Below are positions 1 through 64,000 of a DNA stretch of 64,000 bases, piece after piece. Below the pieces are notes generated by a model that saw only the letters and a program-made list of their open reading frames with translations, did not search any database and was not told where the DNA came from. The first letter of the stretch is position 1; each line of letters starts with the position of its first letter. Source of the stretch: Eledone cirrhosa (taxonomy: Eukaryota); assembly GCA_964016885.1 (NCBI GenBank), contig OZ024743.1, positions 267,158,001 to 267,222,000 on the forward strand. Direction: 5' to 3'. The position numbers and the translations under genes were made by a program.

Positions 1-92
1 GGATATTTATTTTGTTGGAAATTCAACAAATATAAATGTTTAAGAAAATTCAATGTTTCCTTGGCTATGTCAGAATTTATAAAACACACGTT

Positions 93-156
93 GTATTTTA
101 TCTGATGAAAGCGTACCAAAGTTTTTGGTACCCTTGCATTATATATAATAGAATAC
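93..156 (+). ncRNA. Degenerate minimal type I hammerhead ribozyme motif
   Basis: Stem I GTATTTTAT/ATAGAATAC, CTGATGA core, stem II AAGCGTACCA/TGGTACCCTT, palindromic TATATA then TA. GAAA is mutated to GCAT. Same layout as the intact motif at 52793-52863. Confidence 0.55.
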
Positions 157-547
157 ATATGGTTTTATAAATATAGTTTCCATTTATTTAATATCATTGT
201 ATATATATGTATATATATATATATTTACATACGCCAAAACAACCATAGATATTTCCAAACTGACACACACACATACACACACACACACATACACACACAC
301 ATACACACACACACATACACACACACACGCACACAAATATATATATATATAAATATATATATCTATATATATAAATTTGTATATCTGTAGGTTAATTACC
401 GACACTTCAGCGTGCAGGGTAGAGCACACAACTAAGTGCGCAGATGAGTCTATTTACTACGGAGTAATTATATGCGCATACATATACGGATATATGTAAA
501 TACATACATATATATATATACATATATATATGTAGATATATATATGT

Positions 548-610
<63 letters not shown>

Positions 611-618
<8 letters not shown>

Positions 619-1512
619 GAAACACACAGATACATGCGGACACACACATATATACATGAATGCATCCGCACCCAACTGTGAGTTAAGGGTGCAAACTTCA
701 CCGATGTTGCTCAATGAATGACCGGGACAGACCAATTCAGTTTGAACCAGACTGAACCAGTATCAGAGTTAAAAATACATTACGAAGAGAGAAGAAACAT
801 TTAGATATAATTAGTAATAAAATGTATCATACCTACGTAGTCGAGGAATTTAGGAACAGATTAGGTATGATACATTTTACTACTAATTATATCTAAATGT
901 TTCTTCTCTCTTCATAATGTATTTTTAACTCTGATACTGGTTCAGTCTGGTTCAAACTGAATTGGTCTGTCCCGGTCATTCATTGAGCAACATCGGTGAA
1001 GTTGGCACCCTTAACTCACAGTTGGGTGCGGATGCATTCATGTATATATGTGTGTGTCCGCATGTATCTGTGTGTTTCTAAATATATTAATAACTCCCTC
1101 TGGTCGAGCAATCTTTGAAGTGTGGGGACAACTGGAAAGCTTCCATTACTCATACTTCTCGCCTTCTTCACTACCTCTTCTACGGCCTCGATATGAATAC
1201 CCCCTCCGCCTCCGTGGTATTTTCTTCGTGGTTATAAGAGGCTTAGCTCTGTTTCTCGACCGTTATATCGCGTGACTATCTCCCCCTCCGCCTTTTGGGA
1301 TTCTTTCTCACGTCATGTAGACGCGTTCTTGAGACTAGTAAAATGAGGTATCCTCTTGATAAGTCGGCAGACCTCGCAAGGACTCTATATCTTTGATATA
1401 TTGTTTTTGTTTATGCCACGAAACTACGTAGTCGAGGAATTTAGGAACAGTTTAGGTATGATACATTTTATTACTAATTATATCTAAATGTTTCTTCTCT
1501 CTTCATAATGTA
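611..1512 (+). mobile_element. Non-autonomous PLE-derived/retrozyme-like element (inverted arm plus ~590-bp unit with direct terminal repeat)
   Basis: 611-834 is the reverse complement of 863-1088. 833-923 is directly repeated at 1424-1512. Flanked by (TA)n, carries an HHR motif, no ORF. Confidence 0.75.
1351..1438 (+). ncRNA. Type I hammerhead motif, core decayed
   Basis: TCCTC-TTGATAA (CTGATGA with 2 transitions)-stem II GT(C)GGCA/TGCCAC-GAAA-CTACGTAG (palindromic stem III)-TC-GAGGA. Confidence 0.65.
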
Positions 1513-1582
1513 TATATATATATATATATGCATATATGTATGTGTGTATGCATGTATGTATCTATGTGTGTGACTATGTGTC

Positions 1583-1627
1583 TGTCTGATGATCCTACGA
1601 GACCACAGGTGAAATTCCAAAGTAACA
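1583..1627 (+). ncRNA. Hammerhead-like motif
   Basis: TGT-CTGATGA-TCCT...AGGT-GAAA-TTCCAAAG-TA-ACA. A related GAAACTCCAAAGTA occurs on the minus strand near 22538-22556. Confidence 0.45.
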
Positions 1628-1769
1628 TAAACCACCACTGTCTATATAATTCTCTTGTTTTACTACTTCTCTCCTTTTTAATTTTTTTTTACCTTTACTA
1701 AATCCTCGCGCATTGGACTGTCCGACCTTCTGTTCGATTTTTCATTGACTTTCTTCTGTGCGCTCCCTA

Positions 1770-1860
<91 letters not shown>

Positions 1861-1878
1861 CAATATATTTATAAAACC

Positions 1879-1939
<61 letters not shown>

Positions 1940-1942
1940 ATA

Positions 1943-2010
<68 letters not shown>

Positions 2011-2626
2011 GAGAGAAAGAACAACAGAAAGAAAGAAAGATAGGTATTCAAATCACTAAAATATCCTTCGATATAATTTCACTGATATTATCGAGTTAAA
2101 TTCCAATTTTCATATTTGGATGAAGTCCTTCATGGACATCATTCCGATGACAAAATGTCTCATCTACCAAAGTGAAATGTCCCCGGTGAAAATTGGCCTG
2201 AATTGCATTGTCTACTTTAGTCTTATAACATATCTGTCTAGCCAGCCATATATTTGGCCAATATAATGTTGTACTCACCTTCACCTCAGTGACTAAAAAC
2301 ACACCAATTGCACCGTCCACACAGACTGGCATAGAATATATTTCCTGACGGATTACACCTACATCTAATGAAATGGGAACTCCGAGTAAGAAAGGGGGGT
2401 AGGTGGGGGAGGGGGGGAGGGGGGGGGGAGCATTATGCGATTTCATATAAATATGTATTTTCGGCTACATAAATATATATGAATATCTATCTATATATCT
2501 ATTCGCATGTCTGTTTAGCTATCCGTCGTTACATACACAAACAGATACACATAAACACACACTCCCTAAACATGTACTCCCACATACACATGCGCACACA
2601 CACACATACATACAGGCACCACGACC

Positions 2627-2690
<64 letters not shown>

Positions 2691-2843
2691 ATCTGATAGA
2701 TACAGACCTGATAAAGGGTAATGACCCAGAAACATGTTGAACAAGCATGTGATGATCGGTCACAGGCATGGCACAGCTTCAAATTGGGCCGTTTGTTTAC
2801 AAACGAATCGAGCATTATTATTGATGTTTGATGTGACCCATAC

Positions 2844-2895
<52 letters not shown>

Positions 2896-3006
2896 TATTT
2901 TGCAATGCACTGTATGCTTAATTAAAAGCATGTTGAAGACCTTACGCTATTGTTTTAAACTAGTGACTATGTCACTTACTTCTTTTTTCGACGGACAAAG
3001 GGACAT

Positions 3007-3053
3007 TAGCTGACAGATCTCTGTTTCATACTGTTGGTATACCTCAGAGCTTA
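3007..3053 (-). ncRNA. Type I hammerhead (one core change)
   Basis: Minus strand: TAAGCT-CTGAGGT-ATAC caaca GTAT-GAAA-CAG agat CTG-TC-AGCTA. Confidence 0.75.
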
Positions 3054-3365
3054 GCACTCCCCTTGTTTGTTGAAAATTATGAATATTGCATTCTTATACA
3101 ATTCTAGTAATAATCAGGAACTGATTATACAGAGCGGTTGCTTTAAAACAATAGCGTAAGGTCTTCAACATGCTTTTAATTAAGCATAAAGTGTATTTGA
3201 AAATACACTATATATACATTCATATATGTATCGCTATTTCAGAGCACCAATTCTAATTTTCAATCTTTGCTGGCCCGGCAACCGCTCTGTATAATCAGTT
3301 CCTGATTATTACTGGAATTCTATAAGAATCCAACATTCATAATTTTCAACAAACAAGGGGAGTGC

Positions 3366-3413
3366 TAAGCTCTGAGGAATACCAACAGTATTAAACAGAG
3401 ATATGTCAGCTTA
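3366..3413 (+). ncRNA. Type I hammerhead (one core change)
   Basis: TAAGCT-CTGAGGA-ATAC caaca GTAT-TAAA-CAGAGATATG-TC-AGCTTA. The consensus with the inverted copy is a canonical HHR. Confidence 0.75.
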
Positions 3414-3583
3414 TCTCCCTTTGTTTGTTGAAAAAAGAAGTGAGTGACAAAGTCACTACTTTAAAACAATAACGTAAGGTCTTCAACATTCTTTTAATTA
3501 AGCATACAATGTATTGCAAAATAAGCTATATATATCGCTATTTCAGAGCAACAATTCTAATTTATATATATATATATATATGT

Positions 3584-4127
3584 GTATTTTTCCTCGCGAA
3601 TCAGTTATTTCGTTGCTACGGATCCTGCGGCTGAATTACCGGTCGCTATCTTCAATTTGCAAAGCCCTTTAAACTGTATGTTATTACTCTGAGGTCATAT
3701 ACCTTGTCGAGTGCTTGGCTGCACTTCTGAATGCATTCGTCGGTTTAGCTGCGGCTCGAGCTTCGATATGCTGTACTTCCATTTGTATTACTATCTCCTA
3801 GACCTAATGATTAATTGATTAATTTAATTAGACAATTGTTTAATTATTTATGTTTGTTTAATAACGGTCTGGTTGAGTGCTTAATTGACTTTGTGTACGG
3901 AACCTATTCCATTGCTCATAATTTGAATTTGACGGCCATAAACTGGGGTTAGCTCCCTTTGGAGTAACATGTGCCCTCACAACCGGACTGGCGTCTGAAC
4001 GAAAGCCTGTTGAGAAAGTAAATCCACTGTTCGAAACTTAACTTGCATACACGACAAGCTGATTTTGTTGATTTCGGATTTACAGAAACCTAACTGAGAT
4101 ATTGCAAAATATCGAAGTGATGGTCCA

Positions 4128-4194
<67 letters not shown>

Positions 4195-4408
4195 ATATGT
4201 ATATATTTTTTATCGCGTGTCAGTTCTTTCGTTGCTACGGACACCGCGGGTGAATTAGCGGTCGCTATTTTCAATATGCAAAGCGCTTTAAACTGTATGT
4301 TATTACTCTGAAATTTTATACCTCGTCCAGTGCTTGGCTGCACTGCTGAATGCATTCGTTGGCTTAGCTGTGGTTCGAGCTTCGAATATGCTGTATTCCA
4401 TTTGTATA
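3584..4408. repeat. Diverged ~200-bp direct repeat pair (3584-3788 and 4203-4408), each starting at a (TA)n tract
   Basis: Collinear shared blocks, e.g. TTTCGTTGCTACGGA, TTTAAACTGTATGTTATTACTCTGA, CTGAATGCATTCGT. Confidence 0.7.
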
Positions 4409-4921
4409 TATATATATATATATATAATTGTAATAGATGTCAGGCAAGATGCACTATTTTGGGAGTTATATTTGGCTTTGTGACAAAAATATATTAAATA
4501 ACTGAAATATATATATATTAATGCAGACATAATATTAGAACGTAATGAAAACGAAACGAAAAAAAATAATAAAAGAATTTAGCTGCGCAGCAACCAAATA
4601 TTAACCTTATTTCTAATACTAAAAATAATAATAGCATTCATTGAATCTATACTTTAGATATGATCCAAGTTGAATATGATAACTTAGAGCTAGCTAATGG
4701 ATGGTCGAACCCAAAAGAGGTCCTTTAGGGGTTAAAATTTCCTAAAAGACTGCCATAGGCACATGTATTTTTGTTATTACTGGCATTATCATTTTAGTAT
4801 TTTATTGAATTTATCTTTTGTTTTCTTTTGTTGTTTATTTACTTATCTATTAGTGTTGTGATCTATGAGTGTGTGAGTGGTTGTGTTTCGCTGCTTGTTT
4901 GAGTGTGGGTGTGTGTGTGTA

Positions 4922-4967
<46 letters not shown>

Positions 4968-5065
4968 TATGTTTCTGTGTAAAAATATAGGAAATGTTAT
5001 ACTATTACATTTATATTGTTAATCAGACAAGCTCTCTCACACTCCCTCACACATTGGCGGACACG

Positions 5066-5119
<54 letters not shown>

Positions 5120-5209
5120 TATGTATATATATATGTATATATATATATATACGTACATATATATATACACATATATGTATATATATATGCTTGTATGTAT
5201 GTGCACACA

Positions 5210-5306
<97 letters not shown>

Positions 5307-5416
5307 TGAGTATGCATGCATATAAACACACACATATTTAAATATTTCGTGTCAAGATAGTGATGCTGCCATTACGTTGATGATATTAACGTACATTTGT
5401 TGTGGGATAATGTTGT

Positions 5417-5600
5417 TTAGTGCCTAAAGATGTTGATGTTCTTTCTATTTACGATATTCAACGTGGTAATGTCCATATGTGTTTTGATAGGGATGTTAGT
5501 AGTGTGTGACAGTTTTGTTGCTAACTCCTCTGCAGTTGAGAATAGTATTGACGACGTTGTTGAGCGGAGCGGTGGTAAGTTACATTTTTCTGTGATGAAA
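5417..5600 (-). pseudogene. Possible N-terminal APE-endonuclease remnant of a LINE
   Basis: Minus-strand frames give ILNCRGVSNKT followed by DITTL, resembling the NxRG...NK...DI start of LINE endonucleases. Confidence 0.3.
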
Positions 5601-5749
5601 AACACCCTGTGTAATACGCCTAAAGCGAGTCACTGTAAATATGCTCAGATTGTGAGAATGTCTATAGTAATTTGTCTCGAAATGTGGAAGTATTAAATAT
5701 GAAAAAGAAAAAAATTAAACAAAAACAAAACCACCGTTTTATTACTATC

Positions 5750-6190
5750 ATCGTTCATTTTTGTAAATCTCAGACACTTGGATGTTAAACGATCTGGTTA
5801 TTTCAGTTAGGGAGCAACCACAAGTTGACAAAGATCCTTCGCCGCTGACTCTCCTGTGTCCCCAACAGAGGATCCTTTCATTAACATTCTTGCTGACCAC
5901 TGACATTACTTCAATTCCCATTCTATTTATTCTCTTTTCCAAACTGTTCGATATCCATCCAAATTTTCCCATAACTATTGGACTCACTAAAAGCTTCTAC
6001 TCCCCCCAGTTTTCCAACCTCCTCTTTCAGTGGTACATAGTCCTCTATCTTCTTTTTATCATACACCCTACTCTCTTCTGGGACAGATATTTAGATAATT
6101 TTGGATTCTTTTTTTCTTCCAGATCACAACTAAAATGCCTGGCTTTCTTGCCTCAATCATTCTATCGCATTTATTATCCTAATTTGTTTT
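5750..6190 (-). pseudogene. Decayed 3' end of an R4/Dong-type non-LTR retrotransposon (restriction-like endonuclease region)
   Basis: KLSKY...SPIVMGKFGWISNSLEKRINRMGI matches the PIVIGxLG C-terminal motif also seen at 6485-6676. Confidence 0.5.
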
Positions 6191-6479
6191 AATTGCGCAT
6201 CATCACTACTCTACCGAGCACAGCACGTTGTGCCTTGTGTAACAGCAGTGTGGTTTTGGTTGATGTTGTTTCTATTGTTTTGATAGTACTTTTCGTAATA
6301 TAAATGCAGTGCCTTGTAGTGCTTTTTTTTTGTATGCTGTATGTATTTGTAAGTCCTGGTATTTTTGTTATGTATATGTCGGTGTGTTTTTTTTATCATT
6401 CCAAGAGCACCTATTATTATAGGTATTGTTTCTGTTTTGTTTCTTCACTCAGCTTCTACCGCTGGAGATATATTACAGA

Positions 6480-7930
6480 GTTAGCTATTCTCTACCAGTT
6501 AACTGTGGTAATAACCTCGGAAGTATTCGAGCTGTTACAAGTAATGTAGCTTTTTGTAAGAGTTCCATCCGTATTGCAATCCCTATTTGTTTAATGTACT
6601 TCTCAAGACCTCTACTCACTGTTCCAAGGACACCAACTATTATTGGTATTACCACCAACATTTTAAGTGACCACACCTGCTTAACCTCCCAAGCTAACCT
6701 ATCATATCTATCAAAATGTTAGTGTTAGCAAAGGCACAGCAATCGCATATTAAGTATCGATTTAATGACACAGAGAGGTTCAAATGGCCATATCTTTCCT
6801 ATTCGGATGTTATATAAACGGTTTACTCGTTCCTTGTCAAATATATCCTAGAATATATTTTCATCTATCCTTAAGTATCTGTAACATTTCCGGTCATACA
6901 CCACTGAAACAGTCGAGCTATTTATAGTGATATTGCTAATTTTGCCTTTAGTTTCTCCTCGCTTTACAATCATATAAGGACATCTATCCTGGCCAACATC
7001 CATTTCTGTATCTTTCGAGAATACCGTAATAAGTTCAATGTTTTCTTGCTAAGATTTATATTATTGGCATAAAATCTCCGCTCTTTCACAAAGAAGGTAT
7101 GCTTTAGATTAATGCTTCCCACCTCCTGTAAAACAATTGCATATCTTTCATATTTCCTAAACATAAAGGACTATGGGTTTATTGATAGTATAAATGGCAT
7201 CACAGAGAGAGCGTCTCCTTGAAATACACCCCTGCAATATTCTATTATATCAGTAACAATATAGTTCACCTGTGTATTTAAGAATAGTGGCCCAGGAAAA
7301 ATATAGGTTGTCTATGGCTCTATTAATCTTGGACTTTAGCAGGTCGAAGGGCCTTTAATATCCAAGAGTGAGGAAAAGGGTCAAATGCTTTCCTGTAGTC
7401 CAGCCAGACCAAGTAAGTTCCACCTATATCATCGCACTTCTGACGTCGCGTGTTTGTTAATTAGGAGTTGCACACCTTGCGCCCAAACTCCTTTTTTCTC
7501 AGCTGCTTGCTTCTTTTTGAGTTTATTATCACAGGGATACTGGGGGAATAGGTTCAGCTAGCTTGAATATCTTTTATGCATTAGGTTCTGCCATGTAATA
7601 GGTCACTAGTTTTTTTTACCATCTGGTTATCTTTGTTTTGGAGGACAAATATTGTTTCTACTAATGTCAACCAGCTTGGCAAGAATATCATCATCGATGC
7701 TGTGTATTTTTTGAGGTAATGCAGCAGCAGTAGTTTGTTTGGATCCCTTTCAACCATACGACATCTTGGTTGAATTTCTTATAATCACCCCATATGTTTT
7801 CTCAAGAAGGAAACTGTTTCTCTGGGATGGGACATCAGTGGCATTTATTCATTTCCCCCAATATCTCTATAGACTGACACTTTATTTCGGTTGAATCTTT
7901 TATTAATCATTTTCCTTTCACCCACTCTCT
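6480..7930 (-). pseudogene. Degenerate R4/Dong-type non-LTR retrotransposon (RT + REL C-terminus)
   Basis: WLDYRKAFDPFPHSWILKAL (~7350-7405), RGVFQGDALS (~7205-7235) and C-terminal VIPIIVGVLGTVSRGLEKYIKQIGIAIRMELLQKATLLVTARIL. Many stops and frameshifts. Confidence 0.75.
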
Positions 7931-8001
7931 TTCTTGTTTGAAGGTGATCAACTTGTATCAAAGAGTTCTGATTGTACTCTCCCCAAACATCATTTATATT
8001 C

Positions 8002-8017
8002 TATGTATGTATGTATG

Positions 8018-8051
<34 letters not shown>

Positions 8052-8100
8052 TGTATGTATGTATGTATGTATGTATGTATGTATGTATGTATGTATGTAT
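8002..8100. repeat. (TATG)n microsatellite
   Basis: Direct reading. Confidence 0.95.
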
Positions 8101-9080
8101 GTGTGTGTGTATGTAGGATTACTAGATATGTTGAAGTTGTCATTTTATAATCCTGAGTTTCTGGGTTTGAACCAGCAGTTGGGCATGATAGGTAACCACC
8201 GTGTAACATACGTCCAATTCGTCTAACAGCTAGTGTGGAGCTTTTGTTAAAAGGATATACTTTCGAAGCCCGTTAGATGGACTGCACATGTAATAGAAAA
8301 TGGCTCGCATCATATACTTTATGACGCTGAATTACTCTGAGAATTAAATTCTGTGAATATGTACTTGTGGAATACTCAGTCCTTTAAACTATAATTTAAG
8401 AAGTAAGCCGTTCTTTTGCTATAACAATTCCAACAACCATCGTCGAAAACTACGGAGTAACATTTACTTTTTGTGTATGCTATTGTGTAAGTTCCATGTG
8501 TGTATAAACGTATGTCTGTATAAATCTCTGATTGTCTTTTAGCTAATGTAATCGCAATTCCGTTTCCTTTTCAACAAAATTAAGCAGTTTCTTGAACACA
8601 TTCCGTATTTCATATCAATTCATCCCCATGATACCCTCGGCAATGTGTGATATCTCATTGAAAGTTCCAAGACATCGATAAACCGACCTTTCATTCCAAT
8701 ATTCCATGTTAACCACACCTGATCCTGCTCGATAAAGTTATGCCTTAAACTATACATACTTGAGCATTTGCTTTACATAATACCAGGAAAATCCTTGGAC
8801 ATAGTGTGATGTAGATTTATTAAAGTAATCACTGCAATGTAAGGTTATTTAATTGAAAAATCATGTTTATAGCACAATGGAATAGATATTTTATACAGGC
8901 TATTTATGATTTTGTAGATATAAGAATAAATAAGATACATAAGATATGTGATCAATTAATGCACACACACATATGCATGCACTTGAATGCATCTATATAT
9001 ATAAATTTGTGTGTATATATTTATATATATACATATAAATTTGTATATAATTTATATAATATATATATATACACATACAC

Positions 9081-9144
<64 letters not shown>

Positions 9145-9669
9145 ACACACACACACACACATATATGTATATATATATATATATACATACATGCATACAC
9201 ACACTTATATATATATAGTGTCCAGAGTCTCCGTAGACTAGATAAAGAGAAAAGAAAAAGCGCGGTGTATAAATAAGTACAAAGCTAAAATATATTATTA
9301 GAAATAAATTCTCAACATACAGGAACTAACATGAAAAATAAACAATTCTAACAGATAAACATTCTCTAAGACCTATGATAGAGCAGTCTGTAAAACCTTG
9401 GATAGCATGAAACTCGGTAGAGAATTCATTTATAATAATAATAATAAGGAAGATTCTGTCAATATAAGTACATCACAAGTCTAAACACTAAAGATGCATG
9501 TGTGAATATGTATGTTCTTTCTTGAACATGGTGTAACAAAAAATAACAATGAAAAATTCCCCAAAAGGGGGGAGACTTCGGAGGGACATTTGTGGAGAAA
9601 GCCCAGTAAAAAGCCACAATGACCTTGACCACCAAGGCAAGTGCCCTCTCCCAGTTTTCCACCTTCAAT

Positions 9670-12600
9670 TTACAGATATATACTCAGAGTAGGCCCATTC
9701 ACTCGGGCCATTCTTGCTTCTCTCACCCATCTTTCAACAAAATGCTGGGAAGAGAGCACTTCCCTCTCTACTCCGATTTTCCTTTTCAATTGAAATTTGA
9801 AAAAGTCAATCAGAGCATCACCGAAGAGGTAAGTGCTCGTCTTCAGCCCTTTCAAACGTGTCCACCATACTATCTCTTTCGCCATGGCCACCAGACAGAT
9901 AAAAACTGCCTGCCCTTCCCGGCTAAAGGAGGAGGGCGGGGCAATCCTCACGATGGACTCAGCTGATAGCCGGATCCGTTCTAAACGCGACAGCAGGTGT
10001 TCGACATAAACCCACAACTCAGCAATTTTCGGACACTGGACGAGTGCGTGCAGGACGGTTTCGTCGCCCTGTGCGCATCTCGGACATGCCCGACTGACGG
10101 CACCTCCATGCCTGTAGAGTTTATCCCGAACTGGCAAGGCTCCTCGGTAGCATTGCCAGGCCAGAGATTTCTGGAAGTTGTCCATAGGCCCTTGCCCGAA
10201 AGTTCTTCCGAAGAGATTGGCTAGTTGATTTTCGTCGACGCCTAGAGTTTCCCCAAGTACGTCGTCGCTCTTCCCCTCCACTAATCCTCTATAGAACGCC
10301 GAGGTGGAGTTTCCACCGATCACATTGCCCGATTGGTCGAGGGCTGTGAGCGCCTGAAGACTTCCAGTCTCCAGGCGCTCCCTCTCGGTCTTCGCTGACC
10401 CAGGACTGAAGCTCCGTCAAGGAAACGAGCTGGGGAAATACGTGTCTAGCAAACGGCGACCACACCTGATCACCGTCGAGGAAGAGGTGGAGATGTCGTA
10501 GCCTGAGCGCGTGCCTGCGCATCATCAGCCACGGCATGCCCAGCCCTCCACGTAGCGGGTGTTGACAACAGATGGACCGCCTGACCATCGGAGCGCGTCC
10601 CTTCCACAAAAAGCGAAAGAGCAAACGCTCCAGCGCAGTCAGGCGAGTCTTAGGACAAGGTACGACGGTCAGGCTGTAGCAGATGACAGACGCGATGTAC
10701 GCGTTAGCCACCTCCGCTCGACCTTTCAGGGATAGCTTCCTCTCCGCCCATTTCTGAAGCCACCCTGCTCGTCACCTCGTCCCAGTTTTTGTCCGTCTGG
10801 AGGTCCGGACCGAACCAGACCCCTAGCAATTTAACCGGTCCGTCCGTCCAGCGTCCGACGACGCTGTTGGACGGCATGGACCTGCCTCTCCAGGTGCCGA
10901 GCTGCAGGCCCACTGACTTTTCCTGGTTGATCATTGCTCCTGTCACCGCTTCGTATTCTCTTAGTGTAGTGCCGTCGCCTCGATGTGTTTGGCGTTCGAC
11001 ACCACTACGGTGACATCGTCCGCATATGCTGACACGGATCTTCCGCATCCTAGTTCGCGCGGGATGCCCCTCAACGTCTCCAGTTTGGGCAGTAATGGCT
11101 CGAGAGTCAATACGTACAAGAGGGACGAGAGGGGACATCCTTGTCGGACCGAGCGCATGATGTTGAACGGTTCCGACAGGTGACCGTTCACTCTCACCAC
11201 AGAGCAGATGTCGCTGTGCATGGCAGCGATCCAGCCTCTGAAGACGGGGCCAAAGCCAACCGCCCTCAGGACTGCCGCTAGGTAACGATGGTCGACCCTA
11301 TCGAAGCTTTCGACTGATCTAAATTGATCAAGGACCCACCCGTGCCAGGTTCCCTAGCTACCCTCTCTACGATGTATCGCATGAGGTGGAGGTAGTGGAT
11401 GGATCTGTCGGGAATGGCACATGTCTGCGCCTCTCCCACCAGTCCACCAACGACAAGCGCCAACCTCTTTGCTAGCACCTTGGCCAAAATCTTGAACTCT
11501 GTGTTTAGCAGAGTTATGAGCCGGAAATTATCTATGTTATCCCCCTTGTTCGGATCCTTTCTCAGCAGTGCCACCGCTCCTCAGCTCACAGAACTGGGAA
11601 TTCTCCCGTTCTGTTGCCAGTTGCAGTAGACGTCCGCCAAGAGTCCTCCGAACAAGTCTGGCATCTGTACGTAAAGTTTATAGGGCAGACCATCCAAACC
11701 AGGCGATTTACCCCTTGTGCAGCCAGTCATTGCCTCCCTTACTTCAGCGGCTGTTATCGGCTTTTCGCAACACTTCGCCTCAGTGGCCGAGAGCCGCGGC
11801 AGTCCGTCGAGGTAGACACTAAAGTCCATCCCTCGACCCGGCCCACCGCTGCCCCCGAAAAACTGAGCGAAGTGTCGCTGAAAAGCTTCACACATTTGCT
11901 CGGGATCGAGTAGCATGCGCCCGTCGTGGTCCACCAAAAACCGGATCGTGGCTTTGTTGCCACGACGCGCCTCCGCCACTCGGGCCCATTGAACGGCTTT
12001 CGTCCCCTCGTGTCTGAGAGCATGCACCCTTGCTGTGACAACGCAGCCTTCGTGCTTTGCATTGAAGAATTGGTCCAGGGCCAATTTCGCCGCAAGCACG
12101 TCGGTCGCAATGCCTTTGCTAAGCGCCTCGTCTAATTGTCTAACTAGTTCTCCCTCTGCTCTATTTTTCTCTATTGCTAAAGCCTTACTAAACCTAATGG
12201 ATTCTATTCTAATCGCTCTTTTCGGAGCAAACCACCACTTGTTGTTGACGATGGCCCCCGTCAACGCCCGCTTAACTAGTTCGCTAATCCGGTCTCTGTA
12301 GGCCTTCCGCGCTGGTAAGGACGCGTTTAGCTTCCAGTAGCCGGGTCCTCGTCTATGAAGCCTATCTAAGTCAAGCACACAGATCACGAATTTGTGATCC
12401 ATGTAGCTGACTATCTTGAATTGTGGACAGCCTATGCTAGACCTATCTATTTCCCTACAAAATACTCTATCTAGATATGATGTGGATGACCCTATGCGAT
12501 TTGTCGAAGTCCACATTGGCACATTTAGGAAATCCAATCGGTACCTGTCAGACAGTTCAAAACGCCTGAGCAGTTTGGTGAGGCTCTTGCAACCTCCACC

Positions 12601-13083
12601 CATATCCGCTAATCCCACACAGTCCCAGCGTGCATATAAGATCCCGTTCCAGTCGCCCACTAACACTAAAGAGCGGGACGTTCCAAGAAAGGTCTCCAGA
12701 CGCCGGAAGAAATCAGGCCGCCCTGCTCCTGTCGGGGCATAGACGGCCACTAGCCTGAAAGCTTGCCCGTCTCCGCTGGTCACGTCCAGCACCACCAGCT
12801 TACCCTCTGGTTCCAGGAAGATGGCCTGTATGGCGAGATCCAAACCTCTCCGAAAAAACCGAGAAAGCACAGCAACTCCGCCCCCCGATCCAGGACGGCT
12901 TGGAGATGCGTACACATCGTAGCCGGCGAAGATCGGTGCGAAGGCCCGGGGTTCGGAGATTCTGGTCTCGCTGATGGCCACTACATCTATGTTTAGTGAC
13001 CTGAGGTCGTTGAGCAGGTGACCCTGCTTCCATGACGACCCCAAGCCACGCGCATTTATGCTGCCTATTCTGAGTGAGGTCAT
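9670..13083 (-). pseudogene. LINE ORF2 (APE endonuclease + reverse transcriptase + C-terminal zinc-binding region), disrupted
   Basis: SINARGL, SETR, VYAP, GDWN, SYLDRV, DHK (APE). KSPGLDG, FRLITLLN, LDQSKA, RQGCPLS, YADD (RT). CPRCAQGDETVLHALVQC. TGA at 11581 plus several frameshifts. Confidence 0.9.
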
Positions 13084-13118
13084 GTTTAAAATAGAGTGGA
13101 AAAGATGGGAAAGACCAC

Positions 13119-15224
13119 TTACCGTACTTTTCGTAGAGGAGGGATGGTTTTTACATCCCTTTTCAGTTGATCGTCTGGTGAAGGGACCGTTGAATCATCC
13201 CTTCGGCTGGTCGTCGGCTCTTCTCTGAGAATGTCTGAATATACTCTTCGACTGATAGTTCCTCCTAGGTCCCTGAAATCACCAACTGCGTTGGGGTATT
13301 TCGTTATAATGTTTGTGTATTGTTTCTGTGCTATTTTTAGAAGTCTTATGTTAGTTGGCGTTTTGATTGGAGCTGGTATTATGTAGTCGTGTTGTAAAAT
13401 GTCTGTGTGTTCAATTATGTAAGTCATTAGTTTCTTGTTGTGTGTATTTATTGCCGTGCATTTGTTTTTCTGGGGGTGGGTTGTGCTTCTGCTATTTTCT
13501 TGTCGTTGTTGCTGGGTGTGTGTGTTTTGTTGTTGTGTTTGCGATGTTGGTGCTTGTGGTAGTGGTGTTGAAGGTGTTGTTGGCGGTGGGGTTGTTGCCG
13601 GTGGTGATGGTGGTGCTAGTGTGGGTGGTGATGGTGTTGGTGTTGTTGCTGCTGTGGATCTCTTTGCAGTAGACTTTACCCTTTTCTCATTTCTTTCCTC
13701 CCTTTTCAAAGGCGACGATGCGCTGCTTCTGCGTTTGTGCCTTCTTACGACCTTTTGCCATCCCTCTCCCACCTTACACTCCATGTCTGATTCTGTGAGG
13801 TCGGGGAGGGGTACCAGCTCCACTCTTTCACTTGTTGTTGTTGGTGATGTTTGCACTGGAGTCTCTGTTGCAGCTGCATTTGGTATTGCTGTTGTTGTTG
13901 TTAATATTTCCACTGCTGCTGCTGTTTTTGATTTCCGTGGCGTGGGTATGGGTGCCACGGACCTATCGTTCCTGGTTGCCGCTTGTCCTTTTGCTGGTAG
14001 CCGTGGAGCCGGTTTCGGAAGGAGGGGGGTTTTCTCCTTTCTCAGGGTCTCTCGTTGCAGAAGGCCCTGAGGTGAGTCTTCGATCCACAGCGAAAGCATT
14101 TCGGGCGTTTTCCTCAACACTTATTGGCAGTTGAGTGCCGTTATCGAAGTCTATCACATCCGGGATAACTTCGATGCACTCCTGGTTGGTTTGGATTAGC
14201 ATCTCAATGGAGGTGCCGACCCAATCTTCTCTTACTTTTTTCTGTACTTGCAGTACAGTTGTTTTGTCCCCGATTCCGTCGAGGACAGACGCGGCCAGCC
14301 AAGAAGGGGCCATCCCGGGGGGGGAGGGACGTGGGTCAGTTTGACCCTCACAATTTTTTGCCCGCAGTAGGAGGGCACCAACACCATTTCCTCGCTCCTT
14401 AGGGTCACTACGGATTGGGCCTTTGCCTCCTGGGGTGTGGCAAAAAGTACGTCTACGGTGGCATATTTTTTGCCTCGGGTGATGTTCGTTTTCCGCTGCC
14501 ACACAGACCCCAAGGCTTTTTGAATTTGAGCCTCTGTGGCTCTTTCCACCCTACGGGATTTTGTACTTACTGTACGGTACGTGACCGTACAGTGCTGTTG
14601 GGTTTCGAAAAATTTTTCCGCTGCCTTGCAGATTGCTCGGTGTCCAGTCTTTGTCACCATCTTCTTCGCTTCCTCTAATTCCTCATTTGTTATGAGGATT
14701 GTTTCCAAGTTTTTCGCAATACCTGCAAATGAGATTGGTTTTTCTTTGCTGCTGTTGTTGTTGTTGTCGTCAGAGCTGTTGTTACTTTTGTTGTTGCTGC
14801 AGATACTACGATTACTGCTTCCGCCGCTGTTGCTGTGGTTGTTGTTGGTGTTGCTGCTGCTAATGCTGTTGTTGTTTATGCTGCTGGTGATGCTGTTGCG
14901 GCTGCTACTGTTGTTTTCATTGTCACTGTTGCTGTTGTTATTACGGTTGCTACTGCTATTATTCCTGACGTCAGACGAATGAACTGGGTTTTCGTATTTC
15001 CAGCACACCTGTTTCGTCGCTGTCGTCGTCGTCGTGGAGAAACCTTGCACGCTTTGCACGAGACTTTTCTTTTCTTTCGTCGCTTGCGAAAGAGAAGGGA
15101 GGGAGAGAGACACATTTAAAGAAGGGAGGGAGAGAGACAATCTTCTCTCTGCTGTAGTGATGATTGAGGAAGAAGAAGACGGAATGAGTGGGAGTGACCT
15201 ATGAAAATTATTTTTCGTAGCCAT
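13119..15224 (-). pseudogene. LINE ORF1 (N/S-rich N-terminus, CCHC knuckle, P/T-rich tail), frameshifted
   Basis: Pieces 14232-15224, 13963-14502 and 13119-14120. GKRPKCFRCGSKTHLRAFC reads at ~14055-14112. Ends 35 bp before the ORF2 ATG. Confidence 0.8.
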
Positions 15225-15442
15225 GTTGTTTTTTTTTGTTTAAAATAAATATTGGGCACAAAACCCCAATAAGCAGTTATTTAACCCCGAAGGGCCAAAT
15301 AACGGGCAGAAAGACCCCTCTCACGAGGAGGAGGGTGTTTTTGTCTACAAGTTCTTTAAAGTTTTAAACAATTTACAATTGTTATAGTGTTCAAAATTTA
15401 CAATACCTTACAGAGCCGAGCCTCCGTCAACCATAGCATTCA

Positions 15443-18400
15443 ATAATAATAATAATAATAATAATAATGCTTTCTTTATTTACCACAAGGGTTTACAAAA
15501 AGTAGACATTAAGGACAGTACAGGACAATACAGGACGGTACAAAAGGGCATTTCTGCGTGTAAAAAAACCCCCAAAACACAGGATATAATAGTAGAACAT
15601 TGAAAAAATTCCCCAATAGGGGAGAGATTTCCGAGGGACATTCGTGGAGAAAGCCCATTAAAAAGACACAGTGACCCTGACCACCAGGTCAAGAGCCCTC
15701 TCCCAGTTTTCCATCTTTAATTTACAGACACATACTCAGAGTAATTCACTCGGGCCATACTTGCTTCTCTCACGCATCTTTCAACAAAATGCTGGGGAGA
15801 GAGCACTTCCCTCTCTACCCTGATTTTCCTTTTCAAATGAAATATGAAAAAGTTAATCAGGGCAACACCGAAGAGGTAAGTACTCGTCTTCAGCCCTTTC
15901 AAACGTGTCCACCATACTATCTCTTTCGCCATGGCCACCAGACAGATAAAAACTGCCTGCCCTTCCAGGCTAAAGGAAGGGGGTGGCGCAATCCTCACGA
16001 TGGACTCAGCTGATAGCTGGGTCCGCCCTACACGCGGCAGCAGGTGTTCGACATAAACCTACAAGTCAGCAATTCTCGGACACTGGACGAGTGCGTGCAG
16101 GACGGTTTTGTCGCCCTGCGCGCATCTCGGACATGCCCGGCTGACGGCACCTCCATGCCTGTAGAGTTTCTCCCGAACTGGCAATGCTCCTCGGTAGCAC
16201 TTCCAGGCCAGGGATTTCTGGAAGTTGTCCATAGGCCCCGGCCCGAAAGTTCTTCCGAAGAGATTGGCTATTTGATTTTCGTCGACGCCTAGAGTTTCGC
16301 CAAGTACGTCGGCGCTCTTCCCCTCCACTAATCATCTATAGAACGCCAAGATGGAGTTTCCACCGATCACATTGCCCGATTGGTCGAGGGCTGTGAGCGC
16401 CTGAAGACATTCCAGTCTCCAAGCGCTCCCTCTCGACCTTCGCTTGACCCAGGCCTACAGCTCCGTCAAGGAGACGAGCTGGGGAAAGACGCGTCTAGCA
16501 AATGGCGACCACACCTGAGCACCGTCGAGGAAAGCCAGCTGCTTTGAGGACAAACTCCAGATACCGATGGTCGACGCTATCGAATGCTTTCGATTGATCT
16601 AAATTGATCAGTGCCTCACCGAAGCCAGGTTTACACCCTACCCTCTCTATGATGTATCGCATGTGGTGGAGATTGTCGTGTATGGACCTGGCTGGGATTG
16701 CGCAAGTTTGCGCCTCCACAACTAAATCCTCGACGTCAAGCGCCAATCTCTTTACTAACACCTTGGCCAAAATCTTAAACTCTGTGTTGAGCAGAGTTAT
16801 GGGCCTGAAGTTGTCTAATTTATCCCTCTTGTTCTCGTTTTTCAATATCAGCGTCATCACTCTCCTGCTCACAGAACTGGGAATACTCCCAGTTGCTGCC
16901 AGTTGCAATAAAGTACTTCGAGGAGTTCGGAGAACATGTCTGGCATATTTACGTAGAGCTCATAGGGCAGGCCATCCAAACCGGGTGACTTGCGCCTTAT
17001 GCAGCAAACAAGGGTGTCCTGAATTTCGGCTGAAGTAATCGGCCTTTCGCAGCGCTCAGCGTCGACCGTCGAGATGCGCGGCAAGCCGTCATGGCAGGGA
17101 CTGAAATCCGCTACTCTCTCTGACTCGCCACTCTCCCCGAACAACTGAGCAAAGTGCTGGCGAAAGGTCTTACACATCCGCTTGGAATCGCTTATCTCGT
17201 GTCCGTCTCCATCCGCCAAAGAACGAATTGTGGTTTTATTAACACGCTGCGCCTCCGCCACGCGGGCCCATCGCACAGCTTTGGTTCCCTCGTTTCTCAG
17301 CGCACGCGCCATAGCTCTGACAATGCAACCTTAGTGTTTCGCATTGAAGAAATGGTCTAATGCCATCCTCACCGCTAGCACGTCAGTTGCAATGCCACTA
17401 CAAATAGCGTCGTCTAACTTATCTACCAGCTCTCAATCCTTTCTATTTTTCTCTAACGCTAGTTCTTTGCTGAACTCTATCGAAGTTACTCTAATCTCTC
17501 TTTTGAGAGCCCCCCAAACATCTGTTGTTGATGATACCCGCTGTCAACTTTTGCTTAACTAAATTGTTGACTCTGTCCCTGTAAGCCTTACGTGCCGGAA
17601 ATGACATGTTCAGCTTCCAGAAACCCGGTCCTAACCTACGCGTTTTATCTAGGTCGACCGTACAGATCACAAATGTGTGATCTGAATAGGCGATCATTTT
17701 AAAAAGTGGGCAGCCCACACTATTTCTATCTATTTTCCTAATGAAGATCCTGTCTATATACGATCTAGATGACCCCATTCGGTTGGTCCATGTCCACATT
17801 GGTACTTTGGGTAAATCTAGTCGATACCTGTCAGACAGTTGGAACTTGTTGAGTAGGTGCTTGAGGGTTTTTCACCCCCCGCTCCTATCGGCTACTCCCA
17901 CACAATCCCAGCGTGCGTCTAAGATGCCATTCCAGTCCCCCGCTAACAGTAAAGGGCGAGACGCACCCAGAAAGGTCTCCAGGCGCCTAAAGAAGTCCAG
18001 TCGTCAAGCCCCTGTAGGGGTGTAGACGGCCAGCAGTCTAAAGACACCACCGTCGCTACTGCTCACATCCAAGACCACCAACTTACCGTCCGGATCCCGG
18101 AAGATCGACCATACCTCGAGATCCAGTCCTTTCCGAAACAGCACTGCCACCCCACCCCCTATTCCAGCTCTGCTAACAGATGCGAAGATCTGATAGTCGT
18201 CGTAAATGGGGGCTAGTGGGCGCGTCTCGGAAATTCTGGTCTCGCTGACGGCAATCACATCCATTTTCAGCGACCTGAGGTCTTTGAGCAGGCGACCCTG
18301 CTTCCAGGGTGACCCCAGGCCGCGAACATTTAAACTTCCTACAATTAATATGGCCATATTGGTAAGCTAAGAGAGAGAGGGGGGTTTACTTACCTCCCGG

Positions 18401-19418
18401 GGGTCTTGTGAAGGTCGGATGGTTCGACCTCCATGGTTGGTGGGGTTTCTTTTGGGAACCCCTTTAACATTCTTAATGTGGGTTTCACATTCGGGGTTCC
18501 CACGTCTTAAGGAAAGCTCTCTCGAATTTCTTTGAAGGAATTGAGTGACATTCGGACCAGAACCAAATCTTCTGGCTCGAAAAATGTGCTCATTTCAAAA
18601 ATCTCCCCTCTGTTTGAATGTCCTCGCTTCGTGCTAAAAGGGCCATCAGTTTATCGTTGGCCCTTCTGACAAGCACGAAGTTTTTAACATTTGTTTGGTG
18701 TGGTTTTATTTGTTTTCGTTTTGGTGACTGTGGTGGTGATGGTTTTGGTGGTGTTTTTTCGGGTATGTCTGTGTTTGTTGTAGGTGTGGTTTCTGCAATT
18801 TCAGGTATTTGTGTGTTTATTTGTACTTGTATTTGTTTAGGTTGTTTGCGTTTCGGGGATTGTGGAGGTGGTGTCGATGTTGCTGTTGGTGATGATGTTA
18901 TTGGGGAAGTGTTTGCGTTAGTGGTGTCTGTATGTTTTGTTGTGTATGTTTTTGTGTTTTGTTGGGGCTATTTTTTTTGGTGAGTTTTCTGTTTTTTCGC
19001 ACTTTTGGGTATTCCTTCATCTTCGCTGCTGGAAGACAAAGGGTCTGTGGCTGTGAGTGTCTCTGTATCTGTGCGTGCGTTTATTGTTTTGTCTATGTGT
19101 ATAATTGTGGTGGTGGGGGGGGGGGTAGGTGGAGTGGGAGAGCTTTCCTCGTTTTGCCCTTGGATTGGTTTTGGTGTTGGTGGTGACCCTGCTGTTTTTG
19201 ATGTTGGTGTCCGTGTTTTTGTTGGTGTTGTTTTTGGTAGTGGTGGTGGTGCAGCTTTCCGTGCTGACACTGACGTTGGCATCAAAGGAGGTTTGCGACC
19301 CCCTGCATTTTAGCGCTGAGGGCAGGGGGCTTGCAGAATCGTTGCTTACCCGCAGACGAAGCAGCGTGGCCTACTTCCGTCAATGATTAGTTGGATTGTT
19401 GTCCCGTCCTGCAGGCGG
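15443..19418 (-). mobile_element. Tx1/L1-clade LINE copy 2: 5'-truncated, internally deleted, chimeric
   Basis: AATAAA plus (ATT)n tail at 15443-15480. ORF2 start at 18357 (GSLNVRGL). Knuckle remnant RPRCFVCG at ~19345-19372. RT motifs LDQSKAFD are joined directly to the C-terminal region at ~16530. Confidence 0.85.
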
Positions 19419-20048
19419 AATAATAATAATAATAATAATAATTGTTTCTACTTTTGGCACAAGGCCAGCAATTATCCAGTATATTACTGGTACTTTATTT
19501 TATCGACCCCACAAGAATGAAAGGCAAAGTTAAACCCGGCGGGATTTGAACTCAGGCCTTAAAGGGCCGTAACTCTTTGCTACAAAGCATGGCGTCCGCT
19601 CCTCTACCGATACTGCCAATCCAATAATGATTTATAATATAGGCACAAGCCCAGTAATTTGGGGGGGGAGACGTGGAAATGTGATTGAATCGACACCAGT
19701 ACGTTACTGGTGCTTTATTTTATCGACCCCATAAGGATGAAAGGCAAAGTTAACCTCCGCGGGATGTGAAATCAGAGGGTAAAGTCCGTAACGCTATGTC
19801 AAAAAGCATGGCATCCGGCCCTCTACCGATATTGCCAATCCACTAATAATAGTAATAAATGTTTCTACTTTTGGCACAAGGCCAGCTATTACCCCAGTGT
19901 ATTACTGGAACTTTATTTTATCGACCCCTTAAGGATGAAAGTCCAAGTTAACCTCGGCGGGATTTGAACTCAGAATGGCAAGGGCCGTAACTCTATGCGT
20001 CAAAGCATGGCATCAGACCCTCTACCGATACTGCCAATCCACCGCCCT
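19419..20048 (-). mobile_element. Three head-to-tail tRNA-derived SINE copies
   Basis: Units ~19419-19623, ~19635-19845 and ~19846-20048. A-box TGGCAGTATCGG, B-box GAGTTCAAATCC, body GCCTTTCATCCT...GGGTCGATAAAATAAAGTACCAG, ATT tails. Same family as 62821-63010. Confidence 0.85.
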
Positions 20049-20052
20049 GTGG

Positions 20053-22250
20053 ATAATAGTAATAATGCTTTCTTTATTAACCACAAGAGTTGACATAAAG
20101 TATAAAATTAAGAACAGCACAGTACAGGACGATACAAATGGGGATTTCTGCGTCTAAAGAAAAACCAATAATAAAGGAAATAACAAAGAAAAAGAAATAA
20201 AAGAAAATTTCCCAACGGGGGGGGGGGGCGGACTTCAGAGTGTCACTCGTGGAGAAAGCCCGTTTAAAAAGCCATGATAATTACAACAAAAGCATGTGCC
20301 CTCTCCCAGTTTTCCACTTCCAATCTACAGGCACATACTCAGAGCAGGCCCATTCACTCGGGCCATGCTTGCCTCTATCACCCATATTTCAACAAATTGC
20401 TGGGAAGAGATCATTTGCCTCTCCACTGAGATTTTCCTTTTCAAACGAAATATGAAAAAATTAATCAGGGCATCACCGAAGAGGTACGTGCTCGTCTTTA
20501 GCCCTTTCAAACGCGTCCACCTCACGACCTCTTTCGCCATGGCAACAGGCAGATAAAAGCTGCCTGCCCTTCTAGGCTAAAGGAAGGCCGTGCCGCAATC
20601 CTCACGATGGAATCAGCTGATAGCCAGATCCGTCCTACATGTGACAGCAGGTGTTCGGCATAAACCCACAAGTCATCAGTGGTCGGACACTGGACGGGTG
20701 TGTGCAGGACGGTTTCGCCACCCTGTGCGCATCGGATAGGCACGGTTGAGGACACTTCCAAACCTGTAGAGTTTGTCCCGAACTGGCAATTCTCCCCGGT
20801 AACACTGCCAGGCTAGGGATTTCTGGAAGTTATCCATGGGTCCCGACCGTAAAATTCTTCCGAAGAGATTGGCTAGTTGATTTTCGTCGACGCCCAGAGT
20901 TTCCCCAAGGGCGTCGTCGCTCTTTCGCTCCACTAATACTCTATATAACGCCAAGATGGAGTTTCGACCGATTACATCTCCCGATTGGTCGAGAGTTGTG
21001 AGCGCCTGAAGACATTCCAATCTCCAAATGTTCCCTCTCACTCTTCACTTGACTCAGGACTGCAGCTCCGTTAAGGAGACGAACTGGGGGAAAACGCCTC
21101 TTGCAAACGGTGACCACACCTGATCACCGTCGAGGAATAGTTGGCAATGCCGTAGCCTGGGAGCATGTCTGCGCATCATCACCCACGGCATGCCCAGCCT
21201 TCCACGTAGCGTGTGTTGACAGGAAATGCAACGCCTCACCCTTTGCGCGTCCCTTCCACAAAACGCGAAAGAGAAAACGCTCCAACGCAGTCAGCCGAGG
21301 GTTAGGAAATGTAAGACGGTCAGACGGTTCTAGATGACGGACGCGATGTACGCGTTTGCCACCTCCACACGACCTTTCAAGGATAGTTTCCTCTCGGGCC
21401 CATTTGTGGGTGAGAGAGGCTACTCTGCTCGTCATCTCCTCCCAGTTTTTGATCGTCTGGAAGTCCGGACCGAACAAGACTGTTAATGATTCAACCGGTC
21501 CGTCCATCCGGGACCTGACGACTCTGTTGGACGACATGGACCTGCCCCTCAAGGTGGAGAGCCAAAGACCCACCGACTTGTCCGGGTTAATCATTGCTCC
21601 TGTCACTGCCTCGTATTCTCTTAGTATAGTGCCGATCGCCTCGATGTGTTTGGCACTCGACGCCACTACGTTAACGTTGTCGGCATATGCTGACGGGGTT
21701 CACCGCATCCCAGTTCGCACAAGACGCCCCTCAAGGTCTTCAGTTTGTGAAGTAATGGCACAAGGGTCGGTCAATACGTACGACAGGAACGAATGTGTAC
21801 ATCATTTGTGGACCGAGCGTATGATGTTGAATGGTTCCGAAAGGTGACCGTTCACTCTCACCACAGAGCAGATGTCGCTGTGCATGACAGCGATCCAGCC
21901 TCCGAAGACGGGCCCAAAGCTGGCTGCCCTCAGGACCGCCGACAGATAACAATGGTCGACCCTATCGAAAGCTTTCGACTGATCAAAATTGATCAATGAT
22001 CCTCTGATGCCAAGTTCGTTAGCTACCCTCTCCACGATGTATCGCATGAAGTGGAGGTTGTCGTGGATCGAGCTCTGTGGAATGGCGCATATCCGTGCCT
22101 CTCCCACAAGACCACCGACGTCAAGTGCCAACCTCTTTCCTTGCACCTTGGCCAAAATCTTGAACTCTGCGTTAAGCAGAGTTATGGACCTGAAATGATC
22201 TGTGTCCCCCTCGTTGGGGTCCTTTCTAAGCAACGCTACGTCTCCTCGAC
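20053..22250 (-). mobile_element. Tx1/L1-clade LINE copy 3, 5'-truncated within RT, degenerate
   Basis: ALLRKDP, FRSITLLN, FDQSKAFDRVDH, SAYAD. 3'UTR and AATAAAGAAAGC(ATT) tail like copy 2. Confidence 0.85.
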
Positions 22251-22432
22251 TTAAAATGTAATGGGAATACGAAGAAAGCAAGAACGGGGGCGGGTTCCTC
22301 ATCAATTGTCTATTAAGGGTCTCGGATATCTCTCAATCAGGCGAGGGGGTGAAGGTGAGAGGGAGAAAGGGAGAGGGCGAAAGTGGAAAAAGAGTAGATA
22401 GGGAGAAAGGGAGAGGAACAAGGGTGAGAGTG

Positions 22433-22515
<83 letters not shown>

Positions 22516-22611
22516 TAAGGCTAAATAGTGAGTCGCGTTACTTTGGAGTTTCACATGTTTATCACAGGGTTATGAGACAAGAACATATATATATATGTAT
22601 ATATATATATA

Positions 22612-23230
22612 TTTCGTTTCTGAATTTGTTTAGCAAGATTCTTTATCTGATAACGTGTGTTGAAACCGATATTGTTATAATTTGGGAGGGTCATGTTGCC
22701 AATAAGAAACACACGCACCAGAGATTTCACTCCAATTTATTATAAATTTATTTATTTAATTAAATTTCCGGTTGGTAGGTTCCACAACCGGACGGTTGTT
22801 CATATATGGTCAAAGTTCTTTGGTCACACATTCGGTGACGTCTTCAGTGACTGGGGATTATTTTATTTGTTTTGTGCCTCTCATTTGTTCTGTCCTTCGC
22901 CATCTTGTTTTTGTGTGTGTTCTTTGCTTAGTTTGCGCACGTGTTACATCCGGGTGTATGTGTGTGTTTCTATTTTTGAACACTGTCGAGAGCTTCAAGA
23001 TAAAAAAGAATCATCAATACTCCACCAACATGCTAAAATAGAATATAAAGGCAAATTAGAGAACATAGAAATAAAAATAAAATCTACATACAGAAAAGAG
23101 GCAATGCTTAGACAAATCACAGAGGCAATAAACATAAATGAACTCCAACCAAAATTAAATAGAAAACATGAATGGAATAGCAACATCACAACTTACAATT
23201 AAGGACAAAATGAAAACACACACACACAGA
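22612..23230. mobile_element. PLE family B terminal fragment with 5' inversion
   Basis: 22612-22975 (minus) is 3'UTR, HHR-like motif and ORF start (ATGACCCTCCCAAAT). 22978-23202 (plus) is the GIY-YIG C-terminus RQITEAININELQPKLNRKHEW. Confidence 0.8.
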
Positions 23231-23242
23231 GACACACGACTC

Positions 23243-23303
<61 letters not shown>

Positions 23304-23314
23304 ACACACACACG

Positions 23315-23400
<86 letters not shown>

Positions 23401-23424
23401 GTAAATGTATTTATGTATATATAC

Positions 23425-23486
<62 letters not shown>

Positions 23487-23625
23487 TACAGTTTATATAG
23501 GAAAGGCTTCTACAGGATTAGAACCTTTTCATTCGCATGATATCCTTATATGCTTAAATATATACATATGCTTACATATATACATATGCTTACATATATT
23601 CATAACACACACACATACACACTTA

Positions 23626-24173
23626 TAGGGTGAGGCAGAAAGGTTGCCCCAATTTCAAAGGTTATTAAAAAACAAACACATGAGCATAAGAGAAAAAACT
23701 TTGTATTTATAATAAGTACATTATATGTCATTGTGGTTTAAGTGGCAGATACGTGTTTTCGTGCGGAACGTCTGCGAGACTGCTGTATTGAAGCTGCCAC
23801 AGCTGCTACATTTTCTCGCCCTGTAGCGGTTCTAGGACGTCCAGGACTTTTCTTTTCTAAAGCCGATGATGTGTGTCTAAAGTTAGAAGTCCACAGACGA
23901 ATTGTTTTACCATCCGGTACGGGATCATGACGACGAAGTGCAAAGTGACTTCGGAATGAACGCTGCGTCGTTACGACGGACTTACCGTTCTTAAGAAACT
24001 CTTCCACAACAAATGCACGATAATCTCCACTCCAAGCCATGGTGGGGTATTATCTCAAACAGAAAATTAATGGCATGTAATGTACTTATTATAAACACAA
24101 AGTTTTTTCTCTTATGATCATGTGTTTGTTTTTATTAACCTTTGCAATCGGGGCAACCTTTCTGCCCACCCTG
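23626..24173 (-). mobile_element. Internally deleted Tc1/mariner-superfamily element
   Basis: ~105-bp TIRs (YAGGGTG...GCAGAAAGGTTGCCCC) and TA flanks. Retains the transposase N-terminal HTH region 23738-24040 (MAWSG...TQRSFRSHF...GRPRT...RRSARK, DUF4817-like). No DDE/D domain. Confidence 0.85.
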
Positions 24174-24460
24174 TATATCCAACATCACATTTATCATTAA
24201 TGTACGATATATCTTAGTAATCGAGACCACTAAAGTGTTTAGATTAGTTAGGAATATGTTGCGAGCAACATTTTATTGAACTGGATTGTTTGGGCTACAT
24301 CGTTCACTTTTTGGAGAATTTGTCATAAGTTAAAAGGTGTTTATATACTTCTCTGATCTAGATATCTTTAGGTGCCACGTTCATTGCGATGACTCGTATA
24401 TTATTGAATTCTGTTGGTTATATACTCCTTTATTTTATTGTCGCGCTTCTTTTAGTTTTG

Positions 24461-24535
<75 letters not shown>

Positions 24536-25231
24536 ACTATACGAACATGCTAGACAACAACATGACGGTAACATAGACAACATAGAAATTAGAATAATAT
24601 CTAAATATAGAAATGATCCAGCAGATAGGCAAATCAGAGAGGCCAGTGAAATAGAAATTAGAAGACCAAGGCTAAACAGAAATAATGAATGGAATAACAA
24701 CAACACCCAAACAAACAACACTGACCTAAGAGAAGTATCAATAAGTAAATAAAATAAAATAAATAAATAAATAAATACATACACAAGCACAATAACAGCA
24801 AGCACATACACACACACTAGTCACCCATCACACAGCAAACAAAACGCTATACACACACGCAAACGCATGCGCAAAGAAGACAAAATAAAATAAACAAACA
24901 AGCAAATAAATAAATAAATAAATATATAGACAGACTGAATAAAAATGGCGTAGACATACACTACAACAGGAGGAAAATATAGCACCACTGACGATGTTGC
25001 AGATGTGCAACGAAAGATTTATGATAAACTATATATATGTGTTTGTGTCTATATTGTATCTGTATTATTTTTGACCGCCGGTCAGTCAATGGCAACATTG
25101 AGGACCGAGTATATTAGATTACCGATATAAGAGACACAGAAGTGAGAAGCGAAAATCAACCAAACAGTGAGTGTGTTCTGTTATTAATTCTGGCAATATT
25201 ACACAAATATGACCCTCCCCAAGTATAACTA
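24536..25231 (+). mobile_element. Solo pseudo-LTR of PLE family A (older copy) in (TA)n
   Basis: Homologous to 49790-50521: GIY-YIG C-terminus, 3'UTR, HHR motif at ~24984-25024, ending in ATGACCCTCCCCAAGTATAAC. Confidence 0.9.
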
Positions 25232-25233
25232 TA

Positions 25234-25274
<41 letters not shown>

Positions 25275-25309
25275 TTCTATATTTTTGAGACGAGGAATTA
25301 TTTACATTA

Positions 25310-26502
25310 TCCGTTAGACACGCAGTGACTAGCAACTGAATGTTTAAGGTCTGCGCGTCTGACATTTATTTGTAGCTTGTGAAAAAAATTTCAATGGGTT
25401 TCGCTGGCCCTGGTGATCCCTGCCAAACATGTTTTGTAATGTATCGTCTTATTGGCTAATTTCATCGTTTTATTGGCTAATCAACCAACGAGGGTAATTG
25501 TTGCTCAAAAGCATCCGCCATTTTGTTTGCATGTTTATTTATCGTTTCGCTTTCGAACCTTCCTCCTGTATTTCGTCTTTTATCATCAAAATATTTTTCT
25601 CGTTTTGGTAAGTTATATTGTTAATTTATTTATGATTTTTAAAATTTATATTAACTATTTTTTTTTAGTTCGTTATATCATGCTTATGATATTGGTTGTA
25701 TCATATTTACTTGTATATTTGTCCATATTATTGTTCATTTTATGTTAGATTATTTATTATTATTATGTTAGATTATTTTTGTTATTATTATGTTAGACTA
25801 TTTGTATGTAATATTTAATTTTTATTAATTCAACTATAACAATTATTATGTAAAATATATTTCTTTAATGTTGATTGTTTTTGTAGTTGTTTATATTAAA
25901 AGTCTGAAAATATTTTTATACATCTTACAATAATATTTATAAGATCATTTATAAAATAACAATTATATAATCTAATTACGTTACAACGATAATTTATTAT
26001 TAATATATGTCATGTTTAACTAGAGTTATTACAGGCGTTGTCTTAAAAAAATATTAAACTAGACCTGAAAAATTCACAAGCTCAAAAGAGCCACAGAATG
26101 TTATAATAAACCTTCAAAAGTGTGGGACTAGAGTTGTTGCTCAAAAATATTGTAATCATTATCTATCGTACACTCTGTGGCATCCTTTTATAAAAAAGAG
26201 ACTCATAACGAACTCAAGGCGACACGATAATTATTTAAGTGAATTTATTATATAGAATTCGGTTTAAGTGCATTTCGTATTAATCATTACTAAAAATCTA
26301 ATATGAGATATTGAACATTAGCTTAAATAATTATCGTGTCGTCTTGAGTTCGTTAAGAGTCTCGTTTTTATAAAAGGATGCCACAGAGTGTACGATAGAT
26401 AATGATTACAATATTTTTGAGCAACAACTCTAGTCCCACACTTTTGAAGGTTTATTATAACATGCTGTGGCTCTTTTGAGCTTGCGTATTTTTCAGGTCT
26501 AG
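25310..26502 (+). mobile_element. Helitron-like insertion with terminal ~180-bp inverted repeat
   Basis: Begins TC after A and ends CTAG before T. 26058-26239 is inverted at 26322-26503. Appears to interrupt the tail of the adjacent PLE (25273-25309 rejoining 26503 onward). Confidence 0.5.
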
Positions 26503-28063
26503 TATATATTGGACGGATAGGTGTCCTCATCTTGTTTTGTTGTTAACACAACATTTCGGCTGATGTACTCTCCAGCCATCATCAAGTGTCCTAGTGATGT
26601 TATTATTAACGTTTGTTCAGGTGACTGCCTAGAATTGTACTCGGAATCTTGAGGTTAGTAGCCCGCTTTTTAACCACTTTTTTTTCTCTCGTGAATTTTT
26701 AGGGCTTATAAACTGATATTTTTCTATCCTTCCTCAATACCGGTTCCCATATACTACTCATATCTGCATTAGGTCTGCTTAGGAGGTTAATGTGTCCTAG
26801 CATATGTGCTGCCTCTTTTAGTTTTCGTGTTTTCCAGTGGTGTTCTCTGTCTATTATTTTAACTTCATCCCACAGGGGAAGGTGGTTTACTTTTTTCCAT
26901 ACATGATCAGCTATACCCGATTTATCGATCTCTCCTCGTGTCACAGCTTTACGATGTTCTTCTACCCTTATTTTGAGGGGGTGACCTGTTTCACCTTTGT
27001 ATAACCTACCACAACTGCATTGGATGGAGTACACACAGTCTTTGATCATATTCTCTTCTATTGGTGGTACTACATGGAGGAGATATTTGCGAAGTTTTGT
27101 ATTATCTTGAATACTGTCCTGATGTCATATGGACCGCATATCTTTTCTATCTTTTTCGAGAGACACTTACATACGGTAGACAGACTGTGGTCAATTTGTG
27201 GATTTCACCCTCTCTCGCCTTCCTAATTGGAGTGGATAGTCTGTTTTGGGGATAGTTGTTGCTTAACAAATTTTTACTCAGCTTGATCATTTCTTCATGG
27301 CGTGTATCAGGATCGCTACTTATATTCTTTGCTCGATGTTTTAGGCACTGAACCATCCCTCTCTTTACACTGTATGGATGGTGGGAATTGTAGTTAAGGT
27401 ATCGTCAAGTGAAGGTTGGCTTGCGGTATACGGATGTATTGAACCCATACTCAGTGCGTGTTATTAATACATCCAGGAAGGCTAGCTGATTGTCTTTTTC
27501 TTTTTCCATTTTGAACTTTATGGATGGGTTTATTGAATTCACATGATCTAGCAGTACTTGGAGCTCTTCCTGGTGGGGCCAGAGTATGAAGGTTTCATTA
27601 ACAGATCTAAGCCATTGGGTTGGCTTTAGTGGTGTTGATCCTAAAGCTAAATTCTCAAAGTATTCCATGTATATATTGGCTATTATTGGTGATAATGGCG
27701 AAGCTATAGCTAAACCCTCCTTCTGTCGACATATATCAGTGTCCATTCTGAAGTAGGTAGTTTCTACACAGAAGGTCAACATTTACATCAAGTTTCCCAT
27801 TGGTATACTAGTGCGTTCTTTTAGATAGGCGTCTGACCTAGTTTTTCTTGAATCACTGATACTGCTTCATCAGTTGGGACTTTGATGAACAGACTTACCA
27901 CATCTAGACTCACCATCTGGTTGGATCCAATGGAGGTATCCTTGATCAATTCTGTTAAGTGCGTGGGATTCTTCACATACGATGCTGACTTACCTGCTAA
28001 TGGACTGATTATATTCTCAAGGAAGCGGCTCAGTGGATGACATGCCGAAGCTCTGTCGCTCAT
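26503..28063 (-). pseudogene. 5'-truncated Penelope/Poseidon-type PLE (RT + GIY-YIG + 3'UTR)
   Basis: SLDVVSLF, EGLAIASPLSP, WLRSVNETF (decayed RYVDD), FLDV, VYRKPT, CVYSIQCSCGRLYKGETG...EEH...KEA. Frameshifted. Confidence 0.9.
26546..26589 (-). ncRNA. Minimal hammerhead of the Poseidon-type PLE, decayed
   Basis: ACAC-TTGATGA-T-GGCTGG...TCAGCC-GAAA-TG-TT-GTGT. Confidence 0.65.
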
Positions 28064-28077
28064 GGAATACCATCCTT

Positions 28078-29255
28078 AATAAACACATGAAATTATCACA
28101 GGGGATAATTTGTAACATTTTTGAAAGGTATCTATATTTGAAGTTCTAGTTAAACTTTAATTAGTTACCTACCTAGCTGTGTGTGCTTACACACTTTATA
28201 AATTATCCCATGTGATTGTTTTATGTGTTTATTTTAGATATATGTGCATGCCAATCACTTTCTAGTTGATATAAAATGCTCGGATCTATTCATTGGAATC
28301 TTTGATCTTATTCTACGGTGGATATGGCGCATGTCTCGGACATGACTCCCTTAATTACATTTTGGATATATACACGGTCCCTTGACTGTAGAGCTAACTC
28401 AGTTGAAAGGACTAGGCTGCTATTCCTATCTGTCGATAGTCCTATTAACACCACCGGGATAACGATGACACGATGTGTGTAGTTTTAGAAATGCAACACG
28501 TGCGACGTGTCATTCGCAGATTTGCATTTGATGTGTAAACACAGATAGTTAAATCTTCTCCCTTGGTGAAGATTCGTGAATTTGACTACTGTGAGTTTAC
28601 GGATTAATGGTGAAATATATTTCTTTAATGAAATATATACAAGGAAGATTAATCATTTTTAAAAGGTATCTATATTTGAAGTTTAGTTAAAGTTTAATTA
28701 GTTACCTACCTAACTGTGTGCGCTTACATACTTTACAAATAATCCCCTGTGATTGTTTCATGTGTTTATTTTAGATATATATATATATGCCAATCAATTT
28801 CTAGTTGATATAAAATGCTCGGATCTATTCATTGGTATCTTTGAGCTTATTCTACGGTGGATATGGCGCATGTCTCGGATATGACTCCCTTGAATAAATT
28901 TTGGATATATACACGGTCCCGTGATTGTAGAGCTAACTCAGTTGAAAAGACTCGGCTGATATTTCTAGCTGTCTATAATCCTATTCACGCCACTGGGGTG
29001 ACGCTGGCACCATGTCTGTAGTTTTAGAAATGCAACACGTGCGATGGGTCATTCGCAGATTTGCATTTGTTGTGTAAACACAGGTAGTTAAATCTTCTCC
29101 CTTGCTGTAGATCCGAGATTTAACTACTGGCATATATATATGCTAATTAATTTCTAGTTGATATAAAATGCTCGAATCTTTTCATTGGAATCTTTGAGCT
29201 TATTCTACGGTGGATATGGCGCATGTCTCCGATATGACTCCCTTAATTTAATTTT

Positions 29256-29262
<7 letters not shown>
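28078..29262 (+). repeat. ~540-bp tandem units (two, plus a partial third) with a short inverted leader
   Basis: 28117 onward repeats at 28655, with a partial at 29140-29260. 28078-28115 is inverted relative to 28733-28771. Ends in (TA)n. Confidence 0.75.
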
Positions 29263-29354
<92 letters not shown>

Positions 29355-29493
29355 ACATATTAAAGGAAAACGTGTGGTTTACGTTAAACGTTTCGCAGAC
29401 CAAGATACCTAATTTGCTACAGATAAGTAAAAGTATTCGCTGAAGAAACATAAGGAGTTTGTATAAAACGGTAACGTAATAATCATGATATTA

Positions 29494-30925
29494 TCTATAT
29501 ATATAAAACTGTGGTTGTCTGTCTGTCTATCGATTTTTGGCACACATCTCCTCTTAGAATCTCTCACGGAATTGCACCGAAAGTGCTACACTTGTACATT
29601 GAGCCCTAGCGAAGACATCGGAAAAAAAAAATTTCAAATTGACCCACCCTATGTGACGAAATCGAATATAATGTATTGATTTTTGAGCGTAAGTGATCAG
29701 TTATTTCCCTTTGTTCTGTTTACATTGAGCGTCTTACGTAAAAAATTACAATACACGAACAGTTGTCGAGCCAGCCAAATATTGAACTGCAAAATTCATC
29801 AGTTCGATCACTAAGCTTCCGTTTTGCTTCATTTCCATTTAAAAGCATTTTAAAACAATATTTTTACTTGAAAACAAGTCTATTTAAAGACTACGTAAAA
29901 CAAGCAAATATTTCGTCGTTAGGCGTGCAGACAGACAGTCGTGCAGACAGACAGTCGTGCAGAGAGGTGATATAGGCGTGCAGACAGACAGTCGTGCAGA
30001 GAGGGGATATAGGCGTGCAGACAGACATAACTGATAATTTGGTTACGCTAATGTTTTTCTCTGCGTTGCAGTGTTTACATTTTCGATCTTTGTTAATAAA
30101 TAACCAGTGCAGTTTCTATCCCCAGCATCCTCTTTTGTTATAACATTCGGGTTATCGTTATGTTTTCTTAACTTCATAAGGCATATTGTTGGTTGAGGGA
30201 ATATTAATCAAAAACACCACATGCAAGTCTGCACAGTAGACACTACAGTTTTTAAGCCAAGAAAGAAACTTAACATTGTAACTTTAACACAGCTACTGAG
30301 TGCACAATACACAAACAGTTGTCGAGCCAGCAAAATATTGACCTGCAAAATTCATCAGTTCGAACACTAAGCTTCCGTTTTGCTTCATTTCCATTTAAAA
30401 GCATTTTAAAACAATATTTTTACTTGAAAACAAGTCTATTTAAAGACTACGTAAAACAAGCAAATATTTCGTCGTTAGGCGTGCAGACAGACAGTCGTGC
30501 AGACAGACAGTCGTGCAGAGAGGTGATATATGCGTGCAGACAGACAGTCGTGCAGAGAGGTGATATAGGCGTGCAGACAGACAGTCGTGCAGAGAGGTGA
30601 TATAGGCGTGCAGACAGACATAACTGATAATTTGGTTACGCTAATGTTTTTCTCTGCGTTGCAGTGTTTAAATTTTCGATCTTTGTTAATAAATAACCAG
30701 TGCAGTTTTTATCCCCAGCATCCTCTTTTGTTATAACATTCGGGTTATCGTTATGTTTTCTTAACTTCATAAGGCATATTGTTGGTTGAGGGAATATTAA
30801 TCAAAAACACCACATGCAAGTCTGCACAGTAGACACTACAGTTTTTAAGCCAAGAAAGAAACTTAACATTGTAACTTTAACACAGCTACTGAGCGACCCC
30901 GAGCAACGCCAGGCTTTACTGCTAG
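29494..30925 (+). mobile_element. Non-autonomous Helitron, copy 1, with internal duplication
   Basis: 5' TCTATATATATAAAA after A. 3' CCCGAGCAACGCCAGG hairpin then CTAG. Internal unit 29749-30302 is repeated at 30303-30893. Confidence 0.85.
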
Positions 30926-31878
30926 TCTATATATATAAAACTGTGGTTGTCTGTCTGTCTATCGATTTTTGGCACACACCTCCTCTTAGAATCTCTCACG
31001 GAATTGCACCGAAATTGCTATACTTGTACATTGAGCCCTAACGAAGACATCGGAAAAAAAAATACTTCAAATTGACTCACCCTATCTGACGAAATCGAAT
31101 ATAATGTATCGATTTTTGAGCGTAAGTTATCAGTTATTTCCCTTTGTTCTGTTTACATTGAGCGTCTTACGTAAAAAATTACGCTGGCTTTCTCAGCGTT
31201 TAAAATGACATTAACACAATACACGAACAGACAGTTGTCGAGCCAGCAAAATATTGACCTGCAAAATTCATCAGTTCGAACACTAAGCTTCCGTTTTGCT
31301 TCATTTCCATTTAAAAGCATTTTAAAACAATATTTTTACTTGAAAACAAGTCTATTTAAAGACTACGTAAAACAAGCAAATATTTCGTCGTTAGGCGGGC
31401 AGACAGACAGTCGTGCAGACAGACAGTCGTGCAGAGAGGTGATATAGGCGTGCAGACAGACAGTCGTGCAGAGAGGTGATATAGGCGTGCAGACAGACAG
31501 TCGTGCAGAGTGGTGATATAGGCGTGCAGACAGACAGTCGTGCAGAGAGGTGATATAGGCGTGCAGACAGACATAACTGATAATTTGGTTACGCTAATGT
31601 TTTTCTCTGCGTTGCAGTGTTTACATTTTCGATCTTTGTTAATAAATAACCAGTGCAGTTTCTATCCCCAGCATCCTCTTTTGTTATAACATTCGGGTTA
31701 TCGTTATGTTTTCTTAACTTCATAAGGCATATTGTTGGTTGAGGGAATATTAATCAAAAACACCACATGCAAGTCTGCACAGTAGACACTACAGTTTTTA
31801 AGCCAAGAAAGAAACTTAACATTGTAACTTTAACACAGCTACTGAGAGACCCCGAGCAACGCCGGGCTTTACTGCTAG
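30926..31878 (+). mobile_element. Non-autonomous Helitron, copy 2, head-to-tail with copy 1
   Basis: CTAG|TC junction at 30925/30926. 3' CCCGAGCAACGCCGGG hairpin, then CTAG followed by T. Confidence 0.9.
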
Positions 31879-34107
31879 TATGAAATAAAATTAAAACGAA
31901 GCGTTAGTGTCATTCTTAAAATCTGAAGTATGATTATACAACAGGATAAGATTATGAAAATATGTGTAAGCGAAGGCAAACAAAAGACATATAGTAGTTT
32001 GGGGGCATGATAAGATTTATTCTTTTTACATATTTTGCTATACAATATATCTTAATTCTCAAGTTTATTCATGACATATTTCTTTAATATTTCTTTAAAA
32101 ATAGCTTAATTTCATCCATACACCTTCAATGTAAATAATTCTTATGGAGAAGCCTTAGGATCGAAAAATAACATAATTCTCTCGCAAACATAAAGGTATA
32201 TTAAACCATAAAATGATAGAGTAACGCAAAATGAGTGAAGGAAGTGAAAATAAAGAATGCAAACTGAGTCCAACATACATTGCCGTTGTGGAAATAACGC
32301 AGATTAGTGTTGTCCAATATATGTTCATTATATCTAAAACGGTTTGGACGGTCATTACTATTTGCAATATCTGGAGATAATATATCTACAGGTCCCTATG
32401 ATAGGGCCGACTCGGATCTAAAGAAGAATGCCTTGAGAATTCATATGATTGTTTTCTCCTTAGTTTTGACACCATCATCCTTTAAACGTGAAGCACAGAC
32501 ATCAAGAATACTTTATATTGATTATATCCTCAAGCTAATATAAAATATCAAACAGAATATTGAAATAATCATATTTTTTCTCTGCAATACAACGAATATT
32601 TCTTCATCGTTTTCTCTTATCTTTATTTTTCTGCTTCGTTTAGATTTTGATTCTTTCTTTGTTCAAAATTTTATACATTTATCTATTTAAATAATATTTT
32701 ATTTTTGATATATTTTGTGTGATTTTCTATCAATTATCTTGACAAATGATTGTTTCAAAAACGAGAGAAAGAAATATATTTTAAAAAATAGTAAAGTAGT
32801 GAAGAAAAACCATATATCAAACGAGCTATTACATGCTTAGTATATTTTTCATGCAATTTTTGGCAATTAAAATAGCTATAAAAGTAAGAGAAATAATAAA
32901 TCACACAAAAACACAGATACTCACGCGCACATATACTGTAACAAACATAGACAAAAACATATGTGCGTAAGTATTTGTATACATGTGTGTGGGTTTGTGT
33001 ATTACATTGTGTGCAGTATTGGAAAAGTGACACAGATAGATAGAAAGTAACTCTAAAAAAGAGATTGTAATGTTTTTATGCCAATGTTTAGAAGTTATAT
33101 AAACAAAGAAATAAAGAGTTTGAGAGAAAATAATGATGGAATTATATATGTAAACATATGTTAACGATTGAGTACGCACGCATAAATACATCTCTTTCCA
33201 TCTGCGTGTGTATATATATATATTCCTTTCAAACTTCACTATACCAGATACATTCAACTATCAATTTGACAATCCCTTTCCTCCTAATAGATTTTTTATG
33301 GCAATTCTATTATTAACACCATTCAACCATTCCTTTCAAAGGGTCATGACCTCAACTAAAGTGAATTACTTTTCATCTTAACATCATATGGAAAAAAACA
33401 ATTTGATTGGTTAGTTCTTCAACTACCTCCAAATAAGGACAAGATACTAATATACTACTAATTCTGAATAAAATTATTATTGCTTTTGAAAACAGCTAGT
33501 GATATGCATGTAAGTAAATATTCTCTTTATCTGATATTTTGTAACTAACCTTACATACATCAATAACGAAGTATAGCTACAATGTATTATCATCATCTAG
33601 AAACGATCGTAAAGCAGTGAAGTATATCTCTAATGACTTGATTTTTTATTTCATTGTTTTAACTTATATATATATATAATTTCAAATTTGGCGGTCATTC
33701 TAGCACGGAGGGGTACCATCGCTGAACATTAATATCGGTAAGGTTTTTTTTTATATCGATATTTGTCTGGCATCCACTGATGGGTTATAAGTGCCCACCT
33801 ACATAGATTTCTACGGGCTACGTGTAGGCTTCTACATAACCTGGGCATTATTTTCCCAATTTGTAGAAAACTTATAATGAAACGATCGTTTGGAAAGAGA
33901 GATGTATTTTAATTATGTCTCATATAAAATAATACAACTGGCTATCCGCAAAATAAGTATAGTTAGCACCCCGAACGTATAATTGGGATTATACTGAGGT
34001 ATATCCTAATGTTTGTTGAGTGAGACGGAAGCCGGTCGGAGTATTACTTAAAGCTTTCTATGTTAATGTATTAAATATATATATATATATATATATATGC
34101 AATGTAA

Positions 34108-34854
34108 ACCACGCAGCGAGAGTGTAAACAAACAAAGAAGGTGAAGCAACGAAAAGTGAGGAAGAACTAGTCAAGTCCCAAATTTCCATGAATATAAGTT
34201 CGGTGAAATCGTGAACGAGAGAGAATAAAGACCATCAAACCTGGTTGGAATGTGAGCAAGGAAGGAATTCCGTACAGGTCTAACGGGAGGAAGAAGGAAT
34301 CTAGTCTGTGAATTCGGTGAACATAAGTTCTGTGATCGTAGACGAGAGAGAGAAAAAAGGCGAACCAGCCTGACCAAGCGTGCGAAAGAAAAGAATTACG
34401 CACAGGTCAAATGGGAAGAATGATGAGGAGGAGAGGTAGTAACAGAGAGTGAGTGAGTGAAGGGTGAGGAAGAGGCTAACAGAGAGAGTGACTGTTAGAG
34501 AGGGTAAAGATACAGAGAAAGAGGAAGCAGTAAGAACAAAATAGACGGGTCACAGCGGGGAAAAAAATATGTGTAAATATGAGAATAAACGTGCTGCGTG
34601 GTTGCAGTTGGGTTACATATGAATAAAGTGGTCCTTCGTCATTGATCTTCCAATGGAAATTTGGGACTTGACTCGTTCTTCCTCACTTTTCCTTGCATCA
34701 CCATCTTTGTTTGTTTACACTCTCGCTGTCCCCTTTATTTACGTGTCCCAACGACTTTTTTTTAGCCGTTGTCCGCACCAACCGGAGGTATATGGTCTTT
34801 AAAGCGAAGTAATACCTGTAATGGTTGGAAGATCACTGACGAAGGACCACTTTA

Positions 34855-34862
<8 letters not shown>
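34108..34862. repeat. Nested inverted-repeat element between (TA)n tracts
   Basis: 34112-34190 is inverted at 34653-34728. 34617-34653 is inverted at 34825-34861, which contains CTGACGA. Confidence 0.65.
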
Positions 34863-34906
<44 letters not shown>

Positions 34907-35347
34907 TACATAGGTATAGATATAGAAATGTGTGTGTGTGTTATATAGGAAAAAGAAGTTCAGAATGCAATTGGAGTGTTTAAAAAGATTTATTTACAAT
35001 ACTTTTACCGGTTTCAGAATTTAATTATTTTCAAAATTTAAGTAAGATGGAGAGATTGGTGGCTATACGGTGATATGTCGTGCATCTGTAAGGGTGGGAA
35101 CATATTTTCGTTTTAAACAAATTGGCTCAGATGGTTATCTGTTTAAAGTGCAGTTTGATGGGTGGAGGATGATCACGTGATTAGGTATAGAATTGTGTAC
35201 TCTTTGCGCCAGAAATTGGGATTTCTATGGTTCAGTGAATGTAGCTAGTGACAAACGCAAAATTCATGTCTATTTTGGTGTGGTAAATAGTAAAGTCGAG
35301 AAAGGCTTCGTGACAATCTCTAAAAAATCTGATGTATTGGAATGTTA

Positions 35348-35378
<31 letters not shown>

Positions 35379-36044
35379 TGTGTGTGGTGTGTGTTTGTGC
35401 GTGTGTATGGGTGTATGTGTGTGTGTGTGTGTGTGTGTGTAGACAAGTAGCAATGTTTCCTTTTCTGTGTTCAGTTAATAATACTAATAATAATTATAAT
35501 AGTTCCATTATTAAAATAAACTAGAATGTTACGTTTGTATCTGGCTGGATTATGTGCTAAAAGTAGAAACAATTATTTCGCAAATATTTCTCGTTATAGT
35601 TTATTCAGACGTAGTTTGTATTTATGAATAAATTTATTTTATTTATTTATTAATGTTTGGTCTGCGGTAATATCTAGACAAATATAAAGAAGAAACTCCT
35701 GCGATTTGGGGAATTTATTCGTTGCACATAAGAAAAATACCCACTAAATAATATATGTGTAGTGACAGTGTCTCGTAATTATTGGTGATGAAATTTCATT
35801 TTGTTTCCTAGATGACTTTGGTTTGCCTTATGCAATCTTCGTTACAATCTTTACATATAATAGAATAAATTAAATATTATGATGAACAGGTAATGTTAGT
35901 TATTACAAAAATATTGTTTCGATTTGAATATATACAATGTGTCTTCCATGAAGTTAATGCAATTAGGGAGACCATTTGATCGTTGGTAATTTGCGATATA
36001 TATATATAAATTTAAAAACAGAAGAAGAAATTATCACTCTATAT

Positions 36045-36395
36045 GGCTGAATACAATAAATGTAATCTCAGTTTTTCGAACACTAATAATAATATTCGAT
36101 TCGTCTGTAATTATGCAAACAGCCTCTTTTTTAAGCCATGTCAGTCGAATGAGCCCGTCATTCTTGACCTTGTGTTGGCATGTAAACAGAACAGTGCATT
36201 TCACTGTTCGCCTGCCCACTGTCAGAGCTAGTGAATATATATGATATTTTCTAACATATACAGTGACTAATTGAACTGATTTGAATATTAACAGTCAGAT
36301 CTGTACATTCGCAGATCAACTGGTCAGCCAGATTTGCATATCAGCAGACAGGCCAGTCAGTTTCCTGTATACGACTGATTAATGGCCGGATTTGC
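36045..36395 (-). repeat. Dispersed repeat, inverted homolog of 62480-63057
   Basis: Shared blocks such as TGGCTGAATACAATA, GCCATGTCAGT, GGCATGTAAACAGAAC and GATTTGCATATCAGCAGAC. Confidence 0.7.
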
Positions 36396-36425
36396 CATAT
36401 TCCAATATATATGGCTGTGTGTGCT

Positions 36426-36488
<63 letters not shown>

Positions 36489-36529
36489 GTTTGTATATGT
36501 ACATATATATATATATATATAAACGTTTG

Positions 36530-36561
<32 letters not shown>

Positions 36562-36567
36562 AACGTT

Positions 36568-36614
<47 letters not shown>

Positions 36615-37433
36615 GTTAAAACAGAAAACAAAAACAAAGCGAAGAGTGCAGTACAAAGTGTTAGTATTAGGTTCACGCTTAAGAGTGGGAATTTTTCAAG
36701 TTCTCTTGACAACTAGAGCGACCTTCATCTTTCAGGGATTTGGTAATTGGGATCTGAAGTATTGTTGCGCCGTATATGATGCAATGCGGTATCTCTTTCT
36801 GGTTAATACTCCGGACCGGGCAATTGATATGCATGTGCCAATGTCTCCATGCATCTGCACAACATAAGGAACGCTTCTACAAGTATGGATCTGCTTGTAT
36901 GTGTAGGCTTGTATGTATATAAATTTGGCCATACACACATGCCTGCTAGATTAGACTAAAATATATGTACAGCAGCACATAAACCTAACAGGTTATTCTC
37001 TCTCACAGGCTTGGCTAATCAGTCCCTTACGCAGCACATACTCGCACGTAGACAACAATGTACAAATATTAACACTTCAACCACACTCATACTCACGCAT
37101 GCTTCACTCTATTTATAATCTAACAGTTTTGAACAAACTTACACACATATTACTGTTACCACCCCCATATTTAATTGCCCCTCTTTAACACTTTAATACA
37201 CGAGTCTCATTCTGAAAATCAGTCTGGCTGCCTAACTATACAGAAGCTTCCACAGGTTTCTTCCTGTTTATTCTCATAAATTCTTCTGTATGTTCTTTAT
37301 TCTCCCATTTTATATTCCGAAATTTTAAGACAATTTTCCTACAATATCATGCATTACACTAATATGTATCACCATTGTCTTGCATTGTACTATCAGACTT
37401 CCTCGCTTGTTGAGTTTTCTCATTTATTAGTTA

Positions 37434-38197
37434 CGAGCAGTGGTACCAGGCGTTGCACGGGATAAGGTATTTTGGAACGCGGGCCGCCAACTGACCTAAT
37501 AGTGGAAAAAACTTCATGCCAGGACGATATGTAAAGAAAATAAACCGAATATTCTGATGGCTGGATAATCTTTGAGATTTTCCTCGAAGAAGCAGTAAAA
37601 ATGCAGGTTTTCACCTAATGCGGGCCCTAGGGGATCAAGAAAATGAATTTTTATTATCTGCATAATATGCCTTGAAATTTCGGGAAAATCGGCTAGACGT
37701 AACGCCTCAAAAAACACTAGAAACCTAAAAAAAACCAGTTATTCACCTAATGCGGGCCCTGGGGGATGAAAAAGTTGAATGTTGTATGTGCAAAACACTC
37801 CCTGAAACATAACTAATACACATGTCAAGTTTGTAAAAAGTCCGTTAGGTACCTCTCGAGTTATAAGGATTCAAACTCACAGACACACACAACACACACA
37901 CACACACATACATCCTCAGAGAAGTGACATAATGCACACAGCCAGACATACAGACAGATATTATAAGGGTGCGATGTTATATGTATGTATCTGTCTAAAA
38001 AGTGAAAGACTATGAGAGAGATCGCTAAATCGCCTAATGCGGTGCCTAGGGCATTGAAAATTTGAATTTTTTTTGCTCAGAACACTCCCTGAAACATAAG
38101 TATTACAAGTGTAAAGTTGGAAAACGGTCGGTTGGGTGCTTCTTTAGTTTTAGGGATCAAACACACAGACAGACGTCCTCAGTTTTATATATATAGA
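37434..38197 (-). mobile_element. Non-autonomous Helitron (older)
   Basis: Minus strand starts TCTATATATATAAAACTG and ends with a CCCGTGCAACGCCTGG hairpin and CTCG (decayed CTAG). Three internal CCTAATGCGG subrepeats. Confidence 0.75.
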
Positions 38198-38282
38198 TAT
38201 TGGTCAGTTATATATCTAATAAATCATAAACACCACAAGCACAAATACAAGCATGTACACACATACGCATATATAATACACA

Positions 38283-38312
<30 letters not shown>

Positions 38313-38319
<7 letters not shown>

Positions 38320-38657
38320 TAAAATAACAGATTAAAGTTTAAGCAAAGAATCGCTGCTTTCACCCTTAACGGGATCTTCTGAAACTAACAAAGTCAATCT
38401 GTAAACGCAGAGTGTGGATATTTCAAAAAACGTTGCACCGCTCCTATTAATGATTATTATATTCGTTTTTTCCCGTTCTTAGCCAGCGAACGTTTCCACG
38501 AACCAAAGTACCGTCTTCCTGTCTTCCTCCGGTTGCAACGTTTTTTGAAATATCCACTTCTGCGTTTACAGATTGACTTTGTTAGTTTCAGAAGATCCCG
38601 TTAAGGGTGAAAGCAGCGTTTCTTTGCTTAAACTTTAATCTGTTATTTTAATAAATA
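38313..38657. mobile_element. Fold-back element (~127-bp arms) with a hammerhead-like motif in each arm
   Basis: 38313-38439 is inverted at 38531-38657. AGTTT-CAGAAGA-TCCC gttaa GGGT-GAAA-GCA...TGC-TT-AAACT at 38584-38634. Confidence 0.7.
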
Positions 38658-38885
38658 TTTGCTCTACGGTTCTTATATATTTGATATATATTTATCCTTA
38701 TCGAGCCCTCTTTGGATTTTAGTCTTCAAATTTATTATTATTACTATTAATATATATATATATATTTCCTGCTATATCAACCGTTAACCTAATATATACC
38801 TTCCATATACTGTACTGATTGTGTTGCTATTTCTGTTTACCTATTACACACACACACACGCACACACACACATATATATATATAT

Positions 38886-38950
38886 ATATTTCACTGAAAA
38901 AATCTCTTCAACATTTTCTGCTGAAAATTTGTTTTTCCTTTCTACTATTT

Positions 38951-39002
<52 letters not shown>

Positions 39003-39067
39003 AAATAGTAGAAAGAAAAAAACAATTTTGAGCAGAAAATGTTGAAGAGATTTTTTCAGTGAAATAT
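38886..39067. repeat. ~70-bp inverted repeat centred on a (TA)n tract
   Basis: 38886-38955 versus 38996-39067. Confidence 0.8.
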
Positions 39068-39082
39068 CAAGTATAATAACAA

Positions 39083-39833
<751 letters not shown>

Positions 39834-39837
39834 GGCT

Positions 39838-41113
39838 TGTTGTTTCACCACTAGATAGAACTGGTCATTCCGTATGGTCAATCTCGATGTAATATTATGG
39901 AGAGCACTAAACGTAATGCAACTCAGCCGTCTTCGTTTGTGCAGTTGGTGGTGCGAGTACGGAGTTAATTAGTATAACATAACAGGAGGCTGGACTGGTG
40001 TAAATCCGTGAAGGGTTTATTATACTATGATTATTTCAATGACCGGGTTCAGTATGAATCCGGTGATATCATCAGGAATTCAAACTATAACAAAGGAATA
40101 TAATAGATAAAATACATGGGGCTGAAAATCAGAGACAAGAGGACGACCGACTATCTAGCAGCTTCTATCTCAGTCGGCCGCACTCGGGTGTTGATTATTA
40201 AGTCTACTTATTACCATATGGTGAGAGGACGTAAGCTTATAATGTGCTACTACCTCCCGGCAAAGAGAAATGTCAGCGTTGAGGTCATGCCACAATCAAG
40301 TTGACTATGCGTGCTAGAAATTGCCGCGAAAAATGTTTTTCCCAAAGAACATATATATTTCACAAAGGCATATATAGTGGGCGTCTGTATCGTATAATGT
40401 GTGGACAGAAACTTCGGTTACAAATTAGAAACGTTAAACTTATGTTTAGAGTTATAGGATGAAATAAGTTTTAAAGTTTGGGTTGTGAGATTTAGTTAAA
40501 GAATTTACAGAAATAGTCTTTTCTTAAAAGGTTTAAATGTATTATAGATAGTCTCGATAAGTTTTCAGGGTAGGATATAGAGTAAAGATTAAGCCCTTGT
40601 TTAGCAGTCAATAATCAGCGACGACTGCAGATCTCGGCCAGCCCTCCCTAACCACGTGTCAGACGTTCCGAGTAATATCGTCTAGCGAAAGAAATGGAAA
40701 TACATTTTTCTGAGCACTACAGGAATATAACTGTCTTAGGCGTCTGGTGTGTTAGCGGGAAGTCCGCTATCGCCGTCAGGCCATCGTCTAACGAATACTA
40801 TTAATTCACACAGGAGGGGGATTTAGTTACGTGCCAGTAGAGGCAGGCATGATACAGCTAATAGTTATGATTAAGACTAGAATTTAAAGGTACTATTTGG
40901 CGGTCAAAGCCGGCGGCGCGGCGGGTTCCAAGTCCGACTGGGCCCCGAGGCGAAGCATCCGTTCCGAGTAATTTCGTTTACCGAAAGAAGGGGAAATTTA
41001 TTTTTCCAAGCACTCAAGAAAGGCTGATCTACCCGAGGGCCTGGCGTGCAGTCGGGAAAGCCGCCACATCCCTCGGATCATCGCGGGTTACCAAACGATT
41101 ATTATATATTCAC
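39838..41113 (-). repeat. Possible LTR-like remnants with a diverged ~295-bp duplication
   Basis: GTTCCGAGTAAT...CGAAAGAA...AGCACT at ~40665 and ~40961. Both units begin TGTGAA on the minus strand. No TSD found. Confidence 0.3.
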
Positions 41114-41493
41114 ACCCATGATGTGAGGTTGAAGGTGGTAAAACCCGATGAAATGCGCAAATAGACTATATTTAGTCCCCAGTTAGTCCGAGCTATATGT
41201 AGTGTGGTTTTGGGGTGGGTAGGGGAGTGAATAAAGATAAACAGATATAAGGGTACAGAGAGTAATATTCTAGGGTCGTGTGCTAATGAGCACAATGATA
41301 AGTATATAATGAGAGTAAAGCGAGTAAATAAATACCTAAATAGAATGAATAAATAGCAAAATACATAAATAAAAAGCAAAATACAAAAATACAAATACAT
41401 AAATAAAAATAGATAAATAAAATGCCGTCATAACTAGGGTGGTGATGGAGTAAAACGGAAGTATATAAGAACATATCGGAGAAATCAAAACGC

Positions 41494-41540
<47 letters not shown>

Positions 41541-41546
<6 letters not shown>

Positions 41547-42899
41547 GAGGGTCATGTTGCCAATAAGAAACACACGCACCAGCAGCTTTCACTTCAATTT
41601 ATTATAAATTAAATTTATAAATTTAGGAATTTATAAATTTCCGGTTAGTTGGTTGGTTCCACAACCAGGCGATTGTTCATATATTGTCAAAGTTCTTTCG
41701 TCACACATTATGTGACCTCTTCAGTGACTCGGGACTCTTTTCTGTTTTTTGTGCCTCTCCTTTGTTCTGTCCTACGCCATCTTGTTTTTGTGTGTGTTGT
41801 GTGCTTAGTTTGCGCATGTGTTACATCCGGGTGTCTGTGTGTGTTTATATTTGTTTATTTATTTGTTTATTTACATGTTACTGGTTGGTTGTTTGTTCTA
41901 TGTGTGTGTGTGTTTTTATTTCGTCTTTAATTGTAAGTTGTGATGTTGCTGTTCCATTCATGTTTTCTATTTAATTTTGGTTGGAGTTCATTTATGTTTA
42001 TTGCCTCTGTGATTTGTCTAAACATTGCGTCTTTTCTGTGTGTAGATTCTATTTTTACTTCTATGTTCTCTAATTTACCATTCTGTTCTATTTTAGCATG
42101 TTGGTGGAGTGCAGATGATTCCTTACTATCTTGAAACTCACGACAGTGCTTCATTTATGCGTTCCCCTATACTACTGTCTCACCTATGTACAATATATTC
42201 TTAAGAATATAGTGTACATAGGTGAGGAGCTCGTAGTATAGGGGAACGGATAAATGAACACTGGCGAGAGCTTCAAGATAGTAAAGCTTCAATATTTTAA
42301 ATAAAAATAAAATCTACACATAGAAAAGACGCAACATTTAGACAAATCATAGAGGCAATAAACATAAATGAACTCCAGCCAAAATTAAATAGAAAACATG
42401 AATGGAACAGCAACATCAAAACTTACAATTAAAGACAAAATAAAAACATACAATTAAGGACAAAATGAAAACACACACACACATAGAACAAACAACCAAC
42501 CAGTAACATAGTAAATACACAAATAAATAAACAAATATAAACACACACATACACCCGGATGTAACACATGCGCAAACTAAGCACACAACACACACAAAAA
42601 CAAGTTGACGTAGGACAGAACAAAGGAGAGGCACAAAAAACAAAGAAAATAGTCCCGAGTCACTGAAGAGGTCACATAATGTGTGACGAAAGAACTTTGA
42701 CAATATATGAACAATCACCTGGTTGTGGAACCAACCTACCATCCGGAAATTTATAAATTCCTAAATTTATAAATTTAATTTATAATAAATTGAAGTGAAA
42801 CATCTGGTACGTGTGTTTCTTATTGGCAACATGACCCTCCCAAAGCATAAAAATATCGGTTTCAACACACCTTTTCAGATAAAGAATCTTGCTAAACAA

Positions 42900-42902
<3 letters not shown>
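41541..42902. mobile_element. Fold-back pair of PLE family B pseudo-LTRs
   Basis: Minus arm 41541-42200 and plus arm 42205-42902, with the centre of symmetry at TTAA 42201-42204. Each arm has YIGE.../GIY-YIG C-terminus, UTR, HHR and ORF start ([23 protein letters not shown]). Confidence 0.9.
42659..42701 (+). ncRNA. Minimal type I hammerhead, PLE family B (mirror copy at 41686-41728, minus)
   Basis: GTCA-CTGAAGA-G-GTCACA taatg TGTGAC-GAAA-GAAC-TT-TGAC. Confidence 0.75.
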
Positions 42903-42959
<57 letters not shown>

Positions 42960-43001
42960 TCTATATTTCTATGTATCTATCTATATATCTATCTATACAT
43001 G

Positions 43002-43044
<43 letters not shown>

Positions 43045-43569
43045 ATATTTGGGGAGGGTCATATTTGCGTAATATTGCCAGAATTAATAACAGAACACAC
43101 TCACTGTTTGGTTGGTTTTCGCTTCTCGCTGTCTTTTATATATATATATCTGCGATCTAACTTACTCGGTCCTCAATGTTGCCATTGACTGACCGGCGGT
43201 CAAAAATAATACAGATACAATATAGACAAACACATATATATATAGTTTACATAATTTACATAAATCTTTCGTTGCACATCTGCAACATCGTCAGTGGTGT
43301 TATATTCATTGTTCCTCCTGTTGTGTTGTATGTCTACGCCATTTTTTTTTTTGTTCAGTCTGTCTATATATTTATTTATTTATTTGCTTGTTTGTTTATC
43401 TTATTTTATTTTGTCTTCTTTGCGCATGCGTTTGCGTGTGTGTATAGTGTTATGTGTGATGTGTGACTAGTGTGTATAGTGTTGTGTCTGCTGGGTGACT
43501 AGTGTGTGTTTATGTGCTTGTGTATGTATTTATTTATCTTATTTTATTTAATTTAATTTACTTATTTAT

Positions 43570-46500
43570 TTATACTTCTCTTAGGTCAGTGTTGTTTGTT
43601 TGGGTGTTGTTGTTGTTCCACTCATTCTTTCTGTTTAGCTTTGGTCTTCTAATTTCTATTTCACTGGCCTCTCTGATTTGCCTATCTGCTGGGTCATTCC
43701 TATGTTTAGATATTATTCTAATTTCTATGTTGTCTATGTTACCGTCATGTTGTTGTCTAGCATGTTCGTATAGTACTGACCCGTTTTTTCGTCCTTTTAG
43801 TTCCCCCCAGTGTTGGTCTATCCTTTCACCTATGCTACGAGCTGTCTCACCTATGTATGTTGTTGTCGTGTTTCTGCAAGTACCCTCTGTACATCTTATG
43901 CTATAGACTACGTTTCTAGTTTTACAGTTTATCCGGGGGTTCACCTTACATATGATACATTTCCTATTGGTACAGTGGGTTTTCTTAAAAGGGTAGGTTT
44001 TGCTGATCAGGGATTTTATGGTGGTTCCTGGCTTTTCTACCACCTTTATTTTTAAGTGGGTCTTTCTCAGGGCCTTTCTACACTGGTTAGCCAATTTCCC
44101 TCCAGGGGTGGCGTCCACAAACATGACACTCTGATATCTCTGGTTGTCGTACCCTGATGTGGCCTTCCCTATCTTATGTCTAGCCCTATCTAAGCTATTC
44201 CATGATTTGCTCCTGTATAGTGGGCAAATTCCTTTCATATCCAGTTCTATGAGGGTCTTATACTTTTCCATGGCTCCTTCGTATACTCTGACTCTGTCTC
44301 TTTGGTTGTAGCCAGAGAACTGCATGCGGTTGATGAAGTGTTGGATGTGTCCTTCCATTTCTGTTGGGTCGCACATGCTGGACACATTCTTCATCACTCG
44401 TACCAAATCTGCGATCAGAATATTAAACTTAGCACTACTGGACATTGCTGAGTTTTTGAGTATCAGGTATTTGGAGGCCATGGGTTTAGCATAGTGTGAG
44501 TGGAGAATTTGGGCTCTCTCGTCTATAGTGTTAATCCAGAGTTCTGTGTCTAATACAGGTAGTCTATTGTTAGGGTGTTTGGAAGGGAAGTCTATAGTTA
44601 CAGTTATACTCTGGTGTATGGAATTAGCTATCTGCTGGATGCTTTCCATCGTGCTACGTTCTAAATCAAACTTGTTAGTGCTCTCTAGTGGGGGTGTTCT
44701 TATAGCTATATTGATATCGTCTACATAACGAGAGTACATGATGAGGTCTATGGAGCTTTCATTAAGGAGATCTTTAAGTCTCCTTTCCCACCATACCATG
44801 AAAAGGTTGGCAACATCACCAGCTATGCTGACGCCGATGGCTGCTCCCTCATTTTGGGTGTAGATTTTCTCATTGAACTTAAATATGTGGCCCTTTAGGG
44901 TAGTTTTGATACTAGCCCCTATTGCATGTGCGACCATTTTTCTTACATGATCAGTGTTTTGGGGGGTCCGTATAGCTTTGGTCCACCCAATCCACCTTCC
45001 TATGGGAGTCTTTTTAGCCATTGAGGTTATGGTGGGGGGTCTACCTCTTATAGGTCTACTAGGGCAGAAACATCTAAGGTCATGGCTGTCTAGGTAGTCA
45101 GTGTCGTAGGTAAGTCTAAGTAGGAGGCCCAGTTCGTCTGTGTCGACGTCACAGAACTCCACCTCACTCTCAATGATCATCTCCACACATCTTTTCACAG
45201 CAAAATCAATGTTAATGGATGGGTACAGTGACACCACATCCATGCTGCCTATTATGCAGTTGGATAGGCTCCTGTTTTTGTTGCACTCACTGATTCTGCT
45301 GAGGAGGTCCTCTGTACTTTCACATACATCTGGGGACATCTTGATTATGGGGCGTATAACCATTGAGAGGAAGTAGGAGATCCTGTAGTTGCTAGCTATA
45401 TTAGCTCCGCATACGGGTCTTGTTGGTGGTCCTGTTGTCGGGTCGTCGACTGTCTTGTGGTCTTTGCGGAGCCCATACAAGGGTGGTATGCCATTGTTAG
45501 ACGCCTGGAAGTTGTTGGCAGTGCGTCTGCTTGGCTTTAGGATGTCAGTCCACATGATCATGTGAGCGTTGAGGATTTTTTCTCTCCCATCGTGTGTTAG
45601 TTGTGCAACTTCGCTCGTGTTGGTGATGTGGGGTTGCATTGCCTCGATGTAGTTCGGCATGCTATCTATTGACATCCTACCAGACTTATCTGTGGGTAGA
45701 CACACTACCTCACCATCCCTTGTGCGCTGCTTGAGGCTAACCAAGCCTTCTACAGGTTTTATCCCAAGTTGTTGGGCCTCTGGTCTGCTCTGTCTCATAG
45801 TGTACCTGTCTACTACTTGTCTAATCTTATTTCTAGCTATGGTGAACTGTGCCTCCGTCTCGTCATCTATTTGCTGTGGTATGCAAACTCTTTTATTAAA
45901 GGGTAACCTCGTAGGATAGATATTACCCATCTTATATGTTTTGTCAGCTGGGTTGAAAAATAGTTTCTCTAAGGGGTTGTCGTTATTTCTATCGTCATAG
46001 TTGTGTGTGTTGCTATTATTGTTATCATGGTGGTTGTTGTTGTTTCTATCATTAGCATTAATATTATTATTGTTATGATTGCTAGATGTATTGTTGTTTA
46101 CTTCACAGTTATTGTTGTTGTTGTTACTGCTATTTCTACCATTGTGGTTGTTACTATTATTATGTTTCTTGTTTTTGTTGATGTTGCTACATGTACTATT
46201 TCCATTATTACCACTGTGGTTATTGTTGTTGTTGTTGTTCGTATTGTTACCGTTATTACTACTGTGGTCACTGTTGCTGTGTCTGTGGTTAACGTTTCTA
46301 TTATTATTATTATTGTGGTTGTTGTTGTTCTGTCTATCGCTAGTATTATTACCATTATCACTATTTCTCACTTTCCTGCCATTGTTATGGTTATGGCTGT
46401 TATTTCTATACCCAGAGTTATTGTTTATATTACTACTACCGTTATTATTGTTGTTGTTGTTTACCTTTGCATTCCAACGTATTTTTGTGAAACACTTTTC

Positions 46501-47202
46501 CAGCTCCGTTTTGCATTCCATAGGATTAATCTTTTTGTAGATGGCAAATTTTGGTGGTAACTTTAGGATTTGTTGTTCTTGTTCACTGATTAAAGTGTTC
46601 CCATAGATATTTACTGTGTGGTCATTGGTAAATTCTTCCGGTAGTTTTACATCACTCATACGGATGTTGTCGATGTTATCTGGGTATTTTTGAGAATATT
46701 CGATTTTCCTTTCTTGTAGTTTTTTCTTATTCATCCATTCTAATTTCTTCTTGAAATGCCTACAGCATTCGTTTTGAGCATATTTCGTTTCGCGTCGGAT
46801 GACGCTCATGAAGTCATCTCTCTCGTTTGCTGTGATGAGATTTCGGATTTCCTTACCGTTGATGCGTTTTTGTCTGTAGAGTGCGTTGACTTTTGTGTAT
46901 GTTGTTCTTTTCATATTAACTGTTATTGTGTGTTCTAGCCGTTCAGCTTGTGTTTTGTTCAATAATAAATTATTTACTTGTTTTGATATGTTTGTTGTGT
47001 ATGTTTTGGAGGAAACACAGTGTTTTAAGAAGCGGATTTGTTCTGTTGTTATTGTAGTTTTTATATAACAGAAAACAGTGTCTTTCAATAACCTTTCAGC
47101 TTGGCACAAGCTAATGCCATAGCGGCGATGAATTAGTTTTGCGAGGTTTTTTATATGAAATCGTGTGTCGAAACAGATATTGTTATATTTGGGGAGGGTC
47201 AT
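43570..47202 (-). CDS. PLE polyprotein: N-terminal domain, Asn-rich tract, reverse transcriptase, Cys linker, GIY-YIG endonuclease (1210 aa, uninterrupted)
   Basis: LKLPPKFA, PTDKSG, LYGLRKDHK, RPV, GSMDVVSLYPS, GAAIG, RYVDD, LPVLD, HYAKP, CTNRKCIIC, VVYSIRC...YIGETAR...H...H...EA...LN. Confidence 0.93.
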   Translation of the reverse strand: MTLPKYNNICFDTRFHIKNLAKLIHRRYGISLCQAERLLKDTVFCYIKTTITTEQIRFLKHCVSSKTYTTNISKQVNNLLLNKTQAERLEHTITVNMKRTTYTKVNALYRQKRINGKEIRNLITANERDDFMSVIRRETKYAQNECCRHFKKKLEWMNKKKLQERKIEYSQKYPDNIDNIRMSDVKLPEEFTNDHTVNIYGNTLISEQEQQILKLPPKFAIYKKINPMECKTELEKCFTKIRWNAKVNNNNNNNGSSNINNNSGYRNNSHNHNNGRKVRNSDNGNNTSDRQNNNNHNNNNNRNVNHRHSNSDHSSNNGNNTNNNNNNNHSGNNGNSTCSNINKNKKHNNSNNHNGRNSSNNNNNNCEVNNNTSSNHNNNNINANDRNNNNHHDNNNSNTHNYDDRNNDNPLEKLFFNPADKTYKMGNIYPTRLPFNKRVCIPQQIDDETEAQFTIARNKIRQVVDRYTMRQSRPEAQQLGIKPVEGLVSLKQRTRDGEVVCLPTDKSGRMSIDSMPNYIEAMQPHITNTSEVAQLTHDGREKILNAHMIMWTDILKPSRRTANNFQASNNGIPPLYGLRKDHKTVDDPTTGPPTRPVCGANIASNYRISYFLSMVIRPIIKMSPDVCESTEDLLSRISECNKNRSLSNCIIGSMDVVSLYPSINIDFAVKRCVEMIIESEVEFCDVDTDELGLLLRLTYDTDYLDSHDLRCFCPSRPIRGRPPTITSMAKKTPIGRWIGWTKAIRTPQNTDHVRKMVAHAIGASIKTTLKGHIFKFNEKIYTQNEGAAIGVSIAGDVANLFMVWWERRLKDLLNESSIDLIMYSRYVDDINIAIRTPPLESTNKFDLERSTMESIQQIANSIHQSITVTIDFPSKHPNNRLPVLDTELWINTIDERAQILHSHYAKPMASKYLILKNSAMSSSAKFNILIADLVRVMKNVSSMCDPTEMEGHIQHFINRMQFSGYNQRDRVRVYEGAMEKYKTLIELDMKGICPLYRSKSWNSLDRARHKIGKATSGYDNQRYQSVMFVDATPGGKLANQCRKALRKTHLKIKVVEKPGTTIKSLISKTYPFKKTHCTNRKCIICKVNPRINCKTRNVVYSIRCTEGTCRNTTTTYIGETARSIGERIDQHWGELKGRKNGSVLYEHARQQHDGNIDNIEIRIISKHRNDPADRQIREASEIEIRRPKLNRKNEWNNNNTQTNNTDLREV

Positions 47203-47977
47203 ATTTGCGTAATATTGCCAGAATTAATAACAGAACACACTCACTGTTTGGTTGGTTTTCGCTTCTCGCTGTCTTTTATATATATATATCTGCGATCTAA
47301 CTTACTCGGTCCTCAATGTTGCCATTGACTGACCGGCGGTCAAAAATAATACAGATACAATATAGACAAACACATATATATATAGTTTACATAATTTACA
47401 TAAATCTTTCGTTGCACATCTGCAACATCGTCAGTGGTGTTATATTCATTGTTCCTCCTGTTGTGTTGTATGTCTACGCCATTTTTTTTTGTTCAGTCTG
47501 TCTATATATTTATTTATTTATTTGCTTGTTTGTTTATCTTATTTTATTTTGTCTTCTTTGCGCATGCGTTTGCGTGTGTGTATAGTGTTATGTGTGATGT
47601 GTGACTAGTGTGTATAGTGTTGTGTCTGCTGGGTGACTAGTGTGTGTTTATGTGCTTGTGTATGTATTTATTTATCTTATTTTATTTAATTTAATTTACT
47701 TATTTATTTATACTTCTCTTAGGTCAGTGTTGTTTGTTTGGGTGTTGTTGTTGTTCCACTCATTCTTTCTGTTTAGCTTTGGTCTTCTAATTTCTATTTC
47801 ACTGGCCTCTCTGATTTGCCTATCTGCTGGGTCATTCCTATGTTTAGATATTATTCTAATTTCTATGTTGTCTATGTTACCGTCATGTTGTTGTCTAGCA
47901 TGTTCGTATAGTACTGACCCGTTTTTTCGTCCTTTTAGTTCCCCCCAGTGTTGGTCTATCCAGTGTTGGTCTATCCA

Positions 47978-49994
47978 GAGAGAAAAAATCCTCAACGCTC
48001 ACATGATGATGTGGACTGACATCCTAAAGCCAAGCAGACGCACTGCCAACAACTTCTAGGCGTCTAACAATGGCATACCACCCTTGTATGGGCTCCGCAA
48101 AGACCACAAGACAGTCGACGACCCGACAACAGGACCACCAACAAGACCCGTATGCGGAGCTAATATAGCTAGCAACTACAGGATCTCCTACTTCCTCTCA
48201 ATGGTTATACGCCCCATAATCAAGATGTCCCCAGATGTATGTGAAAGTACAGAGGACCTCCTCAGCAGAATCAGTGAGTGCAACAAAAACAGGAGCCTAT
48301 CCAACTGCATAATAGGCAGCATGGATGTGGTGTCACTGTACCCATCCATTAACATTGATTTTGCTGTGAAAAGATGTGTGGAGATGATCATTGAGAGTGA
48401 GGTGGAGTTCTGCGACGTCGACACAGACGAACTGGGCCTCCTACTTAGACTTACCTACGACACTGACTACCTAGACAGCCATGACCTTAGATGTTTCTGC
48501 CCTAGTAGACCTATAAGAGGTAGACCCCCCACCATAACCTCAATGGCTAAAAAGACTCCCATAGGAAGGTGGATTGGGTGGACCAAAGCTATACGGACCC
48601 CCCAAAATACTGATCAGGTAAGAAAAATGGTCGCACATGCAATAGGGGCTAGTATCAAAACTACCCTAAAGGGCCACATATTTAAGTTCAATGAGAAAAT
48701 CTACACCCAAAATGAGGGAGCAGCCATCGGCGTCAGCATAGCTGGTGATGTTGCCAACCTTTTCATGGTATGGTGGGAAAGGAGACTTAAAGATCTCCTT
48801 AATGAAAGCTCCATAGACCTCATCATGTACTCTCGTTATGTAGACGATATCAATATAGCTATAAGAACACCCCCACTAGAGAGCACTAACAAGTTTGATT
48901 TAGAACGTAGCACGATGGAAAGCATCCAGCAGATAGCTAATTCCATACACCAGAGTATAACTGTAACTATAGACTTCCCTTCCAAACACCCTAACAATAG
49001 ACTACCTGTATTAGACACAGAACTCTGGATTAACACTATAGACGAGAGAGCCCAAATTCTCCACTCACACTATGCTAAACCCATGGCCTCCAAATACCTG
49101 ATACTCAAAAACTCAGCAATGTCCAGTAGTGCTAAGTTTAATATTCTGATCGCAGATTTGGTACGAGTGATGAAGAATGTGTCCAGCATGTGCGACCCAA
49201 CAGAAATGGAAGGACACATCCAACACTTCATCAACCGCATGCAGTTCTCTGGCTACAACCAAAGAGACAGAGTCAGAGTATACGAAGGAGCCATGGAAAA
49301 GTATAAGACCCTCATAGAACTGGACATGAAAGGAATTTGCCCACTATACAGGAGCAAATCATGGAATAGCTTAGATAGGGCTAGACATAAGATAGGGAAG
49401 GCCACATCATGGTACGACAACCAGAGATATCAGAGTGTCATGTTTGTGGACGCCACCCCTGGAGGGAAATTGGCTAACCAGTGTAGAAAGGCCCTGAGAA
49501 AGACCCACTTAAAAATAAAGGTGGTAGAAAAGCCAGGAACCACCATAAAATCCCTGATCAGCAAAACCTACCCTTTTAAGAAAACCCACTGTACCAATAG
49601 GAAATGTATCATATGTAAGGTGAACCCCCGGATAAACTGTAAAACTAGAAACGTAGTCTATAGCATAAGATGTACAGAGGGTACTTGCAGAAACACGACA
49701 ACAACATACATAGGTGAGACAGCTCGTAGCATAGGTGAAAGGATAGACCAACACTGGGGGGAACTAAAAGGACGAAAAAACGGGTCAGTACTATACGAAC
49801 ATGCTAGACAACAACATGACGGTAACATAGACAACATAGAAATTAGAATAATATCTAAACATAGGAATGACCCAGCAGATAGGCAAATCAGAGAGGCCAG
49901 TGAAATAGAAATTAGAAGACCAAAGCTAAACAGAAAGAATGAGTGGAACAACAACAACACCCAAACAAACAACACTGACCTAAGAGAAGTATAA
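47978..49994 (+). pseudogene. 5'-truncated inverted copy of the PLE ORF (RT + GIY-YIG)
   Basis: Nearly identical to the C-terminal ~670 aa of the 1210-aa ORF. It lacks the N-terminus and has CAG>TAG near 48057. Confidence 0.9.
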
Positions 49995-50264
49995 ATAAAT
50001 AAGTAAATTAAATTAAATAAAATAAGATAAATAAATACATACACAAGCACATAAACACACACTAGTCACCCAGCAGACACAACACTATACACACTAGTCA
50101 CACATCACACATAACACTATACACACACGCAAACGCATGCGCAAAGAAGACAAAATAAAATAAGATAAACAAACAAGCAAATAAATAAATAAATATATAG
50201 ACAGACTGAACAAAAAAAAAATGGCGTAGACATACAACACAACAGGAGGAACAATGAATATAAC

Positions 50265-50305
50265 ACCACTGACGATGTTGCAGATGTGCAACGAAAGATT
50301 TATGT
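50265..50305 (+). ncRNA. Hammerhead motif in the family A pLTR (copies at 43259-43297 and 47399-47437 minus, ~24984-25024 plus)
   Basis: CA-CTGACGA-T-GTTGCA gatg TGCAAC-GAAA-GATT-TA-TG. Core and stem II are intact, stem I is very short. Confidence 0.65.
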
Positions 50306-50564
50306 AAATTATGTAAACTATATATATATGTGTTTGTCTATATTGTATCTGTATTATTTTTGACCGCCGGTCAGTCAATGGCAACATTGAGGACCGAGTA
50401 AGTTAGATCGCAGATATATATATATAAAAGACAGCGAGAAGCGAAAACCAACCAAACAGTGAGTGTGTTCTGTTATTAATTCTGGCAATATTACGCAAAT
50501 ATGACCCTCCCCAAATATAACAATATCTGTTTCGACACACGATTTCATATAAAAAACCTCGCAA

Positions 50565-50600
<36 letters not shown>

Positions 50601-50630
50601 TCTATATTTCTATGTATCTATCTATATAGG

Positions 50631-50695
<65 letters not shown>

Positions 50696-50730
50696 TCTAT
50701 ATATTTCTATCTATCTATCCATCATTTATG

Positions 50731-50759
<29 letters not shown>

Positions 50760-50767
<8 letters not shown>

Positions 50768-52890
50768 AATAGAATATCTAACATATCTTCTCATAAAAAC
50801 ATATTTGATGCTAACGCCAATTACTATAATAACGCACTTTCTAAAGCCGGCTATCCAGATAAAATCAAATATAATAAAGAAACAAATTCTAGAAAAACTT
50901 ACAGTAGAATAATTAATCATAACCATTCCAATAATTTTAATAAAAGACCTATATACAAAAACATAATCTGGTATAATGCTCCTTTCTCCATCTCTATTAA
51001 TAACAATATTCCTAAATTATTTTTTAGTGCCTTAAATAAATGCTTCCCTCCCTCACATATCTATAGTAAAATATTTAACAAACACACCATCAAATTTTCG
51101 TATTCTACATCCTCCAATATTTCCAACATCATCTCTAAACACAACAACAAAATATTAAATACTAAATCTCTTCCTTCCAATATTGAATTTCATAATAACA
51201 GTAATAGTACTCCCGACGTCATTGTAAACCCTGGGCTAACTTCTGTAAACCCAAATACAACGTCAAACACAACTTCGCTAAATGTTCATAATGCAACTCT
51301 AAATCAAGAAACTATTATTCCTATTATTCCTATCGCAAACAACTTCTCCAATCCAATTCCTTCTATAGATAACACTAGATCACTCATTAATAATCTCTCT
51401 AATTGCAACTGCCGCATTAAAAATAAATGTCCTCTCAACAACCATTGCCTCGATAAAAACTTAATTTATGAATGTAAAATTATAACTAGCACCAATTCCT
51501 TCACCTATTTTGGCTCCACTTCCACCTCTTTTAAAGCTCGTCTCTATAATCATCATTCATCTTTCAAATACAAACTTAAAAGAACTAACACTGCTCTCTC
51601 AGAACTCATATGGTCCTTAAAAGACAAAAACATTAAATATACCATCTTTTGAACAGCTCTCTATCTAAAATCTGTAATCTCTGCCTAAATGAAAAATTTA
51701 CCATTATCTCTAACCTAGATTCTATAATAAATAGACGCTCAGATTTGTTTTCTATCTGCCTGCATAAATTCCATAGAACTTTTCACAAAGTATACAGTTA
51801 ATATTCAATTCTTTATCAATTTAGAATCTTTTCTCAAAGGCACATATACATACACCTCTTTAAAATATACCCATCTACCTTACTTTAAAGGGCATTATAC
51901 ACTCTATAATACTCGTTTACTCATTACCCTCATTCTATCTTCTCGTAAAATCATAGCATTTGTTTTTGTCATTTGAATATTCATCCGCAATCATTATTAT
52001 TTTTTCTCTCTATCATAAATCTTTTTAATCTCAATTTCATCCTTAATTTATTATTATTTTTTTCTCCCTATCAACCAACTCATTATTAATACATATTAAC
52101 TCTTTATTCGCACATATCATATACAAACTTTAACTTCAGATTATTTTTCTCAAATCCTTCTACACACAAACCTTAACAATTTTCTCTTCGCTAATTTTGA
52201 AATTGCCACAATACATACATTTCTTCTTTTGACGTTAGAATATTCACCCACAATTATTATTTTTTTCTCTCTATCTTCATACATAATTTCCCTTCGTTAA
52301 TTTTCAAATTCCTTTAATTTATACATTATCTTCCAACGGTTCCCAACCTCTCTATATTAAAACAATATATCTTTTTCTCAGTTATAAAAACTATCTCTTT
52401 CTCTCTATCACCCATCTCTCCCTCTCCACCTTCACTCTCATCTTCTCCCCCCTTTTTTTCATCCTTTCCACCCCCACCCCCTCCCTAAATAAAATATTTT
52501 TCCTCGCACATATCCTCCCTTCGTTAATTTTCAAAATTTTTAATTTATACAGTATCTTCCAACGGTTTTCAACCTCTCTATGTAAAAAATATATCTCCTC
52601 TCAGTTATAAAAACTATCTCTTTCTCTCTATCACCCATCTCTCCCTCTCATCTCCTCCCCTTTCATCCTTCCCCCCCTCTCTAAATAAAATATTTTTCCC
52701 AATATCACGCATCAATCTAAAACCATTTTTCATATGTTGATTTAAAACTGCACTATCCACAAGTGTTTTTTAGCCTTCATATCATGTTCTCCTGTTTTAT
52801 CTGATGAAAACACAAATATTATTGCTTGATGATGTTTGTTTTTGAAATGCGCATAATAAAATATATGGAACTCCTTTAACCATCTTTTGA
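50760..52890 (+). pseudogene. 5'-truncated PLE of a third lineage (RT thumb, linker, GIY-YIG, long 3'UTR)
   Basis: YYNNALSKAGY, IIWYNAPFS, KIFNKHTIKFSYS, CNCRIKNKCPLNNHCLDKNLIY, YFGSTSTSFKAR, TALSELIW. After TGA 51650 another frame gives CNLCLNEK...NRRSDLFSICLH. UTR duplication at 52290-52700. Confidence 0.85.
52793..52863 (+). ncRNA. Intact minimal type I hammerhead ribozyme
   Basis: TGTTTTAT-CTGATGA-AAACACAAATATT...GATGTTTGTTTT-GAAA-TGCGCA (palindrome)-TA-ATAAAATA. Confidence 0.85.
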
Positions 52891-52893
52891 TCT

Positions 52894-52937
<44 letters not shown>

Positions 52938-52960
52938 GCACACATATATATATATATATA

Positions 52961-53086
52961 TATTTTATAGAAGGAGCTTCTACAGGACTAGTACTGTTTC
53001 ATTCAGATGAAATCTTCAGGAAGCTTCCTGAAGATTTCATCTGAATGAAACAGTACTAGTCCTGTAGAAGCTCCTTCTATAAAATA
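52961..53086. repeat. Perfect 126-bp palindrome containing hammerhead cores
   Basis: Centre AAGCTT at 53021-53026. Each arm reads CTGAAGA-TTTC atct GAAT-GAAA-CAGTACTAG-TC. A diverged single arm lies at ~23492-23547. Confidence 0.85.
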
Positions 53087-53157
53087 AAAAATGTTACTCT
53101 GCCATGTATTGAGTACCTTACTTACTGTGGTTATCCCCGACTCAACCCGGGACCTAC

Positions 53158-53216
<59 letters not shown>

Positions 53217-53585
53217 GATAGATAGAAATATAGAGTATATATATAATATATAATATATACATATATATGTGTGTGTGTGTATGTGTGCGTTCGTGTGTGT
53301 GCGTGTATATACATATTCGACGGACTTGCCCGTTTTTTTTATGGTTATGCCTGAAATGTTACTTTAATCCACCTACTGATTTATATATCAAGTCGTATTT
53401 AGTGCCGATGACACCGCCAGGATGGAATGTTTGATAGAATAATTTTATTAGTTCTTATATCATGAATATGGACCAGATTAGATTTTCCAAGGAATTTATC
53501 CCAATGGCAAATATGTCTCCATTCTCCAGGGTCAGCAGTTAGTGTAAGAGGTATGCTTACATATTTAAAAATAAAATATACCTGC

Positions 53586-53620
<35 letters not shown>

Positions 53621-54128
53621 TATATATATATAGATATATATAAGTGTGTGTGTATGTATGCATACTTATATTTACATATTTAAGTTTGTAATTTAGTTTG
53701 TCTTTATATATGAGTAATATTTTGCCTACATTACGTTCACGGTTCTGGAGTTGTATGAGAGTACCTTGGGTCAGTAGTCCTCAATTATCCAAAGGAAATG
53801 CTCACGCCATCTGAGTTGAGATTAGATCAGAAATGAGTTAGTCCCACCAATGTTGCCACTCGTGAAGGGATAGACATTGGAGATTTTGCCAGAAAGTGCA
53901 TAACTAAAGACAGGGGAAGACATCAAGCTTGTAAATGTGTGTGTGATAAAGTGTCCACGACTCTGTGACGTATAAGAGATGTATAGATAGCTATGTTTAT
54001 CAATATACGTATAAAATATACATTTACATAAATTGTGTGAGAGATACATAGATAGATATATGTGCATATGTGTATATAGCTATATATAGATATATACGTA
54101 TGAAATATATTTTGGGAAAAAATATGTC

Positions 54129-54185
<57 letters not shown>

Positions 54186-54193
<8 letters not shown>

Positions 54194-54441
54194 ATACTTT
54201 GGGAGGGTCATGTTGCCAATAAGAAACACACGCATCAGTTGCTTCCACTTCAATTTATTATAATAAATTTATAAATTTAGGGATTTATAAATTTCCGGTT
54301 GGTTGGTTGGTTCTACAACCAGATGGTTGTTTATATATTGTCAAAAGTTCTTTCGTCACACATTCTGTGACCTCTTCAGTGACTGGGGATTCTTTTCTTT
54401 GTTTATGTACCTCTCCTTTGTTCTGTCCTACGCCATCTTGT
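54186..54441 (-). mobile_element. PLE family B terminal fragment in (TA)n
   Basis: Homologous to 41541-41785. HHR motif at ~54340-54383, ending ATGACCCTCCCAAAGTATAACAATA. Confidence 0.85.
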
Positions 54442-54458
54442 ATATAGTATATATTATT

Positions 54459-54528
<70 letters not shown>

Positions 54529-54600
54529 TATATTATTTATATACGTGTATATATATATATATACGTGTATATATATATACGTGTATTTATATGTATATAT

Positions 54601-54717
54601 ATATGAACGAGTAGGACCCCGTCAGCTGAGCTCAATCCGTTTCGACGGCTAATTCTGGACCAGAATTAGCCGTCGAAACGGCTTGAGCTCAGCCGTCGGG
54701 GTTCTACTCGTTCATAT
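54601..54717. repeat. ~116-bp near-perfect hairpin next to (TA)n
   Basis: ATATGAACGAGTAG...AATTCTGG a CCAGAATT...CTACTCGTTCATAT, with a few mismatches. Confidence 0.85.
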
Positions 54718-54793
54718 TACCCACTCTACTACCCTAAGTATTGAGTACTTTGGTGCGTTATGGTCCATCTGCTTCCTTACCACATTTCCTTCG

Positions 54794-54828
<35 letters not shown>

Positions 54829-56907
54829 AGGGATAACAAAATATCGTCATAGGTAATCCAGTTAGAGGTTGTGAATAAGTTTTAGCGTACGGCGTTTTTG
54901 ACTCAACAAGAGGTTTACGTAGATGGCGAGTTTAAGATTTAACTTGTATTCCCATGTAAGTTTATATTGGAGTAATAAAATTGAAAAAGTGAAGAATAAC
55001 ATGGTCAACAGTACAAAAAAAAGGGGAATTTATTTACAGTCTAACAATTGTTTCTCTGATTGAGTTGTCTAAAAATTGCTGAACACTAGAAGCCTTGCCA
55101 CTCAATTTTAAATACTATGCTAGCTCAATCACACTCAAACACTGGTGTCCTAGTAGTCAATACCAGGTCGAAAGACAGAATATATACAATTCGTACAAAC
55201 AGATAGCATTGACAGATACATCAATTGTCTCCAGACAGCAGTTTCTTTTCGTTTGTTTGCTATTTACTAACTGTAAATAATGTTATGGAACTGACAAGCT
55301 GCTTATACATCTGCATATAATCGCGTGTCGGTTAACGCTGGCAGAGACACACATATATTTCTATATACATAGATCCTCCTATATATATATATAATATATA
55401 CACTGTATATATATCTGTGTGTATGCCTGTGTATGCATGTATATATGTATAAATAAATAAATATATATATATATATATACCTGTGTGAGTGTGTGAGAGT
55501 ATGTGTGTGTGTGTTTATATATATGTATAAATATATATATGAATAAATAGATATATGCATATGTATGCACATATGTGAGCGTGTATGTTTGTCTGCGTGT
55601 CTGTGTATTTGTGCTTGTGTGTGTGTGTTTGTGCTTATAGAAAGTAACATACATAATCCGGTGTGTGTTAAGTTTCTCGCTGCCTTTCGGCACATTTTCC
55701 CCATTTTCATAATTAATCGAAATAAAAGAAATAAAAATAAAACAAACGACGGCAACAGCAAAAAAAGAAAAAAAGTTCTGGATATTTTCCCCATTGGTCT
55801 TTTCACCTCATGTATCAATCTTTCCATCGACCCCAGTACGTTAACGTATGATTTGATAATTCAGGTGCTTTGGGGTATGAATCTTTGCGTAGGTTTCCTG
55901 TATGGCTATTCAATGTTTTAGTGTACATCTGTAACCTAGAATATTGAATGGCGTTGGTGAGGTTGGTTTATATTTTTCATACTGAGACCTATCTATAATG
56001 GATATTGTGTTGTGTTCCACAAAAGTTTCTTTCGGAACGGATAGTTCATTTCTTATGGAAATATGCATATGAAGTTATATTCATGTTCGTTTCTGAGTGG
56101 ACACGGAAAGAAATATCAAACTTAAAAGCATCTAATATATATATATATATTTGTTTTTATTCATTTCACCATCTCAGTGACCGGTTGTATGATTCCAAGA
56201 CATTTTATGTTACCAACTAATCAATAACATACTACCGCTGCCACTACCAATCATGTTGTGTGACGTATTCTGTTCTGTTGGTTGCATAGTTTTCAGTCCG
56301 TCTGTAAGCATTCTTTATACATTTCATACTTCCAATATTCGCAGTCCATTGGTACAATCGACAAAATCGACCGACAATACAATCTGGTATTAAATCCTCT
56401 ACAATACTGTTTTTACATACACATAATATGATATAGTGAAGTACGTTAGTATCCTTAAGTTCATATGACCCGTTGAGAGGAGGAGTTTTTCATATCAGGC
56501 CTGACCCTTAATATCAGAAAGATACTGCTAATGTAAATTTTCATCTGTTTGCTAGAAAATATTTCTTATTTTTGATGTTATATAAAATAACATAGGAATA
56601 TATTATGGCTACTATGATATTATAGTTTCATACACACACAAGTATTAGCAGCATGTATATCTACTTCAGCCACAAAGGTGTCCACTTGAACATATATAAT
56701 CATTTATAACTTTAAACAAATAGAAAATGCCAGAATAATATTAAATATACTCACTTCCATCATTAACATACTTAAAGGCATAAAAAACATGTTTAATCAA
56801 TATCTACATCGTTAATTATGTAGGTACGTATCTACATCGTTAATTATGTAGGTACGTATCTACATTCTTAAACATATATATATATATATATTAATAAAAG
56901 GAATGCC

Positions 56908-57290
56908 AATATTAAATGTTAAGTGTTAATTGAACAAGTACTTTCATGCTTTCGCAATCTACAGGTTTAAATTCTGTGGTGACAGTCAAGTTTGCAATTT
57001 TCAACTGTAATGAGAAAAAAATGTTGTGCCTTATATACAGTGAAAAGTGGCTACAGAATGCTATATCTTGCAAACTATATTTCGACCAATCGGTGAGTAG
57101 TTTCACTGGATTACTAAAGCTGATTGATTTACGTTGGTTGAGCATGTCTAACGACTACTATTTGACCCTATCCAAAGCATCAATTATTTTGCTATTTTTA
57201 GAAATTATGAAAATAGGATTTTCTAGTAATCATCACCATCAACATCACTTTTATTATTATTATTGTTGTTGCTGTTGTTAGTGGTCGTAT
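56908..57290 (-). mobile_element. Solo 3'UTR/pLTR of the Neptune-type PLE at 59400-61723
   Basis: Collinear with 59487-59885. Decayed HHR at 56931-56969. Confidence 0.85.
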
Positions 57291-58210
57291 ATATAAGTTC
57301 TCTTATCTGGGTAAATATATGTGTCAGACAAACTAGAAAGTGTACCGAATTCTGTATGAAAATATGTATAAGAAATCAGAGACAAAATGTATTTTAACTT
57401 ATTTTTGCTTCTTTAAAGTTATTCTGGACCAACAACAGCAAGTATAATACATGAACGGATTGCGAAGGGAGATCCATTTTCGAACAGCCGCACGGCAACG
57501 CATATGATATACCGTTGCATTTCAGATTCTACTGTATTCTCTTGCATTTCGGATTTAATTATATGGTTTTGACTTAGGAGTAGGGAGCCAAGCGTTTTAG
57601 GAACAATATATCTACTTACAATACTCCTACCTCAGAAATAGCTGGCCTAGTGAGCAAGTGAGCAATCGTCAAACAGACGCATCGAATTCAACAAATGTTG
57701 ATATTAACACTGAATTTAAAATGTGAAAAACCGCAATTGTTTACTTTTCAAATCAAAACGTTTATGGACAAATCTGGAAATAAAATATGTAAACTCATTA
57801 TCGATACTGCGGTATGTAGAACCAGTCAACGAACTGAACCTCTATATCCTTGTATGTCTTGTGCGAAATAAGAGCAACATCACTTTGAGTAAACTCTATA
57901 AAAGAAGAAAAGCGATGCATTGTATACTGTGCTTGAAGGTTGAAATTCCCTAACTTGAATGGTTAGGAGTTTTCGGATCTAAATAACAATGGTGATTAAT
58001 AAAATTATTGTTAATACTTACAGAGTCCTCTGATAGTTCTTGACAACCACTTAAGATAATGTGTAAAAGGAATTTAGATAATTGTGAATATAATTGCACA
58101 AATTATTTTAATGTGATTCATGCAGAGTTCTCCAGCCACTTCATTCGACCTGTTAAATGGATTACAGGGTGAAATAATTCATCAAGAACCCTAGACGTTG
58201 CTCCAGGACA

Positions 58211-58470
58211 TTCTTCTTCTTCTTCTTCTTCTTCTTCTTCTTCTTCTTCTTCTTCTTCTTCTTCTTCTTCTTCTTCTTCTTTAACTCATTTCTCTACCAG
58301 ACTTGAATAGTGGAGTCCCTATCCTCCATCTAAATCTGCAATACCCGAGCGGTCGTGTTTTGTTGAGGAAATCCCCGACTATATCTAGCCTGTAGAATTC
58401 AGCCTTCTCCACTAGTTCTTCATCCTTACTTGTAAGGGTTGTGATGTTGCAGGTTCCAAACGTTTGCAAA
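58211..58470 (-). pseudogene. RTE-like endonuclease N-terminal remnant adjoining (AAG)n
   Basis: FGTCNITTLTSKDEELVEKAEFYRLDIVG resembles GTWNVTSLxGKExELVxExERYRLDIVG. (TTC)n at 58211-58281. Confidence 0.55.
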
Positions 58471-58593
58471 AAAACAAAAACAAAAAGAAACAATGTCTTT
58501 ATGTAATTGATTTGATTTAGTTTGTCTAGTATGGAATTCCATTGCCAATTGTTTAAACTACATATGATGTATGAATATAACTATCTATGTATC

Positions 58594-58648
<55 letters not shown>

Positions 58649-59052
58649 AAAAGCCTTCGTGTGCTCCTATTTTTTAAGTAAAAAGAGATTCAAACACTCA
58701 TATAGGAAAAAACAACCTGAGCCCCCCACCCCCTTGTTTGAAGAACTTTATAACGCGAACTGGCGCAAAATTTATTATTACTTGTCTAAAAACCTGGCGT
58801 TTCGAGCCACTTTTTTCCATATAAAACAAGTAACATTCAAAGACCAACCAGATGTGAGAAAAACTACAGACCCTCCATCTCAACTTTGCTTTTGAAATGC
58901 AGAAGAAATGCGAAACCGGTAAAGGAACCAAATAAATATATATATATTTTTTTAAAATAAGACTCCAGTTGCATTTTCGATTTCATTTTTTTTTCTTCAT
59001 ACTTTCACTCGTGTAGGACATTTCGGTTATTTTTCATTTTGTAAAAAACCCT

Positions 59053-59391
<339 letters not shown>

Positions 59392-59399
59392 TAATAAGA

Positions 59400-62176
<2,777 letters not shown>

Positions 62177-62820
62177 AGTAAAAAGGTAAAGAACCCACTT
62201 TCAATCACGAATTAATACAGGACTTGCACCTAGATGGTTTCCCCCCGAGACATACACCCGAGCAAGGAAATATTAGTGTCTGCAGTTCTTTTCACATGCC
62301 CACACAAGAGCAAGAATGAAGGATTCATTCTACTGACATGGCTATAAAATTGAGGCTTATTTGCATAATTGCAACCGAATCGAATGTTATTATTAATATT
62401 CGAAAAACTTAGATTACATTTATTGTATTCAGCCAGGTATAGTGAAAATGTTCTTTTTTATTTGAATTTGGCAAAGCCGGCCATTTATCGCTCGTATACA
62501 GGAAATTGACTGGCCAGTCTGCTGATATGCAAATCTGGTTGATCAGTCGATCTGATAATATGCAAATCAGGCCGATCAGTCACTGTGTATTCTTGAAAAT
62601 AGCATATATTTTCACAAGCTCTGACAGTTTGGCAGGTGAACAGTGAGCTGTAGTGAAGAAGGGTGACACCCAGAAACATCCTGGGTATCACCCTTCATGA
62701 GTTCTGTTTACATGCCAACACAACAGCAAGAATTAAAGGGGCATTCTACTGACATGGCTAAAAAATTGAGAGTTGTTTGCATAATTGCTAAAGAATCGAA
62801 TGTTATCATTAATATTCGAA

Positions 62821-63010
62821 GGCGGTGGATTGGCAGTATCGGTAGAGGGTCGGACGCCATGCTTTATAGCAAAGAATTACGGCCCTTTATGGTCTGAATT
62901 CAAATCCCGCTAAGGTTAACTTTGCCTTTCATCCTTACGGGGTCGATAAAATAAAGTACCAGTAATACACTTGGATATTTTCTGGCCTTGTGCCAAAAGT
63001 AGAAACAATT
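62821..63010 (+). mobile_element. Full-length tRNA-derived SINE with target-site duplication
   Basis: A/B boxes and ATT tail. ATTAATATTCGAA is duplicated at 62808-62820 and 63011-63023. Inserted in the repeat homologous to 36045-36395. Confidence 0.9.
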
Positions 63011-63082
63011 ATTAATATTCGAAAAACCCAGATTTCATCTATTGTATTCAGCCATGTAGAGCGAACATTTTATTTTTTATTT

Positions 63083-63135
<53 letters not shown>

Positions 63136-63139
<4 letters not shown>

Positions 63140-63300
63140 TGGAGAATAACATGGTCAACAGTACACAAAAGGGGATTTATTGGCAGTCTAACAATTGTTT
63201 CGCTGATAGAGTTGTCTAAAAATGGCTGAACACGGAAAGCAGTGCCACTCAATTTTAAATACGATCTTACCGCTATTAGATCATCGGAAACTGTTAAAAA
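63136..63300 (-). mobile_element. PLE-like terminus with a long-stem-II hammerhead variant (partial homolog at 54985-55115)
   Basis: Minus 63293-63184: CAGTTT-CCGATGA-TCTAATAG...CTATCAGC-GAAA-CAATTG-TT-AGACTG. Abuts (TA)n. Confidence 0.55.
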
Positions 63301-64000
63301 TATATTTATGTAACCGGCAAATTTACAAATTCAAATTACATCATCAATCATCATATTAATAATAAAGATATAGAGAGGAAAGGAGGAAGAAAGGGAGATA
63401 GATATAGTAAAGAAAGAAAGGAAAGAAAGGAGAAAGAAGAAGAAAAAGAAAAAGAGAAAGAAGATGAAAATGAGAAATTATTATAGATAGAAACATAAAG
63501 AGAGGAAGATATATAGAAGATGATGGTAGATAGAGGACAGACAAACATAAGTAAAAATACCTTAGGATAGAAAAAAGAATAGAGGTACACATAGATGAAT
63601 AAACGTTAATACATGAATAAATGTAAATAAAAATAAAAATAGATAAATAAAAAATAAAGGAAAAAATATATAAAAAAATATATAAAAATTGATAAATAAA
63701 GAAATAAATAAGTTATATCTAATGTGATATAAAATGGTATAAAATGTGAAACATAAAGAATAAAAATAAATACGTAAAAGGAGTAAAAAGAGTAAAAATG
63801 TGCGAAGAATATTTAAACATATTAAAATTATTGATAATGGTTTTTAAGAATTGTTGAAATATATGGAGAGATAATGAGGTGAAAATATGAAAATGTTAAA
63901 TATAATTATGTGTGTATTGGTTATTTTAATAAATAAATTAATTAATTAGTTTTAAGTTATATTATATGATAAAATAAAATGACAGAGAAGAAATAAATTT

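Follow-up and report, generated by a model that had tools for sequence, protein, structure and literature searches.

A two-armed PLE insertion in Eledone cirrhosa belongs to a young, high-copy family whose protein likely represents an unnamed lineage

Is a PLE that carries a kilobase-scale inverted copy of itself an exceptional structure, and where does such an element belong among the PLEs, the sister group of telomerase? Both questions are raised by a locus in a 64,000-nucleotide stretch of Eledone cirrhosa contig OZ024743.1 (the window, from whose first letter all positions are counted). Taken by itself, the locus is an unremarkable PLE insertion; its inverted layout is routine, and what is unusual is a protein with a conserved insert. 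We hold with considerable confidence that the locus is genuine and stems from one insertion of a young, high-copy PLE with a C-terminal GIY-YIG endonuclease, likely primed from two strands on one template, and that the protein is likely from a lineage without a name, recognizable by a conserved insert of ~68 aa.

Architecture of the locus

The full-length unit (43037..47202, minus strand; 4166 bp from the ATG to the 3' end) contains a 1210-aa ORF without internal stops (43570..47202, minus), encoding in order an N-terminal domain, an Asn-rich insert, a telomerase-like RT, a thumb and, at the C terminus, a GIY-YIG domain. Two direct pseudo-LTRs (pLTRs) bracket it: a 3' copy (43037..43823, minus; 787 bp) composed of the ORF end plus a 533-nt 3' UTR and forming the untailed end in (TA)n, and a 5'-truncated tandem copy on the 5' side (47177..47961, minus; 785 bp) that provides the first 26 nt of the ORF. 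The single difference between the two is one poly-A length; the uninterrupted frame between direct pLTRs described in the first-pass annotation is borne out. The unit (4166 bp) is longer than the repeat period (4140 bp) because the final 26 nt of the pLTR contribute the ATG. Across a head-to-head junction (47962..47977, no strand; a 15-nt tandem stutter of the end of arm A, i.e., the long arm, plus 1 nt) lies the 5'-truncated inverted arm, arm B (47978..50526, plus; 2549 bp, unit positions 1617-4166), which has a private Q566stop. A 43-nt tail follows at 50527..50569 (plus), equal to 47176-47134 at the ORF start (ORF nt 27-69), so that the inverted arm measures 2592 bp overall and ends at 50569. 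Of note, 43 nt is also the most frequent tail length in the family.

The whole element is embedded in (TA)n. The left flank (42894..43036) consists of (TA)n plus one degenerate TA-rich minisatellite unit, and the right flank (50570..50700) of (TA)n plus more units of that same minisatellite; a target-site duplication, sought in both flanks, could not be resolved within the TA minisatellite. Alignment of 47978-50526 (plus) with 45586-43037 (minus) yields 2550 columns with seven substitutions and one poly-A indel. Four substitutions change the coding sense (long arm/inverted arm: I549/M, Q566/stop, H752/Q, and G1017/W) and three are silent (at C684, N749, and D988), a list that matches exactly the changes first reported for this 2.6-kb arm. 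None of the seven is an A/G difference on the coding strand, and T/C pairs are seen in either direction. With its single ORF joining a telomerase-like RT to a GIY-YIG endonuclease, its pLTRs, its inverted 5'-truncated copy, and its one-sided tail, the element is a PLE (EN+).

The protein and its insert

The features first read from the protein, namely an MDVxxLYPS motif (here MDVVSLYPS), a long insert after it, and a Cys/His-rich GIY-YIG domain, are all present, with the endonuclease at the C terminus. RT motifs A and B (44845..45240, minus; D655-G786) lie 131 aa apart, a spacing of 127-138 aa in 57 rows versus 61-63 aa in five canonical PLEs. The ~68-aa insert responsible is itself conserved, with E690, R716, and W740 kept in 93-96% of 75 rows. 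The DKSG motif (45679..45690, minus) and the intact YVDD catalytic motif (44716..44727, minus) are accompanied by a GIY-YIG region after the RT at aa 1077-1190 (43633..43974, minus), with a CX4CxxC linker finger, CCHH, YIG at aa 1116, and intact R, H, E, and N residues; C1077-X4-C1082-X2-C1085, C1104, C1109, H1131, and H1147 are kept in 96-100% of 58 rows. DKS alone is not diagnostic, as it also occurs in Chlamys and in one Hydra-like protein. The Asn-rich low-complexity insert (45967..46461, minus; aa 248-412, 50% N) is found in the closest relative alone and is absent from the others; Asn-rich in-frame inserts are known in Adineta vaga PLEs (PMC8557442, PMC3846280).

A Pfam scan of the ORF and a neighbouring fragment returned no family at E 0.1. 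The predicted structure (pLDDT 89) has TERT as its best structural matches, the RT model aligning with Z 14-15 and rmsd 3.5-4.5 over 276-381 residues, and the insert would occupy the place equivalent to the TERT IFD at similar length. The model of the insert region (pLDDT 88) gave no clear match, its best being yeast TERT at Z 5.6 and rmsd 16.6 over 114 aligned residues, and a Foldseek search with this region gave 0 matches at E 0.001.

Lineage placement

Approximately 59 strong relatives were found at 25-68% identity, after which the matches fall off to canonical PLEs at E 1e-23 or weaker, and a protein-cluster search returned 308 clusters at E 1e-30 or better; the Atlas clusters matched are unnamed or labelled generically as PLE. 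With insert columns dropped, the group forms one branch in two trees (support 98.8/99 and 98/94), set apart by a branch of length 0.8; references in these trees were labelled by motif, not curated, with decayed remnants as Naiad rows, and left out were P0137 (motifs unpaired), four short Naiad remnants, and, in the second tree, 21 more rows. Hydra is the weakly nearest group in both (70.8/84 and 87/80). AU tests placing the whole group as sister to Naiad, Nematis-like rows, or Neptune gave p=0.128, 0.108, and 0.147, respectively, none being rejected.

Canonical C-terminal EN+ PLEs (Penelope/Poseidon, Neptune, and Nematis; PMC8557442, PMC3846280) resemble the element in their single RT plus C-terminal GIY-YIG ORF, partial-tandem pLTRs, 5'-truncated copy placed in inverted orientation at the 5' end, tail on one end, first codons within the pLTR, CCHH, and microsatellite targeting. 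The group differs from them in its ~68-aa A-B insert, DKSG, LPPKF in place of GxKF, LRKDHK, RPVCG, and a GxxIG motif B, and tails in the family studied here measure 43 and 58 nt, compared with 30-40 nt in those elements. Nematis and Neptune also share the CX2-5CxxC linker, CCHH, and C-terminal endonuclease, but display DKG, no IFD, and an A-B spacing of 61-63 aa, as opposed to DKSG and 131 aa. Penelope/Poseidon are characterized by DKG and by the absence of both a linker zinc finger and an IFD, none of which describes the studied protein. The Hydra clade (PMC8557442) is alike in its C-terminal endonuclease, (TA)n targeting, and KDHK and YPS motifs, yet has no IFD, no CCHH, a CxCX5C linker, DKT, and a length below 3 kb, and again the studied protein departs from each. 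The published counterparts of DKSG are DKG in canonical PLEs, DKA in Naiad, and DKT in Hydra (PMC8557442).

The group was not found in the published eight-clade PLE scheme, nor was a description of it found in the literature searched (Repbase and subscription papers lay outside this scope). The supplement of PMC8557442, which shows long sequences in part and few canonical references, gave 0 matches for RKDH, RPVC, PPKF, GGAIG, GGPIG, and ALYPS. Its members likely make up a separate, unnamed PLE lineage in which a C-terminal endonuclease goes with a conserved insert of ~68 aa in the RT fingers. On balance, and with some reserve, we favour the fuller reading of a ninth, deep, and widespread PLE clade, overlooked by Pfam and combining a C-terminal endonuclease with its own conserved insert at the telomerase IFD position. 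In this genome it would be represented by a high-copy family of very recent age, each of whose two-armed insertions would be the record of a single template copied from both strands at two fixed starts. The alternative that survives best, though we consider it unlikely, is a divergent sub-branch of a named C-terminal clade, Nematis most likely, that gained an insert and may already be in Repbase as generic Penelope. The short linker finger and CCHH do resemble Nematis in Fig. S2 of PMC8557442, and the unrejected sisterhood with motif-labelled Nematis-like rows is compatible with it; nevertheless, published Nematis rows read DKG, YKTHK, RPIIS, and AMG where the group has DKSG, LRKDHK, RPVCG, and GxxIG, the insert is absent from every C-terminal clade in Fig. 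S1 of that paper, and a branch length of 0.8 sets the group apart.

The family in this genome

A DNA search of the genome gave 1393 candidates, the best 40 of which were scored and are all ~100% identical, and a search with the 5' region gave 996. All 150 scored protein matches stand at 99-100% identity; by hand count, 31 of them lie in open frames of 1210-1218 codons, so that besides the studied copy, which is among the 31, about 30 copies have full-length frames. Loci were sampled as the best matches of one query (40 of 1393 candidates), giving 36 other insertions plus the studied one, a sample skewed toward young copies that retain the RT. The suggestion that the element is very young holds for the family; the studied copy itself has 10 derived alleles, the median across the 36 remaining loci being 6.

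The inverted duplication had been presented as exceptional, which the sample contradicts: among the 36 other insertions, 21 show an inverted arm at least 150 bp long, and in 9 of these 36 the overlap reaches at least 2 kb. An inverted copy is, moreover, already described as PLE layout (PMC8557442, Fig. 2 legend; PMC3846280). Divergence between arms is 2.8 per kb at this locus versus 2.9 per kb in other sampled insertions. The elements target (TA)n, with 59 of 62 outer ends at sampled loci entering TA-rich DNA, and their 3' ends are fixed, extending by 0 nt (32 ends), about 43 nt, or 58-59 nt. Exactly one end is tailed at 22 of 23 two-ended loci (two tails at one, zero tails at none; p=3e-6 versus a coin).

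Origin of the two-armed layout

At all 10 loci with an overlap of at least 2 kb, the arms share locus-unique variants, and shared derived alleles amount to 1.5 per kb between arms versus 0.15 between loci. Together with the one-tail rule, this argues for two-sided priming on one template. We propose that the endonuclease would nick both strands of the (TA)n target and that both nicked strands would prime reverse transcription on a single template, one 3'-OH beginning to copy where the pLTR ends (ORF nt 26) and the second one 43 or 58 nt beyond that point, which would leave the tail. Since one arm exceeds one unit, the RNA template would have been tandem or circular. Both cDNAs would then be joined head to head via overlaps of 1-7 nt or short inserts; among 25 junctions, 19 overlap by 1-7 nt, one is blunt, and five have inserts. 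After insertion, the long arm may have acquired W1017G and other missense changes, and the short arm a stop. The inverted repeat is probably a by-product of insertion.

In vitro, an anole PLE cuts one strand as well as the other and extends both, starting at two RNA sites that correspond to the tail (PMC11167929). Such behaviour by this Poseidon element (PAc, from Anolis carolinensis), with its two RT starts near the ORF start, would account for one tailed and one untailed end. PAc belongs to another clade, and it starts ~111-118 nt into the ORF without homology to the target, unlike the studied family, whose ends fall at ORF nt 26, 69, and 84-85 on short TA matches. Arm-shared changes differ in spectrum from arm-private ones, C>T plus G>A accounting for 4 of 22 versus 39 of 92, respectively (p=0.049). 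Variants shared by the arms could also be produced by gene conversion between them, or by two RNAs from one source locus. As for arm B being a pure fold-back copy of arm A, this was ruled out, the outer end of arm A being without the tail of arm B.

Two other readings of the inverted arm fare less well than two-sided priming. That it serves as a built-in hairpin, silencing the family or feeding A-to-I editing, is improbable. In a junction-crossing transcript, a stem of 2.5 kb could enclose a loop of 2.4 kb, and small RNAs from PLEs have been described for a rotifer (PMC3846280). The arms point apart, however, so only such a transcript would fold back, the sense transcripts of the two arms diverge, and the family has spread despite many two-armed loci. 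Sense-strand A>G changes show no excess, either among singletons (29 A>G versus 20 T>C; p=0.29 once base content is allowed for) or among changes common to both arms (5 versus 1, p=0.35).

Very little weight falls on an assembly chimera or fold-back read artefact. Very high copy number makes mis-joins possible, and no read or contig crosses 47962-47977 in four public runs, which may derive from other individuals; whole-element comparison with these runs is dominated by matches to other copies, and several private alleles are absent from the contigs of the best run, itself possibly another individual. Against a chimera, (i) the arms are asymmetric, arm A stopping at unit position 3380 of its extra tandem copy and arm B beginning at 1617, with a tail on arm B only and flanks that are not mirror images; (ii) both arms carry one allele found at no other of the 37 loci; (iii) their seven differences are mutation-like; and (iv) the pattern repeats at 21 of 36 other insertions.

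The Naiad assignment

The first-pass placement in the Naiad clade is scarcely credible, given a C-terminal GIY-YIG, DKSG instead of DKA, and rejection of Naiad nesting (AU p=0.0015 against joining the query and its closest relative to three Naiad remnants). What defines a Naiad is an endonuclease at the N terminus together with DKA and a CxC domain, and the Naiad IFD measures ~20 aa (PMC8557442); the element has none of these. Its endonuclease is C-terminal, as in all 46 relatives that showed both motifs (one or the other was missing in 13 of 59), its insert is of ~68 aa, and its sole CxC (aa 711) lies inside the RT insert, not between endonuclease and RT. What Naiads do share is an insert placed where the IFD lies, a preference for (TA)n targets, tandem/inverted insertions (PMC8557442), and both endonuclease zinc fingers (CX2-5CxxC and CCHH); sisterhood of the whole group to Naiad is also unrejected, as given above. 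No sequence likeness was seen between the insert and the Naiad rows of Fig. S1 (PMC8557442). The genome's own Naiads are separate and decayed; they carry DKA and have their endonuclease at the N terminus. No intact Naiad protein came up in a database search, so the trees were built with remnants: two motif patterns gave 0 matches, a third gave 21 versus 54 in the control (mostly chance, two remnants among them), and a fourth gave four, one of which was used.

Implications

The published scheme confines the IFD to N-terminal-endonuclease clades, with sporadic occurrence in Coprina. A large group that combines a C-terminal endonuclease with a conserved insert of greater length at this position reopens the question of whether the IFD underwent repeated loss or repeated gain, and provides natural proteins for testing the role of an insert there. 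Dozens of near-identical two-armed insertions likewise offer a test bed for the unexplained tandem, inverted, and tailed layout of PLEs; what follows from the arm-shared variants and the one-tail rule is a prediction definite enough to be assayed in vitro.

State of this copy and candidate ribozymes

The G-for-W change that had been flagged as possibly impairing is judged likely damaging. Codon 1017 (44152..44154, minus) specifies a conserved Trp between thumb and endonuclease that is privately changed here; G occurs at one of 37 loci, and W in 56 of 57 relatives. Judging from this private change at so conserved a residue, the studied copy is likely impaired; its catalytic motifs are intact, and it is probably a weakened product, not a master.

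A single-sequence fold of 47230-47060, examined for the twin start hairpins reported for the Hydra type, gave z -0.37. An Rfam search was without a hammerhead match and returned chance microRNA-like matches only. By motif, a candidate hammerhead-like ribozyme core (CUGAnGA, stem II, and GAAA, with a weak stem I) occurs three times in the element, with identical core type in the 3' pLTR (43267..43294, minus), the 5' pLTR (47407..47434, minus), and the inverted arm (50269..50296, plus). A bare hammerhead core is also present in some Naiads.

Structure and state of the element

Between direct repeats, or pseudo-LTRs (pLTRs), at 47961-47177 and 43823-43037 (minus strand), which differ solely in the length of one poly-A, the Penelope-like element (PLE) at 43037-50569 encodes a 1210-aa ORF (47202-43570, minus strand), the ATG and first 26 nt of which come from the upstream repeat. 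An inverted arm (47978-50526, plus strand) aligns with 45586-43037 over 2550 columns, from which it departs by a single indel and 7 substitutions (I549/M, Q566/stop, H752/Q, G1017/W, and three silent changes), and is extended past the pLTR end by a 43-nt tail corresponding to ORF nt 27-69; a 15-nt stutter is present at the head-to-head junction. The ORF, pLTRs, arm, and listed differences of the first-pass annotation were all recovered. Both outer ends enter (TA)n inside a degenerate minisatellite, rendering any target-site duplication unreadable. The 7 arm differences are all confined to the first 1.4 kb at the 5' side of the overlap, whereas its last 1.1 kb (43037-44092) and the three pLTR copies show none, a clustering that may reflect chance or local homogenisation.

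RT and endonuclease catalytic motifs are both intact, and divergence since insertion is ~0.12% per arm. When compared with the majority allele across 37 loci, the long arm carries 10 derived alleles (median of 6 in the other loci, compared over segments of 2.4-4.1 kb), comprising six missense (K90E, G366C, M549I, Q752H, V833A, W1017G) and four silent changes; the inverted arm shares two of these, which therefore arrived with the template, while the inverted-arm stop codon is private to that arm. As residue 1017 is W in 56/57 relatives and Y in the other, the earlier suspicion that G1017 damages this copy is probably well founded. An open 1210-aa frame was present in 6/10 full units examined, this element included.

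Two-armed insertions across the family

In the 3.0-Gb E. cirrhosa genome (1796 contigs), a 1.3-kb RT query returned 1393 candidates (the best 40 scored were all ~100% identical) and a 5'-region query returned 996, candidates in either case not being copy numbers. Open frames of 1210-1218 codons were counted manually in 31 of 150 scored protein matches, the element included. For comparison, 37 stretches were fetched around the other 38 scored RT matches, representing 36 separate insertions. Inverted arms of at least 150 bp occur in 21 of these 36, with arm overlap of at least 2 kb in 9, and arm-to-arm difference averages 2.9 per kb in the family versus 2.8 in the element (3.9 between loci); the inversion is thus neither rare nor unusually fresh. 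A two-armed layout with a one-ended tail is known from PLEs at large (PMC8557442, Fig. 2 legend) and from Adineta vaga, whose PLEs also have Asn-rich in-frame inserts and carry the first codons inside the pLTR (PMC3846280). The element resembles the latter in its first codons within the pLTR, Asn-rich in-frame insert, and one-ended tail, and is a real, architecturally ordinary PLE insertion.

No record crossing the element's junction was found in four sequencing runs, and the best of these lacked some of the private alleles; both results would fit runs from other individuals as well as an insertion that is polymorphic. Non-mirror geometry, a shared private allele, and family-wide recurrence argue for the structure being real.

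Origin of the two-armed layout

Several family-wide regularities bear on how such insertions arise. (i) Both outer ends are 3' ends of the element, and (ii) these lie at fixed points, i.e., ORF nt 26 in 32/62, with most others 43 or 58-59 nt further. (iii) TA-rich DNA adjoins 59/62 outer ends. (iv) Exactly one end is tailed in 22/23 loci with both ends visible, with two tailed ends in one locus and zero in none (p=3e-6). (v) Head-to-head junctions overlap by 1-7 nt in 19/25 cases, to which BLAST ends may contribute 1-2 nt by chance. (vi) Variants found at no other locus are common to both arms in 10/10 loci with at least 2 kb of overlap. (vii) C>T plus G>A changes make up 4/22 of arm-shared variants versus 39/92 of arm-private changes (p=0.049).

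On the simplest reading, a two-armed insertion stems from a single event using a single template: the element would nick both target strands, each nicked strand would prime reverse transcription from a separate start point, and the two products would then be joined; an arm longer than one unit would need a tandem or circular template. By analogy, this proposed two-strand priming agrees with the anole PLE in vitro, for which both strands were nicked and extended, two start sites bound the tail, and dimerisation is predicted (PMC11167929). Variants shared between arms may also stem from gene conversion between them, or the arms may have been copied from two RNAs of one source locus. Antisense self-priming, proposed in PMC3846280, may likewise have generated the layout. 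The interest of the element lies in this evidence, drawn from the whole family, that a single template is primed from two sides, together with the apparently unnamed insert-bearing lineage to which it belongs.

The element had also been considered a possible dsRNA or editing substrate. The arms lie head to head, so their sense transcripts diverge, and a 2.5-kb stem would form solely in a junction-crossing transcript. Among genomic copies, a sample confined to reinserted sequences, there was no sense-strand excess of A>G over T>C, either among singleton changes (29 against 20, p=0.29) or among arm-shared changes (5 against 1, p=0.35).

Clade placement and novelty

The first-pass assignment to the Naiad clade was wrong. 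Naiads possess an N-terminal endonuclease, DKA motif, CxC domain, and ~20-aa insertion at the telomerase IFD position (PMC8557442); the element has a C-terminal GIY-YIG endonuclease, DKSG rather than DKA, and its sole CxC within the RT insert, thus ruling out membership. Nesting within Naiad was also rejected against motif-labelled remnants as reference Naiads (p=0.0015). Separately, the E. cirrhosa genome contains decayed true Naiads with N-terminal endonuclease and DKA (64/94 candidates matched, all degenerate).

A homolog search yielded 69 proteins, of which 59 are strong relatives (25-68% identity; closest named protein from Octopus vulgaris, 68%); the remainder are a host-gene chimera and 9 canonical PLEs whose E values were no better than 1e-23. 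Of the 59 relatives checked, all 46 showing both motifs have a C-terminal GIY-YIG. RT motif A to B spacing is 127-138 aa in 57 rows versus 61-63 in five canonical PLE rows, and insert residues are conserved in >90% of 75 rows. In trees built after removal of insert columns, with reference clades labelled by motif, the lineage formed one branch, of length 0.8, in both a 48-row tree (support 98.8/99) and a 27-row mixture-model tree (support 98/94). Sister placement with Naiad, Nematis-like, or Neptune rows, similarly motif-labelled, was in no case rejected, and any link to the Hydra clade appears weak. The predicted RT model (pLDDT 89) has TERT as its best structural match; the modelled insert region alone, which may be homologous to the telomerase IFD, gave no clear match in a fold search.

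The lineage is apparently unnamed. C-terminal PLE clades show no insert in Fig. S1 of PMC8557442, where long sequences are displayed cut, and the text of that paper records an IFD in Naiad and Chlamys, with sporadic occurrence in Coprina; eight PLE clades are still listed in a 2026 preprint (bioRxiv 10.64898/2026.07.22.740005). No description of the group was found in the openly accessible literature searched.

Neighbouring and related sequences

A related family is represented at 41546-42893 by a short, non-autonomous element that is likewise two-armed, with inverted ends, a central palindrome (~42145-42265) in an endonuclease remnant, a tail at one end in which a similar ORF start is encoded, and in each arm a cleaner candidate minimal hammerhead (41724 minus, 42663 plus). 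Fragments of that family at 22586-23189 and 54151-54379 hold endonuclease remnants or hammerhead cores. An older solo 3' fragment at 24536-25269 (88% identical) comes from the family of the element under study or from a sister family and, like that element, has a putative hammerhead-like core (at 24988). Other PLEs are a Hydra-clade 3' fragment (50732-51652, plus) with a CxCX5C linker and a 5'-truncated Neptune-like copy with an open RT frame in (TA)n (60209-61720, minus). Intact families of the Hydra clade, with frames of 714 codons, are abundant in the genome. Three related LINE copies (9670-22332, minus) retain remnants of an AP-endonuclease and an RT, and one of them also has an ORF region upstream; tandem repeats with periods of ~540-950 bp and 88-99% identity occupy 28224-31745.

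An Octopus vulgaris F-box/leucine-rich-repeat gene model starts with ~150 aa of lineage RT (73% identity), which may be mis-annotation or exonisation. In three sequencing runs assigned to other organisms, 43-73% of the family's words are present, which may derive from close relatives, diet, or horizontal transfer; two of these runs yielded contigs ~98-99% identical to the family.
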